Source: Clostridia bacterium
Lineage (GTDB): Bacteria; Bacillota; Clostridia; Christensenellales; UBA1242
Assembly (NCBI GenBank): GCA_017623705.1
Contig: JAGAOQ010000021.1
Location: 9,485 to 73,484 of the forward strand
DNA length: 64,000 bases
Direction of reading: 5' to 3'
Position 1 is the stretch's first letter; each line of letters opens with the position of its first letter. The notes beneath the pieces were generated by a model, which had not been told where the DNA came from, made no database searches, and saw only the letters and a list, made by a program, of their open reading frames with translations. The translations under genes were made by a program, and so were the position numbers. Shown one piece after another: positions 1 to 64,000 of this stretch.

Positions 1-1125
1 TGCGTCTAATGAAAAATCGTCTTCCGCAGGTTCAACTACTTCGGTGTTGATTTTTTCTTTTGGTGTCGTTTCGACTTCGACAACTTGTTCGGCTTGTTGT
101 TCGGCAACTTGTTGTGCGACTTTCGCTTGTTCTGCCTCATTGATAGCTCGCTCAACGTCCGCTTCCATGATGTTATCCATTATCGTATCGAAAACTGCAT
201 CAATTTCTTCGTCGGTTAATGTTGCTTCTTCGGTTGTGGTTTGTGTTTCGTTGTCCGTAGATTGTTCGCCTACGTTTTCAACAGCGTTTTCTTCGGTATC
301 CACCTTTACCGTTGTTTCATCATTAGGTGTTGCTGGGGTTGCGTCTTCAAGCACTGGTGTTGCTTCTTCACTTGGTTGCGGGTTATTTAATTGTTCAATT
401 TCTTGCGTATTATCAACATTACGCAAAACAACTTCGCTTTCGGCTGATTTTTGTTTAATGATAAATTCTCGGGTGTCCGCAATTTGTGTTTCGTTTAATT
501 CACCACGAGCCGAATATAATGGTTTAGTTTTCTTGCCAAAAACTTCGGGGTAAGCGTCAACAATAATAAATGGTTTAGTAATACTTAAAAAATTGATACT
601 GTTTTCTTTTAATGCCAAAAAGATGCCATCACGATAAATGTTTTTTTCTTTTTCAAAACGAGATAGGAACAAAAACAAAATGACTTGGACAACGGGCATA
701 ATTAGAGCTAAGCCAATCCCCACCCAAACCGTTTTGGTTACCGCAATGTTTACTACCAAGGAAATAATTGCGACCAAAACCGAAGCCACGATGACTAAAA
801 TTGAATAACGTGGTTGTGGTTTTTGTTCGGTTACTTCATCAAATTCTTTACGAGTCATGGCACGGACACCGCCATTTTTTACCATGATAGGATATTTACA
901 TTCGCTTTCGTCGAACTTACGTAAGAAATCACGGTATAAGTATAATGACTCACGTTCTTTGGCATCTTCGGGAACAAATTTAGCACGACGCCAAAGTTTC
1001 GCAATACTAATTAACGAACCAGCACAAAAGTTTTTTTGTATTTCGATACGACGTACCGTATTAAATGCCCAAAACATCGACAAGACGATTAAAGCGATAA
1101 TAAAACCAATAATGATTAAATTCAT
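1..1125 (-). CDS. membrane protein with long acidic low-complexity C-terminal tail (3' end runs off the window)
   Basis: My own minus-strand translation. ATG at 1125-1123 is preceded by a GGGGGAA RBS and the frame stays open to position 1. The product starts MNLIIIGFIIALIVLS, has hydrophobic segments, then an E/T/Q-rich tail. It is absent from the ORF track because no stop codon lies in the window. Confidence 0.6.
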   Translation of the reverse strand, partial: MNLIIIGFIIALIVLSMFWAFNTVRRIEIQKNFCAGSLISIAKLWRRAKFVPEDAKERESLYLYRDFLRKFDESECKYPIMVKNGGVRAMTRKEFDEVTEQKPQPRYSILVIVASVLVAIISLVVNIAVTKTVWVGIGLALIMPVVQVILFLFLSRFEKEKNIYRDGIFLALKENSINFLSITKPFIIVDAYPEVFGKKTKPLYSARGELNETQIADTREFIIKQKSAESEVVLRNVDNTQEIEQLNNPQPSEEATPVLEDATPATPNDETTVKVDTEENAVENVGEQSTDNETQTTTEEATLTDEEIDAVFDTIMDNIMEADVERAINEAEQAKVAQQVAEQQAEQVVEVETTPKEKINTEVVEPAEDDFSLDA

Positions 1126-1192
1126 CTAGTTCCCCCAAACTTCCTAAACATAGTCTAACGGAAAACTCGGTAATTGGCAAATAAAATTGAAA

Positions 1193-2092
1193 TCAATCAA
1201 CTTTTCCCAAAAAGACTATTTCCGTTTCCAATAAGACGCCCGTTGCTTTTTCCACCTCATCTTGCAAGTGGTACAAAACCTGCAAAATATCACGGCAAGT
1301 CGCACTGCCCGTATTCACAATAAAATTACAATGTTGCGGACTAACCATCGCTCCACCAACCGTGTACCCGCCCAAGCCCAGTTCTTCAATTACCTGCCCA
1401 ACGTAAAAACCATCTTTGGGTCGTTTGAAAACACTGCCTGCACTCGGTTGACGTGGGTGTCGCCGTCGTTTTTCCACAATTTCTTGCATACGTGTTGCAA
1501 TTTTTGCAGGTTCATCTTTGTTTAACCGTAAGTATGCTCCGATAATCACGGCAGGTTTTTCCATGAACCGTGAGTGCCGATACCCAAAAGCCAACTCGTC
1601 CCGAGTTAAAGTCTTGACTTGTCCGTCTTCAATCATGTCCACCATTACCACCACATCACTTAAACTATGCCCAAAAGCACCGCAGTTCATATAAACTCCG
1701 CCACCCACCGTAGCAGGGATGCCCGTTGCCCACTCTAAACCGCTCAACCCATGTTGCCGAGCATAATTTACGACCGCACCTAATTTTGCTCCGGCGTCGG
1801 CATAGACAAAGACATCATTTTGTTCAATGGTTTGGAAGTTGAGTTTAATCACAACTCCGTCAAAACCATCATCACTCGCCAGTACGTTTGCCCCTAACCC
1901 CAAAATAAAATAAGGTTGTTCCAAATACGTTAACGCACTTAACAATTTGAGTAACTTACTTTTATCATCGACAATGACGAAATATTTTGCTGGCCCGCCA
2001 ACCCGAAAAGTTGTCCACTGAGCCAACGGTTCATTGCGTTTTACATTTTCCACACCGCAGATATACTCTAAATAATTTGCTAAAATTTCCAC
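1193..2092 (-). CDS. murB: UDP-N-acetylenolpyruvoylglucosamine reductase
   Basis: 299 aa. FAD-binding N-terminus with TTFRVGGPA and LGLGANVL, and C-terminus with GSVFKRP, typical of MurB. GTG start overlaps the tsaC stop. Confidence 0.9.
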   Translation of the reverse strand: MEILANYLEYICGVENVKRNEPLAQWTTFRVGGPAKYFVIVDDKSKLLKLLSALTYLEQPYFILGLGANVLASDDGFDGVVIKLNFQTIEQNDVFVYADAGAKLGAVVNYARQHGLSGLEWATGIPATVGGGVYMNCGAFGHSLSDVVVMVDMIEDGQVKTLTRDELAFGYRHSRFMEKPAVIIGAYLRLNKDEPAKIATRMQEIVEKRRRHPRQPSAGSVFKRPKDGFYVGQVIEELGLGGYTVGGAMVSPQHCNFIVNTGSATCRDILQVLYHLQDEVEKATGVLLETEIVFLGKVD

Positions 2093-2643
2093 TATTTCAT
2101 AGATATGCCACTACCCGCCCGAAGTACCTTAATTTGTGGCGGATTTTGTTGCGTGTCAATTTGCACCAAGGAACTAGGTTTTTGGTGATAAATTTTGCGA
2201 CCCCGTACCACAGCTAAATCTTTTTCCGCAAAAACTTGCACACCTTGTCGCCAAGATTCAATTACTGGTTGCCCGTGCAAATTAGCACTGGTTGCCACCA
2301 ACGGCACACCGCAAGCGGATAACAACTTATTCAACCAACCACTTCGTACCACACGCACCGCTTGGCCGTTGACAATTACTGTTGTTCGCTTTTTACGTAA
2401 AGTATTTTTTTCGACCGCAGTAATTTTGCCACAGTATAATTCCACCGCTTTGCTTGACGGCAACAACCAAATCAATTTCGCATCATCAGGTTTACCTTTG
2501 GCAGTTTTGACTTTTTGCACGACATTTTCGTCCAAAGCATTACCACCAATTCCCCACACTGTATCCGTAGGATAAACAATGACGCCACCATTTTTCACAT
2601 AATCGGCAATTTTTTTAATTTCATGATGGCGAAAAACTTTCAT
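2092..2643 (-). CDS. tsaC: L-threonylcarbamoyladenylate synthase (Sua5/YwlC/TsaC family)
   Basis: Motif VIVYPTDTVWGIGGNA and SANLHGQP. I moved the start to the internal ATG at 2643 (MKVFRHH...) because the longer ORF overlaps the gltX 3' end. A TATAAT box lies 6 nt upstream. Confidence 0.85.
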   Translation of the reverse strand: MKVFRHHEIKKIADYVKNGGVIVYPTDTVWGIGGNALDENVVQKVKTAKGKPDDAKLIWLLPSSKAVELYCGKITAVEKNTLRKKRTTVIVNGQAVRVVRSGWLNKLLSACGVPLVATSANLHGQPVIESWRQGVQVFAEKDLAVVRGRKIYHQKPSSLVQIDTQQNPPQIKVLRAGSGISMK

Positions 2644-2663
2644 CAAGCAATTATAAAACGAAA

Positions 2664-4106
2664 TTACCAACGGGTCAAACGTGCCTTCACGACATCGTTG
2701 CCCAAGATACGACAAATTGCCCACAAATCTGGTGTATTTGTTTTTCCCGTAACCGCCAAACGAACTTGTCCTGTCAAAGCACGTAACGTCGGTTTATCCG
2801 GAGCCATGTTCTTAATTTTTTGCCACCAAGTGTCTTTATCATCGTTAGCATCGTAAATTTCCGCATAAGCCGATAACAAATTACGGTCGAAGTCTTGTCC
2901 GTCCACTACGATTTCGTCCCACATGTAACTGTATAAATCAGGAATATCTTCCAACTTAATCAAGTCTTTACGGGGACGTTCGCCACCCCGTTCAACACCC
3001 AACATTGCTTCCAGACGATTTTTAATGGTCGGCGTGATGTTCGGTAACTTCTGCCAATCCCAAGCGTTAAACATTTTCACAACTGTCGCATGGTCGTAAC
3101 GAGCCCAAACATTTTTCGCAATATCATTAAACTTTGGCAAATCGAACAACGGATTATTCGTACCAATTTTACTAATCTTAAATTCAAAATCCGTTAACGG
3201 AGCCGACGGGTTAGCCGTACGCCACAATTCAAAGTCGCTATTATAAATTGTCAACAAATATTCAAAGATTGCCTCACGTGGATAACCAGCATCAACCAAA
3301 TTCATCACCAAAGCTTGCGGGTCTTTGCGTTTGGATAATTTACGTTTTTTGCCATTATCTTCAATATTGATTGTTGGCATGTGTAAATAGTTCAAACGTG
3401 GAAAACCTAACAAATCGCACAGTTGGATATGTTCCGCCGTTGAAATCAACCATTCTTCCCCACGAATCACCAGAGCTGTTCCCATTAAGGTATCATCAAT
3501 CACGTGTGCAAAATTATAAGGTGGCAAACCATTTGCTTTCAAAATAATCGGGTCATTAACCTGTGGCAACAAAGCAATTTCGCCACGTCCTGCATCATTA
3601 AACACAATCCGTTCGCCCCAATCTTGATAACCAAAATTCGCACGAATCACATAAGGTTGTCCCGCTTGAATCCGTTGTTGAACTTCTTCCGCACTCAAAT
3701 GGCGACATTTTGCATATTTACCATAGTATCCTGTCGGTTCATTATTTTTAACTTGCGTTGCCCGCATTTGCGATAAATCATCTTCGGTACAGAAACAATA
3801 ATATGCTTTACCTTGTTTCACTAAATCGTGAGCATATTTTTGATAAATTTCGGCACGTTCACTTTGAACATAAGTTTCAGCAAACTCAATGCCAAAATAC
3901 TTAAAACAGTCTTTCATCTTCGCCACGGCATCAGCCACATAGCGTTTACTATCAGTATCTTCAATTCGCAAATAAAAACGACCGCCATTTTGACGAGCTA
4001 AATAAGAATTAACTAATGCCGTCGCAACTGTCCCTAAATGCACGTAGCCAGTTGGACTAGGTGCAATGCGATAACCGTTTTTTGGGTTAGAGTGGCAATT
4101 TTTCAT
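2664..4106 (-). CDS. gltX: glutamate--tRNA ligase
   Basis: 480 aa class I aaRS. RIAPSPTGYVHLGT (HIGH region) and KLSKRK (KMSKS region). GGAG RBS upstream of the ATG at 4106. Confidence 0.9.
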   Translation of the reverse strand: MKNCHSNPKNGYRIAPSPTGYVHLGTVATALVNSYLARQNGGRFYLRIEDTDSKRYVADAVAKMKDCFKYFGIEFAETYVQSERAEIYQKYAHDLVKQGKAYYCFCTEDDLSQMRATQVKNNEPTGYYGKYAKCRHLSAEEVQQRIQAGQPYVIRANFGYQDWGERIVFNDAGRGEIALLPQVNDPIILKANGLPPYNFAHVIDDTLMGTALVIRGEEWLISTAEHIQLCDLLGFPRLNYLHMPTINIEDNGKKRKLSKRKDPQALVMNLVDAGYPREAIFEYLLTIYNSDFELWRTANPSAPLTDFEFKISKIGTNNPLFDLPKFNDIAKNVWARYDHATVVKMFNAWDWQKLPNITPTIKNRLEAMLGVERGGERPRKDLIKLEDIPDLYSYMWDEIVVDGQDFDRNLLSAYAEIYDANDDKDTWWQKIKNMAPDKPTLRALTGQVRLAVTGKTNTPDLWAICRILGNDVVKARLTRW

Positions 4107-4389
4107 TACGCAACTCCGTTACTTGACGCAAACATTCATTGATAACAGCGATGACCAAGTCTTCGGTCATTTCTACATCATCAGGGTCGATGGCTTCGGG
4201 TTTAATGTGCAAGTCTAATAATTCATAAGCCCCAGACATCGAAGCGGTTACCATACCACCGCCAACCGTAGCTTCAACCGCAGTTTCCGCCAACTCCGCT
4301 TTGGTTTGTTCCATCTTTTTTTGCATTGCTTCGGCTTGCTTCATCAAGCTTGCCATTTGTCCATTGTTACCCATCGAAAAATTTCTCAT
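4087..4389 (-). CDS. ybaB: YbaB/EbfC family nucleoid-associated protein
   Basis: 100 aa. MKQAEAMQKKMEQ...VEATVGGGMVTASMSG...IKPEAIDPDD matches the YbaB family pattern. It sits in the usual position downstream of dnaX. Confidence 0.85.
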   Translation of the reverse strand: MRNFSMGNNGQMASLMKQAEAMQKKMEQTKAELAETAVEATVGGGMVTASMSGAYELLDLHIKPEAIDPDDVEMTEDLVIAVINECLRQVTELRNEKLPL

Positions 4390-4398
4390 ATCAATAGT

Positions 4399-4710
4399 TT
4401 ACACGATTTTAACTTTGTCGCCAAATAATTCCTTTAAGCGTGCCACATAATCTTGCTGTTCATCTGGCACAACACTATCCATTGCTTGCAAAACAATTTC
4501 CACATCATCACCCGCCAAATTTTTTAACAACGCTAAATGATTTTTTAAGATACTTTCTTCCGCTTCGTTGTGCAAACGCAAAGTAATTTGTTTTGACCCG
4601 AAAGCAACATCGTCCATATTACTCAACAAACCGAACAAAGCAAAATTTTTACTTTCCCGTAGACTTCGCAAAATTTTTGCCCAAACCGCTTCCAAATTAA
4701 TCTCCGCCAT
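4399..4710 (-). CDS. small protein resembling the C-terminal domain of DNA polymerase III tau (separate ORF)
   Basis: 103 aa from ATG 4710 (MAEINLEAVWAKIL...). Its ATG overlaps the dnaX stop in a TAATG junction. It occupies the place normally taken by the DnaX C-terminal region. Confidence 0.45.
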   Translation of the reverse strand: MAEINLEAVWAKILRSLRESKNFALFGLLSNMDDVAFGSKQITLRLHNEAEESILKNHLALLKNLAGDDVEIVLQAMDSVVPDEQQDYVARLKELFGDKVKIV

Positions 4711-5720
4711 TAAGCTCCACAAGCTACCAACGCTGCCGTTTCAAAATAACCGTGCGGGTCAGTGGCATATTTCAAAGTCATTTCCAAATTAGCAAAAACT
4801 CGTAACGCCGTCGCTAAACGTGGACTTGGTTGTTTAACATAAGCATCTTTAATCGCCGCCAAAGTTCCTGCCAAAATACGAGCTACCCCCGTCGAACTGT
4901 TGAAAATTTGTTGGACTGTTGCTCGTACCCCTTGTGCATCGGTTGCCATAATTTGAGCCACCAAATCAGTAAACACTTTACTATCCAAACCGCCAACCAC
5001 ACGGTTGATAGCCGTAACCGTAATTTTATCTTGACCGCAATACGCCGCCACCGTATCCGCAAAAGATAAAGCATCACGCACACTGCCTTGTCCTTCTTTG
5101 GCAATCAAAGTTACTGCTGCGTCTTCCGCCACTAACTTTTCTTTTTGGAAAACGTTTTTCACAACTTTTTCAATTTCTGTCAAAGCAACATTTTGGAAAT
5201 TAAAACGCAAGCAACGACTTTGCACCGTGGGTAACAATTTATGTGGTTCAGTTGTTGCCAACACAAAAATCACGTGAACTGGTGGTTCTTCCAAAGTTTT
5301 CAACAACGCATTAAACGCTGCCCCCGAAAACATGTGAACCTCGTCAATAATGTAAACCTTATACTTACCAACAACCGGCGGATATTTAACACTTTCAATC
5401 AAATCACGGACAGCATCAACACCATTATTACTTGCCGCATCAATTTCAAAAATATCCATTGTCTTATTAGGATTTTGACACCAACTACATTGACCGCAAA
5501 CTTTGCCGTCTTGAAAATTTTCACAGTTAACTGCATCGGCAAAAATTTTTGCGACCGATGTTTTACCTGTTCCCCGTGTTCCGCAAAACAAATAAGCGTG
5601 TCCAATTTTTTGACTGGCAATTTGATTACTTAATGTTTTCGTGATGAATTCTTGCCCGACAACTTCCGCAAAACTTTTGGGTCGATAAACACGATAAAAT
5701 GATTTTACGTTCGCACTCAT
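4710..5720 (-). CDS. dnaX: DNA polymerase III subunit gamma/tau (short, 336 aa)
   Basis: YRPKSFAEVVGQE, Walker A GTRGTGKTS, zinc module CGQCSWC, Walker B IIDEVHM, SRC motif VQSRCLRF. Confidence 0.9.
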   Translation of the reverse strand: MSANVKSFYRVYRPKSFAEVVGQEFITKTLSNQIASQKIGHAYLFCGTRGTGKTSVAKIFADAVNCENFQDGKVCGQCSWCQNPNKTMDIFEIDAASNNGVDAVRDLIESVKYPPVVGKYKVYIIDEVHMFSGAAFNALLKTLEEPPVHVIFVLATTEPHKLLPTVQSRCLRFNFQNVALTEIEKVVKNVFQKEKLVAEDAAVTLIAKEGQGSVRDALSFADTVAAYCGQDKITVTAINRVVGGLDSKVFTDLVAQIMATDAQGVRATVQQIFNSSTGVARILAGTLAAIKDAYVKQPSPRLATALRVFANLEMTLKYATDPHGYFETAALVACGA

Positions 5721-6487
5721 TCGGGTTGCCTCTTCATAAATTCAAATGCTAACTCACGGTAAGCTTTTGCCCCCGGACATTTTGCATCATAAAGACAAAT
5801 TGGCTTACCATAACTCGGTGCTTCCGCCAAACGAACATTACGTGGAATCTTCGTATTAAACACTTTGCGTCCAAAGAATTTCAACAATTCCGCTTGTACT
5901 TGTTGCGTCAACAAGTTGTGTGTCATCATCGTTACCAACACACCTTCAATATCAATGTTAGGATTTAATCCTTGTTTCTTAACCAAACGAATGGCACGCA
6001 CTAACTGGCTAATTCCTTCCAAAGCAAAGTACTCACACAAAATTGGAATAATTACGGTATCCGCTGCCGTCAACGCATTTACCGTCAACAAAGTCAAAGT
6101 TGGCGGACAGTCAATAAAAATGTAATCATAACTATCTTTAATCTTGTTCAAGCAATTACGCAAAACTTGTTCACGACCACTCATACGCACCAATTCAATT
6201 TCCGCACCAACTAAATCTTGCGTACTCGGTAAAATTTCCAAACCTTTCACCGCTGTTAATTGAATTGCATCGGTTGGATCGACTTGATCACACATTACGT
6301 CATAAACCGAAACAGTCTTATCGGTAACTTCGACCCCAACACCACTGCTGGCATTATGTTGTGGGTCAAAATCCACAATCAAAACTTTCTTTCCTAAATC
6401 ATGTGCTAAATACGCTGCCAAATTGATACACGTAGTTGTCTTTCCAACACCACCTTTTTGTAACGCAACTGCAACGACTTTTCCCAT
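5717..6487 (-). CDS. parA: chromosome partitioning ATPase ParA/Soj
   Basis: Deviant Walker A KGGVGKTTT, DFDPQ, and a ParA-type C-terminus. It is adjacent to parB. Confidence 0.9.
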   Translation of the reverse strand: MGKVVAVALQKGGVGKTTTCINLAAYLAHDLGKKVLIVDFDPQHNASSGVGVEVTDKTVSVYDVMCDQVDPTDAIQLTAVKGLEILPSTQDLVGAEIELVRMSGREQVLRNCLNKIKDSYDYIFIDCPPTLTLLTVNALTAADTVIIPILCEYFALEGISQLVRAIRLVKKQGLNPNIDIEGVLVTMMTHNLLTQQVQAELLKFFGRKVFNTKIPRNVRLAEAPSYGKPICLYDAKCPGAKAYRELAFEFMKRQPE

Positions 6488-6520
6488 TTTTTTTGAACTC
6501 CTTTTGCTTTTTTCCCTTTT

Positions 6521-6529
6521 AGGATAACA
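6521..6529 (-). promoter_or_regulatory. extended -10 promoter element TGTTATCCT upstream of parA
   Basis: The reverse complement of aggataaca is TGTTATCCT. It lies 33 nt upstream of the parA ATG, and an AAAGGAG RBS lies in between. Confidence 0.4.
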
Positions 6530-6610
6530 TATTACAATTTATTTTACCAGTTTTCCTGCCATTTTTAGCGAAAAACACAACATATAGCACTTCCCTACCA
6601 CCACTTCACA

Positions 6611-7522
6611 CTATATCTTGTGGTTTTTCAAATAATTAACTACTCTTTCCAGTTCTTCGGCAGCATAATAAGCGATTACCACCTTACCACGTTCCAAAGT
6701 ACCGTCGATTTTAACCTTTGTCCCGATTGCACGAGATAAGATTTTTTCTTGTTCACGAATTTCTGGTGCTTTTGCTGGTTTAGTTTTATTTGACGTAAAG
6801 GTTGGCATTTTGCCGTCAATCAATTCACCCAAAGCACGGACGGACAAATTTTCATCAACAGCACGGCGAGCATAATCAATTTGTTTTTGTTGGTTATCAA
6901 CCGATAGCAAACGAATCGCATGGCCTGCGGTTAATTTTTGATGACTAATCATTTGTTGGATTTCATCAGGCAAGCTCAACAAACGCAACGAGTTAGCAAT
7001 CGTACTACGTGGCTTTGACAAACGTTCGGCAACTTTTTCCTGCGTCAATTTATGTTCGTCCATCAACTTTTTAATACCCAAGGCCAATTCAATATCATTC
7101 AAATCAGCACGTTGCAAGTTTTCAATAATTGCAATCTCTGCCACTTGTTTAGGATTAAACTTTTTAATCACGGCAGGAATTTCTACCAGCCCCGCCATAC
7201 GTGCGGCACGCCAACGACGTTCACCCGCCACAATCATAAAACGGTTACCAACAGGCGTTACCAAAATTGGTTGTACCACACCATAGGTTTTGATACTTTC
7301 TGCCAACTCACGCAAAGCTTCTTGATTAAAGACTTTACGTGGTTGGTTAATATTATTATCAATCATTGCAACAGCGATTTGTTGTACGCCGTCATTTTCT
7401 GTTTCTACTGTTTCGTTTGTTTCGTTTTCTGTATGATGTTCATTGATTGGTGTTAATTCATCATCTAAGACAATATTTCCAAACAATGCACCCAAACCCT
7501 TACCTAATTTTTTTTCTGCCAT
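6611..7522 (-). CDS. parB: chromosome partitioning protein ParB/Spo0J
   Basis: 303 aa. ParB box GERRWRAA, helix-turn-helix region LTQEKVAERLSKPRSTIANSLRLL. Confidence 0.9.
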   Translation of the reverse strand: MAEKKLGKGLGALFGNIVLDDELTPINEHHTENETNETVETENDGVQQIAVAMIDNNINQPRKVFNQEALRELAESIKTYGVVQPILVTPVGNRFMIVAGERRWRAARMAGLVEIPAVIKKFNPKQVAEIAIIENLQRADLNDIELALGIKKLMDEHKLTQEKVAERLSKPRSTIANSLRLLSLPDEIQQMISHQKLTAGHAIRLLSVDNQQKQIDYARRAVDENLSVRALGELIDGKMPTFTSNKTKPAKAPEIREQEKILSRAIGTKVKIDGTLERGKVVIAYYAAEELERVVNYLKNHKI

Positions 7523-7568
7523 GTTTTAATTGTAATTTGATTTAACAAAAAAAGCAATCACTTGTTTA

Positions 7569-7598
7569 TACAAATTGTTTAACGTTAAACAATTTGTA
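7569..7598. promoter_or_regulatory. parS-like site 1: 30-bp perfect palindrome around TGTTTAACGTTAAACA (core 7576-7591)
   Basis: Read directly from the sequence: tacaaattgtttaacgttaaacaatttgta is self-complementary. It lies just upstream of parB. Confidence 0.75.
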
Positions 7599-7673
7599 CT
7601 TACACATTTATTGTCAACGGCTTGAAGTCAAGTTGTTTACATTTCGCATTGTTAAAAACTTTGCAGTCAAAAA

Positions 7674-7695
7674 AAATGTTTAACGTTAAACATTT
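7674..7695. promoter_or_regulatory. parS-like site 2: 22-bp palindrome, same 16-bp core (7677-7692)
   Basis: aaatgtttaacgttaaacattt has a core identical to site 1. Confidence 0.75.
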
Positions 7696-7797
7696 ATATA
7701 TGCACAAATATAAAATCAGTGTACTTGCAAATAATTGATACTTACTAACAGGGTTAATGTTAATAACTTAACATCATGATGCTTGGATAAATAGAAT

Positions 7798-7813
7798 TGT
7801 TTAACGTTGAACA
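7798..7813. promoter_or_regulatory. parS-like site 3 (one mismatch: TGTTTAACGTTGAACA)
   Basis: Same core with A to G at 7809. It is the third copy within 240 bp. Confidence 0.6.
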
Positions 7814-7873
7814 TTTTACTGGTTGCAAAACTTAACATTGACAAATTCCGCCATTAAAGGATATAATCTAAAT

Positions 7874-8440
7874 ATGAAAGCAGGTTTAGTTGCAGATATA
7901 GTTGTCGCAATTATCATTCTTATCAATTTGCTTGTTTGTACACGCATGGGTTTAGTGCGTTGCGTCTTGAAATTCTTTTCAACCATTCTTGCTTTAATTA
8001 CCGCAATGCTAACCGTTACGCCGCTAACCAATTTCTTTGATAGCAAATTCCACTGGGTCGACGCCGTTGAAAAATGGAACGTACCTTTTATTAGTGCGGA
8101 AACCTTATTGAAGCTTTTAATCGGGATTGCTGTTTTCGTAATCGTACGTTTAATTGCTTCGTTGCTCGATAAACTGTTAAGACACTTAAAAGAAAAATTA
8201 AAAGCCGTCAACATCATCGACCGTATCCTAGGTACAGTCTTCGGGGCTTTCGCAGCTTTGGTAGAATTGACTTTGGCTTTCATGTTAATCAACCAACTCG
8301 GCTGGGCAAACAACTTATCATTAACCGCAGATGCGGGTGGCTTCTTCGCTTATCGCTTGTACGAATTTTGCCGAGATCACTTATTCAACTTACTTGGCGA
8401 AATCTTTGCCACAGCCGCAGCATCAACACCAAAGTTCTAA
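7874..8440 (+). CDS. cvpA: CvpA-family membrane protein
   Basis: Start moved to ATG 7874 (MKAGLVADIVVAIIILINLL...). Four hydrophobic helices and a CvpA-like N-terminal pattern. TATAAT lies 6 nt upstream. Confidence 0.55.
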   Translation: MKAGLVADIVVAIIILINLLVCTRMGLVRCVLKFFSTILALITAMLTVTPLTNFFDSKFHWVDAVEKWNVPFISAETLLKLLIGIAVFVIVRLIASLLDKLLRHLKEKLKAVNIIDRILGTVFGAFAALVELTLAFMLINQLGWANNLSLTADAGGFFAYRLYEFCRDHLFNLLGEIFATAAASTPKF

Positions 8441-8516
8441 CCGAGTTCAATTTCAAGCCACCGACTTACTTACTAACAAAGCAAAGTTACTTACAATTAA
8501 AATGTAAGTAACTTTT

Positions 8517-9557
8517 TTATTGCGAAACAATTTGTCCGTTCTTAATATGAAAGATTTTTCCAACCGACGGTGCATCAGTCGCCGTAATCACAACTTGATG
8601 ATTAGCTACCGCAGTTAGCAGTCTTGCTTGACGACTGCTATCCAACTCACTAAACACATCGTCCAACAATAAAATTGGTGTTTCACCCGTTAAGTCGGCA
8701 AACAAATCTAATTCGGCTAATTTGATTGATAACGCAGCGGTGCGTTGTTGTCCTTGACTGCCGTAGACTCGTACGTCTTTACCGTCAATCAAAATTGCTA
8801 AATCATCTCGGTGCGGACCAACCGTCGTTGTCCGTAAACGCAAATCTTTTTCCCGTGCTTGCTGCAAGTCCTGCTCAAAATTTGCACAGGTTTCATAGGT
8901 TAGGGCAATCGTTTCTTTGCCACCGGTTAACGCACGGTGCTTTTCAATCACGTAAGGAGTTAATTTTTGAATAAACGCTTGTCGCTTTTGAATTAAAATT
9001 TCACCTTGCTTAATCAGTTGTAAATCCCAGACACTCAATTCCCGTTCAGTACAATTATTCTTCAAACTGGCGTTACGCTGTTGCAAAATTTTATTATATC
9101 GGGCGAGTGCGTAAAAATAGCTTTTATCAATTTGCGAAATATCAATATTCATAAAACGACGACGGTCGGCGGGAGCTTCTTTTACCAATTTCAACTCGTC
9201 GGGCGAAAAAAAGATACAGTTAATTTGTCCCATCAGTTCAGCTACTTTGGTAATCGGGATACGGTTGATAGAAATAGATTTTTTCATGCCCAAACCCAGT
9301 TGAATCGCAATATCAACTTTGCCGAAACGCTTTTCTGCCACGACTTGCACCAAAGCCCGTTCTTGTCCAAATTGAACCATTTCGCTATCACGTACCGCAC
9401 GCCAGCCACGTCCCACGCACGACAAATAGATTGCTTCCAGCAAATTAGTCTTACCTTGTGCGTTTGGACCGACCAAAACATTTACGCCTGCGGATAGTTG
9501 CAGAGTAGTGTGCGTATGGTTACGAAAATTATCGACGGTTAAATTGGTAATTTGCAT
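8517..9557 (-). CDS. recF: DNA replication and repair protein RecF
   Basis: Start moved to ATG 9557 (MQITNLTVDNFRNH). Walker A GPNAQGKTNLLEAI, signature GSQGQQRT, Walker B LLLDDV. Confidence 0.9.
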   Translation of the reverse strand: MQITNLTVDNFRNHTHTTLQLSAGVNVLVGPNAQGKTNLLEAIYLSCVGRGWRAVRDSEMVQFGQERALVQVVAEKRFGKVDIAIQLGLGMKKSISINRIPITKVAELMGQINCIFFSPDELKLVKEAPADRRRFMNIDISQIDKSYFYALARYNKILQQRNASLKNNCTERELSVWDLQLIKQGEILIQKRQAFIQKLTPYVIEKHRALTGGKETIALTYETCANFEQDLQQAREKDLRLRTTTVGPHRDDLAILIDGKDVRVYGSQGQQRTAALSIKLAELDLFADLTGETPILLLDDVFSELDSSRQARLLTAVANHQVVITATDAPSVGKIFHIKNGQIVSQ

Positions 9558-9574
9558 TTCAATATATATAATAC

Positions 9575-9607
9575 AAAAAAAACCGCAGCAAAGCCACGGT
9601 TTTTTTT
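9575..9607 (-). terminator. possible bidirectional hairpin terminator (A-tract / CCG-CGG stem / T-tract)
   Basis: aaaaaaaaccg-cagcaaagcca-cggtttttttt lies downstream of the 9625-10176 gene. The stem is AT-rich, so it is weak. Confidence 0.35.
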
Positions 9608-9624
9608 GCGAATTCAATCATTCA

Positions 9625-10176
9625 TTATTTAGCTGCTTTTGCTTTTGAAGCAGTTTTCTTTGCAGGAGCTTTTGGAGCTTCGGCAACAACTTCTTCCTTA
9701 GCTGGTTGAGCAACTGGTTCTGCAACTACTGCTTTCGCTGGAACGTTAGTTGTTTCAATGAAACGTGTTGCACCTTTAATCAATGGATATAAACCAAAGA
9801 CAATGAAAGGAACCCATAATTGATAGAATGATTCAATCGCTCTTTCACCTACGAACAAGACGAAATCTTGTCCGTTAGCAGAAGCGATTACCACCAAAAC
9901 AATCAAGATAAGTGAGATAACGCTACCCATTACCATGTAAATCACACTAACAGCTTTTTTGCTATTTTGTAATGATTTAACGATTGTAACAGCAACCATA
10001 CCGAAGAAGAACAAAATGGTCGAAATTAACAACGCAATGTTGTAGAAACTTTCAATCCAGTTCTTATCAGCGATGAATTCCGAATTATTTACCCAAGCAA
10101 TAACTGCAATCACTCCGCCGATTAAGAATAAGAATGCTAGTGAAAGTCGCGACCAGTTCTTACGAATAAAATCCAT
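9625..10176 (-). CDS. membrane protein with A/K/P-rich C-terminal tail
   Basis: 183 aa. Four predicted TM helices, then AKAVVAEPVAQPAKEEVVAEAPKAPAKKTASKAKAAK. No family recognised. Confidence 0.6.
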   Translation of the reverse strand: MDFIRKNWSRLSLAFLFLIGGVIAVIAWVNNSEFIADKNWIESFYNIALLISTILFFFGMVAVTIVKSLQNSKKAVSVIYMVMGSVISLILIVLVVIASANGQDFVLFVGERAIESFYQLWVPFIVFGLYPLIKGATRFIETTNVPAKAVVAEPVAQPAKEEVVAEAPKAPAKKTASKAKAAK

Positions 10177-10335
10177 GACTTTTTCTCCTTTTAATTTGGG
10201 CGTATCCCAAAAAATTTTTACATAAAGTAAATCTACTATATTATAGCTTTGATTTGCATTTTTACCAAATCATTTTTACCTTACCGAGTAAATTTAATCT
10301 TGACATTTTAGTACGTTAACATGTTAACCTAGAAC

Positions 10336-11151
10336 ATGCCAGAATTACCCGAAGTTGAAACGGTGCGTTCAATTTTACTACCATATCTAGTGGGTCGTAG
10401 AATCACGAACACAATTATTAACCTGCCCAAAGTCGTTGCGAACATGAATCCATCGGCGTTTATTACCGCCACAAGCGAACAGACAATTACCGACTTTTCA
10501 CGGCGGGGCAAGTTTTTAACCTTACATTTACAGAGCGGGGCATACCTTGTAATTCATTTGCGTATGACGGGAACTTTGACCGTCAAACCGACCAACAGTC
10601 CTGCGGAAAAACACACCAACTTAATTTTAAGTTTGGATAACGGACAAGATTTACGTTACATCGATTCCCGTGGTTTTGGACATTGGTGGTATTTTGAACC
10701 CGACCAACCCGATACCAGCGGACAACTTTTACTCGGTCCCGAACCCAAAGATGTTACTTTGCCGTACTTGCGGGATAAATTAAGCCAACGCAAAACAGCA
10801 ATCAAAACTTTACTGCTGGACCAACACATTATCGCCGGAATTGGCAACATTTACGCCGACGAAATTTGCTTTCGCACCCAAATTCGACCCACTCGCAGTG
10901 GTGCCAGCTTGTCTGAGACAGAATTTCAACGCTTAGTTGCGGTAATTCCCGCCGTAATTGATGAATTTATTCAAATTCACCGTGTCCCATTTGCGACTTA
11001 CGCCATCGAAAAAGGCAAAAGCTACCAAAAATCGACTAACCGTGCCGTCTACGGACGAGCAGGGCAACCATGTCAAAAATGCGGACACCCACTAATCGGC
11101 ACCCGCATTGGACAACGCAGTTCAGTATTTTGTGAACACTGTCAAAAATAA
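10336..11151 (+). CDS. mutM: formamidopyrimidine-DNA glycosylase
   Basis: N-terminal MPELPEVETV, and a C-terminal zinc finger CQKCGHPL...VFCEHCQ. Confidence 0.9.
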   Translation: MPELPEVETVRSILLPYLVGRRITNTIINLPKVVANMNPSAFITATSEQTITDFSRRGKFLTLHLQSGAYLVIHLRMTGTLTVKPTNSPAEKHTNLILSLDNGQDLRYIDSRGFGHWWYFEPDQPDTSGQLLLGPEPKDVTLPYLRDKLSQRKTAIKTLLLDQHIIAGIGNIYADEICFRTQIRPTRSGASLSETEFQRLVAVIPAVIDEFIQIHRVPFATYAIEKGKSYQKSTNRAVYGRAGQPCQKCGHPLIGTRIGQRSSVFCEHCQK

Positions 11152-11985
11152 TTATGCTTTTTCGTCAACTTTTTCAAAGAAAGCTAGACCCACACAGTTT
11201 GGACCACCATGTGCCCCAACGATTGGCCCGATTTCACGCTTTTCGGTAAAGTCGAAACTAAATATTTGCTTGAAGTCTTCCGCTTTTTCGCTGTTGTGAA
11301 TATGTCCGTAATAAATCGGCATCGTCAAATCGACATTATTTGTTAAGCGTAATACTTGGCGTTTAGCTAAATTATAACCTAACCCTTTGGCAACCATTTG
11401 CAACTTCTTATTCACCACACCAATAATCGGTTTTAAGTGCAAAGTGTTGGCCAATAAACCTTTCACAAAACTAATGCGTCCGCCTTTAACTAGATATTTT
11501 GTCGTGTCCGCAATGAAATAAATTCGTACCCTTGCCCGTAAAGCTTCCATCGCTTGTGCCAAACTATCCAAAGTCGCACCCGCTTCAATCAACTTACGTG
11601 CTTCCATTACCAACGCATAATATGCCAACGTGAAAGTTTGTGTATCAAAAATCACGAGGTTAGGGGAGTTTAATTCGTTGGCAGCTTGTGTCAAGCTGTT
11701 GAAAGTTCCCGATAAACCACTGGAAACCGACATCACAAAAACTTGGTCGCCCGCATCAAGTAATGGCTTGATAACTTGCACGTAATCATGAGCATTGATT
11801 TGCATTGTCTTCGGCATTGTCTTTGCTTTCGGGAGCAAATCGTAAAAAGTGTCGTTATCTAAATTTTCGCCCGCCAAATATTCTTGGTCGTCAATTATCA
11901 TTCGCATCGGCATTGAAATAATGCCTAACTTTTTGGCTTCTTCCGCACCAATTTCGCAAGTGCAGTCAACAACTAATCTTATCAT
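11152..11985 (-). CDS. DegV family fatty-acid-binding protein
   Basis: 277 aa. Typical DegV layout (IRLVVDCTCEI..., SSGLSGTFNS, KGGRIS). Confidence 0.85.
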   Translation of the reverse strand: MIRLVVDCTCEIGAEEAKKLGIISMPMRMIIDDQEYLAGENLDNDTFYDLLPKAKTMPKTMQINAHDYVQVIKPLLDAGDQVFVMSVSSGLSGTFNSLTQAANELNSPNLVIFDTQTFTLAYYALVMEARKLIEAGATLDSLAQAMEALRARVRIYFIADTTKYLVKGGRISFVKGLLANTLHLKPIIGVVNKKLQMVAKGLGYNLAKRQVLRLTNNVDLTMPIYYGHIHNSEKAEDFKQIFSFDFTEKREIGPIVGAHGGPNCVGLAFFEKVDEKA

Positions 11986-12035
11986 ACCTAATCATAGCAT
12001 GATAAATCACAAATATGCTAGCAAAATTATTTTGT

Positions 12036-12989
12036 TTAGTTAACTCGAATCGCACCGTTATCGCACTTGTTGCCCCAAGAGTCAATTAACTTGTTATCTC
12101 GGTACACACACATGATTTCGCAGTGGTTTGCACATTTTGGACATTCAAAACCTTTGGTCTTAAAGTCTAAACCAGTAATGTTAAAGTCAAACGCCCGTTC
12201 AATACCCGATTTTTGTGCCAAAATTGCCACGCCGAACGCCCCCATCAAGTGTCCATTCGGGTCAACTGTAACTTCACAACCAACAGCATCTTCAAAAGCT
12301 TTCTTCACGCCGATGTTTTTGCTGACACCACCTTGGAAAACAATGGGAGCTTTTACTCGTTTGCCTTTACCCACGTTGTTTAAGTAGTTGGTTACGACTG
12401 CTTTACATAAACCAGCAATAATATCTTCCTTTTTGTGTCCCATTTGAGCTTTATGCACCAAATCGCTTTCCGCAAACACAGTACAACGAGCCGCAATGTT
12501 CGTCGGTTGCTTACTGGTTAAGGCAATCGACCCAAATTCTTCCACCGAAACACCCAAACGATGAGCTTGACTGCTTAAAAATGAACCTGTACCTGCCGCA
12601 CATAAGGTGTTCATGGCGTAATCCACTACATAACCGTTTTCGATAATGACAATTTTACTGTCTTGACCGCCAATTTCAAAAATTGTGTTGACGTCAGGGT
12701 AGAGTGTTGTCGTACCAATCGCATGAGCGGTAATTTCATTTTTTACCACGCTGGCGTTGGTAACCGCACCAATCAATTTTCTAGCACTACCAGTTGTTCC
12801 CACACCAACCACTTGAATGTTTTTGCCTTTGATTTGTTTTTCCAAAGACTTCAACAAGCGTTTTACCGCATTCATCGGGTCGCCTTCCGTCCACAAGTAA
12901 TCACTTGCCACAATCGTGTTTTTTTCGTCAATCACAACACCTTTTGTCGAGATTGAACCAATATCAATACCAATATAACCTTTTTTCAT
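12036..12989 (-). CDS. BadF/BadG/BcrA/BcrD-type ATPase (CoA-substrate-specific enzyme activase-like)
   Basis: GIDIGSISTKGVVIDE and GVGTTGSAR are acetate/sugar-kinase-fold motifs. A Cys cluster lies at the C-terminus. Confidence 0.8.
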   Translation of the reverse strand: MKKGYIGIDIGSISTKGVVIDEKNTIVASDYLWTEGDPMNAVKRLLKSLEKQIKGKNIQVVGVGTTGSARKLIGAVTNASVVKNEITAHAIGTTTLYPDVNTIFEIGGQDSKIVIIENGYVVDYAMNTLCAAGTGSFLSSQAHRLGVSVEEFGSIALTSKQPTNIAARCTVFAESDLVHKAQMGHKKEDIIAGLCKAVVTNYLNNVGKGKRVKAPIVFQGGVSKNIGVKKAFEDAVGCEVTVDPNGHLMGAFGVAILAQKSGIERAFDFNITGLDFKTKGFECPKCANHCEIMCVYRDNKLIDSWGNKCDNGAIRVN

Positions 12990-14086
12990 TATTTTGCTCC
13001 TTTTGTTGTGTTTTTACGTGCGATAACCATGTCATAAAATGCTTCTAACCGAGTTTTGATACCCGTTTCGCTGGTTTGCGAATCAAAACTAAAATTCAAA
13101 ATCGGGATTTTGTAGTCATTACTGATGTTTTGCAAAATCGGCATCGCATCAATTTCGGGGGTACAACCAAACGCTTTGACTTGAATTACGCCGTCCATAC
13201 CTTGCTTCACATAAGACAATGCTTCGGCAATGGTGTAAGTTGCGGTTGCCCCGGGATTAAACTTAGCGTATTTTTTCCCGAAACGGTGGCGTTTTTTCCA
13301 TTGATTTTTAATCAAAGTGTTTGTCAAGTTCATATCACGGAAAACTTCCATTCCCATAGCAGCCAACTCTTTTTCCATGTAGTAGTTACTAAACGGTTCT
13401 TGCACTGTATAATAGTCGCCGACCATGCCAACTTTCAAAGTTTTTGCTGGTTTATTCACAGGAATTTGTTTCAAACGTCGCAGAAAAGTCTTTTTAACCC
13501 GTTTCAGTTGTTTGCCGTTCTCGACTTTTTCCAAAGCTGCCAAAAATTCCTTTTGCAAAGCTTCAAAATCACCATCATTGACTTCAAAACCGATGTGATG
13601 ACGTAAATAATCGTCAAATTCGTCAATCAACTTAATCATGTTCGTCATCGTTGGAATTGCCGCAACAACTTTCGGCAAAGATACGTTCGGGTTAATCATT
13701 TTCATGTGTTCAATAATCGAACGTGGGGAAGTCCACTTAATTTCCGCCATGTTCATAAATTGAAACTTGTAACCCATGTCGCTCAAAATTTGTGCCGCTA
13801 ATTCGCCGTAATAATTCAAACGACAAGCTCCAAAAATCTGCATCAAGCAGTTTGCACCTTTTTCCAAAGCTTCCAAATAGCAACCTAAACAATACTTAAA
13901 CGGCACGCAAACGTAGTCAGGACTGTAACGACTGCCTAACTCCAACGTGCGACGAGTAATTGGTGGCGGTGTCATGTACTTCACCCCGAAACCACGTTCA
14001 ATCAAAAACTTAAAAGCGTAAGAATAATTACCCCATTGCGGGAAACACGCAATAATTTCATTGTTCACATTTTCAGCCATGAGCAT
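12989..14086 (-). CDS. activase-associated protein (2-hydroxyacyl-CoA dehydratase-related, DUF2229-like)
   Basis: 365 aa, translationally coupled to the activase. The three-gene arrangement matches the activase plus two DUF2229-type partners common in Firmicutes. Family assignment is from memory. Confidence 0.55.
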   Translation of the reverse strand: MLMAENVNNEIIACFPQWGNYSYAFKFLIERGFGVKYMTPPPITRRTLELGSRYSPDYVCVPFKYCLGCYLEALEKGANCLMQIFGACRLNYYGELAAQILSDMGYKFQFMNMAEIKWTSPRSIIEHMKMINPNVSLPKVVAAIPTMTNMIKLIDEFDDYLRHHIGFEVNDGDFEALQKEFLAALEKVENGKQLKRVKKTFLRRLKQIPVNKPAKTLKVGMVGDYYTVQEPFSNYYMEKELAAMGMEVFRDMNLTNTLIKNQWKKRHRFGKKYAKFNPGATATYTIAEALSYVKQGMDGVIQVKAFGCTPEIDAMPILQNISNDYKIPILNFSFDSQTSETGIKTRLEAFYDMVIARKNTTKGAK

Positions 14087-14993
14087 GCTCCTTTTTGAAA
14101 TTTAAGATGTCGACATAACTTTCCAAACGAGTTTCCAAACCCGCAGTACCGTCTTGCGTATCCATGGTTAAGACCAAAATTGGCTTATCCTTAACTTTAC
14201 GAGTAATCATTTCGTTGACCATACTGTCTGGACCGCACGGGAAAGTGGTTAAAATCACAATCCCGTCCACTTCGTCGTGGTACTTTGCGATTGCCCCCAC
14301 AAGATGTTGGTTGTATCCCCAGGGCAGTGTTGAACTAATTTCTTTGAACTGGTGGATACATTCGTAAGCATCGAAGTGTTCCGCAATGATTGGTTCACAA
14401 TTTAATTGACGCAAGCTACGTAAAATCGGTTCACCCACAAACTTGTCGCCGATATTGTAAGCATGAGCAACGACCAAAACTTTATTTTTTTTGGTTTCAC
14501 GCAAAGTTTGGATTTGAGCTTGACTGCGGAACATTTCAAAGTATTGTTGTGCTTGACGAGCTTTGGTATAAGCATCTTTAATCACCGCACCTTTCAAACC
14601 GAGGAATTTACCCATTTTTTTGAAAGCTTTGTATTCTGCACGTGGACCTTTTTTATGTAAATTATAAAAGAGCAGTTGGATTTCACGATCACGGAAAGTG
14701 TTCCTTACCAAATCAATTTGTGCCAAAAATTTCGTACACATTTGAGCTCGATAAGCAAATTCAACCCGAGGAACAAAAATGTAATCACATTTCCCGATTA
14801 ACCAGTCAATATGCCCCAACAAAATTTTCGTCGGTAAACAAGCTTCGTCAATCGCTAAATTTTCCCCACGAGTAATAATATCTTTGGTCGTTACTGGACT
14901 AATCACATACTCAATGCCCGCTTGGTCAAAGAAAGTTGTCCAAAACTTCTCATTTTTATAATAAAGTAAAGCTCTTGGTATCCCAATTTTCAT
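14073..14993 (-). CDS. activase-associated protein (DUF2229-like), first gene of the triad
   Basis: 306 aa. MKIGIPRALLYY N-terminus is typical of this family. It overlaps the next gene by 14 nt. Confidence 0.55.
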   Translation of the reverse strand: MKIGIPRALLYYKNEKFWTTFFDQAGIEYVISPVTTKDIITRGENLAIDEACLPTKILLGHIDWLIGKCDYIFVPRVEFAYRAQMCTKFLAQIDLVRNTFRDREIQLLFYNLHKKGPRAEYKAFKKMGKFLGLKGAVIKDAYTKARQAQQYFEMFRSQAQIQTLRETKKNKVLVVAHAYNIGDKFVGEPILRSLRQLNCEPIIAEHFDAYECIHQFKEISSTLPWGYNQHLVGAIAKYHDEVDGIVILTTFPCGPDSMVNEMITRKVKDKPILVLTMDTQDGTAGLETRLESYVDILNFKKEHAHG

Positions 14994-15014
14994 TTTATCC
15001 TCCTCGTTTGTTAA

Positions 15015-15869
15015 TTATTTAGCAAAGAAAGCTACGCCCAAAGCGTTTGGACCAACGTGTGTTCCAATCGTGCTACCATACATGTAAACAGGAATATCTT
15101 TAATATTAGTAACGTGTTCTTGCCACAAAGAAGCACTGTCTTCCAAATATTTTCGCAAATATTCATCACGATAACCCGAGAAAATCAAACCGTAAGGCAT
15201 TTCAAAATCAATTCCGCCCACTTTTTCCACTAATTGCATTAACAAGTTGTTACTTTTTTTGCTTCCCATGGCTTTACCAACTAACTTAACTTCGCCGTTG
15301 ATTACCGAAATTACTGGTTTAATTGAAAGCAATTCACCCGCAAATGCCGTCAGGGTAGAGATGCGTCCGCCTTTGCGTAAGTATTTCAAAGTGTCAACAA
15401 CCGCAATTACTTGCAATTTTTTCTTTTTCGTTTCCAATTCTTCCGCAATTTCATTTGCCGCTTTACCTTCTGCAATTAAACGCAAAGCATAATCACACAA
15501 AACTCGTTCACCAGTCGCTGCACTCAAACTGTCAATCACAAAAACTTGATGCGGGAATTTTTTTGCCGCCATTTTAGCATTATTATATGTCCCCGATAGC
15601 TTTGATGAAATCGTAATCGCAATAACTTGACTACCGTCCGCCGTTAATTTCTCAAATTGCTCCGTCCAGCGGTATTCGTTAATTTGACTGGTTTTTGGCA
15701 ATTCGTTACTTTCCACCAACTTTTCTAAAAATTGTTGTGGCAATAAGTTTACACCGTCTAAATAAACATCTTCGCCAAAACGAACTTCCAGCGGAATCAT
15801 GTAAATACCTTTCTTTTCAGCTTCCTCTTGTGTAATATCCGAAGCACTATCAATTAAAACTTTAATCAT
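15015..15869 (-). CDS. DegV family fatty-acid-binding protein (second copy)
   Basis: 284 aa. MIKVLIDSASDI, SSKLSGTYNN, RKGGRIS. Confidence 0.85.
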   Translation of the reverse strand: MIKVLIDSASDITQEEAEKKGIYMIPLEVRFGEDVYLDGVNLLPQQFLEKLVESNELPKTSQINEYRWTEQFEKLTADGSQVIAITISSKLSGTYNNAKMAAKKFPHQVFVIDSLSAATGERVLCDYALRLIAEGKAANEIAEELETKKKKLQVIAVVDTLKYLRKGGRISTLTAFAGELLSIKPVISVINGEVKLVGKAMGSKKSNNLLMQLVEKVGGIDFEMPYGLIFSGYRDEYLRKYLEDSASLWQEHVTNIKDIPVYMYGSTIGTHVGPNALGVAFFAK

Positions 15870-16321
15870 TTATTTCCTCCATAATTTTCACAAATTTGCG
15901 TTAAGTTATTTGAAATTTGCGTCAAAGCTTTGTAAAAAATACCACGCTCAGTTTCCGTAATTCCGCTACCACCCATTTCTAACATGGTCGAAATCTTATC
16001 CAAAATAATCGCCGAATCACTTTTGCCTTTTTCCGTTAATTTAATCGGGTTGCGGTATTTTTGCGTGCTTTGTTCGTCTAAGTAAACTAGGTCTTTGTTC
16101 ATCAATTCTTTTACCGTTCTTGACATTGCACCCTTGTCTTCGTTACACAAGTCGCAAAGCTCAGTCAAACTTGCTCCGTCTTTTTTCTTGTCGAGAATAA
16201 ACATACATTGAACTTGTTTTCCCTTCAAACCGAGTTCAGCAACTTCGCTGTTTTTAATTTTTTGAATACACCGTGAGATGTTCAAAATTAAGTCCGTAAA
16301 AAGTTGATACCTATGTTCCAT
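15866..16321 (-). CDS. MarR family transcriptional regulator
   Basis: 151 aa winged-helix pattern (LTELCDLCNEDKGAMSRTVKELMNKDLV). Its stop overlaps the degV start by 4 nt. Confidence 0.8.
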   Translation of the reverse strand: MEHRYQLFTDLILNISRCIQKIKNSEVAELGLKGKQVQCMFILDKKKDGASLTELCDLCNEDKGAMSRTVKELMNKDLVYLDEQSTQKYRNPIKLTEKGKSDSAIILDKISTMLEMGGSGITETERGIFYKALTQISNNLTQICENYGGNK

Positions 16322-16437
16322 ACTTAACCTGCATATAGAGTATTATTAAATTGTTGTCATGTCAACGATTTATCTAATTATTTACAAAAAAAATCTCCAC
16401 CAAGCTGATGAAGATTTTATTCCGCTAGTAATCGTAA

Positions 16438-16653
16438 TCAATATTTGCGTCTTACGTAAATAGCACCACGCCAGATCGCACTAACGATCAGCCATAGGGT
16501 AGCCAGCAAGACTAAAATGTAGACGATAATTGACCCGATGTTATAGCCACCGAAAATCCAATCTACCAAATTAAAGTTGAAGATACCAACTAACCCCCAA
16601 TTTAATCCGCCGATACACAACACAATTAAACTAATAATGTTTGCGATAATCAT
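16438..16653 (-). CDS. DUF378-family small membrane protein
   Basis: 71 aa. GGLNWGLVGIFNFNLV motif. GGGAGG RBS. Confidence 0.7.
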   Translation of the reverse strand: MIIANIISLIVLCIGGLNWGLVGIFNFNLVDWIFGGYNIGSIIVYILVLLATLWLIVSAIWRGAIYVRRKY

Positions 16654-16745
16654 AATCTACCTCCCTAAACCTATTATGCGTGGAAAGGAACAAAATATGT
16701 AAAAAAAACTTCACCGAACAGATGAAGTTTTTCACAAAAGAACGA

Positions 16746-16822
16746 TGGTGGAGGTGAGCGGATTCGAACCGCTGACCCCCTGCTTGCAGGGCAGGTGCTC
16801 CGACCAGCTGAGCTACACCCCC
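16746..16822 (-). tRNA. tRNA-Ala (anticodon UGC), CCA encoded
   Basis: Hand-folded cloverleaf: GGGGGTG/CACCTCC acceptor stem with the G3:U70 Ala identity pair, anticodon stem CCTGC/GCAGG, loop CCTGCAA, T-loop GGTTCGAATCC. Confidence 0.9.
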
Positions 16823-16836
16823 AGGTTCTAAAAAAT

Positions 16837-16865
16837 ATTTTAGAAAACTTGTAGCTTTTTGTCAA
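16837..16865 (-). promoter_or_regulatory. sigma70-type promoter for tRNA-Ala (TTGACA-17 nt-TAAAAT)
   Basis: The minus strand reads ttgacaaaaagctacaagttttctaaaat. The -10 box ends 14 nt before the tRNA 5' end. Confidence 0.6.
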
Positions 16866-16871
16866 GTACTA

Positions 16872-16880
16872 TGTTATAAT
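16872..16880 (+). promoter_or_regulatory. extended -10 promoter TGTTATAAT for tRNA-Arg
   Basis: TGTTATAAT lies 19 nt upstream of the tRNA-Arg 5' end. The same 9-mer or near-identical copies recur before gyrB, yidC, 35486 and 62513. Confidence 0.6.
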
Positions 16881-16899
16881 TATTTTGTTCAAGCAAAAC

Positions 16900-16976
16900 G
16901 CACCGCTAGCTCAGCTGGATAGAGCGTCTGTCTACGGAACAGAAGGTCGAGCGTTCGAATCGCCCGCGGTGCACCA
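16900..16976 (+). tRNA. tRNA-Arg (anticodon ACG), CCA encoded
   Basis: Hand-folded: acceptor GCACCGC/GCGGTGC, D-arm GCTC-AGCTGGATA-GAGC, anticodon loop CTACGGA, T-loop TTCGAAT (one A:C mismatch in the T stem). Confidence 0.9.
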
Positions 16977-17071
16977 CAAGTAAATAATACGAACGGAAAA
17001 TTTGCGATAACTGGCAAATTTTATGCCAGGGATTTTTGGGGCGTGAAAATTGAATTAAATATTTAAGACAG

Positions 17072-17100
17072 AAAACTCAAGTTGAAATTTGAGTTTTTTT
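17072..17100 (+). terminator. rho-independent terminator after tRNA-Arg
   Basis: aaaactcaa-gttgaaat-ttgagtttt followed by a T-run. Confidence 0.6.
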
Positions 17101-17206
17101 GTTAATTAAAGTTAATGTTGCTTTTTGTATTTATCATTTATGAATATTCCATTTACACACTTTAATATTTTGATATATACTATTTAAGTATTTTTGACGA
17201 TTTCAT

Positions 17207-18595
17207 ATGATAAACTTTGATAAAGAATCCCAGTTATATGAAAAGTCGTTAGACGTGAATTATAAAAAGTCTAATGGTGTTTTTTACACTGATTTAAATT
17301 TGGCTCAATTAATAATGAATGAAATTGAGTTTAAACATCCCGATGTAAGAGTAATAGATCCTTGTTGTGGTACTGGTGTTTTTGTAAAAATAGCCGTTGA
17401 TAAAGGATTAAATAATGTTTATGGAATTGATTTGGATAAAACTGCTATTAGTCTTGCAAAAAAGATGTGTCCATCAGCTAATTTAAAATCAATGGATAGT
17501 ATCTCGAATGATTTTAACGAGATTATGAAAAAATTTAAAATCAAAGAAAAATTTGACTATGTTATTGGGAATCCGCCATATGTTCCTTTAACATCTGCAT
17601 CATTAAAAACACAAGAATATTTATTTTTAAGACAAGTTAAAAATTATGGGGATAATCTTTACATTGCTGCACTGTTACGAGCCAAGGAGATGTTAAATGA
17701 CGACGGAATTATTTCTTACATTATACCTAAAAATTTTTTGCACGTTGATTCTTATAGTTTTCTAAGAAGGGAGTTATTGCGCGATTTTTCAATCATTTCT
17801 ATTGTTGACATCGGGATGTATTTCAAAAAAGTTAGAGGCGAACAGATTGTTTTAACATTGCAAAAGAAGAAAAATGCCAATAATGTTATTAAGTTAAAAA
17901 AACTAATCAATAATAAATTTGAGTTTTTAACTGAAATAAGACAAGATTTTTACACAGACAAAATTATTATATTTGAAAATAAAGAAGATGTTGAAATTTA
18001 TAGAAAATTTAACAAATCATACACAACATTAAACGATTATGTTAATGGTTACGTTGGCAGGGGACATTCGCAATCTTCAAATGCAATTTGCGGTAAAGAT
18101 ATTAGAAAATTTGGACTCAAATCTCTACCACAACAAGAAGATGGTAGCCAAATATTTATACAAAATATTTATAGTGCGGAAGCTGGTATAATAGCTTGTT
18201 TCGGTGGAAAACTTGAAGCAAATGAAACCGTTACCATTTTTACTGATGGTGATTCAACAATGTGCAGGTATGTATTAGGCATTATCCATTCGAAATTGAT
18301 AAATTTCTATTTACTTAAATATTGTTATAATAATTCATCTGTAACAATGCACGTTGATGCTAAATATTTACGTAGTATTCCTTTTATTGTTGATAATGAA
18401 AATTTTAACATTGTTCTAGAATACGTCGATAAACTAGAAAGTTTGGACTATATGTCAAATGAGTGGTTTGAATATTGTAACCTGTTGAATAGAATAGTTT
18501 ATAGAATTTATAATTTATCAGAAAAAGAAATTAATTTTATTGATGCATTTATTAAAAAAACTCAATCAAAAAAGTGGGACAGAAATGGCAAATAG
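17207..18595 (+). CDS. N6-adenine DNA methyltransferase (gamma-class, Eco57I/TaqI-like)
   Basis: 462 aa. GVFYTD (motif X), IDPCCGTGVF (motif I), IGNPPYVP (motif IV), long C-terminal target-recognition region. Confidence 0.8.
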   Translation: MINFDKESQLYEKSLDVNYKKSNGVFYTDLNLAQLIMNEIEFKHPDVRVIDPCCGTGVFVKIAVDKGLNNVYGIDLDKTAISLAKKMCPSANLKSMDSISNDFNEIMKKFKIKEKFDYVIGNPPYVPLTSASLKTQEYLFLRQVKNYGDNLYIAALLRAKEMLNDDGIISYIIPKNFLHVDSYSFLRRELLRDFSIISIVDIGMYFKKVRGEQIVLTLQKKKNANNVIKLKKLINNKFEFLTEIRQDFYTDKIIIFENKEDVEIYRKFNKSYTTLNDYVNGYVGRGHSQSSNAICGKDIRKFGLKSLPQQEDGSQIFIQNIYSAEAGIIACFGGKLEANETVTIFTDGDSTMCRYVLGIIHSKLINFYLLKYCYNNSSVTMHVDAKYLRSIPFIVDNENFNIVLEYVDKLESLDYMSNEWFEYCNLLNRIVYRIYNLSEKEINFIDAFIKKTQSKKWDRNGK

Positions 18596-19349
18596 AGCAA
18601 ATGATTTAACGGGAAAAGAATGGTTGCAAAATTCTTTTAGTATTTGGCGAGACCTAAAAAAAACACAAGAAGAGAAGAATCTTGGGCATCCTGCGTCTTA
18701 TCCAATAAGTTTGTGTGAAAAATTAATTAAAACATTTGCAAGAAATAATTGTAATGTCCTAGACCCTTTTAATGGAGTTGGAACAACAATGGTTGCAGCC
18801 GAAAATTTAGGATGCAACGGAACTGGAATTGATTTATCAGAAGAATATTGTAATATTGCAAGAAAAAGAATTACATCAGATAAAATAAAGATTTATCAAG
18901 GTGATAGTTTTAAGTTAGTAAATTCTCTAGAGAAAAATAGCTTTGATTTAGTTGTAACTTCACCACCTTATTGGGATATTCTTAATCAAAAAAGGACAGT
19001 TGACCAAAAAAATAATATCAATTATTCAGATAAAAATAATGATTTAGGCAATATCGATGATTATTGGAAATTTATAGAATCGCTTAAAAACTTATTTGCA
19101 AATATTTATCCTTTATTAAAACATAAATCATATTGTTTAATAAATGTTATGGATTTGAGAAAAGGCAGTAACTTTTATTCTTTCCATAGCGACCTCGCCT
19201 ATGCATTAAAAGATGTTGGCTATATATTTGATGATTTAATTATTTGGGATAGACAAGCTGATTACAATAATATGAAGACTCTAGGTTATCCATATAAATT
19301 TAGGATTAACAAAGTTCACGAATATATTTTGATTATGTATAAGGAGTAA
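18585..19349 (+). CDS. N4/N6 DNA methyltransferase with motif I upstream of SPPY (apparently permuted beta-class)
   Basis: Start moved to ATG 18585 (MANRANDLTGKEW). HPASYP...VLDPFNGVGTT (motif I) is followed by VTSPPYWD (motif IV), then a IIWDR...HEYILIMYK block. Confidence 0.75.
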   Translation: MANRANDLTGKEWLQNSFSIWRDLKKTQEEKNLGHPASYPISLCEKLIKTFARNNCNVLDPFNGVGTTMVAAENLGCNGTGIDLSEEYCNIARKRITSDKIKIYQGDSFKLVNSLEKNSFDLVVTSPPYWDILNQKRTVDQKNNINYSDKNNDLGNIDDYWKFIESLKNLFANIYPLLKHKSYCLINVMDLRKGSNFYSFHSDLAYALKDVGYIFDDLIIWDRQADYNNMKTLGYPYKFRINKVHEYILIMYKE

Positions 19350-19353
19350 AAAA

Positions 19354-20241
19354 ATGAACATACAAATGGCATATTTATTAGGAATGATAATTGGTAACGG
19401 AGAAATACAAAGAAACAATTCTGCTACTAAAATTTTAATAAACATTCCACATAAGAACGAAAGAACAGATGATGGGAATGATGTAAAAATTTATGTAAAA
19501 GCAAGTATCACTGATATAAAATCAGCTTTAGAGCCAACCATTGGTACAATATTAAACTGTACTCAAAACAAATCGGTATCAACGATTTATTTTGAAAAAC
19601 CAAATTCTGATTATTTAATAACTGAAATTATGAGAATGTGTCAAAACGAAAGAACATTTGAAACAATGCACGTTCCACAGTATTTTTATACTGCATCACG
19701 AGATGAGATACTTTATTTTTTACGAGGCTTTTGTGATGTAACTGCTTATATACGAAAAAGTAATTGTTATATTGATGGAATAACACAGAGAGTGTATATT
19801 GAAATTATGCACAACTGGTATGTTGCTGCAGAAATATGTAATTTACTTAAAATAGTAGATATACCTGTTCAAACCATAGATTGGGCACATCCAAATATGA
19901 GAGATGGTAAATTAGCAAAATATAATCAAGGCAATCATAATTTTTGGAAAAAAGAACATCAAATTAAAATTACAGCAAATGAATTTTTGCCAATAGGTTT
20001 TACTGTTATTCACAAAAACAATGCACTTGAAAAATTTGCGAATGAAATGATTAACTATTATTCTAGGTTAGGCAAAAATATATCTGAAAAAACCCACAAA
20101 TTTTATTGGCAAAAAAAGAAGAAGCGTAGTTTACGTCCAAGCCATCCTGGAGAAAGTGATGTGTCAATTCCATCAGAAATTAGAGGGAAACATTATGATT
20201 GTTGGCAAGATATTGCAAATGATTTAGGTTATAGGGAGTAA
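19354..20241 (+). CDS. hypothetical protein with two degenerate LAGLIDADG-like motifs (possible DNA-binding or specificity component)
   Basis: 295 aa. AAGGAG RBS. AYLLGMIIGNGEI near the N-terminus and ILYFLRGFCDVTAYI about 110 aa later resemble LAGLIDADG helices, but the usual acidic catalytic positions are N and T. By-eye assignment only. Confidence 0.35.
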   Translation: MNIQMAYLLGMIIGNGEIQRNNSATKILINIPHKNERTDDGNDVKIYVKASITDIKSALEPTIGTILNCTQNKSVSTIYFEKPNSDYLITEIMRMCQNERTFETMHVPQYFYTASRDEILYFLRGFCDVTAYIRKSNCYIDGITQRVYIEIMHNWYVAAEICNLLKIVDIPVQTIDWAHPNMRDGKLAKYNQGNHNFWKKEHQIKITANEFLPIGFTVIHKNNALEKFANEMINYYSRLGKNISEKTHKFYWQKKKKRSLRPSHPGESDVSIPSEIRGKHYDCWQDIANDLGYRE

Positions 20242-20243
20242 TT

Positions 20244-20717
20244 GTGAGGGAATTTGATTTATATGAACCAATGGTTAATTGGTTAAAACAATACTTAGAG
20301 GGGAAATATAAAAATTGTGAAATCTTTGTAGAAGATACTCATTCTCAAAGGTTAGACCGAGCTTTACATAAATATGGAATAATAAATGATTTAGCAACTG
20401 GTGTCGATATTCAAATAGATGTCCTCGGTATTGTTAGAAAAAATGAATCATATAAATTATTCTTTATTGAAGCGAAGATTACAAAACTTACGCTGAGAGA
20501 TTTAGGTCAATTATGGGCATACTGCAAGTTGATTGACCCAGAAGAAGCATTTTTATTAACATCTGAAAGTTTTGGTTCTTTGAATAAAATTTTAAGAACT
20601 TTTGGGCGAGAAGATTTATTAGATTTTGGCAATGGAAAAAAAATAAAAAAGATGAAAGTTGGAATTTGGAATGTTGCTAGAAATAATATCGATTATATGA
20701 CACTAATACCACAGTAA
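20244..20717 (+). CDS. small PD-(D/E)xK-type nuclease (candidate restriction endonuclease)
   Basis: 157 aa. GTG start with AGGGAG RBS. VDIQIDVLGIV...LFFIEAK gives a D...ExK arrangement with a downstream QLWAY helix, as in restriction-endonuclease-fold proteins. Confidence 0.5.
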   Translation: MREFDLYEPMVNWLKQYLEGKYKNCEIFVEDTHSQRLDRALHKYGIINDLATGVDIQIDVLGIVRKNESYKLFFIEAKITKLTLRDLGQLWAYCKLIDPEEAFLLTSESFGSLNKILRTFGREDLLDFGNGKKIKKMKVGIWNVARNNIDYMTLIPQ

Positions 20718-20758
20718 AATTAAAAAATTCATATTTGGCAGTTAAACGTGTGCTTGTC

Positions 20759-20780
20759 TATATATACAAGTGGCGTCGCT
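20759..20780 (+). repeat. left copy of flanking direct repeat (inside a 14-bp inverted repeat, 20748-20761 / 20791-20804)
   Basis: Read directly from the sequence: gtgtgcttgtctat...atagacaagcacac encloses the repeat. Confidence 0.7.
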
Positions 20781-21237
20781 TCGCTCCGCCATAGACAAGC
20801 ACACTAAGCAAGCCAAAACGATGGCGAAAATTGGGTCGGTGCGCAGGCTTTTCACCGGACCCAATTTTTCTTTCCGCCGTCGTTGTTTTTTTCGGCACTG
20901 ATTTTTATCTGTGCCGTTTTAAATTTTTTGCATAGTCTTTTCGCTGTCAATGTTCTTTTTCATTGACAGTTTATATGCTAAAAATTTTGGGTCTTGCTTT
21001 TTCTAATACGGTGTGCTAGTCTATTCGCTGGTACGAAAAAAGACCACGCAAAATGACAATTAAATAGTATTAGTAAATTTTGTTAAGTGAACGGACCGCA
21101 ACTCGAAAAATTAACGAAGAATCAAATTCGGCCCGATTAAAAAAATAAAAAGTAAAAAATTGCATTTATGGGCGTTAAAGAAAATAGTGGCCAAATTTTC
21201 TTTGCGTCTTTTTTTGTCCTTAAAAGGAGTTAAAAAA

Positions 21238-21366
21238 ATGCAAAAACCAACAATCGTAATTAAGAATGATTTAGATTTATCTCTAATTAACAATGAGTTC
21301 ATTGTGGCAATGCTGAATTTAATTCTTAAGGATAAGGAGCAGGAAAATGGACTACATCAAAACTAA
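21238..21366 (+). CDS. small hypothetical protein (42 aa)
   Basis: AAAGGAG RBS 8 nt upstream of ATG 21238 (MQKPTIVIKNDLDLSL...). No family recognised. Confidence 0.35.
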   Translation: MQKPTIVIKNDLDLSLINNEFIVAMLNLILKDKEQENGLHQN

Positions 21367-21417
21367 AATCTATTTTGACGGTAGCCATTACATTGGCATT
21401 CCCAAAACAGCTCAGTA

Positions 21418-22224
21418 TTGGAAGAAAAAAAACACAAATCTAAACCACAAACAAATGAAACAGAAACAAAAGTTAAAGCAATGTTAAGTGAGAAAACAAA
21501 CGAAACTAAACAAGAGAAAACAAAACGAGTAATTAAAGAATTAGACAATGAAATAAAAAATTTTGCACACAGTAAATCAATTGTCGATAAAGTTATCAGT
21601 AAATATAAACGCAATCGTATTGTCAGATTAACTAGATTAAGTCGTAAAGTTGGATTACAACAATGGACACATTTTTGCACATTTACATATGATTCTAATA
21701 AATTAACAGAAACTGAATTTAGAGAAAAATTTTTAAATTGTATAAGACATTTATCCAATCGTAAAGGTTGGAAATACATTGGTGTCTTTGAACGCAGTCC
21801 AGAATTACAAAGACTTCATTTTCACGGCATCTTTGTCATTCCAGAAATGGTCGGCGAAATCATAGAAACCAAAGATTATTCTACCAAAACCCACCAAATG
21901 CAAATTGCTCATCAAAACACTTTCTTTTTAACACGCTTTGGTCGTAACGATTTCAAACCTATAGAAGATAATGCTACGGCACAGAAAGCCGTTAGATACA
22001 TCTTGAAATATATTCGTAAGACCGGTGAGAAAGTGATTTATTCTAAACACTTACAAACCTATTTTGTAACCGATGTTATGGAAGATGATGTAATTTGCAC
22101 AATCGGACAAGAGAACCGCAAGATTCTTCTCTTCGATGATTTTAAGTGTTGGGATTTGGTAAACGGAAAACTGTTTGGCATGGTGAGTAAAAAGTTGATA
22201 GATAACTTGCCAAAAGCTTTCTAA
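21418..22224 (+). CDS. rolling-circle replication initiator (HUH endonuclease, two-tyrosine type); true start probably 21347 via a frame change at the A8 tract
   Basis: FCTFTYD (motif 1), RLHFHGIF (HUH), AVRYILKYIRK (YxxKY as in the phiX174 gpA family). The track ORF starts at a TTG. An RBS-led ATG at 21347 lies in another frame. Confidence 0.7.
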   Translation: MEEKKHKSKPQTNETETKVKAMLSEKTNETKQEKTKRVIKELDNEIKNFAHSKSIVDKVISKYKRNRIVRLTRLSRKVGLQQWTHFCTFTYDSNKLTETEFREKFLNCIRHLSNRKGWKYIGVFERSPELQRLHFHGIFVIPEMVGEIIETKDYSTKTHQMQIAHQNTFFLTRFGRNDFKPIEDNATAQKAVRYILKYIRKTGEKVIYSKHLQTYFVTDVMEDDVICTIGQENRKILLFDDFKCWDLVNGKLFGMVSKKLIDNLPKAF

Positions 22225-22393
22225 GTGTCTTGTTCCGCCAGAGTGTAAACGGAATTGTTGCTCGGTCAAGGGTAAAGTGAATCGCTAGCGACCCTTGACC
22301 GTTAAGTAAAATCTTTAACTAAAAAATTACTAACAATTCCGTTTAACTCGTGGCTGTCGCAAGACAAAACAAAAAACATAAAGGAGGTAAAAA

Positions 22394-23902
22394 ATGAAAA
22401 CAGCAGTTGTGTATGCCCGATACAGCAGTGATAGTCAATCTGAGCAGTCGATTGAAGGTCAATTGCGAGTTTGTCAAGAGTACGCCAAGAATAATCAAAT
22501 TCTGATTGTTGACACTTATATCGACAGGGCAATGACGGGAACAAATGATTTAAGACCAGACTTTCAACGAATGATTCGAGATAGTAGCAAACGACAATGG
22601 AATTATGTGATTGTCTACAAACTTGACCGTTTTTCCAGAAATAAATATGAAACAACAATTCATAAACACACATTGCACAATAACGGAGTCAAAGTTTTGT
22701 CTGCTATGGAAAACATACCTGATACACCAGAAGGCATTATTTTAGAATCCTTGCTTGAAGGAATGAATCAATACTATTCCGCAGAGTTATCACAAAAAGT
22801 TCACCGTGGCTTAAACGAAAGCTACTTAAAAGGTCAATTCACTGGCGGAGCAACTTTGTATGGCTACGATATTGTGAACAAAAAAATTGTTATCAATCCG
22901 ACCGAAAGTGAAATAGTAAAAGAAATCTTTGCTAAATATGCACTTGGTTATACTGGTGTTTCAATTGCCAATGACTTAAAAAGTCGTGGCGTAAGGACAA
23001 AAGAAGGAAAGTATCTTAATGTCGCAAGAATTTACAAATTGATTAAAAATCCTAAATTTATCGGACAAACTATTCACAATGGTAAAGTTTATACTAACAT
23101 CTATCCAGCCATTATTGATGAACAAACTTGGCAAAAAGTTCAAGATGTTCGCAATACCAATAAACACTCTCATGGCAGGAAGAAAGAAGTTTATAATTTC
23201 ATCTTATCTGGTAAGTTAGTTTGCGGTCATTGTCATCATTTAATTGTTGGCGAAAGTGGGACTTCGGAAACCACGGGCAAACATTATTACTATAATTGTT
23301 TAAGTCGCAGAAGAAAGAAAGCCGTGTGTAATTTCCACGCTGTCAAAAAACAATGGCTAGAAGATTTAGTTATTCAAACAACTTGGCAGTTATTAAAAGA
23401 TAAAAACCAATTAGATGAAATTGCCAATATGATTTACCACAAACATCAAAATCTTAAAGATAAATTATCTAATGTTAAAGCATTAGAAATACGAAAGAGT
23501 AGTGCCGAAAAAGCAGTGAAGAATTTAATTACAGCACTGGAACAAGGTATTATTACCGAACAAACCAAAACCCGCTTACAAGAATTAGAAAAAGAAATTA
23601 TGCAATACAATTTTGAAATTGAACAAGAAAAACAACGAACCTACACCTACTTAACTTTGGATATGATAAAAAATTATTTATACAATGTTATACCTAATGA
23701 CAGTGTGCATACTATATCTGCACGCAAACACATTGTGAAATTATTTATTCGCGAAATTATTTTTGATAATCAAACATTAACAATTACTTACAATTTTACG
23801 GATAACAATCCCAGCAAACAACCGCTCGACGAAATCAACGAAGTCATCACTATCTCTAATAGTTCAAACAATCAAGAACCCCTTGCACCAATTCTAACGT
23901 AA
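22394..23902 (+). CDS. large serine recombinase
   Basis: 502 aa. AVVYARYSSDSQ catalytic-Ser motif, KLDRFSRN, recombinase domain, Cys4 zinc ribbon (CGHCHH...YYYNC), coiled-coil C-terminus. AAAGGAGG RBS. Confidence 0.9.
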   Translation: MKTAVVYARYSSDSQSEQSIEGQLRVCQEYAKNNQILIVDTYIDRAMTGTNDLRPDFQRMIRDSSKRQWNYVIVYKLDRFSRNKYETTIHKHTLHNNGVKVLSAMENIPDTPEGIILESLLEGMNQYYSAELSQKVHRGLNESYLKGQFTGGATLYGYDIVNKKIVINPTESEIVKEIFAKYALGYTGVSIANDLKSRGVRTKEGKYLNVARIYKLIKNPKFIGQTIHNGKVYTNIYPAIIDEQTWQKVQDVRNTNKHSHGRKKEVYNFILSGKLVCGHCHHLIVGESGTSETTGKHYYYNCLSRRRKKAVCNFHAVKKQWLEDLVIQTTWQLLKDKNQLDEIANMIYHKHQNLKDKLSNVKALEIRKSSAEKAVKNLITALEQGIITEQTKTRLQELEKEIMQYNFEIEQEKQRTYTYLTLDMIKNYLYNVIPNDSVHTISARKHIVKLFIREIIFDNQTLTITYNFTDNNPSKQPLDEINEVITISNSSNNQEPLAPILT

Positions 23903-23989
23903 TTCTAACTCACAGACGAAACCTAATAATTCCAATGCCATAATTTGGAAATCTTTGACCTTTTTGGATTTTAATTATATATTTTATCT

Positions 23990-25009
23990 ATGAAGCATAA
24001 AATTTTGAAAACTTTTATCTTAACATTTATTTTATTATTACCAATGGTAATCCTTGTAGGATGCGGAACAACAAATGAGTCAAATCAAGACAATGAATTG
24101 AAACAAGATAATGTATTTTATTTTGATGACGCTAATATCAACATTAACAACATTAATTTCAGTTTTTCTTGTTCAGAAACCAAAATTCAAAATACTGAAC
24201 TAAGAGTTACAATTACTGCAACTAATACTTTACTTAAAGACCAAATTCTTAATTTAGATAGTATAAAAGTAGTAAATGAAAAAACAAAAGTTGAATACAA
24301 ATATTCTGGTGCTACTTTTTATGGCGACATCACTTTGCAATATAATATAAAAACAAATTTATATTTTAATGCTTATATTCCAAGTTCTTATTTAACTGAA
24401 AACTATTACATTCAGTTTAATAACGGTGGCAATACTTATCGTATTAATTTATACGAAACACCAGATGAATTGAGAGAATCTCATACCGTTTCGTTCCAAC
24501 TTTTTTCTTACCCAAATTACAGCAATGTAAAGAATATTTCAGTTAAAGATAATAGGAAATTTGAAAAATATATTTATGAGAGTGGTGACCATCTATACTA
24601 TTGTGATACTTGGTATACTGATGAAGCAAGAACTAATGAATTTAATTGGAATTCCAAAATTACACAAGATGTTACTTTGTATGGATTTAAGTTTCCCAAT
24701 GTGCAATATTCAAGCAGTAGTGGAGAAACATTTGTATCAAAAATTAAATATGTTCCACAGGACGGAATTCTTGTTATTGATAGCTTTTCATCGAAAGTAT
24801 ATTTATCAAATTATGCCTTATATGATAATAATGATGTGAAAGAAATATATTTACCTAAAGAATTAAAAAAAATATACAATGGGAACTTTAATAAAATGAA
24901 TAATTTAGTTAAAATTCACTTTGCTGGAAGTGAAACCGAATGGAATGCCATAGAAAGCACTAGCACAATCCCATCAAATGTAACTATTATTTTTAATTCA
25001 AAGTATTAA
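23990..25009 (+). CDS. lipoprotein, function unknown
   Basis: Signal peptide with lipobox LVGC-G. N/Y/K-rich. The C-terminal IYLPKELKKIYNGNF...IHFAGSETEWNAI resembles BspA-type leucine-rich-repeat ends. Confidence 0.6.
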   Translation: MKHKILKTFILTFILLLPMVILVGCGTTNESNQDNELKQDNVFYFDDANININNINFSFSCSETKIQNTELRVTITATNTLLKDQILNLDSIKVVNEKTKVEYKYSGATFYGDITLQYNIKTNLYFNAYIPSSYLTENYYIQFNNGGNTYRINLYETPDELRESHTVSFQLFSYPNYSNVKNISVKDNRKFEKYIYESGDHLYYCDTWYTDEARTNEFNWNSKITQDVTLYGFKFPNVQYSSSSGETFVSKIKYVPQDGILVIDSFSSKVYLSNYALYDNNDVKEIYLPKELKKIYNGNFNKMNNLVKIHFAGSETEWNAIESTSTIPSNVTIIFNSKY

Positions 25010-25061
25010 ATTATCAATAATTTGAGTGTATAATATTAAACACAAACATTTGCTTGGAATT

Positions 25062-25090
25062 CTAGCGTGCCTTTATATATATAACAAGTG
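25062..25090 (+). repeat. partial extra copy of the flanking repeat (CTAGCGTGCCTTTATATATATAACAAGTG)
   Basis: It matches 25185-25211 except for a TA expansion, then diverges after ACAAGTG. Confidence 0.65.
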
Positions 25091-25184
25091 AATGAAAATT
25101 TGCGGTCAAAAATAGACTAAAAAAAATGGCTAATTTTAACAAAAAAAAGACGGTAATTTTACACAAAAATAGCAATTTGAGATC

Positions 25185-25219
25185 CTAGCGTGCCTTTATA
25201 TATAACAAGTGGCGTCGCT
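25185..25219 (+). repeat. right copy of flanking direct repeat
   Basis: CTAGCGTGCCTTTATATATAACAAGTGGCGTCGCT. Its 3' 23 nt match 20759-20780 apart from one extra A. Confidence 0.7.
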
Positions 25220-25240
25220 ACGTAGTACAAATATAAACTA

Positions 25241-25268
25241 AAAAAAGGACAGTGCTTTGTCCTTTTTG
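25241..25268 (-). terminator. rho-independent terminator of the dehydratase gene
   Basis: The minus strand reads aaaggac-aaagcact-gtccttttttt. Confidence 0.5.
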
Positions 25269-25314
25269 AAACACAAAAATTGTTTGTGCCAAGTGGTTGT
25301 TAGCGGGGAAGTCG

Positions 25315-26421
25315 TTATTTGTTTTCGCCGGCGTAGATTTTGTCTGCTTGCATTAAGAATTCACGGACTTGGCTTTCGGTAACGTGTAACATGTCTTTTT
25401 CTAACATATAATTGCTGGTCCATTCAACGATTGCTCGAATCGTGTTATCTATATTGTAGATAATGCGGTATCCTAACACGTTTTTTGCTTTTGTAATGTC
25501 CAAAGCCAATTTACTTGCTTCGTGGATAGTGTCTACTTTTTGTAAAACTTCATATTTTACTCTCGGTTCATGTTTACGATAATAATCTAAAAGCTGTTTA
25601 ATACTAATGCAGTTTTCATATTCAGGACCAATGTTATAACTTCCAGCAAATGCAACGTTCTCATATTGTAACATAGCTAACTTAACGTACATATATAATG
25701 GTTCAACCACATACTGAAAAGGACGAGTTGAATTTGGATTACTAATTACCACTGGTTCATTTTTAATCATGCTCTTGATACAATTAGGAATAATTCTATG
25801 CTCACCCCAATCACCACCACCAATAACATTACCAGCTCGACAAGTCGAAACACTCACACCATGTTCTGCGTATTTATCAGGATTAAAAAAACTTTTAATG
25901 TACGAATAGGTTACTAATTCACTACATGATTTACTATTAGAGTAGGGGTCATAACCACAGAGTGGGTCATTTTCAACAAATGGTTGACCAGAATCATTGT
26001 TTAAGTAAACTTTGTCAGTTGTAACATTGATTACACTTTTCACCGACGGTGTATTTCGAACGGCTTCCAACAAATTTACCGTTCCCATTACATTTGTTGC
26101 GTAAGTTTCTCTTGGTTGTTGGTAACCAGTAATCACAATCGCCTGCGCTGCTAAATGAAAAACAATTTCGGGCTTAAAATCTTGCATGACTTTAACTAAA
26201 TGATTGTAATCACAAATATCACCGACATGGTGTTCAATTAAATTTTTGCCATTGATTAGTGAAAACATATTAGGTGATGTTACTGGTTCAAGTGCATAAC
26301 CACAAACTTCTGCTCCTAATTCTCGTAAAAGAACAATTAACCAAGACCCCTTGAAGCCAGTATGTCCCGTAACAAAAACTCGTTTACCGTGATAAAAGTT
26401 TTTTAGCGTTAAAATGTCCAT
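25315..26421 (-). CDS. rfbG: CDP-glucose 4,6-dehydratase-like NAD-dependent dehydratase
   Basis: Start moved to ATG 26421 (AAGGGAAAA RBS). FYHGKRVFVTGHTGFKGSWL...LGAEVCGYALEP is the characteristic RfbG N-terminus. YSNSK catalytic motif. Confidence 0.8.
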   Translation of the reverse strand: MDILTLKNFYHGKRVFVTGHTGFKGSWLIVLLRELGAEVCGYALEPVTSPNMFSLINGKNLIEHHVGDICDYNHLVKVMQDFKPEIVFHLAAQAIVITGYQQPRETYATNVMGTVNLLEAVRNTPSVKSVINVTTDKVYLNNDSGQPFVENDPLCGYDPYSNSKSCSELVTYSYIKSFFNPDKYAEHGVSVSTCRAGNVIGGGDWGEHRIIPNCIKSMIKNEPVVISNPNSTRPFQYVVEPLYMYVKLAMLQYENVAFAGSYNIGPEYENCISIKQLLDYYRKHEPRVKYEVLQKVDTIHEASKLALDITKAKNVLGYRIIYNIDNTIRAIVEWTSNYMLEKDMLHVTESQVREFLMQADKIYAGENK

Positions 26422-26535
26422 ATTTTCCCTTTTTATGTTAATCAACGAGAAATAACAATTTAAGTTTAATTTAATCACGCAAAACTGTCAATGCAACAAG
26501 GAACTTGATTAGTTGGATTTTATAAGCTTCCGCCC

Positions 26536-27528
26536 TTAAAAGTTGTGCCAGTCGATGCCTTCTAGGTCGCTGTTGAATTCTTCGTAAGCTCCACAGAAGA
26601 CTGATGAAGTTTTGTCGCTGATTTGAATACTGAAAGTGTCTAAATCATAAGATAAATTTTCCAGCATAATGCCCGCTGTAAATTCGTCGTACGCAAAGAA
26701 AGGGAAGTGCTTTTGAAAAAGTTCTTTGATGTCTTTGGTTGTGTCTTTGGCTAAATATTCACTGATTTCATTTTTAATTATGTTGTCGTATTTTTGGTGG
26801 AAAATTTCTAAACATTTTTCGTTTGGGTATTTTTTCTCATCAATATTCCAATCTAGCCAAAAGCCAGTGTCTGTATCATGTGTATTCTCAATTGCATTGA
26901 ACATAAAATAATTGATAATATATTGACTGTGGCTTTCAATTTGTTTTCGCCACATTTCCACTGTTTCCAAGACAAAACTGATTTGTGCGTCAACTTCATC
27001 ATGTCGTTCTAAGGCACGTGCTAAAAGATAGCCAAAACCCAAACTATCTTTCTCAGTGGAAAACACACCTAAATTACCCAATTTAACTGCTTTTAATTTT
27101 GGTTTAACCAGTACTTCCAGTGCTTGTTCTTTCTGTTCTTGTTCTCGGTATCGTCGTGTGCGTTCTGCGAGTTTTAACTGTGCTTGTTTTTCTTTTTGTT
27201 TACGGTATAAAATAGCTACGCCATAAATTGAAATCGTCATCACTACGATAAATACCAAAGCATAAGTAATAACTAAATCTTCGTAATCAATCAAGCAAAC
27301 AATTCCGTACAAACCAAACAAGATACAATATAACGTTACTATTAGCACATCAAAAATCGTCATTAACCATTTTTCGTGCTTTTGTCGACAACGAATTAAA
27401 CGTCTCACAAATACCACAAGTGTGATAATTGACAACACGCAAATGCTAAGTTCTACAATCCCCCGTACATACCCGACTGCAACAACGTCATATTGACTGC
27501 TGGTGTTTTGAGCAACTTCCAAATTCAT
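26536..27528 (-). CDS. membrane protein with coiled-coil linker and unknown cytoplasmic C-terminal domain
   Basis: 330 aa. Three N-terminal TM helices, a K/E/Q-rich helix, then an acidic domain of about 180 aa. No family recognised. Confidence 0.55.
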   Translation of the reverse strand: MNLEVAQNTSSQYDVVAVGYVRGIVELSICVLSIITLVVFVRRLIRCRQKHEKWLMTIFDVLIVTLYCILFGLYGIVCLIDYEDLVITYALVFIVVMTISIYGVAILYRKQKEKQAQLKLAERTRRYREQEQKEQALEVLVKPKLKAVKLGNLGVFSTEKDSLGFGYLLARALERHDEVDAQISFVLETVEMWRKQIESHSQYIINYFMFNAIENTHDTDTGFWLDWNIDEKKYPNEKCLEIFHQKYDNIIKNEISEYLAKDTTKDIKELFQKHFPFFAYDEFTAGIMLENLSYDLDTFSIQISDKTSSVFCGAYEEFNSDLEGIDWHNF

Positions 27529-27584
27529 TTATACTCCTTTCATCAATTAAGTTTAACTAATCGATGTATCTTGTCAACTTCTCA

Positions 27585-27614
27585 TAAAAAAGACACCGAG
27601 GTGGGTGTCTTTTG
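27585..27614 (-). terminator. rho-independent terminator after the 392-aa paralog
   Basis: The minus strand reads gacacc-cacctc-ggtgtc followed by TTTTTT. Confidence 0.6.
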
Positions 27615-27620
27615 GTTGTG

Positions 27621-28799
27621 TTACATCGTGCGGGTGGTGTCATCGGTGTGGATTAAGTTTTTTGCTTTGGCGAACAACTGTTTTAACACGTTGGGACAAG
27701 GTTGGATTGCCAGTTTACTTTTCTTGATTGCATGTTTCTTGACTTTATTTTTTTGCCAGTCAATACGTTTGAGCAATTCGACTTCGTTGTCAAAAGCTTC
27801 GTTGATAAAATTGAAATTACGCTTATCGATGCGTTTTAAGAATTCCACTTGATTGTTAAAAGTTTCGTCAAAAAAGTCAAAATTACATTCAAATGTGTAG
27901 TTCTGTTCGTAACCGTTCAAGTAGTTACGCACCAATGATGACTTCCAACGGTTTTCCAAAGTAAAATCGTACTCGTCGTATTGATAAGGCATTTCGTTCA
28001 AGACTTTGTGCGACATTAAATCAATCGTTGTTGCTGTGCCTGTGCCTTTGGGGTTGATTGTGGTGGGTAATTCTTGCCAGTTCAAAATCCGCCATTGTAG
28101 TGGCACAACCGGAGCAAGTAATTCCAGCACATTATTTTTGTTCACAAATTTCTTGCCTTTCATTGAGTATTCGTAGCCACGGTAAACTTCGTAATCGCCC
28201 TTTGCGAACAAGCGGGGACTTAAATATTCTTTGCCAGTTGGGACTTGTTTATGTTTTGCAGGGGAGTAAATGGAACTCAAATTGAAGTCGGGATATTCAC
28301 CAAAGTTAAGGCACATGTATTCCTTTTTGCCGTTTGTCGCTTGGTAAGGTGTGTGGCTGTAATTTTTGTTTTTTTCCAAAACTTGTAACAATTTAATGTA
28401 AGCGTTAACATCTAAACGCACACAAGGACGAATCCCCAATTTTTTCCCAACAAATAATTCGTCGGGCAATTTAACTTTATCACCGTTTAATTGGTAAGGT
28501 TTATGTTCCTCGTAATCAATCATGTTATCTTCGTAGATGATGGCGTTTTGCAAACCCGTTCGGTTGTCAATACAACCATCAATCACTGCTGTTGGTACAT
28601 TTCTTTCCAGTGGTGTAAAATGCTCGTTCCGTAACCAATATTTGCCACTTTCCGCACTGTTGTCATGCACGATAAAGTCTTCCCGTTCAAAACGATATTT
28701 GTTAACCAATTCGTCATAAGTTGGTAAGTAAACCAAATCATTAACTTCGTGTCCTTTCGTACCAATTTTGGTACGCACAATTAAATCTTTAAGTTCCAT
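27621..28799 (-). CDS. paralog C of the MELKDLIV family (WWLR / RPC.RL / W.ILNW..LP domain protein)
   Basis: 392 aa, no signal peptide. It shares N-terminus MELKDLIV, YWLRN, IRPCVRLDVNAY, FGEYPD, WRILNWQELP...GTGTATTIDL and SLVRNYLNGY with 28881-29795 and with the N-terminal half of 31509-33686. Its own TTGTTT-17-TATAAT promoter lies at about 28815-28845. Confidence 0.7.
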   Translation of the reverse strand: MELKDLIVRTKIGTKGHEVNDLVYLPTYDELVNKYRFEREDFIVHDNSAESGKYWLRNEHFTPLERNVPTAVIDGCIDNRTGLQNAIIYEDNMIDYEEHKPYQLNGDKVKLPDELFVGKKLGIRPCVRLDVNAYIKLLQVLEKNKNYSHTPYQATNGKKEYMCLNFGEYPDFNLSSIYSPAKHKQVPTGKEYLSPRLFAKGDYEVYRGYEYSMKGKKFVNKNNVLELLAPVVPLQWRILNWQELPTTINPKGTGTATTIDLMSHKVLNEMPYQYDEYDFTLENRWKSSLVRNYLNGYEQNYTFECNFDFFDETFNNQVEFLKRIDKRNFNFINEAFDNEVELLKRIDWQKNKVKKHAIKKSKLAIQPCPNVLKQLFAKAKNLIHTDDTTRTM

Positions 28800-28880
28800 A
28801 ATTTTTCCTTTTGCTTTAATTTTTTATTCGTATATTATAGCGAACAGGTTGGCAAAAAACAAGGGGCTTAGCAATTTTCC

Positions 28881-29795
28881 TTAACAATTTTCCATGGATT
28901 GAATAAAAGCTTTCATGTCGGGAATCAAATCACGTAAAGCTTCGGGGTTAGTTTTGAGCGTACGCAAGAAATCTTTTTTCAAAAAAATTAAGTTTGTATC
29001 CAAGGTAAACGCTTTCTTCTTGGCTTCGGTTAAGGTGTAAATGTTTTGCAACAAAGCTTGTTCTTCGGCGAAAGCGTGGTCAAGGAAACTCAACTGTTGT
29101 TCGCCGTAACCGTTCAAATCACGACGAATTGCACTTTTTTCCCAGGTCGTATAGTGATAGAAATCTTCAAGGCGAAAGGTAAAGTTTGACATACCAATGG
29201 TATCCAAACTGATTAAATCAATCGTTTTCGCCGTGCCATTGCCTTTGTAATTAAGTGAGGGCGGTAATGAATCCCAATTCAAAATTCGCCAACGAATACT
29301 TTGTTCAATCTTTTTCCCGTGTTTGATGTCAAAATGTTTTCCCAAATCCAAGCAGGGATAATCCATCTTATACGGCAAATAACTGCTGTCAAGGCGAGCC
29401 ATTTGTTCGTAAGTTTCCAAATTCAAACGCATACAAGGGCGGACATTACATTGACATTTATGCGGTTCGTAAGCATTGCGTGCTTTTATGTTTAATTTAT
29501 ATAAGTAGTTAAAAATGTTATCGTCCCACTCTTTCATTTCGCTCATCAACATGGGGTAGTGTGTCCCGCTTTGATTGCTAACGCACCCGTCGGCGTAAAG
29601 TTGGTTTGAACCCGTTAATTTGTCAATTTTGTCGTTGCGTAGCCACCAGAAGTCAACATTATCTTGCCAACTAACCATCAAGTCTTTTTTCGTGAAATGG
29701 TATTTTTCGGTCAACTCACGATAACTCGGCAGGTAAATCATATCGGTTACAGTTTCGCTCAATTTAGTTGGAACAATTAAATCTTTTAACTCCAT
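28881..29795 (-). CDS. paralog B of the MELKDLIV family
   Basis: 304 aa. MELKDLIVPTK, FWWLRN, VRPCMRLNLETY, WRILNWDSLP...GNGTAKTIDL, AIRRDLNGY. Confidence 0.7.
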   Translation of the reverse strand: MELKDLIVPTKLSETVTDMIYLPSYRELTEKYHFTKKDLMVSWQDNVDFWWLRNDKIDKLTGSNQLYADGCVSNQSGTHYPMLMSEMKEWDDNIFNYLYKLNIKARNAYEPHKCQCNVRPCMRLNLETYEQMARLDSSYLPYKMDYPCLDLGKHFDIKHGKKIEQSIRWRILNWDSLPPSLNYKGNGTAKTIDLISLDTIGMSNFTFRLEDFYHYTTWEKSAIRRDLNGYGEQQLSFLDHAFAEEQALLQNIYTLTEAKKKAFTLDTNLIFLKKDFLRTLKTNPEALRDLIPDMKAFIQSMENC

Positions 29796-29844
29796 ATTAT
29801 TTTCCTTTTAGTTTTGTTACTATTATATTCACCGCCCGAGCAAA

Positions 29845-31131
29845 TTACAAGACCCGATTTGATAATTGTTGTTCGTTGGCTGGCGAACGACGTAAACCGA
29901 GCGAATTTGGTTGAATACGGCAAGTGGTGAGTTTATGTTGCAAGTCATTGATTTGTTGACGGTCGACGAAAATAACTTTGCCACAACACGGCTTGAAGAC
30001 ATCATTTGCCCACACCAACCAGTACAAGTTTTTGATTTTTTGGTTTTCGGGTGTGTTAGAAACATCAGAAAAACCATCGGTAAAAACAATTTTATTAACC
30101 TTGCGGTCGTGCGAAAAATTTTCCAGAGCAATGTCAAAGTTTGTTCCGCCACGCCCAACAATATCGAAGTATTCAATGTCGTGAGTTTTTTTAATTTCGT
30201 CAAACCCGTAAAAGCGAGTATCGAAACAACCAACTAACAATTTGGAATCTTTGGCTAAATGCTTAACTTGTCGCAAGAAAGCTCGCAACATATCTTCACT
30301 CACCGAACCACTGGTGTCCAACATGACTTCCACAATGGCTTTGTCGTCGTTGGTTACCGTGCCAATACGAGCTTGATAATCATTGTCTTCGTCGGCTCGG
30401 CGGTAAGACCAACGGTCTTCGTCTTGCTCTAATTCACGACGTAAAATTTGTTTCCACGAAACAATCGCTTTGGCTTCGCCGACCTTACCAACGCCCAAAC
30501 CATTGCCACCCGCAGTTTGTCCGCCTTCTTTGGCTTCGTTGCTGGCTTGCTTTAATTCTTGACGAATCTTTTCGGCTAACTCTTTTTTGAGCGTTTGGTT
30601 TTGAGCGGTAAATGATTTTTCTTGCTGACTTGCTTGTGCATCGCCGTCCTGCGTTTGCGTGTCGTCTTGTCCCTGTTGTCCTTGCTGTTTAACCGCATCG
30701 CCCCATGCTTGATGTTGTTGCGGGTTTTGGTTTTGATTTTGCTTGTCTTGTGCCAACATTTCGTAAACTTCATCGGCGGATTTGCCTTTCGCTTCGGGCA
30801 GGTTAATTCCACCTTGCGGAAGTGGTAAATTGGCTTCCATTAACATTTGATTGATGACAGCATCGGTTGCGATGTTCCAACGTTTCGCATCTTTACCACG
30901 ACTTCTCATGATGTGGTCAAAAGCCACGTGCATCACTTCGTGTGCCAATAAAAACATTCGTTCTTCCAAACTTAACTTACTCAAAAAACTCGGCGAATAC
31001 TTAACTTGCTTGCCGTTCGTTTCCGCAGTTTCCACTCGGTCATCGCTGGTGAAAATCAACTTTGCCATCACCGAACCCAACAACGGAAATTTACTTAACA
31101 CCCCTTGCTTAACCTCTTCAAGCATACGCAC
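29845..31131 (-). CDS. HExxH metallopeptidase-like domain fused to a VWA domain (DUF2201-type)
   Basis: 428 aa. LLAHEVMHVAFDH...ATDAVIN N-terminal domain, a Q/N/D-rich linker, and a C-terminal VWA domain with MIDAS-like DTSGS. Overlaps the upstream ORF by 14 nt. Confidence 0.75.
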   Translation of the reverse strand: MRMLEEVKQGVLSKFPLLGSVMAKLIFTSDDRVETAETNGKQVKYSPSFLSKLSLEERMFLLAHEVMHVAFDHIMRSRGKDAKRWNIATDAVINQMLMEANLPLPQGGINLPEAKGKSADEVYEMLAQDKQNQNQNPQQHQAWGDAVKQQGQQGQDDTQTQDGDAQASQQEKSFTAQNQTLKKELAEKIRQELKQASNEAKEGGQTAGGNGLGVGKVGEAKAIVSWKQILRRELEQDEDRWSYRRADEDNDYQARIGTVTNDDKAIVEVMLDTSGSVSEDMLRAFLRQVKHLAKDSKLLVGCFDTRFYGFDEIKKTHDIEYFDIVGRGGTNFDIALENFSHDRKVNKIVFTDGFSDVSNTPENQKIKNLYWLVWANDVFKPCCGKVIFVDRQQINDLQHKLTTCRIQPNSLGLRRSPANEQQLSNRVL

Positions 31132-31534
31132 CTACCCGATAAATTAAACTCAAACTTTGAATCCGTGGCGATACCTTACTTAACTCGGTAACAGGTAAAA
31201 TAATTTGCGTATCCGCTGGCAAATGATAACCGTTCAAACTGTAATGTTCTAACAGACCAATGAACTTGGCTTGTTCGTCAAAAGTAATTTGCTCTAAACC
31301 GTCAATGCACAACAATAAACGTTTGCCCGCTTTGGCTTTCACTAAAATTGACATTAACCACTTCGGGTATTGATAACCGTCCGCCGTTGGGACAATCCCT
31401 AATTCACTGGACGGTGTCGTGGCGGGGACGATTACCGCCGTAGGAAAGTTCGACGCTTGCAAACCTTCCAACAAAAGCGGACTGCCAACATTCTGCGTGA
31501 TGATTGCTTCAAGCTTTTGCTTTGTCGTTGTCAT
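31118..31534 (-). CDS. small degenerate AAA-like protein (no intact Walker A)
   Basis: 138 aa. PLLLEGLQASNFP stands where LLLEGPPGTGKT would be, and LLLCIDGLEQ where Walker B would be. It overlaps both neighbours (26 nt and 14 nt). Confidence 0.4.
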   Translation of the reverse strand: MTTTKQKLEAIITQNVGSPLLLEGLQASNFPTAVIVPATTPSSELGIVPTADGYQYPKWLMSILVKAKAGKRLLLCIDGLEQITFDEQAKFIGLLEHYSLNGYHLPADTQIILPVTELSKVSPRIQSLSLIYRVGAYA

Positions 31535-33686
31535 TGCTGTTTCCCCTTAAAATTTGGTTATCTTCGGCAATTTGGATTGATTTCAAATGTAAAGCTTTTT
31601 CGTCATCGTTGCCGACCCATGCCACATCAAACATCTTCAAAATTTCCGCACCCAAATGTTCCCGAATGAAGTTACGTACCAACTTAATTTCATCAATTTT
31701 GGCAAAACGCAACGAAAGAGCTAACGCATATTTCGCATCAAATTTAGTCGGGATTTCGTTATAGTCATAATTTTCGGTAACAACGTCTTCCACCGTAATC
31801 GGCAAGATTTTAGCGTACTCCATTAACGAAGTTGCGATTGATTTACCAACTTTGTTTTCCAACAATTCTTTGCGTAACACACCATGATTAGCATAAATCA
31901 AATCGCTAACTTTTTCCCAACCACGTGGGTCAATCGCATACTTCGGCGGATTCTCGGCATCGTAAGGTGAATAAAAAACACTGTCGCCATAAGTCCCCAC
32001 AAAACTGGCAACCAACGGGTGAACCCTTAATTGACCTTGATGTTTAAGACTATTTTTGCTACCCCATTCTAACCATTGTTGAATATCGGGTTTCAATTCG
32101 ATATGCCCATCAAAACGGCGGAACAACGGCTCTGGCATGTTATACGCAGCTTCACTTTCGTCAATACTATTACCCGCCGCCGCAACAACTACGTTATCGG
32201 GTAACTGTCCTACGTTAGGTCCAATCGCTCGGTTTAAGACAATGTGGTAAACCAAACTTTGTTCGTTCGGCTTGACGTTGGTAATTTCATCAATGAACAA
32301 GACGTGATTTTGGTTCGGTTCTTGTTGACACTTTTTACACAAATCAGCGTACCAGTAGGGTGGTACCCAAATTCCCGCTTGCGTCTTGTCGTTGTTAGGA
32401 TAAATGTTTTTACCGATAACCTCTTCGGGTAAAATTCCGTTACGTAAAGTAATGGAAACATAGTCGGGGTCAACTTCTTCAATACGACGAGTTTTTCCAA
32501 TTCCGCTGGGCCCGTGCAACATAAACGACTTACCGTTCTGGACGTAGAATTGAATTTGCTCGTCAACCGTCATCGGTTCTTCCACAACTTGCACGCCCCA
32601 ACCTTTACGCTTTTGGTTGTTTTGTAAAGCATTTTTGTCAATCTGGCTAATGATTTCAATTTCCTTGCTAAACGCTTGGTTGATGAAATTATACTTCGTA
32701 AAATCGCCACCGTTTGGGGCAGGGTACTTAACGTTACCGTTTTCAATGAGATTGTTCACGTTGTAACCGTTCAAGAAACCACGAATTGTACTATTCTGCC
32801 ATAACGTAATGTTCTGGTCTTGTTGGTTAGGATAAAAGGGGATTCCCGCCATCACAGCGTTCAAAGTTTGTAAGATAATCCTTTTGGTGCTTCCCGTCCC
32901 ATTGCGGTTAATACTTTGCGGTAACTCTTCCCAGTTTTTAATTTCCCACATGATTGGCTTAACTTCCACCCAGTAACCATTATTATGATAACCTTTGTTA
33001 ATGCGGACATATTTCTTGCCGTCTAATTCGTATTCGTTATAAAAATTTGGTTTCGTATTTTTCTTTTCAAAACAACCGGTGTAAGTTTTTCCTGTCGGCA
33101 CAATCGCTCGTTTTTCAAAAGCTTGTTCTAAATGGTCGTTTAATTTTGCTCCCACATATTGATCGGGAAATTCACCTAACTCCATAAAATGGAATTTATC
33201 GTTACAATTACTAATCTTAAAAGATTTTACATTACGAAAGCGAACATCACTTTTCAAAGCGTTTCGCACCGCCAAATAAGCGTTGATGTCTAACACCATG
33301 TTTGGACGTAACGCATGCGGTAAGCGACGTTCGTAAGCATTGGCACAAAAAACTTCACCTTGGTCGTTGAGCACAGCAACTTTGTTTTCACGGTTGTAAG
33401 CATAAATACTCGGGAAACCAGAACGCAACCACAGACGACATGGTTCATAAGTTTCTTTGTTTTGATTTTTAGTTAACGCCGAGATTAAATTTTCTTCGGC
33501 TAAATCACCGAAAGCTTGATTCAAAATTGCGTAGTCAGTGGGAAAGCATTTTTCTTTGTCTGAACAATATCGAGAAGACGGCAAATAGACCATATCTCTG
33601 GTTTGAAAATTAACATCATAACTGAAATGGTTACATTCGTCAGTGTTTTCCAACAAAATCGGCACAATTAAATCTTCTAATTTCAT
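31509..33686 (-). CDS. fusion protein: MELKDLIV-family domain (paralog A) plus MoxR-like AAA+ ATPase (AAA_5 type)
   Basis: 725 aa. N-terminal half carries MKLEDLIVP, LWLRS, LRPNMVLDINAY, FGEFPD, MWEIKNWEELP, TIRGFLNGY. C-terminal half carries Walker A LHGPSGIGKT, Walker B VLFIDEITN, AAAGNS, PLFRRF. AAAGGAG RBS. Confidence 0.8.
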   Translation of the reverse strand: MKLEDLIVPILLENTDECNHFSYDVNFQTRDMVYLPSSRYCSDKEKCFPTDYAILNQAFGDLAEENLISALTKNQNKETYEPCRLWLRSGFPSIYAYNRENKVAVLNDQGEVFCANAYERRLPHALRPNMVLDINAYLAVRNALKSDVRFRNVKSFKISNCNDKFHFMELGEFPDQYVGAKLNDHLEQAFEKRAIVPTGKTYTGCFEKKNTKPNFYNEYELDGKKYVRINKGYHNNGYWVEVKPIMWEIKNWEELPQSINRNGTGSTKRIILQTLNAVMAGIPFYPNQQDQNITLWQNSTIRGFLNGYNVNNLIENGNVKYPAPNGGDFTKYNFINQAFSKEIEIISQIDKNALQNNQKRKGWGVQVVEEPMTVDEQIQFYVQNGKSFMLHGPSGIGKTRRIEEVDPDYVSITLRNGILPEEVIGKNIYPNNDKTQAGIWVPPYWYADLCKKCQQEPNQNHVLFIDEITNVKPNEQSLVYHIVLNRAIGPNVGQLPDNVVVAAAGNSIDESEAAYNMPEPLFRRFDGHIELKPDIQQWLEWGSKNSLKHQGQLRVHPLVASFVGTYGDSVFYSPYDAENPPKYAIDPRGWEKVSDLIYANHGVLRKELLENKVGKSIATSLMEYAKILPITVEDVVTENYDYNEIPTKFDAKYALALSLRFAKIDEIKLVRNFIREHLGAEILKMFDVAWVGNDDEKALHLKSIQIAEDNQILRGNSNDNDKAKA

Positions 33687-33760
33687 CTTGAATATACTCC
33701 TTTATCTTTCACTTATAAAGTAGCATATTCATTTGTTAAATTCAAGATTTCCAACAAAAT

Positions 33761-34594
33761 TTACTTGGCTTTTTGATTAAGTTCTTGTTTGACCGCCAAA
33801 TATTCTTGCAAGATTTCGGTTACCGCAGGATTGTTATAAACATGATGTTTGTCTTTGAAAACGATGTCGGTCTGCCATTGCTTCACGACTTTAACGTAAA
33901 TGTAAGGGAAGAAACGCCACGAGCCACAATAATGACGAATGAGGGTATCACGGTTGATACGGCGTTGACGGTTGTAGCGGGGGTGGATAATCAATTTTTT
34001 TGTCGCACATTTATTGAGAGCGGTTTGGTCAGCCAGAAATAATTTTTTTTCAATGCACATGCGACGAGCTTTTTCCATGAGTTGCGTTGCCCTAATTTGA
34101 GGCATATTCATCAGCAGGACACCCGAGTTGCAATAGTTCCAACCCATGAACCAACGTCCCATGTAATCACGGCAAGCGGCGTATTCGTAGTCCGTAAGGT
34201 CAATCGCAAACAAATCCGCCAAAGAGCCGAGAATCAAAGTATCCGTATCTAAATACAAAACTTTATTTGGTAAGTCGGGAATTTCATTTACATACAATCG
34301 CAACATCGCATAAGGCGTGAAACGGTCTGGAATGGTTAAGTTACCATCTTCACGATAACGTTGCGTTAAATCGACGACTTGGCAAGAACTTTGCGGATTA
34401 CGTTTTTGTAAAATACGGTTGATAATCTCGACTTGTTCTTCCCGTAATGCTGTGTATTTGGGATTTTCTTCCGCTAAGTCCATTGTCAAAAGCCAAATCT
34501 TAATCGGCTCTGGATTAAATTTCACCACCGAAATTACCGAACTCAAAATGCCGTCAAAAGCTCCTAAATTGCCAGCATACATAATGTGATACAT
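33761..34594 (-). CDS. glycosyltransferase family 8
   Basis: 277 aa. YAGNLGAFDGIL N-terminus, LYLDTDTLILG (DxD), and HYCGS near the C-terminus, as in GT8 enzymes. Confidence 0.75.
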   Translation of the reverse strand: MYHIMYAGNLGAFDGILSSVISVVKFNPEPIKIWLLTMDLAEENPKYTALREEQVEIINRILQKRNPQSSCQVVDLTQRYREDGNLTIPDRFTPYAMLRLYVNEIPDLPNKVLYLDTDTLILGSLADLFAIDLTDYEYAACRDYMGRWFMGWNYCNSGVLLMNMPQIRATQLMEKARRMCIEKKLFLADQTALNKCATKKLIIHPRYNRQRRINRDTLIRHYCGSWRFFPYIYVKVVKQWQTDIVFKDKHHVYNNPAVTEILQEYLAVKQELNQKAK

Positions 34595-34596
34595 AT

Positions 34597-35442
34597 TTAA
34601 CTTTGCTCCTTTTTTTTGTAGATAATTTTTTGGTAAGTATTTTCCCGACTGCGTGCCACCATTTGGGCGTAAATGCGATCACGTAAATCTTTAATCTGCG
34701 TTTGACGGTCTAACTCTGGGTTAGGATAAAATGGCCCGTCAACATAAGTAATGATTTTCACTTTCTTACCACGTTGGTGATAAGTGTTCGTAAAACAGAA
34801 AGCTGGTACATTATATTTCACAGGGTAGCGGAAAGATGTTTCCACAAATGGTCGAATTTCCGTGTAATACGGCCAAATATGAGCTTCGGGGTAAATTAAA
34901 ATTGGTTTCTTATCGGCTACGATTTGGTCAATCGCACGCACAAAACGTTTGGTATTTTCTACGTCGGGTAAAATTGGCAACGCACCTAAACGGCGAGCCA
35001 ACCAACCGATACCCGGCATCATAATATTACGCTCGTTGACGATGACGTAAGCATCATGCGGAGCAATGACTTTGCACATGGCAGCATCGAAGAAATTTTG
35101 CGTGTGATTACCGTAAATAAAGTAGCTCGTTTTTTTCGCAAGACGGAAAGCTTTTTTGTTGATGACTTTCCACCCAAAACGAATTTTGGCATGCGTCCAA
35201 GCAATCGGCGTGCCTAACATACGACACCAAAAGAAATGGTGCAGTTTATAAAATGGGTCTCGGCGGTAGTATGTGTACAAGCCACGCCAAGGTCGATAAG
35301 GACTGTCATTACTAAAATCGTCGGTTAGTTCGTTAGTGTACTCGATAACTTGTTTTTGTTCCACTGGAACAGTGTACCTTAAAGCAGTGAGTTTTGTAAA
35401 ATCATTCCATAATTTTCTTGCTAAATATTTTGATTTTCTCAA
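34597..35442 (-). CDS. lysophospholipid acyltransferase-family protein
   Basis: 281 aa. YGNHTQNFFDA and IYPEAHIW blocks resemble the PlsC-type acyltransferase motifs, although the H-to-D spacing is atypical. Confidence 0.5.
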   Translation of the reverse strand: MRKSKYLARKLWNDFTKLTALRYTVPVEQKQVIEYTNELTDDFSNDSPYRPWRGLYTYYRRDPFYKLHHFFWCRMLGTPIAWTHAKIRFGWKVINKKAFRLAKKTSYFIYGNHTQNFFDAAMCKVIAPHDAYVIVNERNIMMPGIGWLARRLGALPILPDVENTKRFVRAIDQIVADKKPILIYPEAHIWPYYTEIRPFVETSFRYPVKYNVPAFCFTNTYHQRGKKVKIITYVDGPFYPNPELDRQTQIKDLRDRIYAQMVARSRENTYQKIIYKKKEQS

Positions 35443-35449
35443 TGAGATG

Positions 35450-35458
35450 TGTTATAAT
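35450..35458 (+). promoter_or_regulatory. extended -10 promoter TGTTATAAT
   Basis: 27 nt upstream of ATG 35486, with an AAAAGGGG RBS in between. Confidence 0.5.
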
Positions 35459-35485
35459 TTTCCATAACAAAAAGGGGAAAAATTC

Positions 35486-36925
35486 ATGAAAGGGTTTAAG
35501 CAGTTCGGTTTCTTGTTATGCACTGGTTTAATCGGCTTTTTGGTCGGTGTCATTGCTACCATGCAAACACCAAATTTAAGTGCGTCCGAAACAACAGGAC
35601 ATGAACACACTTTAACTGCTCACCAACAAATTGACGCTACTTGTACCCAAGCTGGAACTCGTGCTTACTGGGAATGTGAAACTTGTGATTTGTTATTTAC
35701 CGACGCTAATGATATTTACGAAATTGACCTTAACGAATTTATTGCGTGGAAAGTCTTACCCAAACTCAACCACAAAACTAACGAGAATTATCACGTTGCT
35801 TACCAAAAACCAACTTGTGCCAGCAACGGTAACCAAGAATATTACATGTGCATCAATGGTTGTGGACAATACTTCCAAGACCAACATTGCCAAATTTTAA
35901 TTCCCGAAAAAAACGTTACCATTAAAAATGATAAAGCTATGCACACTTTAACCTTAGTTGAAGCTAAGACCGCAACTTGTGCCGAAGCAGGGCATATCCA
36001 ACATTATAATTGTACCACCTGCCACAAAAATTTTAGCGATATTTACGGCACCGAAATTAACAACGTAACAACCACCCTCGACCACGATTTGACTTATGTT
36101 AACGCTACCAATCCAACCTGCTTCACCGACGGCGAATATGCACACTATCACTGCAAAAATTGTCATCAAGATTACAGCGACGCTGCTTGTACAGACCAAA
36201 TGACAACGACCGTAATTCCTCATTTGGAACATAGCTCGTACGCTTCACATTATGTTGATTATCAAGCCCCAACTTGCGAAACAGCAGGACACCACGCTTA
36301 CTACCTTTGTGAACACGGTTGCGGACTAAAATTCAAAGAAGTAACTTGCGACAATTTATACACCGCAAACGAATTAACTATTCCCGCTTACGGACATAGC
36401 TGGACTTATGTTAAAGCTGACGAAAATCAAACCGCAAAATATGAATGCGATACAAACGGCAACTTTCAACACGGCTGGATTAAATACGACATCGTTTGTA
36501 CTCACGACGGTTGCGATGGTTACAACGGTAGCAAAGAATTCTGTGGCTTTGCCAAATTAGACAAAACCAACAACACCGAATCCAAAGTTACGCACACGAT
36601 TGATTATCTTGTCCAAGACGAAACATTACAAGAAGTATACGATTTGTTTACCTTAGACTGGAATCAAAGCACAATCGCTTATGACGACCAAAATCAAGCT
36701 TACACAACAATTACGTTGAAACTGGCAGATACTTACAACACACAAGCAAAATACACCTACCAAGACGTAACCAACGACTTAAACACAATCATTGATTCAA
36801 ACCGTTTAAGCTTAACCGTTTACTTAAACGCAAAAGACACCAACGACATGATTACATGGCGACTTGATTGGGACGCCGACGGCATCTACGAACAAACGAT
36901 TAAAGTTGCGATTCAAAATTATTAA
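35486..36925 (+). CDS. membrane-anchored or secreted protein with five Cys-rich repeats
   Basis: 479 aa. N-terminal TM/signal segment. Five copies of H-x-[AP]TC-x2-G-x4-Y-x-C-x2-C-x3-F/Y-x-D spaced about 50 aa apart. Confidence 0.65.
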   Translation: MKGFKQFGFLLCTGLIGFLVGVIATMQTPNLSASETTGHEHTLTAHQQIDATCTQAGTRAYWECETCDLLFTDANDIYEIDLNEFIAWKVLPKLNHKTNENYHVAYQKPTCASNGNQEYYMCINGCGQYFQDQHCQILIPEKNVTIKNDKAMHTLTLVEAKTATCAEAGHIQHYNCTTCHKNFSDIYGTEINNVTTTLDHDLTYVNATNPTCFTDGEYAHYHCKNCHQDYSDAACTDQMTTTVIPHLEHSSYASHYVDYQAPTCETAGHHAYYLCEHGCGLKFKEVTCDNLYTANELTIPAYGHSWTYVKADENQTAKYECDTNGNFQHGWIKYDIVCTHDGCDGYNGSKEFCGFAKLDKTNNTESKVTHTIDYLVQDETLQEVYDLFTLDWNQSTIAYDDQNQAYTTITLKLADTYNTQAKYTYQDVTNDLNTIIDSNRLSLTVYLNAKDTNDMITWRLDWDADGIYEQTIKVAIQNY

Positions 36926-36946
36926 GCTGTTGTAAGGGGTAAAAAC

Positions 36947-37699
36947 ATGGATAACGTAAAAGTTAGCATTATTATTCCAATGTATAATGCCGAGAAATAC
37001 ATTACTGACTGCTTAAATTCTGTGTTTAACCAAACTTATCCCAACTACGAAGTAATTGTGATTGACGACAATTCACAAGACCAAAGTGTTTCACTTGTCC
37101 AAACATTCCAAACACAACACGATAACTTAATTTTACTACGCAATGATACCAACCAAGGTGTAGCTACCGCTCGCAATCTCGGTATCCAACAAGCAACAGG
37201 GCAGTGGATTGCTTTTTTAGACGCAGATGATATGTGGCTCCCCGAAAAATTAAATCAACAAATTAACGCCTTACAAACACACCAAGCACAACTATGTTAC
37301 ACATCACAAATCTTTTACGACGACGATGGCAAACCGACTAAGAAAAAATTTCTTGTCAAAGAAAGTATCGACTATCGCAGTTTGTTAAAACAAAATCTTA
37401 TTTGTCTATCTTCGGCGATAATCAAAAAAGAACTTTGCGTAAAATATCCGTTTCATCATGCTAACTTACACGAAGATTTTATTTTTTGGTTAGAAATCTT
37501 ACGCCATGAAAAAATTAAAACTATCGGTTTAATCGAACCTTTAACCATTTACCGTTTAACCAAACAATCAAAAACTCGCAACAAATTCAAATCTTTAATC
37601 ATGACTTATCGTACTTACCGTCATCTGGGGTTAAATTTCTTTCAAGCTTGTTACTATCTACTTTGTTACATTGTGAACGGTGTAAAAAAATATCATTAA
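36947..37699 (+). CDS. glycosyltransferase family 2
   Basis: VSIIIPMYNAEKYI, VIDDNSQD, FLDADD. Confidence 0.85.
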   Translation: MDNVKVSIIIPMYNAEKYITDCLNSVFNQTYPNYEVIVIDDNSQDQSVSLVQTFQTQHDNLILLRNDTNQGVATARNLGIQQATGQWIAFLDADDMWLPEKLNQQINALQTHQAQLCYTSQIFYDDDGKPTKKKFLVKESIDYRSLLKQNLICLSSAIIKKELCVKYPFHHANLHEDFIFWLEILRHEKIKTIGLIEPLTIYRLTKQSKTRNKFKSLIMTYRTYRHLGLNFFQACYYLLCYIVNGVKKYH

Positions 37700-37701
37700 A
37701 A

Positions 37702-37731
37702 AAGCGTACTGTTGTGAGTACGCTTGCTTTT
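37702..37731. terminator. bidirectional hairpin terminator between the GT2 gene and pyk
   Basis: aagcgtac-tgttgtga-gtacgctt with flanking A-runs and T-runs. Confidence 0.55.
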
Positions 37732-37750
37732 ATTTGATTGAACGCTTGAA

Positions 37751-38773
37751 TTATTTAGCGTTTTTTTGACTCCATGCTTCGTTAGTAATTTTACGCATGA
37801 ATTGGATTGTTTCGATTGGGAATTGACCCATTGCGGTTTCTTCCGAAGTCATAACTGCGTCTGTACCGTCGTAAACTGCGTTAGCAACGTCAGTTGTTTC
37901 AGCACGACTTGGACGTGGTTTTTGCATCATGTTCAACATCATTTCAGTAGCAACAACAACAAATTTGTTTGCAGCGTTACATTTCTTGATAATCATTTTT
38001 TGAACGGTAGGCAATTTTTCTAATGGGTATTCAACACCTAAATCGCCACGAGCAACCATGATACCATCAGCTTCGGCAATGATTTCGTCCAAATTTGCCA
38101 CAGCTTGTACGCTTTCGATTTTAGCGATAATTGGGGTAGCACCTGTAATTTTACGCATTTCACGAATATCTTCGGCACGGTTAACAAATGAAGCTGCGAT
38201 TAAATCAACTTTTTGTTCAACACCGAACTTCAAATCTTCAATGTCTTCTGGACGTAAGAATTGTAAGTGAACATCAACGCCAGGTACAGCCATACTCTTT
38301 TTGTTAGAGATTTTACCACCAACTTCAATTTTCAAGACAATTTCTTTGCCTTTAACTTCTTGAACTTTGGTAACGATTAAACCGTTACAAATTAAAACGG
38401 TATCGCCAGGTTTAACGTATTTGTATAAATCTGGGTGAGAAATTGAAACACCTTGTTGATTACCAACACGTTCATCACAATACAAAGAGAAAATATCTCC
38501 TGGTTCAACGGTAACTTCACCGTTTTCAAAAGTACGTAAACGAATATCTGGACCTTTGGTATCCAACATAATTTTAATGTCTTTACCAAATTTTTCGTTT
38601 ACTTCACGCACCATTGCGAATTTGTTGCCATGTTCTTCATGACTTCCGTGGCTGAAATTACAGCGGGCAATGCTCATGCCTGCGTCAGCCAATCCTTTGA
38701 TTTTATCTACACTTTCCGTTGCAGGACCAATTGTGCAGATAATCTTGATTTGTTTTTGATTATTGCTTTCCAT
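37751..38773 (-). CDS. pyk: pyruvate kinase, short form lacking the C-terminal regulatory domain
   Basis: Start moved to ATG 38773 (MESNNQKQIKIICTIGPAT). RCNFSHG, MLDTKGPDIR, IIAKIE, MVARGDLGVE, MTSEETA. The protein ends right after the A domain. Confidence 0.85.
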   Translation of the reverse strand: MESNNQKQIKIICTIGPATESVDKIKGLADAGMSIARCNFSHGSHEEHGNKFAMVREVNEKFGKDIKIMLDTKGPDIRLRTFENGEVTVEPGDIFSLYCDERVGNQQGVSISHPDLYKYVKPGDTVLICNGLIVTKVQEVKGKEIVLKIEVGGKISNKKSMAVPGVDVHLQFLRPEDIEDLKFGVEQKVDLIAASFVNRAEDIREMRKITGATPIIAKIESVQAVANLDEIIAEADGIMVARGDLGVEYPLEKLPTVQKMIIKKCNAANKFVVVATEMMLNMMQKPRPSRAETTDVANAVYDGTDAVMTSEETAMGQFPIETIQFMRKITNEAWSQKNAK

Positions 38774-38777
38774 AACT

Positions 38778-39332
38778 TCAATTATAAATAATTTCAATTA
38801 TTTTGTCGATTGTTTTTTGTAAATTATCATTCTTAATCACGTAATCGTAGTATTTTGCTTCTTTTATACACTCGTCGTAGTCTTGCATGCGAGCTTGAAT
38901 ATCACTTAACGCATCGCCTCGCTTGTGTAAACGTTGTTCAATTTCGTTTTTGTCGGCGGTAATAAAAATCGTCGTAACATGCTTAAAACGTGATTGTAGG
39001 GCTTTTACGCCGATTAAATTGCAATCTTTCAACGGAATTTTATTTTGAGCAAATATCTCGTTAATGTATTTTTCACTCATACCACGTTTTTCGCCATGGC
39101 GGATTGTGTATTCAAAAATATCACCACTGGCTACCATTTGGTCAAATTCTTCGTTACTGACAAAATGGTAAGGATTACCTTGGCTTTCGTTGGGTCGCAT
39201 TGCTCTTGTTGCTACCGAAACTAATTTAGCAAAGCGGTCAGGATATTTTTTGGTTAATGTTTTAATGATTGTGTCTTTACCAGCTCCACTTGGCCCTTCT
39301 ATGACAATAATGCGTTGGTTATGTTCTTCCAT
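38778..39332 (-). CDS. gmk: guanylate kinase
   Basis: 184 aa. P-loop GPSGAGKDT, and TRAMRPNESQGNPYHFVS. Confidence 0.85.
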   Translation of the reverse strand: MEEHNQRIIVIEGPSGAGKDTIIKTLTKKYPDRFAKLVSVATRAMRPNESQGNPYHFVSNEEFDQMVASGDIFEYTIRHGEKRGMSEKYINEIFAQNKIPLKDCNLIGVKALQSRFKHVTTIFITADKNEIEQRLHKRGDALSDIQARMQDYDECIKEAKYYDYVIKNDNLQKTIDKIIEIIYN

Positions 39333-39375
39333 AAATAAGCTTAACTTGCTTATGAAATTTAGTCAAACTGTCAAT

Positions 39376-39407
39376 AAAAAAAAGTAACCACATTTACGGT
39401 TACCTTT
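39376..39407 (-). terminator. rho-independent terminator of glyQS
   Basis: The minus strand reads gtaacc-gtaaatgt-ggttac followed by TTTTTTTT. Confidence 0.6.
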
Positions 39408-39440
39408 TCTAAAAATAAAACACTACATCACACAAGTTAT

Positions 39441-40847
39441 TTATAAAATATTTTTTTTCTTATTATAGCTTGTAAATATGTCAATAACTTTTGCTGGTAA
39501 ATCGGCGATTTTAACTCGGGTTTGTTCCATGGTATCACGGTTACGAATGGTTACTGCTTGGTCGTTTAACGTGTCGTAGTCGACAGTTACGCACAAAGGT
39601 GTCCCGATTTCGTCTTGACGGCGGTAACGTTTACCGATTGAACCTGCATCGTCGTAAGTTACAGTAAATTGTTGTTGTAAATCACGGTAAAGTTGTGTCG
39701 CAGTTTCGGTTAAACCTTTCTTTTGTAATGGTAAGACGCAAATTTGATAAGGTGCTAGAATTGGGTTCAATTTCAAGACAACACGAGTATCGCCGTCCGC
39801 CAAAGTTTCGGTGTGGTAAGCATCGCAAAGGATAGCCAAGAACAGACGTTCTAAACCTTGCGAGCTTTCAATAACGGTTGGAATAAATTTTTGGTTTGTC
39901 ATCGGGTCTAAATATTCCATTGATTTTTTGGATAAGTTTTGATGGTTAGTTAAATCGTGAACGCCACGGTGGTGTGTGCCATTAAGTTCGCCCCAACCGA
40001 AAGGGAAGTGGTATTCCATATCGCACGCAGCTTTGGCGTAGAAAACTAATTTTTCATGGTCGTGGAAGCGTAGATTTTCCGCACGGATACCCAAAGTATT
40101 AGTAATGAAATTCCAAATCTTTTGTTTATATTTTTCGTAATGAGCCATGGCATCATCGGCATGGCAGAAAAGTTGGTGTTCCATTTGTTCAAATTCGACG
40201 GTACGGAAAATAAAGTTGCCGGGCGTAATTTCGTTACGGAAAGCTTTGCCGATTTGACCGATACCAAAAGGTACTTTCAAACGCATGCTACGTTGGACGT
40301 TGGTGAAGTTGATAAACTCGCTTTGAGCGGTTTCCGGACGTAAGAAAATTTGGTCGGTGTTATTTTGTGTAACGCCACGGTGAGTTTCAAACATTAAGTT
40401 AAATTGACGAATTGGTGTCCAATTAAACTTACCGCATTTTGGACAGACGAGATGATGTTGGTTGATGTATGCTTCCAAAGCTTGGTTGGTCCAACCGTCC
40501 GCATTGATGTTTTCGTCATGACTTTCAATCAATTTGTCGGCACGAGTACGGGTTTGACAATCTTTGCAGTCCATTAACGGGTCAGCAAAACCACCGACGT
40601 GGCCACTTGCGACCCAAACGTTGCGGTTCATTAAAATACCACCATCTAAACCAACACTGTTATCGTTGGTTGTAACGAACTCACGCCACCACAGTTGTTT
40701 AATGTGATTCTTTAATTCCACACCTAATGGACCGTAGTCCCATGTATTTGCTAAACCGTCGTAAATTTCCGAACCTTGGAAAACGAAACCACGGTTTTTA
40801 CACATTGCAATAATTGTATCAATCGAAACTTTATCCGTTGTCATCAT
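39441..40847 (-). CDS. glyQS: glycine--tRNA ligase (dimeric class II type)
   Basis: 468 aa. RGFVFQGSEIYDGLANTWDYGPLGVELK N-terminus and FRNEITPGNFIFRTVEFEQME motif 2 region. Confidence 0.9.
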   Translation of the reverse strand: MMTTDKVSIDTIIAMCKNRGFVFQGSEIYDGLANTWDYGPLGVELKNHIKQLWWREFVTTNDNSVGLDGGILMNRNVWVASGHVGGFADPLMDCKDCQTRTRADKLIESHDENINADGWTNQALEAYINQHHLVCPKCGKFNWTPIRQFNLMFETHRGVTQNNTDQIFLRPETAQSEFINFTNVQRSMRLKVPFGIGQIGKAFRNEITPGNFIFRTVEFEQMEHQLFCHADDAMAHYEKYKQKIWNFITNTLGIRAENLRFHDHEKLVFYAKAACDMEYHFPFGWGELNGTHHRGVHDLTNHQNLSKKSMEYLDPMTNQKFIPTVIESSQGLERLFLAILCDAYHTETLADGDTRVVLKLNPILAPYQICVLPLQKKGLTETATQLYRDLQQQFTVTYDDAGSIGKRYRRQDEIGTPLCVTVDYDTLNDQAVTIRNRDTMEQTRVKIADLPAKVIDIFTSYNKKKNIL

Positions 40848-40856
40848 TTGAACTCC

Positions 40857-42140
40857 TTATTTCTTCTTTAAGACGGTAATGCCGTGCATGTATTTATGTA
40901 AAGCGACAGGAATGTTTACGCTACCGTCAGCGTTTTGGTTTTGTTCTAAAATCGCAGGTATTAAACGGGAAGTAGCTAAACCAGAGCCGTTCAAAGTGTG
41001 GAGTAGTATCGTTTTACCGTCAGCGTCTTTGGTGCGAATATTTGCACGGCGAGCTTGATAATCGGTGGCATTAGATACCGAAGAAACTTCCTTATACCCT
41101 TTCATGGACGGTATGAAGACTTCGATGTCATAAGTCTTTGCCATACTTGCCGAACAGTCGCCCGCAGCCAAAGCGGTAGTTTGGAAATGTAAACCTAAAC
41201 CTTCCAACAATTTTTGTGCGTTGCGGAGTAGTTCTTCAAAGAAAGTTGGACTTTGTTCGGGTAAACAGTAAACAAACATTTCAACTTTGTTAAATTGATA
41301 GCCACGAATCATACCACGTTCATCGGTACGGTATGAACCCGCTTCCTTACGGTAGCATGGAGTATAGCTAAAATACTTAATCGGCAGTTGGGTATTATTA
41401 ACAATTTCATCACGGTGTAAATTAAGTAATGCCGTTTCCGCTGTCGGTAATAAGAATTTACTTTTCTTCGGGTCTTTGTTGAAGTCGGTTACGAAAACGT
41501 CTTCCACAAATTTCGGGAATTGTCCCGCAGCGTAACCACTTTCCCAGTTTAGTAAGTGTGGTGGCATAATAAATTTGTAACCGTTGGCGATGTGGAAATC
41601 AATGAAGTAGTTTAACAACGCCCATTCTAACATCGCACCGGCACCCGTATAAACCCAAGTCTTGGCACCGCTTAATTTTGCCCCCCGTTCGTAGTCAATC
41701 AAACCGAGATTAGTTGCCAAACTTACATGGTCTTGCCATTTGAAATCAAGAGCAGGTTTCTTGCCGAAAGTTGTTACCACACGGTTATTTTCTTTTCCGC
41801 CTGCCACAACTTCGGGAAGGGGAATGTTCGGTAACGCCGATAGAATCTCAAAAATTTTGTCGTTGATTTTGGTTAGTTCTAAATCACTGTTCGCAATTTT
41901 ATCGCCAATCGCTTTCATTTCGGCAATTTGTTTGGTAGCGTCTTTGCCTTCTTTTTTGAGTTTAGCAATCATCGCACTATTCTCGTTCCTTTTTTGGCGA
42001 CGAGCTTCGTTGTGTTGAATTAAATTACGGCGAGTATTATCTAACGTGAGTACGGTGTCGAAATTGACTTCGCAACCACGTTTAGCCAGTTGTGTTTGTA
42101 CCCATTGCGGGTTATTACGAATTAAATTTATGTCGAGCAT
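40857..42140 (-). CDS. serS: serine--tRNA ligase
   Basis: 427 aa. MLDINLIRNNP, coiled-coil arm, class II motifs (CYRKEAGS, TLNGSGLA). Confidence 0.9.
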   Translation of the reverse strand: MLDINLIRNNPQWVQTQLAKRGCEVNFDTVLTLDNTRRNLIQHNEARRQKRNENSAMIAKLKKEGKDATKQIAEMKAIGDKIANSDLELTKINDKIFEILSALPNIPLPEVVAGGKENNRVVTTFGKKPALDFKWQDHVSLATNLGLIDYERGAKLSGAKTWVYTGAGAMLEWALLNYFIDFHIANGYKFIMPPHLLNWESGYAAGQFPKFVEDVFVTDFNKDPKKSKFLLPTAETALLNLHRDEIVNNTQLPIKYFSYTPCYRKEAGSYRTDERGMIRGYQFNKVEMFVYCLPEQSPTFFEELLRNAQKLLEGLGLHFQTTALAAGDCSASMAKTYDIEVFIPSMKGYKEVSSVSNATDYQARRANIRTKDADGKTILLHTLNGSGLATSRLIPAILEQNQNADGSVNIPVALHKYMHGITVLKKK

Positions 42141-42146
42141 GTATCA

Positions 42147-42154
42147 ATTATACA
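42147..42154 (-). promoter_or_regulatory. extended -10 (TGTATAAT) 6 nt upstream of the serS ATG; likely leaderless mRNA
   Basis: The minus strand reads cattgtataattgatacATG. No SD sequence. Confidence 0.5.
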
Positions 42155-42205
42155 ATGATTTCGTGGTACTCGGCAATGGTTTATCGGCGAATAAATTACT
42201 CACAC

Positions 42206-42916
42206 TTAAAAATCTTCGGGAGATTCTTCGTCTTTGGGTGTCATGATTGCTTTGATTTCGTTTTTCAAAGGTTCTTCGTCAAATTCGTTGTGGTTGTTTG
42301 ACCAAGTGTAAGTAATGCGGTAATTTGGCGAAATTTCAAAAGTTGCAAACTGTAAGCCGTCCATGTAAGCTAACATCTTAATGGTTGGTTTCAAGAAACG
42401 ACGACAACGTTCGGGTAGATTATTGACATACTTTTCCGAAAGTGAAATTTCGTAAGGTTTGCCCTTGTTATCTTGTGTAATAATGAGAGCTTTCTTGAAT
42501 TTGTTTAATTCGGTGTTAAAAATGGACAACTTCATTTGTTCAATTTGTTTTTGTTCATTTTTGCTCAAATTCAACATCATGGTCGGCTTAATTTTTGCCA
42601 ACTCGCTTTTAATCAAAGGGTCTAACGAATTATTGCCAACTTCGGTACGGAAACGTGCCGACACGTTAGGGAAAATGCGGTCCACGTCGTCGGGAGCAAA
42701 GTCCGAAGAGCTAACCACGATTTCGTGTGTTTTGCGAATTTTTTTGCAAAGCTTTTCGATTTCACGCATGGTGATGTCATAAAAAAATAAGTTAGTAAAA
42801 ATGTAAGCCCGTTGTAACGAGTTTTTTACTAACTTTTCGGTGAGCATACAAGCAACAACGCCATCGGCGGTAACAGTAAAGCTTTTGTTGATCGCATCAC
42901 AACTGTGAAAATTCAT
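42206..42916 (-). CDS. hypothetical protein downstream of dnaN
   Basis: Start moved to ATG 42916 (MNFHSCDAINK), which overlaps the dnaN stop (TAATG). 236 aa. No family recognised. Confidence 0.5.
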   Translation of the reverse strand: MNFHSCDAINKSFTVTADGVVACMLTEKLVKNSLQRAYIFTNLFFYDITMREIEKLCKKIRKTHEIVVSSSDFAPDDVDRIFPNVSARFRTEVGNNSLDPLIKSELAKIKPTMMLNLSKNEQKQIEQMKLSIFNTELNKFKKALIITQDNKGKPYEISLSEKYVNNLPERCRRFLKPTIKMLAYMDGLQFATFEISPNYRITYTWSNNHNEFDEEPLKNEIKAIMTPKDEESPEDF

Positions 42917-44022
42917 TAACCCAACCTCACGGGGAGTACTAAGAATAAGTAGTCGCCACGTTTCGCACTGGTAATGACGCAAGGTGCTAACGGGGTAGTA
43001 AATGATAATTTAACAAATTCGTCGTTGATAGTGTTCAAAGCATCGAACATAAATTTGGAATTGAACGCAATTTTAATGCTTGTGCCGTCGATGTTAGCAG
43101 GAACACGTTCGTTGATTTGACCTTTTTCGTTATTAGCAAAAAGTTCCAAATTTTTGTCGGCGGTGGTCAAGGTTAATAAGTTGATTTTATTTGAACTAGC
43201 CAATAAACCAGCACGACCCACCGAAGCCAAGAGTGGAGCAGTTTCTACCACCACGTTGCAGTTAAATTCGGTGGGAATAATTTGGCGGTAGTTGACGAAA
43301 TCGCCTTCAATTAAACGAGAAGCAAAAACCGTGCTACCGATAGTAATTTGCACGAACTTTTTTTCGGCGATTAAACCGATTTCTTCTTTGTCGTCGGTCA
43401 ACATGCGACGCATTTCTTCCAAAGCACGACTCGGGATAATCAATTTTGCCGAACCGGTTGGACGTACTAATGGTTTGGTAATGCGAGCCAAACGGTAACC
43501 GTCCAAAGCAACCGCAGTTAAAGTGTTGTTTTTGTCATCGACATCGAACAAAGCACCACGCAAAACAGGACGAGCATTATCTTGTGCGGTAAACGGTGTA
43601 GTTTTGTTAATTACTTCACGCAAGTCTGCACCTTTCAAGAAGAATAATGGTTTAGCGTCTAAATTGATTAAGTCGGGATATTCGCTAACAGGCATGCAAG
43701 AAAAATTACCGTCGTTGCCTTCGCCGTGTTCAATCACAGCGGTTGTATCGCTACTGGTGAAAGTAATTTGACCTTTGCCGATTTTTCCAATGTATTCACA
43801 AAATAGTTTACCGGGTAATAAAGCACTACCTTCGGTTTTAACGTCCGCATGAATGGTTTTACGGATATACAATTCTAAGTCGGTTGCAAAGAATGTAACG
43901 GTGTTACCTTCCGCAACAATTTTAATCCCTTCCAAAATTTGGTTCACAGTTTTACTGTTTGTTCCATGTGCCACAATCGCTACGGCACTTTTCAAATCTT
44001 CGCCATCACAAATAAATTTCAT
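42916..44022 (-). CDS. dnaN: DNA polymerase III beta sliding clamp
   Basis: 368 aa. Three-domain clamp pattern (MKFICDGEDL...ILEGIKI..., C-terminal YLFLVLPVRL). Confidence 0.9.
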   Translation of the reverse strand: MKFICDGEDLKSAVAIVAHGTNSKTVNQILEGIKIVAEGNTVTFFATDLELYIRKTIHADVKTEGSALLPGKLFCEYIGKIGKGQITFTSSDTTAVIEHGEGNDGNFSCMPVSEYPDLINLDAKPLFFLKGADLREVINKTTPFTAQDNARPVLRGALFDVDDKNNTLTAVALDGYRLARITKPLVRPTGSAKLIIPSRALEEMRRMLTDDKEEIGLIAEKKFVQITIGSTVFASRLIEGDFVNYRQIIPTEFNCNVVVETAPLLASVGRAGLLASSNKINLLTLTTADKNLELFANNEKGQINERVPANIDGTSIKIAFNSKFMFDALNTINDEFVKLSFTTPLAPCVITSAKRGDYLFLVLPVRLG

Positions 44023-44030
44023 ACTCTATA

Positions 44031-44036
44031 ATTATA
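44031..44036 (-). promoter_or_regulatory. -10 box TATAAT 8 nt upstream of the dnaN ATG
   Basis: The minus strand reads gctataattatagagtATG. No SD sequence. Confidence 0.45.
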
Positions 44037-44056
44037 GCGAAATTTTGCGAAAATGT

Positions 44057-44485
44057 CTATTGCTTTAATTCAATCGCCAGCATAAATTTGTCGCCGTTAT
44101 AGAATTCAATCAAGTAATTTGTGAAGTAAGCATTTAATTGACTGGTGATGGCGTCTTCAATGTAAGTACGGCATTCGTCTAAATTATGTAACTCTAAACG
44201 GTTTAGTTCGGTGCGGTCTTCTTCGCCGTAGCCGTAATCGTGTTGCATAACATAACGTAAAGTTTGAATGTTTTGAATTTTGGCTTCCTTTTGTACGGGA
44301 GGCAGGGTATCGGCAGGGACTTTGGGAGCAGTTACCTTAACCATGGTGTGGTCGGTTAAGCTTAACACCAAACTGTTGCCCCGACGGCTAACGGGGTTAG
44401 TAATTTCACGACGCATCATACTTTCCAAAAAATTAACGACAAAAGTGTGTTCCAGTGTTTTGTGTATTTCCTGTGTTTTATTCAT
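44057..44485 (-). CDS. hypothetical protein inserted between dnaA and dnaN
   Basis: 142 aa. TATAAT 5 nt upstream of the ATG. No recognisable family. Confidence 0.45.
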   Translation of the reverse strand: MNKTQEIHKTLEHTFVVNFLESMMRREITNPVSRRGNSLVLSLTDHTMVKVTAPKVPADTLPPVQKEAKIQNIQTLRYVMQHDYGYGEEDRTELNRLELHNLDECRTYIEDAITSQLNAYFTNYLIEFYNGDKFMLAIELKQ

Positions 44486-44563
44486 GCTACATTATAAAAT
44501 AATGACAAGCAGAAATAAACTAAAATCGTTTTACATTTTTCGACAAATTTCGACAAAGGGCAA

Positions 44564-45922
44564 TTATTTATCCAGTTGCTTCAAAATATCTTCGACCGCA
44601 ATTTTTAGTTTGTGTTCGTTCTTTAAGTTGGCAATTTTATCACGTGAGTAAATCACCGAAGCATGGGTACGTCCGCCAAGAATTTCGCCGATTTCGGTTA
44701 AAGGTACATCTTTCAAACGTTCGGTTAAGAGGTAAGCGGTAACCATGCGGGCGTCGGCAAGTTTTTCGGTACGACGCTTACCCGTGATTTCGTCCGGAGT
44801 AACATCGAAGTAAGCGGCGACAGTGGCAATCACTCGGGCAGCGGTGTCGCCAACACGAGCATTTTCTTCGTCGTTAGAATTGTCCGCCAAAGCGGTATTA
44901 CAGTCTTCGATGGTAGGAATCGTGTGTCCGTTTAGTTCGGCGTAAACAATAATCTTGATTAAATGACCTTCCATATCACGGATATTTTCGTTGACCTTGT
45001 TGGAGTATTCCGCAATGTAAGATGCAACTTCGTTGGGTAAGTATTTATCTTCCAACGCAGCTTTCTTTTGTAAAATTGCGGTTCGCATTTCGATGTCGGG
45101 GTTGCGAATGTCTTGGAAAATACCACTTTTCAAACGAGATTGTAAGCGTTCGGACAAAGTTGCAATTTCGTTCGGGTGGCGGTCGCTGGTTAAGACGATT
45201 TGGCGTTGGTGTTCAAACAAGTCATTAAAAGTGTGGAAAAATTCTTCTTGTGTGGCTTGTTTGCTGGCTAGTTCCTGCACGTCGTCAATTAAAAGCACGT
45301 CGACGTTACGGTACTTTTCCCGGAAAGCACCGAAATCACCTTTTTGTTTAATTACGTTTACATAGTCATCGGTAAACTTTTCAATCGTAGTTAAAACTAA
45401 TTTGGTGGCAGGGCGGTCTTCGAGAATTTGGTTGGCAATCGCATTTAGCAAGTGGGTTTTGCCTAACCCCGAACGTCCGTAGATAAAGAGTGGGTTAATT
45501 TTTTTGCCGGGGTTTTTGGCAACAAATTCCGCCATCGCAGCAACTTCTTGGTTCGACTTACCAACGATAAAGTTCGTAAAAGTTTGTTGTGCGTTAATGT
45601 TGTTACTATATATAACTGGTTCGGTGGCAGGTGTTTCGGGAACTGGGTTGTTGGCGGCATCACGACGTTCTTTTTCGACAGCATCAATGATTTCGATTTT
45701 TTCAACTAACGGAGCAACGGTTTTGACAGCACTTTCGATGTGGGGGAAGTGGCGTTCATTGCGAGCATAATTAGCATCACGGGTCGACATCGCTACAATC
45801 ACAAAAGTCCCGTTTTCAAAGGATTCGGGCATGAGTGGTTGAATGTATAAGTCAAAAGAAATACTACTAATGTTATTTTCAATGATAGGTAAAGCTTTTT
45901 TCCAAATTTCATTAACGTCCAT
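44564..45922 (-). CDS. dnaA: chromosomal replication initiator DnaA
   Basis: 452 aa. Walker [19 protein letters not shown], box VII SDR, and a C-terminal DNA-binding domain ([15 protein letters not shown]). Confidence 0.95.
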
Positions 45923-45988
45923 AGATGAGATATGTTACCACAAAAATGTTAGTTTTGTAAAACACTGCTTGCCAAAATTAAAAGTTTG

Positions 45989-45997
45989 TGTTATGCT
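45989..45997 (+). promoter_or_regulatory. extended -10 (TGTTATGCT) 7 nt upstream of the rpmH ATG
   Basis: tgtgttatgctcatatttATG. No SD sequence. Confidence 0.5.
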
Positions 45998-46004
45998 CAT
46001 ATTT

Positions 46005-46142
46005 ATGAAAAGAACTTGGCAACCTAGTAAAGTTAAACGTCGTCGTGCGGTTGGTTTCCGTAAACGTATGAAAACAGTTGGTGGACGTAATGTTATCCGC
46101 CGTCGTCGTGCACGTGGTCGTAAACGTTTAACCACAAAGTAA
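46005..46142 (+). CDS. rpmH: 50S ribosomal protein L34
   Basis: 45 aa, [22 protein letters not shown]... It was extracted from the longer track ORF 45843-46142. Confidence 0.95.
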
Positions 46143-46143
46143 C

Positions 46144-46476
46144 ATGCTACCTTTAAGGTATCGGCTGAAAAAGCGAAAAACATTTAACTACTTACACCAA
46201 CACGGAAAACGCCAGAGTGGTGCTTACGTGGTGGTGTATTTTTGTAGTGCTAACCGTTTGAAAGTCGGGTTTAGTGCCAGTAAAAAAGTCGGGAACAGTG
46301 TTGTCCGTCATCGTTCTGTCCGCTTAATGCGTGAAGCGATGCGTCCGTTATTATCACGAGTTAATCCACGCAGTAATTTGATTGTGGTTGCCAAACCCGA
46401 CTTACCCAAACAACATCTCTTATATATAACATTAGATTTGGAAAACACTTTGAAAAAAGCTGGACTTGTGTTATAA
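46144..46476 (+). CDS. rnpA: ribonuclease P protein component
   Basis: 110 aa. Basic. LKKRKTFNYLHQHGKR...VGFSASKKVGNSVVRHR matches the RnpA pattern. It follows rpmH directly. Confidence 0.9.
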   Translation: MLPLRYRLKKRKTFNYLHQHGKRQSGAYVVVYFCSANRLKVGFSASKKVGNSVVRHRSVRLMREAMRPLLSRVNPRSNLIVVAKPDLPKQHLLYITLDLENTLKKAGLVL

Positions 46477-46477
46477 T
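46469..46477 (+). promoter_or_regulatory. extended -10 TGTTATAAT overlapping the rnpA stop, 11 nt upstream of the yidC ATG
   Basis: gtgttataatcatagttaattATG. No SD sequence. Confidence 0.4.
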
Positions 46478-46488
46478 CATAGTTAATT

Positions 46489-47619
46489 ATGAATATTCAG
46501 TTTCCGTCCGCTGGTGGCATCGAAGGTTTTGTTTATTGGTTAATCGAACAAATTATGAGTTGGGGTTGGGTTTCCTATGGTTTCGCCATTGTCTTTTTTA
46601 CCCTGTTTATTAAATTAATGTTGTCGCCATTAGATTTCTTAAACCGTTTTTTAACTCGTCGTACGCAAATTAAACAACAAGCTTTGTCGGGTGAGATTGC
46701 CGACTTGGAAAAAATCTACAAAAACGACCCGATTGGTTTAACTCGGGCTCGTCAAGCTTTGTACCAAAAAAATGGCGTTGGTGGTTTAGGTGGTAGTTTA
46801 ATTTCGTTGGCAAGTTTAATTTTAACCATGGTCATCTTCTTTAATGTCATGGGTGCTTTGAGTAATATCTCGAATTATAACATGCGTGTGCAATATCAAG
46901 AATTGCAAGGTGTTTATCAAGAATACACTGCGGATAAAGATGTGAACAATTTGACCGACGACCAAAAAAGTGAATTAGGTACTTTGTTAAACGAAAAATA
47001 CAACGACACAAAAATTTCTTTCGGCTGGATTAAAAACATTTGGCAACCAGACAGCCCAATGTCTAGTGCAATTATGTCGGTGGATAGCTACAACAACACA
47101 CAACCCGACGACTATAAATTGAAAACCGATGCCGACAAAGCTGAATACAACGCAATTTATGATTATATTGATGTTAAAAATGAATCCAACGGTTTCTTCT
47201 TGTTAGCGGTATTTTCGGCACTGACAATTTTCTTGTCGATGAAAATCAATACCATCATGCAAAAACGTAACGCACCACAAAAAACTACGGTGAAAAAAGA
47301 CGAACCGATTATCACTTATTCCATGCGTGATGCGAAACAACAAGGTGTGGAAGAAAAACCTGTGGTTGACCCCGCACAAATGAGTAAAATGATGATGTGG
47401 ATTATGCCGATTATTTACGTCTTGTTTGCGACCATGCAAACTTCGGCGTTTGCTATCTATATGATTGCGTCATCGGTTGTTTCCACCGCTTTAACGGTGT
47501 GCTTTTCGTTCTTGATTGACTTGATTTTGAAAAATATGAAACAACCAGAAATTACCAAAGATTTCGATGCTACGGTGATTAACCCGCATGCGAAGTATTT
47601 CAAAGGAGGAAAAAAATGA
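46489..47619 (+). CDS. yidC: membrane protein insertase YidC/Oxa1 family
   Basis: 376 aa. FAIVFFTLFIKLMLSPLD first core helix, five TM segments, basic C-terminus. Conserved position after rnpA. Confidence 0.85.
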   Translation: MNIQFPSAGGIEGFVYWLIEQIMSWGWVSYGFAIVFFTLFIKLMLSPLDFLNRFLTRRTQIKQQALSGEIADLEKIYKNDPIGLTRARQALYQKNGVGGLGGSLISLASLILTMVIFFNVMGALSNISNYNMRVQYQELQGVYQEYTADKDVNNLTDDQKSELGTLLNEKYNDTKISFGWIKNIWQPDSPMSSAIMSVDSYNNTQPDDYKLKTDADKAEYNAIYDYIDVKNESNGFFLLAVFSALTIFLSMKINTIMQKRNAPQKTTVKKDEPIITYSMRDAKQQGVEEKPVVDPAQMSKMMMWIMPIIYVLFATMQTSAFAIYMIASSVVSTALTVCFSFLIDLILKNMKQPEITKDFDATVINPHAKYFKGGKK

Positions 47620-48395
47620 AACAAACGATTACAGTGAGTGCGAAAACACTCGACGAAGCCATTACCAAAGGTTGTGCCGAACTCGGCGTTGGAATTGACG
47701 AAGTTGATTTTGAAGTGGTGGACGAAGGCGGTATGTTCCGCAAAATGCAAGTGCAATTAACGGTGAAAGGTTCTGCCGACGAAGTGAAGACGGACGAAGT
47801 GCAAGTTGAAGCAGTAAAAACGGAAAGCCCTGCGGTGCAAGTTGAAGCGGGTAAAGTGGAAGAATTTGAAATTGGTGGCAAAGCCAAAGCCAGCCGTCCT
47901 GCCAAAGAGCCACGCAAAGTTACCGAATTTGACCCTGCTTGTCCAAAGTTTGCGAAGACGTTGGCGTTTGCCGAATCATTTTTCAAATTGATGGGGGATA
48001 ACTTAACCGTTACCACATCGCACGACGATAAAGAATTTATCATTGCGGTTGACGGCGAAGACGTTGGTCGTTTAATTGGTAAGAACGGACGCACCATGGA
48101 AGCGATTAACTCAATTATCCATGCGATTGCCATTAACACGCACACCGACGAACCACGCCGTGTTAGTGTTGATATTGGTAATTACCGTGCGAAACGCAGA
48201 GAATACTTAGTCGACTTGGCAAAACGCAAAGCCGAACAAGTTAAAACGACAGGGCGTGCTGTACGTTTGAACCCGATGCCAGCTCGTGAACGTGTGATTG
48301 TGCATTTAACTTTGCAAGATGTGGAAGGAATTATCACGGAAAGTGAAGGCACAGACCCGCAACGTTATTTAGTGATTAAACCGGGTGCAAGATAA
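47616..48395 (+). CDS. jag: Jag/KhpB RNA-binding protein (Jag_N, KH, R3H)
   Basis: ITVSAKTLDEAITKGCAELGV N-domain, KH IGKNGRTMEAINSI, R3H-like ERVIVHLTLQ. Confidence 0.85.
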   Translation: MKQTITVSAKTLDEAITKGCAELGVGIDEVDFEVVDEGGMFRKMQVQLTVKGSADEVKTDEVQVEAVKTESPAVQVEAGKVEEFEIGGKAKASRPAKEPRKVTEFDPACPKFAKTLAFAESFFKLMGDNLTVTTSHDDKEFIIAVDGEDVGRLIGKNGRTMEAINSIIHAIAINTHTDEPRRVSVDIGNYRAKRREYLVDLAKRKAEQVKTTGRAVRLNPMPARERVIVHLTLQDVEGIITESEGTDPQRYLVIKPGAR

Positions 48396-48402
48396 GCATT
48401 AA

Positions 48403-48428
48403 AGCGTGAAAATTCACGCTTTTTTTTA
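48403..48428 (+). terminator. rho-independent terminator after jag
   Basis: agcgtg-aaaatt-cacgct followed by TTTTTTTT. Confidence 0.65.
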
Positions 48429-48494
48429 CGTCCTTTTTCACGCCTATATATATAAGAAGTTGTCGCAAATACGTTGCTTTTTGCCTGTATGATA

Positions 48495-48503
48495 TGTTAT
48501 AAT
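48495..48503 (+). promoter_or_regulatory. extended -10 TGTTATAAT 8 nt upstream of the gyrB ATG
   Basis: gatatgttataattattcattATG. TTGCTT lies 18 nt upstream as a possible -35. No SD sequence. Confidence 0.55.
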
Positions 48504-48511
48504 TATTCATT

Positions 48512-50449
48512 ATGAGTAATGAAAAAAACGGGCAAAAAAAGACTACTGCCAATTCAAATTATGAAGCCAAAGACATTACCGTTTTGGAAGGTTTAGACCC
48601 TGTTCGTAAACGTCCGGGTATGTACATTGGTTCAACCGACACACATGGTTTGCACCACTTGATTACCGAAGTTGTGGACAACAGTGTTGACGAAGCTTTG
48701 GCGGGTTATTGTACAGAAATTAGCGTTACGATTGAACGTGATGGTTCAATCTCGGTTTTGGATAACGGGCGTGGGATTCCGACCGGTATTCACCCGACCG
48801 AAAAAATTTCGGCGGTGCAGTTGGTTTTAACTAAACTCCATGCTGGTGGTAAATTCGGGAAGGGTGGTTACTCAATCTCGGGTGGTTTGCACGGGGTTGG
48901 TGTTTCGGTTGTTAACGCTTTGTCCGAATGGTTAGAAGTTGAAGTTTATCAAAATGGCAAAATTCACCACCAAACTTACAACCGTGGTGTGCCACAAGCT
49001 CCGTTGCGTGAAATCGGCAAAACCGATAAACACGGTACCAAAGTTATGTTCTATCCCGATGCGGAAATTTTCGACACGATTGAATTTAACTACGAAACCA
49101 TGAAAGTCCGTTTGCGTGAGTTGGCTTTCTTGAACAAAGGTTTGGTGATTAAATGTGCCGACATGCGTCCAGGACGTGAACACAAAGACAATTTCTGCTA
49201 CAAGGGCGGAATTAAAGAGTTCGTGGAAAGCTTGAACAAAGGTAAAGAATTAGTCATTCCAGAAATTATCTACGTCCACAAAAAGAACAAAAATAACGAA
49301 GTTGACGTTGCTTTCCAATGGAACGACGGTTACAGCGAAAATATCCACACTTATGCGAACAACATTAACACGCAAGAAGGTGGTGTGCATTTAATCGGTT
49401 TCCGTAACGCTTTGGCGAAAGCCATTAACGATTATGGCCGTAAAGCAAATTTAATTAAAGAAAGCGACAAATTGACGATTGAAGACGTTTTGGAAGGTGT
49501 GGTAGCGATTATTTCGGTTAAGTTGGAAAATCCACAATTTGAAGGGCAAACCAAAACTAAATTAGGTAACGCTTACATGCGTGGTGAAGTTGAAAAAGCC
49601 GTGCAAGAAAAATTTGGTGAATTCTTGGAAGAAAATCCAAAATCGGCCAAAGAATTGATTTTGAAATGTCAAACCGCACGTAATGCTCGTGAAGCAGCTC
49701 GCCGTGCCAAAGATTTGGTACACCGTAAAGGCGTTTTAGAAAATACAACTTTGCCGGGTAAATTGGCAGACTGTACCGAACGTGATCCAAAGTTCTGTGA
49801 AATCTTTATCGTCGAGGGTGATAGTGCGGGTGGTACAGCGAAGCAAGGACGTGATCGTCGCTTCCAAGCAATCTTGCCGTTACGTGGTAAAATTTTGAAC
49901 GTCGAAAAAGCTCGTTTGGCTCGTGTTTTGGAAAGTGAAACCATTAAGAACATGATTACCGCTTTTGGTTGTGGTATTCAAGAAGATTTTGATATTACTC
50001 GTTTGCGTTATCACAAGATTATTACGATGTCCGATGCGGACGTGGACGGTAGCCATATTCGTATCTTGTTGCTAACATTCTTGTACCGTTTCATGCGTCC
50101 TTTGATTGAAGGCGGTTACGTGTACGCAGCTCAACCACCGTTGTACAAAGTTACTCGTGGTAACGAAGAATTATATGCTTACAGTGATGCCGAACTTGAA
50201 CAAATTATTGGTAAGGGTGGTCGTGGTAAAGCTAACGTCCAACGTTACAAAGGTTTGGGTGAAATGAATGCGGAACAATTATGGGATACAACCATGAATC
50301 CAGCTAACCGTACCTTGGTACAAATTACTTTGGAAGACGCTTTTGCCGCCGACGAAATTTTCTCAACTTTAATGGGTGAAAAACCAGAATTACGTCGTGA
50401 ATACATTGAACGTAACGCTGCGAACTTCACACAGGATTTGGATATTTAA
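48512..50449 (+). CDS. gyrB: DNA gyrase subunit B
   Basis: 645 aa. LEGLDPVRKRPGMYIGS, GHKL ATPase motifs, Toprim EIFIVEGDSAGG, PLRGKILNVE. Confidence 0.95.
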   Translation: MSNEKNGQKKTTANSNYEAKDITVLEGLDPVRKRPGMYIGSTDTHGLHHLITEVVDNSVDEALAGYCTEISVTIERDGSISVLDNGRGIPTGIHPTEKISAVQLVLTKLHAGGKFGKGGYSISGGLHGVGVSVVNALSEWLEVEVYQNGKIHHQTYNRGVPQAPLREIGKTDKHGTKVMFYPDAEIFDTIEFNYETMKVRLRELAFLNKGLVIKCADMRPGREHKDNFCYKGGIKEFVESLNKGKELVIPEIIYVHKKNKNNEVDVAFQWNDGYSENIHTYANNINTQEGGVHLIGFRNALAKAINDYGRKANLIKESDKLTIEDVLEGVVAIISVKLENPQFEGQTKTKLGNAYMRGEVEKAVQEKFGEFLEENPKSAKELILKCQTARNAREAARRAKDLVHRKGVLENTTLPGKLADCTERDPKFCEIFIVEGDSAGGTAKQGRDRRFQAILPLRGKILNVEKARLARVLESETIKNMITAFGCGIQEDFDITRLRYHKIITMSDADVDGSHIRILLLTFLYRFMRPLIEGGYVYAAQPPLYKVTRGNEELYAYSDAELEQIIGKGGRGKANVQRYKGLGEMNAEQLWDTTMNPANRTLVQITLEDAFAADEIFSTLMGEKPELRREYIERNAANFTQDLDI

Positions 50450-50458
50450 GGAGTAACT

Positions 50459-52942
50459 ATGAGAAAGAAAGATTATAGCGAAGAATTACAAGAAATTGTC
50501 GATAACACGAAATACGTCAAAGTTAAGATTGAAGACGAAATTCACAAATCGTTTATGTCTTATGCGATGATGGTTAACATGAGCCGTGCAATCCCTGACG
50601 TCCGTGATGGTTTGAAACCAGTTCACCGTCGTATTTTGTATTCAATGCACGAACTCGGTTTAACACACGATAAACCATTTAAGAAATGTGCTCGTATCGT
50701 CGGTGAATGTTTGGGTAAATATCACCCACACGGTGATACTTCGGTTTACGATGCGTTGGTACGTTTAGCTCAACCATTTACCATTAACATGCCGTTGGTT
50801 GACGGACATGGTAACTTTGGTTCTGTTGACGCTGACCCACCGGCAGCTATGCGTTATACCGAAGCTCGTATGTCGGCGGTGGCGAGCGAAATGTTGCGTG
50901 ATATTGACAAAAATACTGTTGATTTCCGTCCTAACTTCGACGAAACCGAACAAGAACCGATTGTTTTACCATCTCGTTTCCCAAACTTGTTAGTCAACGG
51001 TAGTGATGGAATTGCGGTTGGTATGGCGACCAACATTCCACCACACAACTTAGGCGAAGTGATTGATGGTGTCGTGGCTTTGATTGAAAATCCTGACATT
51101 GAAATCGACCAGTTGTTACGCATTATTCCTGCCCCTGACTACCCAACGGGTGGTATTATCATGGGACGTGCTGCTTTGCGTCATGCTTACAAAACAGGGC
51201 ATGGTAGCATTGTTTTGCGTGCGACTACGGAAATCGAAGAACACAACGGCCGTAATCGTATTATTGTTACGGAAATTCCTTACCAAGTTAACAAAGCAAA
51301 ATTAGTTGAAAGCATTGCCATGTTAGTTCGTGATAAACGCATTGAAGGTATTTCTAGTGTTGACGAAGAATCTGACCGTCATGGTATGCGAATTGTTATC
51401 AATTTGAAGAAAGACGCACAAGCACAAGTTGTCTTGACTAACTTATTCAAATTGAGCCAATTACAAATCTCGATGGGTATCAATTTCTTGGCATTGGTTG
51501 GTAACGAACCAAAAGTCTTGAACTTGAAAGAAATGTTGTACTACTATTTGGAACACCAAAAAGAAGTCGTACTCCGTCGTACTAAATTTGACCTGGAAAA
51601 AGCCGAAGAACGTGCTCACATTTTGGAAGGTTTGGTGAAAGCTTTGGCGAACATTGACGAAGTTGTGGCGATTATCAAAAAGTCAAAAGACAAAATTGAA
51701 GCGGCAACTAAATTGATGAAACGCTTTATTTTGAGCGACCGTCAAGCAAATGCTATTTTGGAAATGCGTTTACAACGTTTAACCAGCTTGGAAGTTGAAA
51801 AACTGAAAGCCGAATTGGAAGAATTGCGTGCTTTGATTATCGAATTGAAATCAATTATTGCAAGTCAACCAAAATTGTTAGCTTTAATTAAGAAAGAATT
51901 GTTGGAAATTAAAGACAAATATGCGGTCGAACGTGTTACGGAATTGACAACTGACTACGGTGATATTGACATCGCTGACTTGATTGAAAAAGAAGACGTT
52001 GCGGTTTCGATGACACACTGCGGTTACATTAAACGTTTACCATTGACCGAATACAAAGCTCAACGTCGGGGCGGTAAAGGTTCAAATACGCACACCACGA
52101 AAGAAGAAGACTTTGTGGAACGTATGTTCGTAACCAATACGCACCATGACTTGTTGTTCTTTACTAACTTGGGTAAAGTTTACCGCATTAAAGCGTTTGA
52201 AGTCCCCGAAGCAACCAAAGGTTCTAAGGGACGTGCGATTGTCAACTTGTTGCAACTAGCTAACGAAGAACGTGTTGCTGCGGTCATTCCAATGGAAGAC
52301 TATGACATGGGACATATCGTGTTGGCAACAACTTACGGTATGATTAAGAAGACAAAATGTAGTGAATTTGCTCGCATTGCTCGTACAGGTAAGATTGCGA
52401 TTGGCTTGAACGAAGGCGACCAGTTAATTGCTGCGGGACACACGGCTGGTGCCGACGAAATCATTATGGCGTCCAGCTCTGGTAAGTGTATCCGTTTCAG
52501 TGAAGAAGATGTTCGTCCAATGGGACGTGGTGCTGCTGGTGTTAAGAGTATGAACATCGAACGTGAAACTGAATCCATTGTGGATATGTGTATTATTGAA
52601 CCAGGTTGTGAAATCTTAACGGTATCGGCGAACGGTTACGGTAAACGTAGCGACCCTGATGACTATCGTTTGCAATCACGTGCTGGTAAGGGAATTAAAG
52701 CTGGTGTGTTCAACGAAAAAACTGGACCATTGGTTAACTTGAAACAAGTCCGCACCGAACAAGACATTATGTTGATTGGTGATAACGGCACGATGATTCG
52801 TACCAAAGCAAGTTACATTTCCAAGATTGGTCGTGATACGCAAGGTGTACGCATTATGCGTGTGGGCGAAGGAGCAAAGATTGTTGCCGTTGCTGTTGCT
52901 GAACCGCAAGAAGAAGACGAAGAAGACGGCACAGCAGAATAA
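50459..52942 (+). CDS. gyrA: DNA gyrase subunit A
   Basis: 827 aa. [26 protein letters not shown], catalytic-Tyr region [10 protein letters not shown], GyrA-box beta-pinwheel C-terminal domain, acidic tail. Confidence 0.95.
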
Positions 52943-52968
52943 TTAAAGCATTAAAAGGTGAATAAAAC

Positions 52969-55359
52969 ATGAAACCCTATGATTTTCGAGCGATTGAAAA
53001 AAAGTGGCAAGATAAATGGGCGGAAGAAAAACGCTTTGAAACCAAAGACCATGTCGCAGGTAAGGAAAACAAATACATACTGATTGAATTTCCTTACCCG
53101 AGTGGCAAAGGGTTACACATCGGCCACATGCGTAGCTATACTGCACTTGACGCTTTGGCACGTCGCTTGCGTTTGCAAGGGAAAAATGTTTTGTTCCCGA
53201 TGGGAATTGATGCGTTTGGCTTGGAAGCTGAACGAACTGCAATCCGTGAACATATTCCGCCACAACAAGTCGTTGCTCGTAATACCGCAACTTTCCGTGA
53301 GCAATTATCTCGTGTTGGTTTGTCGGTAGACTGGTCCCGTTTTATTAAAACTTGCGACCCCGAATACTACAAATGGACACAATGGCAGTTCTTACAATTT
53401 TTCAAAAAAGGCATTGCTTACAAAGGTACAGCCAATGTAAATTTCTGTCCGAACTGCGGAATTTTAGCTAACGAAGAAGTGGAAAACGGGACATGCTGTC
53501 AATGTCATGCGGAAACCGAACAGAAAACAATTCCGCAATGGATGATGAAAATGACAGCTTACGCCGACCGTTTGATTGATGATTTGCGTGAAACCGACTA
53601 CTTGCCACACATTAAGACCAGCCAAATCAATTACGTCGGGCGTAGTTATGGCGTCGAAGTCGATTTCCAAATTAAACAAGGCGGACAAATTAAAATTTTC
53701 ACGACTTGTATTGAAACAATCTTTGGTTGTACGTTTGTGGTGCTGGCACCCGAACACCCGTTGTTAAAAACTTTGCAACCGCAAATTAAGAACTGGGACG
53801 CTGTCCAAAAATACTGTCAACAAGCAACACGCAAAAGTGAATTTGAACGTGCCGAAATGGCGAAAGACAAGACTGGTTGTCGTTTGGACGGAATTGTGGC
53901 GATTAACCCAGCGAATGGGCAAGAAGTTGCTGTTTACGTTGCCGATTTCGTGTTGGGTAGTTATGGTACCGGTGCAGTTATGGCTGTGCCGACACACGAC
54001 CAACGAGATTACGAATTTGCGGAAAAACACGGTATCGACATGATACAAGTAATTGACGGCAAACTGGACGGCAAAGCTCTGGAAAAAGACGTGTACTTGG
54101 CACAAAATCCCCAGTTAATCAATTCGGCTCAATTTAGCGGACAAACCGTGCAAGACGCCAAAGTCAACATTACACGCTGGCTTGCCGAACAAGGCGTTGC
54201 TCGGGAAACTAAAAATTACAAAATGCACGACTGGGTTTTTGCTCGTCAACGTTACTGGGGCGAACCAATCCCAATTATCCATTGTCCACATTGTGGTATG
54301 GTGCCTGTGCCGGAAAAAGATTTACCAGTTTTATTACCCGAAACACAAAGCTACGAAGCAACCAGCGACGGGCAAAGTCCGTTAGCAAAAATTGCGGACT
54401 GGGTCAACGTTAAATGTCCAACTTGCGGTGCTGACGCAAAACGTGAAACGGATACAATGCCGGGTTGGGCGGGCAGTTGTTGGTACTTTATCCGTTACTG
54501 CGATCCACACAACGACAAAGCTTTTGCTGACCCTGAAAAAATGAAAGCATGGTTGCCGATTGCGTTGTACAACGGCGGTAATGAACATACAACTCGTCAT
54601 TTGTTGTACGCACGTTTCTGGACAAAATTTTTGTACGACCAAGGTTTGTTCCCGCTGAACGAATTTTGCCAAGCACGGATTTCGCAAGGGATAATTCTCG
54701 GCGAAGGCGGTGTTAAAATGAGTAAGAGTTTGGGCAATACGGTTGACCCTCGTGATGTTGCCGACCAGTACGGGACGGACGCTTTACGTTTGTGGGTGTT
54801 GTTCATCGGCGACTATCAAGAAGTGGCGGTATGGAGCAATGACGGCGTTAAAGCTTGTCATCGTTTGTTACAACGTGTCTGGGCTTTGCAAGACAAAGTG
54901 GTGGACGGAAAGCAATTTAGTCCAGCTTTGAATTATTTGTTTAATTATTCAATCCAAAAAATTACTAATGATATGGAAGCCATGAAATACAACACGGCAG
55001 TATCTCAAATTATGATTTTAATGAATGCGATTGAAAAGCAAGGGACAATTAACCGTTACGAATACGAAACGTTATTAACAATTTTGAATCCATTTGCACC
55101 ACACATCACGGAAGAATTGTGGGCAGGTGTGAAAGACGCCAGCTGGCCAACCGTGGACGCCAAAGCTTTGGTTCAAGACACGGTTGAAATTGTGGTTCAA
55201 GTCAATGCGAAGATTGTTGGTCGTTTAGTTATCAACACTGCGGACGATGAAGCGACGGTGGTTGCTAAATGTCGTACGCAAGTTAAAAATATACCCGACA
55301 ACGTGAAGAAAACAATTTACGTGAAAAACAAGTTAGTCAACTTTATTGTTGCCAAATAA
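52969..55359 (+). CDS. leuS: leucine--tRNA ligase
   Basis: 796 aa. PYPSGKGLHIGH (HIGH) and VKMSKSLGN (KMSKS). Confidence 0.95.
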   Translation: MKPYDFRAIEKKWQDKWAEEKRFETKDHVAGKENKYILIEFPYPSGKGLHIGHMRSYTALDALARRLRLQGKNVLFPMGIDAFGLEAERTAIREHIPPQQVVARNTATFREQLSRVGLSVDWSRFIKTCDPEYYKWTQWQFLQFFKKGIAYKGTANVNFCPNCGILANEEVENGTCCQCHAETEQKTIPQWMMKMTAYADRLIDDLRETDYLPHIKTSQINYVGRSYGVEVDFQIKQGGQIKIFTTCIETIFGCTFVVLAPEHPLLKTLQPQIKNWDAVQKYCQQATRKSEFERAEMAKDKTGCRLDGIVAINPANGQEVAVYVADFVLGSYGTGAVMAVPTHDQRDYEFAEKHGIDMIQVIDGKLDGKALEKDVYLAQNPQLINSAQFSGQTVQDAKVNITRWLAEQGVARETKNYKMHDWVFARQRYWGEPIPIIHCPHCGMVPVPEKDLPVLLPETQSYEATSDGQSPLAKIADWVNVKCPTCGADAKRETDTMPGWAGSCWYFIRYCDPHNDKAFADPEKMKAWLPIALYNGGNEHTTRHLLYARFWTKFLYDQGLFPLNEFCQARISQGIILGEGGVKMSKSLGNTVDPRDVADQYGTDALRLWVLFIGDYQEVAVWSNDGVKACHRLLQRVWALQDKVVDGKQFSPALNYLFNYSIQKITNDMEAMKYNTAVSQIMILMNAIEKQGTINRYEYETLLTILNPFAPHITEELWAGVKDASWPTVDAKALVQDTVEIVVQVNAKIVGRLVINTADDEATVVAKCRTQVKNIPDNVKKTIYVKNKLVNFIVAK

Positions 55360-55368
55360 TTGAATAAC

Positions 55369-56103
55369 TTAATTTAAGAAGTTTGTGATTAACTTTGTCG
55401 CCGTCGTAAGATAGGTGGCAGGGTCGGTTAGGTAGTGCGTGCAAGCTGGATTTTCTTTGCGGTACCAAGTGCGTTGGCGTTTAATGAACTGCATGGTTTG
55501 GTGGTATAGTTCGTCATAGTATGTTGCCAAATCAATTTCGCCTTGTAAGTAACGTAAGTTCAAACGGTATTCTAAACCGAGTTTGTACAAGAAGTCGCTG
55601 TCCACACCCCGAGCTAGCAACTGGCGTGTTTCGTCAAACATACCTTGTTGGACACGGTCGATGTTACGTTGTTGGACTTTGGGAGCCAAAATTGTATTCG
55701 GCGGGACAAGACAAATTTGCAGTACGTCATAACGTGGTTGGTTGGGTTCGGTGTTAAACCCGTAGCCGTTGATAACTGCCCGAGAGTACAGTCCCGTGCC
55801 ACCGACTAACATCGGCAATTTGCCACGAGCAATAATTTGGTCAATCGTTGCATAGGCATCTCGTTGGAAGTCGCCGACGGAATAACGAGTATTTTGCGTC
55901 GGGTCAACGATGTCTAAACAATGGTGCGGTACGCCTTGCATTTCGGCAGGCGTAATTTTTGCTGTGCCTAAATCCAAACCTTGATAAACTTGGCGACTGT
56001 CCGCCGAGATAATTTCCGCATTAAACTGTTTGGCTAACAAAATCGAAAGAGCTGTTTTTCCGCTGGCGGTGAGTCCGCTAATGACGACAAGCTTGGGTTT
56101 CAT
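55369..56103 (-). CDS. miaA: tRNA dimethylallyltransferase (short form)
   Basis: Start moved to ATG 56103 (ATGA overlap with the lepB stop). ISGLTASGKTALS and ADSRQVYQGLDLGTAKIT. Confidence 0.85.
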   Translation of the reverse strand: MKPKLVVISGLTASGKTALSILLAKQFNAEIISADSRQVYQGLDLGTAKITPAEMQGVPHHCLDIVDPTQNTRYSVGDFQRDAYATIDQIIARGKLPMLVGGTGLYSRAVINGYGFNTEPNQPRYDVLQICLVPPNTILAPKVQQRNIDRVQQGMFDETRQLLARGVDSDFLYKLGLEYRLNLRYLQGEIDLATYYDELYHQTMQFIKRQRTWYRKENPACTHYLTDPATYLTTATKLITNFLN

Positions 56104-57014
56104 TTTTGCCATACCCAACCAAAACAAACGTAATACACAAATTTATCCCACAAGTATGCGGGCAAAGATGAATCGTTGCTAATCACGTCGACACATTGAC
56201 TGACGTAATTTGACGCTGGCAACGGTCCTAAATAAGTTGAATCCCAGCTGTGATTAAATTCGCTGTTGGCTGAGCCACGGTTGTCGCCCATTAAGAAATA
56301 ATGGTCTGCGGGAATGACTAACATGTAGCGACTGGTTTCGGTTGTGCCGTCGGTCGTCGCTGTGTTCGGGGCTAAACATGATGTGTAGTGTACCGATACC
56401 CAGTCATTCATGTCCGCATCGTTTTGGTTGTTAAGTACGTTCCACAACTGCACGTAGTTCATGGCACTCGGTTGAGCCACTAACGGGTCGAGATAGTTTT
56501 CGTCCAAACGTTCGTCGTTAAGGTACAGATAATAATTGTCGCCCGTTCGGGTCATGCTAATGCGGTCGCCTGCTTTGGCAATTAAGCGTTTAATGATGTA
56601 CATATAATCGCCACCTTCGTCGGCACGGTTATAAGTCTTTCGCAATTCATTTAACATGATTAAAGCTGTTTGGTCGCCTTGGTTGGCTTCACGGAGATAT
56701 TGGACGTAACGAGTATTTTTCAAATAGAGTTTACTGACAATAATATCGCCACGGTCAGGTTCGCCGAGAATACAAGTAATGGCACTGTCGGTATTTTCAC
56801 CGCTGGCATTCAAGGTGGTCATCATGGACGTCCCGATAATTGGGCACATGGCAAAAACCACACAAAAAGCAATCATCGCAATCGAAACCACGGTAACCAA
56901 AATTGTTCCGCAAATGGTGAGCTTGGTTAATACACGTGTCGTCGGTGAATCTTGGTGCAGACCTTTACCGTTAGTCGCTGCCACATATTCTTGCCCGACA
57001 AAATCTTTTGCCAT
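56100..57014 (-). CDS. lepB: signal peptidase I
   Basis: 304 aa. N-terminal TM helix, catalytic Ser box IGTSMMTTL, Lys box IKRLIAKAGDRI, GDNRGSANS. Confidence 0.8.
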   Translation of the reverse strand: MAKDFVGQEYVAATNGKGLHQDSPTTRVLTKLTICGTILVTVVSIAMIAFCVVFAMCPIIGTSMMTTLNASGENTDSAITCILGEPDRGDIIVSKLYLKNTRYVQYLREANQGDQTALIMLNELRKTYNRADEGGDYMYIIKRLIAKAGDRISMTRTGDNYYLYLNDERLDENYLDPLVAQPSAMNYVQLWNVLNNQNDADMNDWVSVHYTSCLAPNTATTDGTTETSRYMLVIPADHYFLMGDNRGSANSEFNHSWDSTYLGPLPASNYVSQCVDVISNDSSLPAYLWDKFVYYVCFGWVWQK

Positions 57015-57118
57015 AGTTTTATTATTATCGTCTTTGGCTTTTTTGTCAATATTTTAAGTATGTTCCACTTTTGGATTTATCTTTCGATTTGTCTTTCATT
57101 GTTGATTTATCGGTACTA

Positions 57119-57829
57119 CTAATTTTTGAGTGTATCTAACAATCCGCTACAATGGAACGAATAGTCGTTTTCGCCCGCAATAATAATGTGGTCTAAAAAC
57201 TTAATGCCGAGATTTTGGAACGTGGTGTACAAACGGCGTGTCAACTGCATATCTTCGACCGACGGACTCGGGTCGTCGTTCAAGTGGTTATGAGCAAGAA
57301 CGACTTGTGCCGTTTTGTTGGCTGTAACCACCGAAATAATTTCACGGACATTGATATGTACCATATCCAGTTCGTGATTCGTGATGTGATAAACTTTCTT
57401 GACTTTACCGCCCGTACCTAAACAAACCAGCACGAACTGTTCGACGGTGTAAGTCCGTAACAGTGGAGCAAGGTACTCGATAGCTTGTTCGGGTGTTTGA
57501 ATCTTCGCCCGATTCACAGTTTGTTGAGCAAGATATGTAGTGAACTGCTTTAAGAAATGTAAGAAGACTGCCGATTGCTCACCGATACCAAAAGCTTTGG
57601 CTAGGTCCGCAGGTTTAGCATCAATCACCGCTTGCAACGAGCCGAACTTGTTAATCAAACTGTGAGCGGCGGGGTTGGTATCTTGGCGTGGAATACAAAA
57701 ACCGAGAGCAAATTCTAACACTTCGTATTCATTGAAAGTGGCTAACCCGTTATCCAAAAAACGTGTCCGTAATTTCTTACGCCGACCACGATGAATTTGT
57801 TCATTCAAGTTATCTTTCGTGTGTTCCAT
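57119..57829 (-). CDS. radC: RadC-like JAB domain protein
   Basis: 236 aa. JAMM-type motif LAHNHLNDDPSPSVEDMQLT. Confidence 0.85.
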   Translation of the reverse strand: MEHTKDNLNEQIHRGRRKKLRTRFLDNGLATFNEYEVLEFALGFCIPRQDTNPAAHSLINKFGSLQAVIDAKPADLAKAFGIGEQSAVFLHFLKQFTTYLAQQTVNRAKIQTPEQAIEYLAPLLRTYTVEQFVLVCLGTGGKVKKVYHITNHELDMVHINVREIISVVTANKTAQVVLAHNHLNDDPSPSVEDMQLTRRLYTTFQNLGIKFLDHIIIAGENDYSFHCSGLLDTLKN

Positions 57830-57840
57830 GCTGTCCTTGT

Positions 57841-58062
57841 TTAGTTGTTGCTATTTTGCTTTTCGTACATTTTAATTTCATCTTTCAAGTCTTGAATTTC
57901 TTCTTGCATCGCAACATTATCGTCTTGTAGTTTGTTGATTTGTGTGTGGTAATGTGCAATGAAACCAAATTGAATCAAGAGTGTTACAATTAACACCGCA
58001 AAAGCTACCGTCGTAATTGTTACAACTAAACGTAAGCGTTTGAGTAAATCTTCCTTTTGCAT
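57841..58062 (-). CDS. FtsB/DivIC-like septum formation initiator (small TM coiled-coil protein)
   Basis: 73 aa. One TM helix followed by a heptad-rich segment (INKLQDDNVAMQEEIQDLKDEIKMYE). Confidence 0.55.
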   Translation of the reverse strand: MQKEDLLKRLRLVVTITTVAFAVLIVTLLIQFGFIAHYHTQINKLQDDNVAMQEEIQDLKDEIKMYEKQNSNN

Positions 58063-58068
58063 TGCAAT

Positions 58069-58077
58069 ATCATAACA
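58069..58077 (-). promoter_or_regulatory. extended -10 TGTTATGAT 6 nt upstream of the ATG at 58062
   Basis: The minus strand reads gtgttatgatattgcaATG. No SD sequence. Confidence 0.5.
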
Positions 58078-58118
58078 CTTCCAGCTATTTTTGGCAAAAC
58101 GAAAACATACAAATAACT

Positions 58119-58868
58119 ATGGCTTGGTATACCGCAATCTTTCTCGGTTTAGTGCAGGGGCTTGCCGAATTTTTGCCGATTTCGTCCAGCGGACATTTAC
58201 TTTTATTGCAAAGCTTTTTTGGTATCACCGACGGCGGTTTGTTACTTACATTATTGTTGCATCTCGCCACGTTGCTGGCTGTCGTCGTAGTTTATCACCG
58301 TCGCTTGTGGGACGTGCTGCGTCGCCCGTTTAGTGCGGAAACTTTGCAGTTAGGTGTGGCAACCATCATTACTTGCGGTATCGTGCTGGTCTTTCATGAC
58401 ATTATCGACAGTTTGTTTACCGTCCAAACTCTGCCGTATCTTTTTGTGGTGTGCGGAGTGTACTTGCTGTTACCAACGCTTTTTCGCCCACAAGCTAACC
58501 AACGTTTTTGGTGGCACGCCGTCGTCATGGGTGTTGCACAAGGCGTCGCTGTCGTGCCAGGGTTATCCCGCAGTGGACTAACCATTACCAGTGGACGGTT
58601 AGCAGGTATGACGGCAACGCAGTCCACCGACTTTTCGTTCTTGATGTCAATCCCGATTATTTTGGCGTCTTTGGTTTTTGAATTATTGCGTGGGGGCAGT
58701 GTGCAAGCTCTTGGTTTTGGGAACATTGTCTTGGCGTTTGTTACTGCCTTTCTGGCTGGTATCATGGCGATTAAGTTCATGCTTAAAGTAACCCGCAAGA
58801 TTGATTTGCGGTGGTTCGCCGTTTATTTGTTAGTCCTTGGTGTTGGTTTATGGTTTTGTCAAAGTTAA
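58119..58868 (+). CDS. uppP: undecaprenyl-diphosphate phosphatase
   Basis: Start moved to ATG 58119, which avoids overlapping the divergent gene. LGLVQGLAEFLPISSSGHL and PGLSRSG motifs. Confidence 0.85.
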   Translation: MAWYTAIFLGLVQGLAEFLPISSSGHLLLLQSFFGITDGGLLLTLLLHLATLLAVVVVYHRRLWDVLRRPFSAETLQLGVATIITCGIVLVFHDIIDSLFTVQTLPYLFVVCGVYLLLPTLFRPQANQRFWWHAVVMGVAQGVAVVPGLSRSGLTITSGRLAGMTATQSTDFSFLMSIPIILASLVFELLRGGSVQALGFGNIVLAFVTAFLAGIMAIKFMLKVTRKIDLRWFAVYLLVLGVGLWFCQS

Positions 58869-59282
58869 TTAAATTTGACGGGTAAAATCGGGCGTAGTTT
58901 TGGTATTAGTATTTGGTGTGGTGTTTTGTTGTGTACGAACAGGTGTTTTCAAATGTTTGAGTAAATCTTTGATGGAAGCTTTGCCCGTGCGTTTAGTTAG
59001 CCATTCCGCCGCAAAACGTTTGGCAATTTCGTCGGCGTTTAATCCCGTACTCAACGCAAGAATTTGCCAGTTCAACATGATGTACCCTAAATAGTCGACC
59101 ATTTGTTTTTGACGTTCTTCGCTGTAAGGGTGTTGGTTGAAGTTGATACCGTAAGCAATATCTGCGATGTCGCCCGCACTTTTGTTTAAGCCCAAACTTG
59201 CCATTAAGATTGCCGTCTTGGTCGGGATAGCTTCTTCTTCGATAAATTTTTCTGCAATTTCTTTAATTTTGTCGTTCATCAT
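58869..59282 (-). CDS. hypothetical all-helical protein (possibly MazG-like pyrophosphohydrolase fold)
   Basis: Start moved to ATGATG at 59282 with a GAGGAG RBS. The helical pattern is only weakly reminiscent of the MazG/dimeric dUTPase fold. Confidence 0.3.
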   Translation of the reverse strand: MMNDKIKEIAEKFIEEEAIPTKTAILMASLGLNKSAGDIADIAYGINFNQHPYSEERQKQMVDYLGYIMLNWQILALSTGLNADEIAKRFAAEWLTKRTGKASIKDLLKHLKTPVRTQQNTTPNTNTKTTPDFTRQI

Positions 59283-59289
59283 AATCTCC

Positions 59290-60036
59290 TCAATTTTTAT
59301 TAGTTTGGTTAAATTCAATCCCAAAGCAGAACGGAGCAAAGACTTCCTTGCCGGGTAAGTTTGCTGTTTGCATTTTAGCAACAAATTTTTTACGGTTAAA
59401 CTTTACGTCAACACGGTAAATATTGAAGTTATCGTCAATGCCGTAGTTATCGACCACATCAAACAAAGTGTAGAACGTATTGTCGGCTTTAACACAACCC
59501 GAACTACCTTGCAAAACGTACGAGTGTTTTTCTTCGTCGATAAGAATTTTACGTTTGTGTAAATGCCCGAAAAAGACGACGTCGCACTTTTTGTTTTTGA
59601 AGTACTTGCGTAAGTCTTTTTCGTTAAATTCTAATTGTGTATCAATTACTTTGCCGTTTTCGTCGTGGCAGTAGTGTGTGAACAAAATATTAAAACCTTT
59701 GTAAGTAATTTTACGTTCCAAAGGCATTTTGGCAATGTAAGCTAAATCATCACGGTCCAAAGTTGCAAACGTTGTTTCAATTAAATCTTTGTTAGCGTAG
59801 GTTTGAGCTGTCGCCGATTCATCATATTTGGTAATCCGTTGTTCGTGGTTGCCGAGTACGCACTTTACGTTGTGCTTGCGGAGTAAACGCAGACAACCAG
59901 CACTATCTGGTCCAAAGACAATCGCATCGCCTAAATAATAAATATCCGTAATCTTACGGTTACGTTTAATATCTTTCAAAATTGCTTCCAAAGCTTCTAA
60001 ATTGCCGTGAATATCACCAAAAACTGCAATCGCCAT
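59290..60036 (-). CDS. calcineurin-like metallophosphoesterase
   Basis: MAIAVFGDIHGN, LGDAIVFGPD, LGNHE, FGHLH. Confidence 0.8.
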   Translation of the reverse strand: MAIAVFGDIHGNLEALEAILKDIKRNRKITDIYYLGDAIVFGPDSAGCLRLLRKHNVKCVLGNHEQRITKYDESATAQTYANKDLIETTFATLDRDDLAYIAKMPLERKITYKGFNILFTHYCHDENGKVIDTQLEFNEKDLRKYFKNKKCDVVFFGHLHKRKILIDEEKHSYVLQGSSGCVKADNTFYTLFDVVDNYGIDDNFNIYRVDVKFNRKKFVAKMQTANLPGKEVFAPFCFGIEFNQTNKN

Positions 60037-60044
60037 AATTAGTA

Positions 60045-60698
60045 TTATAATGGCTTTTGTGTTTTTTTACAACTATAACGACTAAATAAATAAACGATGA
60101 CACCCAGTACCAAAGCACAACCGATAACAATCACATAATATAACGGGCGATTCGGGTAGACGTCCTTAAATTCAATCGGTGCGGTCGACGTCCATAAATA
60201 GATATAACTGCCGTCATCTTCGTTGTTTACAATCCAGTCGGTGTTGGCTTCGCTATGACGGTCTTCGGCAGTATAACCCACAATGTAAGTAAAATGACTG
60301 TTGGCAGGTAACAACTCAATCGGGTTGTAGAGCTGTTGTGTGTAATAAATTTTGAACGGACGCACAACCTTTTTCACCACCGACGGCGGAGTATTGCTAA
60401 GCGTCAAATCAACTGTGTAAGTATTGTCAGTAACTGCTTCCCGAATTTTTACGCCAACAATTTTCGGCGTATCCGTTTCATCGCCAGCTTGTTCCGCAAT
60501 GATACGTTCAATTTCTGCTTTCCAGTCCGTAATCATACTCGGGTCAAAGCTAGTCGGGTCTTTAATTTGTAAAAATACCGTCGCTTCGTGTGGTTCGTCT
60601 TGCGGGTAAGTTTGCGTAACATCATCATGAAAAGTACTGCACGCCGACAACAAGACAGCCACCAAAAATGTTAAAACCAAAGCACTAAATTTTTTCAT
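60045..60698 (-). CDS. lipoprotein with C-terminal TM anchor
   Basis: Signal peptide plus lipobox LLSAC-S. Hydrophobic helix near the C-terminus. Confidence 0.55.
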   Translation of the reverse strand: MKKFSALVLTFLVAVLLSACSTFHDDVTQTYPQDEPHEATVFLQIKDPTSFDPSMITDWKAEIERIIAEQAGDETDTPKIVGVKIREAVTDNTYTVDLTLSNTPPSVVKKVVRPFKIYYTQQLYNPIELLPANSHFTYIVGYTAEDRHSEANTDWIVNNEDDGSYIYLWTSTAPIEFKDVYPNRPLYYVIVIGCALVLGVIVYLFSRYSCKKTQKPL

Positions 60699-60737
60699 TT
60701 ATCCTATCAATATGGCAAGCTACGGGCAAAATGTCAA

Positions 60738-61193
60738 TTAGCGTAAAATTACATTACTTGAACGAGCTGAAATACGGTCGCCATCACTCAAAATCAAAGC
60801 CGTGTTGTGTGTATATTCTTGCACGTAGTCATTAACACGAATCGTAAATGATTTGTTGTTTTCGTCGGTCGCCAAAATTGTGTATTCACCGGGGCGTACC
60901 GTACCACGTTTAGAAACTACGTATTCAACACCAGCTTGTAAAACGGTATCATTTTTTTGTAAGTTCACACTTAAATTACGGCGAGATTTTTCTTTACGGG
61001 TCATAACAACTGCCAAGGTGATTGCCAAGATTAAGCAAAGTCCGCTAAAAATTCCCGCTACAATGATTAAGTAACGATTATCGCCCGAGAAGTCGATACC
61101 AGAATGCAAAGCAACCAACACGCCCGCAACTGTGCCCAAAGCCACGCATCCGCAAATCAAAAATAAATTTTTCAAAAATTTTATCATACTCAA
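60738..61193 (-). CDS. membrane protein, unknown function
   Basis: 151 aa. Two N-terminal TM helices, then a beta-rich C-terminal domain. Confidence 0.5.
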   Translation of the reverse strand: MSMIKFLKNLFLICGCVALGTVAGVLVALHSGIDFSGDNRYLIIVAGIFSGLCLILAITLAVVMTRKEKSRRNLSVNLQKNDTVLQAGVEYVVSKRGTVRPGEYTILATDENNKSFTIRVNDYVQEYTHNTALILSDGDRISARSSNVILR

Positions 61194-61226
61194 TTATAGC
61201 ACACTCCCGCCAAAATGCGAATAGAA

Positions 61227-62315
61227 TTATTTTTCAATTTCCATCGCTTGTGGCATGGTTGTTGTTTTGTGTGCGTAACTATTGATAATTGACTGGAAGT
61301 CGTCAACCATTTCGTGCCAATATGTATTCGGTACATAGTTTTTGGCTTTGAAATTTTGTAAGCTATTTTCCACACCTTTGCACAAAGCCCACGCCATCAT
61401 TTGCGATACGCAGTCGGCGTTCGGGGCGTAGTGCAGTGCGTTTTTGATTTTGGTCGGATTGATTTTCCAATCTTGATCACGTGCCGTGATGGCAATGTAA
61501 TGTTCGTCGTATTGACCATCGTAGGTATTAAGTAAGCGATTAGTGGTGATTTGAATACTTTCCGCAGTCGCCGTATTAAATGGTAAATTGGGTAGGATTG
61601 TTGGTTGAATAACTCGGTTAAGCCCGTTTAACGAACCCAGCTTATCACGATGTAAATGAATCCCGTCATTGTCTTGTTCCCCCGTGAAAGCTCCACCTTT
61701 TTTGAGTAACGCAAAATTTAGTTCACCCACGACTTCATCTTTTTTGCTAATCACACGAACACTAGGGATACGATTATAAAGCACGTTGAGCGGTGCATAA
61801 GCTACTTCCAATGTCGCATTGTTAATGGCATAAGCTTCGTTTTCGGTATATCCAAACAATAAAAGTTTTTCGTTCAAGTTATTGATAATACTTTGCAAAG
61901 CTTTATTCCCGGCACAAAAAGTAAAGAAGGTGATGAGGGACATGTTTTTCTTCGCTGTATTTATATCGAGCGGGTAACCATTTTTATCAATTAACAAAAG
62001 CAGTATGGCGTTTGCAATTTTATTGATTGCACTTTGGGACAGGTCGCCGTATTGACTATACTTAACCCCGACAATATCCACATGGTCGAGTTTATGATAA
62101 CCTTGTTTGGGTGCGAACATTAAGTCCAAATAATTTTCGACTTGTTTAGCAAAGGCATTAGCGTCCCTATTTGTTGTTGCGTAGTTTCCCGACAGGCATA
62201 AAACTGTTGGCTTAACAAATTTGAGATTATCCAAATCTAACAACTCCCAATGATGTGGAGCGTTCAAACTTCTTTTGCCGACTTCGACACCTAAGTGAGG
62301 ATAATTTGGATTCAT
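61227..62315 (-). CDS. hypothetical protein
   Basis: 362 aa. Long ORF with good coding character. No motif recognised. Confidence 0.5.
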   Translation of the reverse strand: MNPNYPHLGVEVGKRSLNAPHHWELLDLDNLKFVKPTVLCLSGNYATTNRDANAFAKQVENYLDLMFAPKQGYHKLDHVDIVGVKYSQYGDLSQSAINKIANAILLLLIDKNGYPLDINTAKKNMSLITFFTFCAGNKALQSIINNLNEKLLLFGYTENEAYAINNATLEVAYAPLNVLYNRIPSVRVISKKDEVVGELNFALLKKGGAFTGEQDNDGIHLHRDKLGSLNGLNRVIQPTILPNLPFNTATAESIQITTNRLLNTYDGQYDEHYIAITARDQDWKINPTKIKNALHYAPNADCVSQMMAWALCKGVENSLQNFKAKNYVPNTYWHEMVDDFQSIINSYAHKTTTMPQAMEIEK

Positions 62316-62482
62316 ATTTCAACGACAATTATAAACGAAAGCCAGCCGAGATTCAATAGTCTTAACAAAATTAAACGCAAAAAACCCGCCAAAATTTGGA
62401 CTAAGTTCTAGTTTGCATTGACAGGAATCAACTAAATATACGGTGTTAGAACTAAAAATTTTAATCAAAAACCAATAGTATA

Positions 62483-62491
62483 TGTTATACT
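62483..62491 (+). promoter_or_regulatory. extended -10 TGTTATACT
   Basis: 21 nt upstream of ATG 62513, with a CAGGAG RBS in between. Confidence 0.45.
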
Positions 62492-62512
62492 AAAAAACAG
62501 GAGAATGGTTTT

Positions 62513-63919
62513 ATGGTTAATCAGCTTTTGGAAAATTATATTATCAATAATATTTTGCCATTATACGAAAAAAACGATTTAGGTCATAATATTGTTCACA
62601 TCAAAGAAGTAATTAGAAGATGTTTTGTTTTGAATCAAACATTTCAATTAAACCTTGATGAGAATATGATTTATGCGATAGCTTCGTACCATGATTTGGG
62701 AAAGTATCTTGACCATGAGCAACATCATTTAATTGCTGGTCAAATGTTTTTTGAAGATAAAAATATGTCCAATTTTTTTAATGACGAACAACGCTTAATG
62801 ATTAAAGAAGCGATTGAGGATCATCGTTCGTCTAAGGAAGATAACCCACGGTCGCCTTATGGTAAACTGATATCGTCAGCAGATCGTAACACATCAATAG
62901 AAATTGTTTTCATTCGTAGCTTTTTTGTGGCACACGAAAGAATGCCCGAAATGAACATTGAAGATTATTTGGACTATACAATTAAAAGACTAGCGAAAAA
63001 GTACAGTGAAGATAATCCAGAAAATATGTTTTATGAAGATGGGGTTTATAAAAAATTTCTTGTCGATATGAGAAATCTCTTAAAGCAACCGGATAAATTT
63101 AAGGCAGAGTATTGCAAAATCAATCGAATCAAATCCAGAAAACATAAAGTTTGCGAAGAACCGGGGCGTATTGATTTAGTTAAACAGGATTATCAACCAA
63201 CAAAAAAATCGACATTCCAAAAAACAAATATCAATCACGAGAAAGATTTCCGCATGGATATTTTACTTGCAACCAATAACAAACATAAAATCGAGTTTAT
63301 TAAAATGGCTGCCAATGGATTAGGCATAAATTTCCATACCCCGAAAGAACTTGGTTTGCAACTTAATGTCGAGGAAAATGGAACGACGGCGGTTGAAAAT
63401 GCGATTATCAAAGCGGCGACACTAAGTCAGCTTAGTAGTATGCCGACTTTTGCTTGGGATATGGGTATGCACATTAAAAAACTACCTGAGAACCTCCAAC
63501 CCAATTTACATATCCGCAGACCATTTGGCAAAGAAGAATTATCAGATGCTGATATGGTTGAGTACTGGCGTCGTCTGGTGGCACAAAACTGCGAGAACGG
63601 AGAAAGTCCGGCACATTATTTTGACGGAGTCGCTTTAATTGACGGAAACAAACTGGTCAATAGTGCCAGTTTTGATGTAGGAACTTTTATTTTTACATCA
63701 ATTAAAAATGAAAATGGTATTCCTAAGTTCAATGCTTTTGATCAAGTTAGAAAAACATTGGATAACAAATATTTTTGTGATTTAACCGAAAAAGAAAACT
63801 TAAAATACGATTCTGAACGTACAAGACAAATTAAGAAATTTTTTCAAACTGCTTTGGTTAAAATCAATGCCTTAAACCAAACAGCAAAAGATAACAATAT
63901 GACTTGTGAAAAACTATAA
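62513..63919 (+). CDS. fusion of an HD-domain phosphohydrolase and a RdgB/HAM1-like (ITPase-fold) domain
   Basis: N-terminal part has HNIVHIKEV...ASYHDLGK...EDHR (HD pattern). C-terminal part has ILLATNNKHKIEF...VEENGTTAVENAIIKA (HAM1-like pattern). Confidence 0.55.
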   Translation: MVNQLLENYIINNILPLYEKNDLGHNIVHIKEVIRRCFVLNQTFQLNLDENMIYAIASYHDLGKYLDHEQHHLIAGQMFFEDKNMSNFFNDEQRLMIKEAIEDHRSSKEDNPRSPYGKLISSADRNTSIEIVFIRSFFVAHERMPEMNIEDYLDYTIKRLAKKYSEDNPENMFYEDGVYKKFLVDMRNLLKQPDKFKAEYCKINRIKSRKHKVCEEPGRIDLVKQDYQPTKKSTFQKTNINHEKDFRMDILLATNNKHKIEFIKMAANGLGINFHTPKELGLQLNVEENGTTAVENAIIKAATLSQLSSMPTFAWDMGMHIKKLPENLQPNLHIRRPFGKEELSDADMVEYWRRLVAQNCENGESPAHYFDGVALIDGNKLVNSASFDVGTFIFTSIKNENGIPKFNAFDQVRKTLDNKYFCDLTEKENLKYDSERTRQIKKFFQTALVKINALNQTAKDNNMTCEKL

Positions 63920-64000
63920 ATCGTAAATCTGTTATTTTTTACATCATTTACACTTGTTATCTTAAAAAAGAAAATAGTCTAACTTATCGCAGACTATTTC

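Follow-up and report, generated by a model that had tools for sequence, protein, structure and literature searches.

The DNA analysed here (64,000 nucleotides of a contig from a Clostridia bacterium, hereafter the window) contains three ORFs, all on the minus strand, that had been described as diverged paralogs of one domain. All three, referred to below as A, B and C, were found exactly at the coordinates given in the original prediction (Table 1). Copy A forms the N-terminal domain of an AAA+ ATPase of the MoxR/CbbQ/NorQ class, and its gene is followed by genes for a 138-aa protein and a zincin-VWA protein, which are on the same strand and overlap or are closely spaced. This AAA+/VWA-peptidase operon had previously gone unnoticed. 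A hairpin directly past C likely marks, judging by its terminator-like sequence, the end of an A-138aa-VWA-B-C transcription unit.

Table 1. Features of the locus, with positions counted from the first nucleotide of the window.
Feature	Position	Strand	Details
Copy A, whole ORF	31509-33686	-	725 aa
Copy A, N-terminal lectin-like domain	32601-33686	-	profile match 1-366, E=3e-111
Copy A, segment WLR (86-88) to RP (127-128), equivalent of the DGR variable repeat	33300-33431	-	placed by hmmalign in register with the variable repeats of L047 and L027
AAA+ ATPase module of protein A (MoxR/CbbQ/NorQ-like), C-terminal helical domain	31509-32600	-	Walker A GPSGIGKT, Walker B LFIDE
138-aa protein, Walker-A-less fragment of the same AAA core	31118-31534	-	shares 26 nt with the end of A
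Zincin-like metallopeptidase (HEVMH, residues 64-68) and VWA-like domain with DTSGS MIDAS (DUF2201_N + DUF2201)	29845-31131	-	
Copy B, stand-alone paralogue without most of the FGEYP beta sub-domain; conserved C-terminal helical tail	28881-29795	-	304 aa
Copy B, segment WLR (51-53) to RP (119-120), variable-repeat equivalent	29430-29645	-	positions from sequence and BLASTP alignment
Copy C, full-length stand-alone paralogue	27621-28799	-	392 aa; profile match 1-373, E=3e-64
Copy C, segment WLR (55-57) to RP (124-125), variable-repeat equivalent with long insert	28422-28637	-	
Copy C, duplication of F..xxF..xVE.LKRID helix at permutation junction element	27759-27875	-	F309-D325 vs F331-D347
Palindromic terminator-like hairpin directly past C	27588-27613	.	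consensus scan only

Pairwise BLASTP comparisons showed that the similarity among the copies is significant, with E=8e-32 and 29% identity for B and C, E=1e-24 for A and C (spanning A residues 125-362) and E=2e-10 for A and B, whose N-termini also matched separately (5e-4). Every block listed in the original prediction could be aligned, in the order M-x-L-x-DLIV, YLPS/T, WLR, RPC/N, FGEYPD, WxIxNW..LP..G.G, LNGY and F..xAF, and in A it is the first ~362 residues that take part, as had been proposed for its N-terminal part. In copy B, the profile match is split into 1-140 and 166-234. The claim that likeness at the DNA level is confined to the first ~25 nt turned out to be wrong: across 80 nt covering the WxILNW..GTG block, B and C share 76% identity (61% with A), and across 46 nt covering LNGY, A and B likewise share 76%. 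The repeat at the start of the genes reaches upstream of the ATG, into a purine-rich, RBS-like stretch.

The domain had been likened to DUF6273, a C-type-lectin-like (CLec) binding module and a target of diversity-generating retroelements (DGRs) (PMC10743442, PMC11792537). None of the native copies matched the Pfam DUF6273 model, even at E<=10. When the halves were re-joined in canonical order, A and C each gave a contiguous match across the artificial junction (31.3 and 26.9 bits, respectively; cutoff 23.5 bits); re-joined B was marginal (22.7 bits). In close homologues, Pfam pieces appear out of order: residues 8-132 of P0003 match positions 56-171 of the DUF6273 profile, and residues 258-311 of P0002 match positions 6-62. 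These out-of-order pieces, together with the contiguous matches of the re-joined sequences, identify the domain as a circularly permuted form of the module known from canonical secreted proteins. The canonical order is M (FGEYP beta part), then W (WxvL..LRxWLN..F..AF), then C (vFLLS..WWLRS..VRPAL), while the permuted family has the order C-M-W, starting at residue 1; conversely, the canonical proteins P0160 and P0161 match the family profile as M first and C second. The secreted tandem-repeat proteins P0016 and P0021 represent the duplication intermediate of the permutation. Thus, the three stretches are paralogous copies of a circularly permuted DUF6273 module, and the likeness to DUF6273 proposed earlier holds with the qualification that the order is permuted. 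The module is cytoplasmic, as had also been suggested: A is fused to an AAA+ ATPase, and a hydrophobic N-terminus is present in only 7 of the 161 relatives retrieved, six of these being canonical secreted-type proteins and the seventh, P0136, apparently having a mis-called start.

At a threshold of E<=1e-3, the signal-peptide-less family comprises 927 cluster representatives, nearly all beginning at the protein N-terminus. The 56 long members scanned include 20 fusions to AAA_5 and 16 to BspA-type LRRs. DUF6273 (PF19789), found in secreted Firmicute proteins and in gut-phage DGR targets (tentaclins, Mtd-like), shares with the permuted family the blocks WxvL, LRxWLN, F..AF, vFLPS..E, TDYA, WWLRS and VRPAL, and the two are joined by profile searches at E of about 1e-60. 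In both, the WLRS-to-RPAL segment is the DGR variable repeat (PMC11792537). The permuted family differs in its C-M-W rather than M-W-C order, with native sequences missing the Pfam model, in lacking a signal peptide and always having the domain from residue 1, and in being fused to AAA+ ATPases or LRRs instead of Ig-like or InlB-repeat domains.

The ATPase module of protein A matches phrog_1297 (2e-34) and, weakly, Pfam AAA_3/AAA. There was no sequence-level match to any PDB chain; the best Foldseek matches of the ATPase module were CbbQ2 (6l1q) and NorQ (9qh4-9qhg, NorQ-NorD complex), with E about 1e-9 and TM 0.6-0.7. By hhalign, the 138-aa protein aligns with the Walker-B region of the AAA profile (probability 83.5%, E=8e-6); its gene comes after the AAA gene in most complete related cassettes. 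The zincin-VWA protein matches DUF2201_N and DUF2201 in Pfam (1.1e-34 and 4.9e-10) and phrog_1314 (2.6e-69). The three-gene cassette is kept in most of 60 loci, which come from gut MAGs of several phyla, and the motifs are well preserved in relatives (Walker A in 65/66, Walker B in 61/66, HExxH in 45/46, MIDAS DxSGS in 42/46). A search with PADLOC defence models gave no meaningful match for any of six proteins of the locus.

In 7 of the 60 related loci (L023, L025-L028, L047 and L048), a reverse transcriptase adjoins the cassette, and these DGR enzymes are homologous to one another. In the three loci examined for template/variable repeat pairs, the variable repeat occupies the WLRS-to-RPAL stretch of the domain, and mismatches fall at template adenines in 23/25, 11/12 and 15/15 cases. 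The window itself holds no reverse transcriptase and no template repeat. The WLR-to-RP segment is the most variable part of the family, with the top entropy (3.56 bits) and lengths from 14 to 76 residues. AlphaFold2 predicted most of the lectin-like domain of A with pLDDT of ~90 and copy C with a pLDDT of 76.8 and pTM of 0.79, residues 93-96 and 99-105 of C falling below 50. The variability of the WLR-to-RP segment and its place as the DGR variable repeat in relatives strengthen the earlier reading of the locus as one of recognition modules: the three copies are most likely a variable recognition module.

Compared with the sequences around it, the lectin-like domain changes much more rapidly, although purifying selection acts on all three copies. 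Between genomes in which SerS, GlyS and Pyk are 90-95% identical, identity is 64-70% for the AAA part, 47-56% for the VWA protein and 34-41% for the A-domain. A dN/dS comparison with a close strain revealed purifying selection on all genes, with values of 0.06-0.14 for the copies (0.135 for B, 0.064 for C), from which we conclude that the copies are functional. At this level, 17 of the 19 replacements in A lie within the lectin-like domain, none of them in its WLR-RP segment, and 9 of the 20 replacements in B fall in that segment.

B and C belong to a sub-clade of their own, the B/C type, and were added downstream in the present lineage. Related genomes differ in the number of copies at this site: A, B and C are present in the window, L010 and L071, A and B in L008, L013 and L014 (B orthologues 37-40% identical), and a split A with an inverted C in L001 (C orthologue P0002, 46% identical). 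Several cassettes, or domain-AAA genes in tandem, occur per genome in L011, L031 and L044. The position of the cassette in the window lineage is fixed and syntenic: it lies on the chromosome next to pyk and close to oriC in four related genomes; in L008, pyk is immediately upstream. Its neighbours in the window are genes for glycosyltransferases, an acyltransferase and CDP-glucose 4,6-dehydratase. The flanks of 29 loci contain ordinary unrelated genes, with no recurrent flank family and no defence islands.

The cassette can be likened to several known systems. CLec sensors occur in MoxR-vWA conflict systems (PMC7159879, PMC10907252), in which the sensors are of the C-type-lectin (FGS) kind, some of them DGR-diversified, and which, as here, combine a MoxR-class AAA+ ATPase with a VWA protein (Kaur et al. 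2020; Doré et al. 2024). A peptidase, a CLec-type variable binder, a DGR in some loci and a fast-evolving sensor are common to both. In our case, however, it is the ATPase itself that carries the fused sensor, in place of the vWA protein or of some separate target. The CLec is of permuted DUF6273 rather than FGE-sulfatase type, the peptidase is a zincin fused N-terminally to VWA (DUF2201) where those systems have a trypsin- or caspase-type VMAP, and a degenerate AAA fragment makes up the third gene. The cassettes come from gut anaerobes for which MAGs are the only source, as opposed to multicellular cyanobacteria, actinobacteria and Chromatiales. The ATPase half finds its best structural matches in CbbQ-CbbO and NorQ-NorD, each a MoxR AAA+ hexamer with a VWA adaptor, which likewise have an adjoining VWA partner with a MIDAS motif. 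Unlike protein A, their ATPases are not known to have an N-terminal recognition domain; CbbO and NorD are not known to carry a protease, and each pair serves one fixed client (Rubisco or NorB).

Phage N4 offers a further relative in its genes gp24, for an AAA+ ATPase, and gp25, for a vWFA protein, which are listed in the core set of N4-like viruses (PMC7650795) and are Schitoviridae core genes without assigned function. The gp24 ATPase is homologous to that of protein A (E=7e-18; phrog_1297), and the N4-type DUF2201 protein to the zincin-VWA protein (25-29% identity over about 85% of length; phrog_1314). A VWA-protein homologue was found in 434 phage records, the phages among the matches listed being N4-like. 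Their gene order matches the cassette, with a roughly 135-aa ORF in between that shows no BLAST similarity to the 138-aa protein; in contrast to the cassette, the 340-aa phage ATPase has no lectin-like N-domain and the genes are placed in a DNA-replication module. Finally, 'UVR4' of CPR bacteria (Wu et al. 2018, PMC5758913) combines N-terminal DGR diversification with a midasin/AAA_5-like ATPase remainder, as here. Its variable repeat was left unclassified in that work and is likened to this family by description only, and its hosts differ from the gut Clostridia or Alphaproteobacteria considered here.

On balance, we lean, modestly, towards a MoxR-VWA conflict-type system in which the copies act as a variable ligand sensor. 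Ligands would be bound at the surface formed by the loop region that separates the conserved WLR and RP blocks, and the AAA+ ring would display six lectin-like domains. The VWA protein, bringing a MIDAS site and an active metalloprotease, would dock on the ring in the manner of NorD on NorQ and of CbbO on CbbQ, and ligand capture would be coupled to ATP-driven remodelling and proteolysis. Since relatives diversify the binding surface by DGRs and the evolution of the domain far outpaces that of the motor, a variable, foreign ligand is most likely, for example a phage or mobile-element component, as would suit a conflict system. In this genome, duplication instead of a retroelement may give alternative specificities, B and C probably being extra receptors or regulators of the same machine. 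Counting against a conflict system are the lack of a meaningful PADLOC match and of defence islands in the 29 loci, a syntenic site that looks housekeeping rather than mobile, the missing DGR in the window, purifying selection, the lack of strain-level replacements in the WLR-RP segment of A and the existence of stand-alone members (P0003, P0004) away from any cassette.

An alternative is a housekeeping chaperone, in which the AAA+/VWA pair matures or repairs one endogenous complex, as CbbQ-CbbO does for Rubisco and NorQ-NorD for nitric-oxide reductase, with the lectin-like domain as a client adaptor only, perhaps for a glycosylated or cell-envelope client, and B and C as adaptors for further clients. 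The nearest solved structures, the stable site next to pyk, purifying selection, the missing defence-model matches and the glycan-related neighbours all point this way. We nevertheless consider it rather unlikely. The glycan genes are not conserved neighbours, as the pyk-flanked L008 and the varied flanks of the 29 loci show, and the partner's protease, which appears active, has no known counterpart in CbbO and NorD. A fixed client would also leave unexplained why DGRs hypermutate the binding surface in hosts of two distant groups, the divergence of the A-domain beside highly similar housekeeping proteins and the presence of several cassettes or tandem domain-AAA genes per genome.

It is quite improbable that the cassette is a domesticated or resident phage module, i.e., an N4 gp24/gp25-type unit in a prophage remnant with phage receptor-binding-type proteins as its lectin-like domains. 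Although the PHROG matches, the phage records with the same three-gene layout and the use of DUF6273 as a DGR target in gut phages (PMC10743442, PMC11792537) agree with such an origin, the flanks hold no other phage genes, chromosomal synteny is conserved, identity to the phage proteins is low (25-29%) and their AAA proteins lack the lectin-like domain. The permuted domain was unmatched in 50,697 phage genomes, plasmids and IMG/VR with the patterns tried. Just as poor a prospect is that B and C are decaying duplicates without function of their own, debris of tandem duplication. This would account for the missing FGEYP sub-domain of B, for the eroded WLR, RP and WxILNW motifs of the L008 B orthologues and for varying copy number, but the frames are intact in the window, L010 and L071, dN/dS is low for both genes, orthologues are kept across genomes at 37-46% identity with a well-conserved C-terminal tail in B, and the RBS-like sequences upstream of B and C are conserved.

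The internal tandem duplication reported in C, placed earlier at about 27745-27850, is real and lies close to that position (Table 1). It was not called by TRF and is absent from the C orthologue P0002; by direct count, its two units are identical at 11 of 17 residues and 37 of 51 nt.

The three domain copies A, B and C, proposed from the sequence to be paralogous, are related to each other in pairwise comparisons (BLASTP E values of 8e-32 for B and C, 1e-24 for A and C and 2e-10 for A and B), and multiple alignments recover the predicted conserved blocks in the predicted order, which in A are confined to the N-terminal domain. Most of the FGEYP beta sub-domain has been lost in B. At the DNA level, similarity is not limited to the first 25 nt, as had been proposed: the regions of WxILNW..GTG and LNGY are covered by further stretches, 46-80 nt long, that are 61-76% identical, and the start-region repeat extends upstream of the ATG into an RBS-like stretch. 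The internal duplication noticed in C was confirmed and is 17 residues long (11/17 amino acids and 37/51 nucleotides identical); it was not called by TRF and is missing from the orthologue P0002, one of the retrieved family proteins. The ORFs for A, a 138-aa protein, a 428-aa protein, B and C overlap or are tightly spaced, all on the minus strand; a 330-aa membrane protein and CDP-glucose 4,6-dehydratase are encoded beyond the palindrome that follows C.

Positions of the features discussed; loci other than the window are marked by their handle
Feature	Position	Strand	Remark
A	31509-33686	minus	725-aa ORF; domain is residues 1 to ~362 only
138-aa ORF	31118-31534	minus	overlaps the end of A
428-aa ORF (zincin-VWA)	29845-31131	minus	
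B	28881-29795	minus	304-aa ORF
C	27621-28799	minus	392-aa ORF
Internal duplication in C	27759-27875		
Terminator-like palindrome	27588-27613		directly past C
330-aa membrane protein	26536-27528		
479-aa protein	35486-36925		
Low-G+C block	17000-26000	plus	
339-aa lipoprotein-like ORF	23990-25009		inside low-G+C block
277-aa ORF	11152-11985	minus	
284-aa ORF	15015-15869	minus	
RT-bearing locus	L047:1607-7617		
RT-bearing locus	L026:6893-12998		
Three domain-AAA genes	L031:893-11197		within one locus
Two consecutive cassette starts	L011:7199-13876		
ATPase with two tandem domains	L020:7871-11119		single 1082-aa protein
Split A orthologue	L001:7467-9577		282-aa domain ORF and 414-aa ATPase ORF beginning with the domain tail

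The copies had been likened to DUF6273. Neither A, B and C nor their halves matched the Pfam DUF6273 model (PF19789; gathering threshold 23.5 bits) even at E<=10, and no Pfam model matched the native domain copies directly. The threshold was passed by the homologues P0002 (24.7), P0003 (38.4) and P0009 (35.4), with matches that were partial and out of order: residues 8-132 of P0003 correspond to profile positions 56-171, and residues 258-311 of P0002 to positions 6-62. The order of blocks in the window copies (YLPS, WLR, RP, FGEYP, WxILNW, LNGY, F..AF) differs from that of canonical DUF6273 (WxvL, LRxWLN, F..AF, vFLLS, WWLRS, VRPAL). Each window copy was cut and re-joined so that its M part (the FGEYP beta part) and W part (WxvL..LRxWLN..F..AF) preceded the C part (vFLLS..WWLRS..VRPAL), and was then scored against DUF6273. 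Re-permuted A reached 31.3 bits (profile 28-171), C 26.9 bits (profile 28-140) and B 22.7 bits, slightly below the cutoff; each gave one contiguous match across the artificial junction, and the scores of homologues were also raised by this procedure.

When the canonical secreted proteins P0160 and P0161 were compared with the family profile, the FGEYP part was followed by the W part, which is where Pfam places DUF6273, and WWLRS..VRPAL came last. The secreted tandem-repeat proteins P0016 and P0021 show the window order when their repeat units are marked off in a shifted register. At the cut point, the canonical module has an “aF..eE...I..t.V” element, whose counterparts are the N-terminal M-E-L-K-DLIV as well as the C-terminal F..EAF..E.E...ID; it is this element that is duplicated in C. 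We conclude that A, B and C are homologous to DUF6273 via circular permutation; the proposed kinship holds once the halves stand in canonical order, but not in the sense of a direct match, since the native copies miss the Pfam model and their order is permuted. This provides an evolutionary route for DUF6273, from tandem repeat to circular permutation.

Family extent was seen by an exhaustive profile search: at E<=1e-3 it retrieved 927 cluster representatives, and at the stricter E<=1e-30 there were still 147. The word-indexed homologue search had returned only 4-10 proteins per query. The domain begins with the first protein residues in almost all members. A hydrophobic N-terminus was present in 7 of 161 relatives, namely six classical secreted proteins and P0136, where it looks like the result of a mis-called start. 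DUF6273 proteins have a secreted or surface context, with a signal peptide and Ig-like or InlB-repeat partners. In A, B and C, as in most relatives, the N-terminus is not hydrophobic, and from the absence of a signal peptide we infer the cytoplasmic location that had been proposed for them. The roles known for DUF6273 had, to our knowledge, been limited to those of a surface or phage receptor-binding domain and of a target of diversity-generating retroelements (DGRs); the genes described here would give it an intracellular role. No matches were found with the structure model of C by Foldseek against PDB and BFVD (E<=1e-3), with the family alignment in a PDB sequence-profile search, with the domain by tblastn against phage and plasmid collections, or with two motif patterns of the domain in IMG/VR.

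Protein A joins the domain to an ATPase of the MoxR class. Its ATPase half contains Walker A (GPSGIGKT) and Walker B (LFIDE) motifs, kept in 65/66 and 61/66 relatives, respectively, and matches phrog_1297 (2e-34); its top Foldseek matches are CbbQ2, the NorQ hexamer with the NorD VWA domain, and McrB. Pfam matches of A itself were below the gathering scores (AAA_3, 21.9 with a cutoff of 27; AAA_5, 13.2 with a cutoff of 22). Among the 56 long family members scanned, AAA_5 was matched in 20 (E<=1e-3), BspA-type LRR in 16 and DUF6273 in 11. As is the case for MoxR/CbbQ/NorQ-type AAA+ proteins, a VWA gene with a MIDAS motif is found in the neighbourhood: the 428-aa protein consists of DUF2201_N, with an HEVMH zincin motif, and a DUF2201 VWA-like domain (DTSGS, 4.9e-10), and matches phrog_1314 (2.6e-69). 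HExxH is present in 45 and MIDAS in 42 of 46 relatives. The 138-aa protein, which had no match in Pfam, NCBIfam or PADLOC, is placed by hhalign on the Walker-B region of the AAA family to which the ATPase half belongs (probability 83.5%, E=8e-6). Since it carries LLLEGLQASNFPT at the site of FMLHGPSGIGKT in the ATPase, it is an AAA fragment that lacks the P-loop. It may serve as a ring cap or regulator. No meaningful relatives of the AAA half, the VWA protein or the 138-aa protein were found among PDB sequences.

Scanning genomes with the AAA alignment yielded 60 loci, all in gut MAGs labelled Clostridia, Christensenella, Alphaproteobacteria, Bacilli or Muribaculaceae; a search with protein A alone as query returned no loci. 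HMM mapping showed that in most of the 60 loci a domain-AAA gene, a gene of ~130 aa and a zincin-VWA gene follow each other in this order, and this cassette is conserved. It represents a new MoxR-VWA architecture, with the putative sensor on the motor and the protease on the VWA domain, that occurs widely among uncultured gut bacteria from several phyla. The locus lies near the replication origin, as judged from dnaA, dnaN, gyrB and gyrA-sized ORFs at 44-53 kb of the window and from rnpA, rpmH, dnaA, dnaN, serS, glyS, gmk and pyk, which immediately adjoin the cassette on related contigs.

The number of domain copies differs among related genomes. At the pyk-side syntenic site, A, B and C occur together in the window and two near-identical assemblies (L010 and L071), three loci (L008, L013 and L014) have A and a B orthologue, and L001 has a split A, with separate domain and ATPase genes, and an opposite-strand C orthologue. 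The split is due either to a frameshift or pseudogene or to a natural separation of sensor and motor; an acyltransferase assignment for the 282-aa gene was rejected, since this gene encodes the domain that was split off from the A orthologue. Elsewhere, domain-AAA genes are found in tandem (L031, L044 and L011), or one ATPase carries two domains (L020). A stand-alone copy beside the cassette is seen only in the window lineage. B and C belong to a sub-clade of their own type together with P0078, P0017, P0002 and the AAA-fused P0034, and A to the main clade.

When window proteins were compared with relatives at the pyk-side syntenic site, SerS, GlyS and Pyk showed 90-95% identity, the AAA half of A 64-70%, the 138-aa protein 50-53%, the VWA protein 47-56%, C 46%, B 37-40% and the domain of A 34-41%. 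Thus, the domain diverges fast. Since identity of ~30% among the paralogues means saturation, dN/dS was determined at strain level; relative to a close strain, values were 0.115 for A, 0.135 for B and 0.064 for C (ca. 0.05 for housekeeping genes), and these low ratios indicate that all three are functional genes. Of 19 strain-level replacements in A, 17 are located within the domain. Across 166 family members, column entropy peaks in the WLR-RP segment (3.56 bits), whose length varies from 14 to 76 residues; conservation is strongest in the W part (~1.9 bits).

The window contains no RT homologue and no repeats of the TR/VR type. Homologous RTs are encoded directly upstream of the domain-AAA gene at seven loci (L023, L025, L026, L027, L028, L047 and L048). 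In the three examined, L026, L027 and L047, TR/VR pairs with adenine-specific differences accompany the RT, with the template repeat preceding the RT gene and the variable repeat located within the domain, where it runs from the WLRS codons to RPAL. Of the mismatches, 23/25 at L047, 11/12 at L026 and 15/15 core positions at L027 fell at template adenines. Weak, sub-threshold bAvd-like matches were seen at L026 and L047, where the template repeat is between the bAvd-like ORF and the RT. The domain is therefore a DGR target in relatives, and the (W)WLR(N/S) and (V/I/L)RP(C/N) blocks of the original prediction are constant flanks of a hypermutated, putative binding surface. A variable repeat near the 5′ end of its target gene is an unusual position for a DGR. 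A DGR survey described targets in CPR bacteria that are diversified at the N-terminus and have a Midasin-like AAA domain (PMC5758913); compared by description only, these may be related to the domain-AAA family.

DGR targeting in relatives argues for variable-ligand binding by the domain and lends independent support to a sensor role. The interpretation of the copies as recognition modules is essentially right and can be sharpened: the WLR-RP region would bind a ligand that is variable and probably foreign, the ATPase and its VWA-zincin partner would act on what is bound, and B and C would add or modulate specificities. We tentatively suggest, as a possibility that we consider less likely than not, that the cassette encodes a kind of innate or anticipatory immune receptor not yet described from gut bacteria, with motor-borne lectin-like binders. 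In such a receptor, a hexameric MoxR-type motor would carry its own antigen-binding lectin-like domains and hand captured foreign ligands to a VWA-tethered metalloprotease, and the repertoire would come from a DGR (L047, L025-L028) or from receptor-gene duplication (A, B and C in the window). The most serious competing explanation, a housekeeping chaperone that serves one fixed client, is favoured by the stable chromosomal position of the cassette and the lack of defence-model matches, but DGR targeting of the domain, its divergence pattern and the presence of multiple copies per genome fit it poorly.

In PADLOC-DB 2.0, no significant defence-model match was obtained (DolB, 0.009 over 18 residues; ZorB, 4e-4 on the neighbouring membrane protein). 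These matches were rejected as noise, as was one to FlhF. The flanking genes at 29 loci included reverse transcriptases; neither a recurrent neighbour nor a defence island emerged among them. Of known systems, the nearest in concept are MoxR-vWA conflict systems with C-type-lectin sensors (PMC7159879, PMC10907252), from which the cassette differs in attachment of sensor and peptidase, in the third component and in hosts; in comparison with the VMAP ternary conflict system (Kaur et al. 2020), its third gene codes for the 138-aa AAA fragment. If the domain is a variable-ligand sensor, the idea of a “hypermutated antigen sensor” would reach beyond multicellular bacteria to gut commensals; the cassette is compact enough for experimental testing.

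N4-like phages encode an ATPase, a 135-aa ORF and DUF2201 in cassette order, as seen at locus L072, adjoining helicase and polymerase genes. The cassette and phage ATPases are homologous (BLASTP, 7e-18), so that the N4 gp24/gp25 module shares with the cassette an AAA+ and a DUF2201 protein, their order and a small intervening ORF; the 135-aa phage ORF has no BLAST similarity to the 138-aa protein. N4 gp24 and gp25 are family core genes without known function (PMC2784036, PMC7650795), and the cassette homology is a lead on their role in N4-like phages. Under the immune-receptor interpretation, they would be a domain-less phage counterpart of the cassette machine. The “HNH endonuclease” label of phrog_1314 and RefSeq phage records (NC_055823.1, NC_023556.1 and others) is at odds with Pfam, which shows a zincin-like peptidase and a VWA-like domain, and on the gp25-type DUF2201 protein looks like a propagated misannotation.

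The 330-aa protein downstream of C has N-terminal transmembrane helices, a charged coiled-coil stretch and weak ZorB/MotB-like matches (E=4e-4). It is kept in this lineage only (L014, 52% identity) and separated from C by the terminator-like hairpin; it was set aside as a member of the system and probably lies outside it. The 479-aa protein, which has an N-terminal membrane helix, repeated Cys/His-rich units (CxxxG..xY..C..C) and no family match, shares the variable zone of the cassette beside pyk and is fast-evolving (44-49% identity to relatives; dN/dS of 0.22 relative to a close strain). The low-G+C gene block (28-34% G+C, ~40% being typical) has the appearance of an acquired island of surface or polysaccharide genes; in its lipoprotein-like ORF, the C-terminus resembles a BspA-type leucine-rich repeat. 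The 277-aa and 284-aa ORFs, 3.8 kb apart, form a separate paralogous pair that is unrelated to A, B and C and has DNA stretches of 40-50 nt in common with 73-78% identity.
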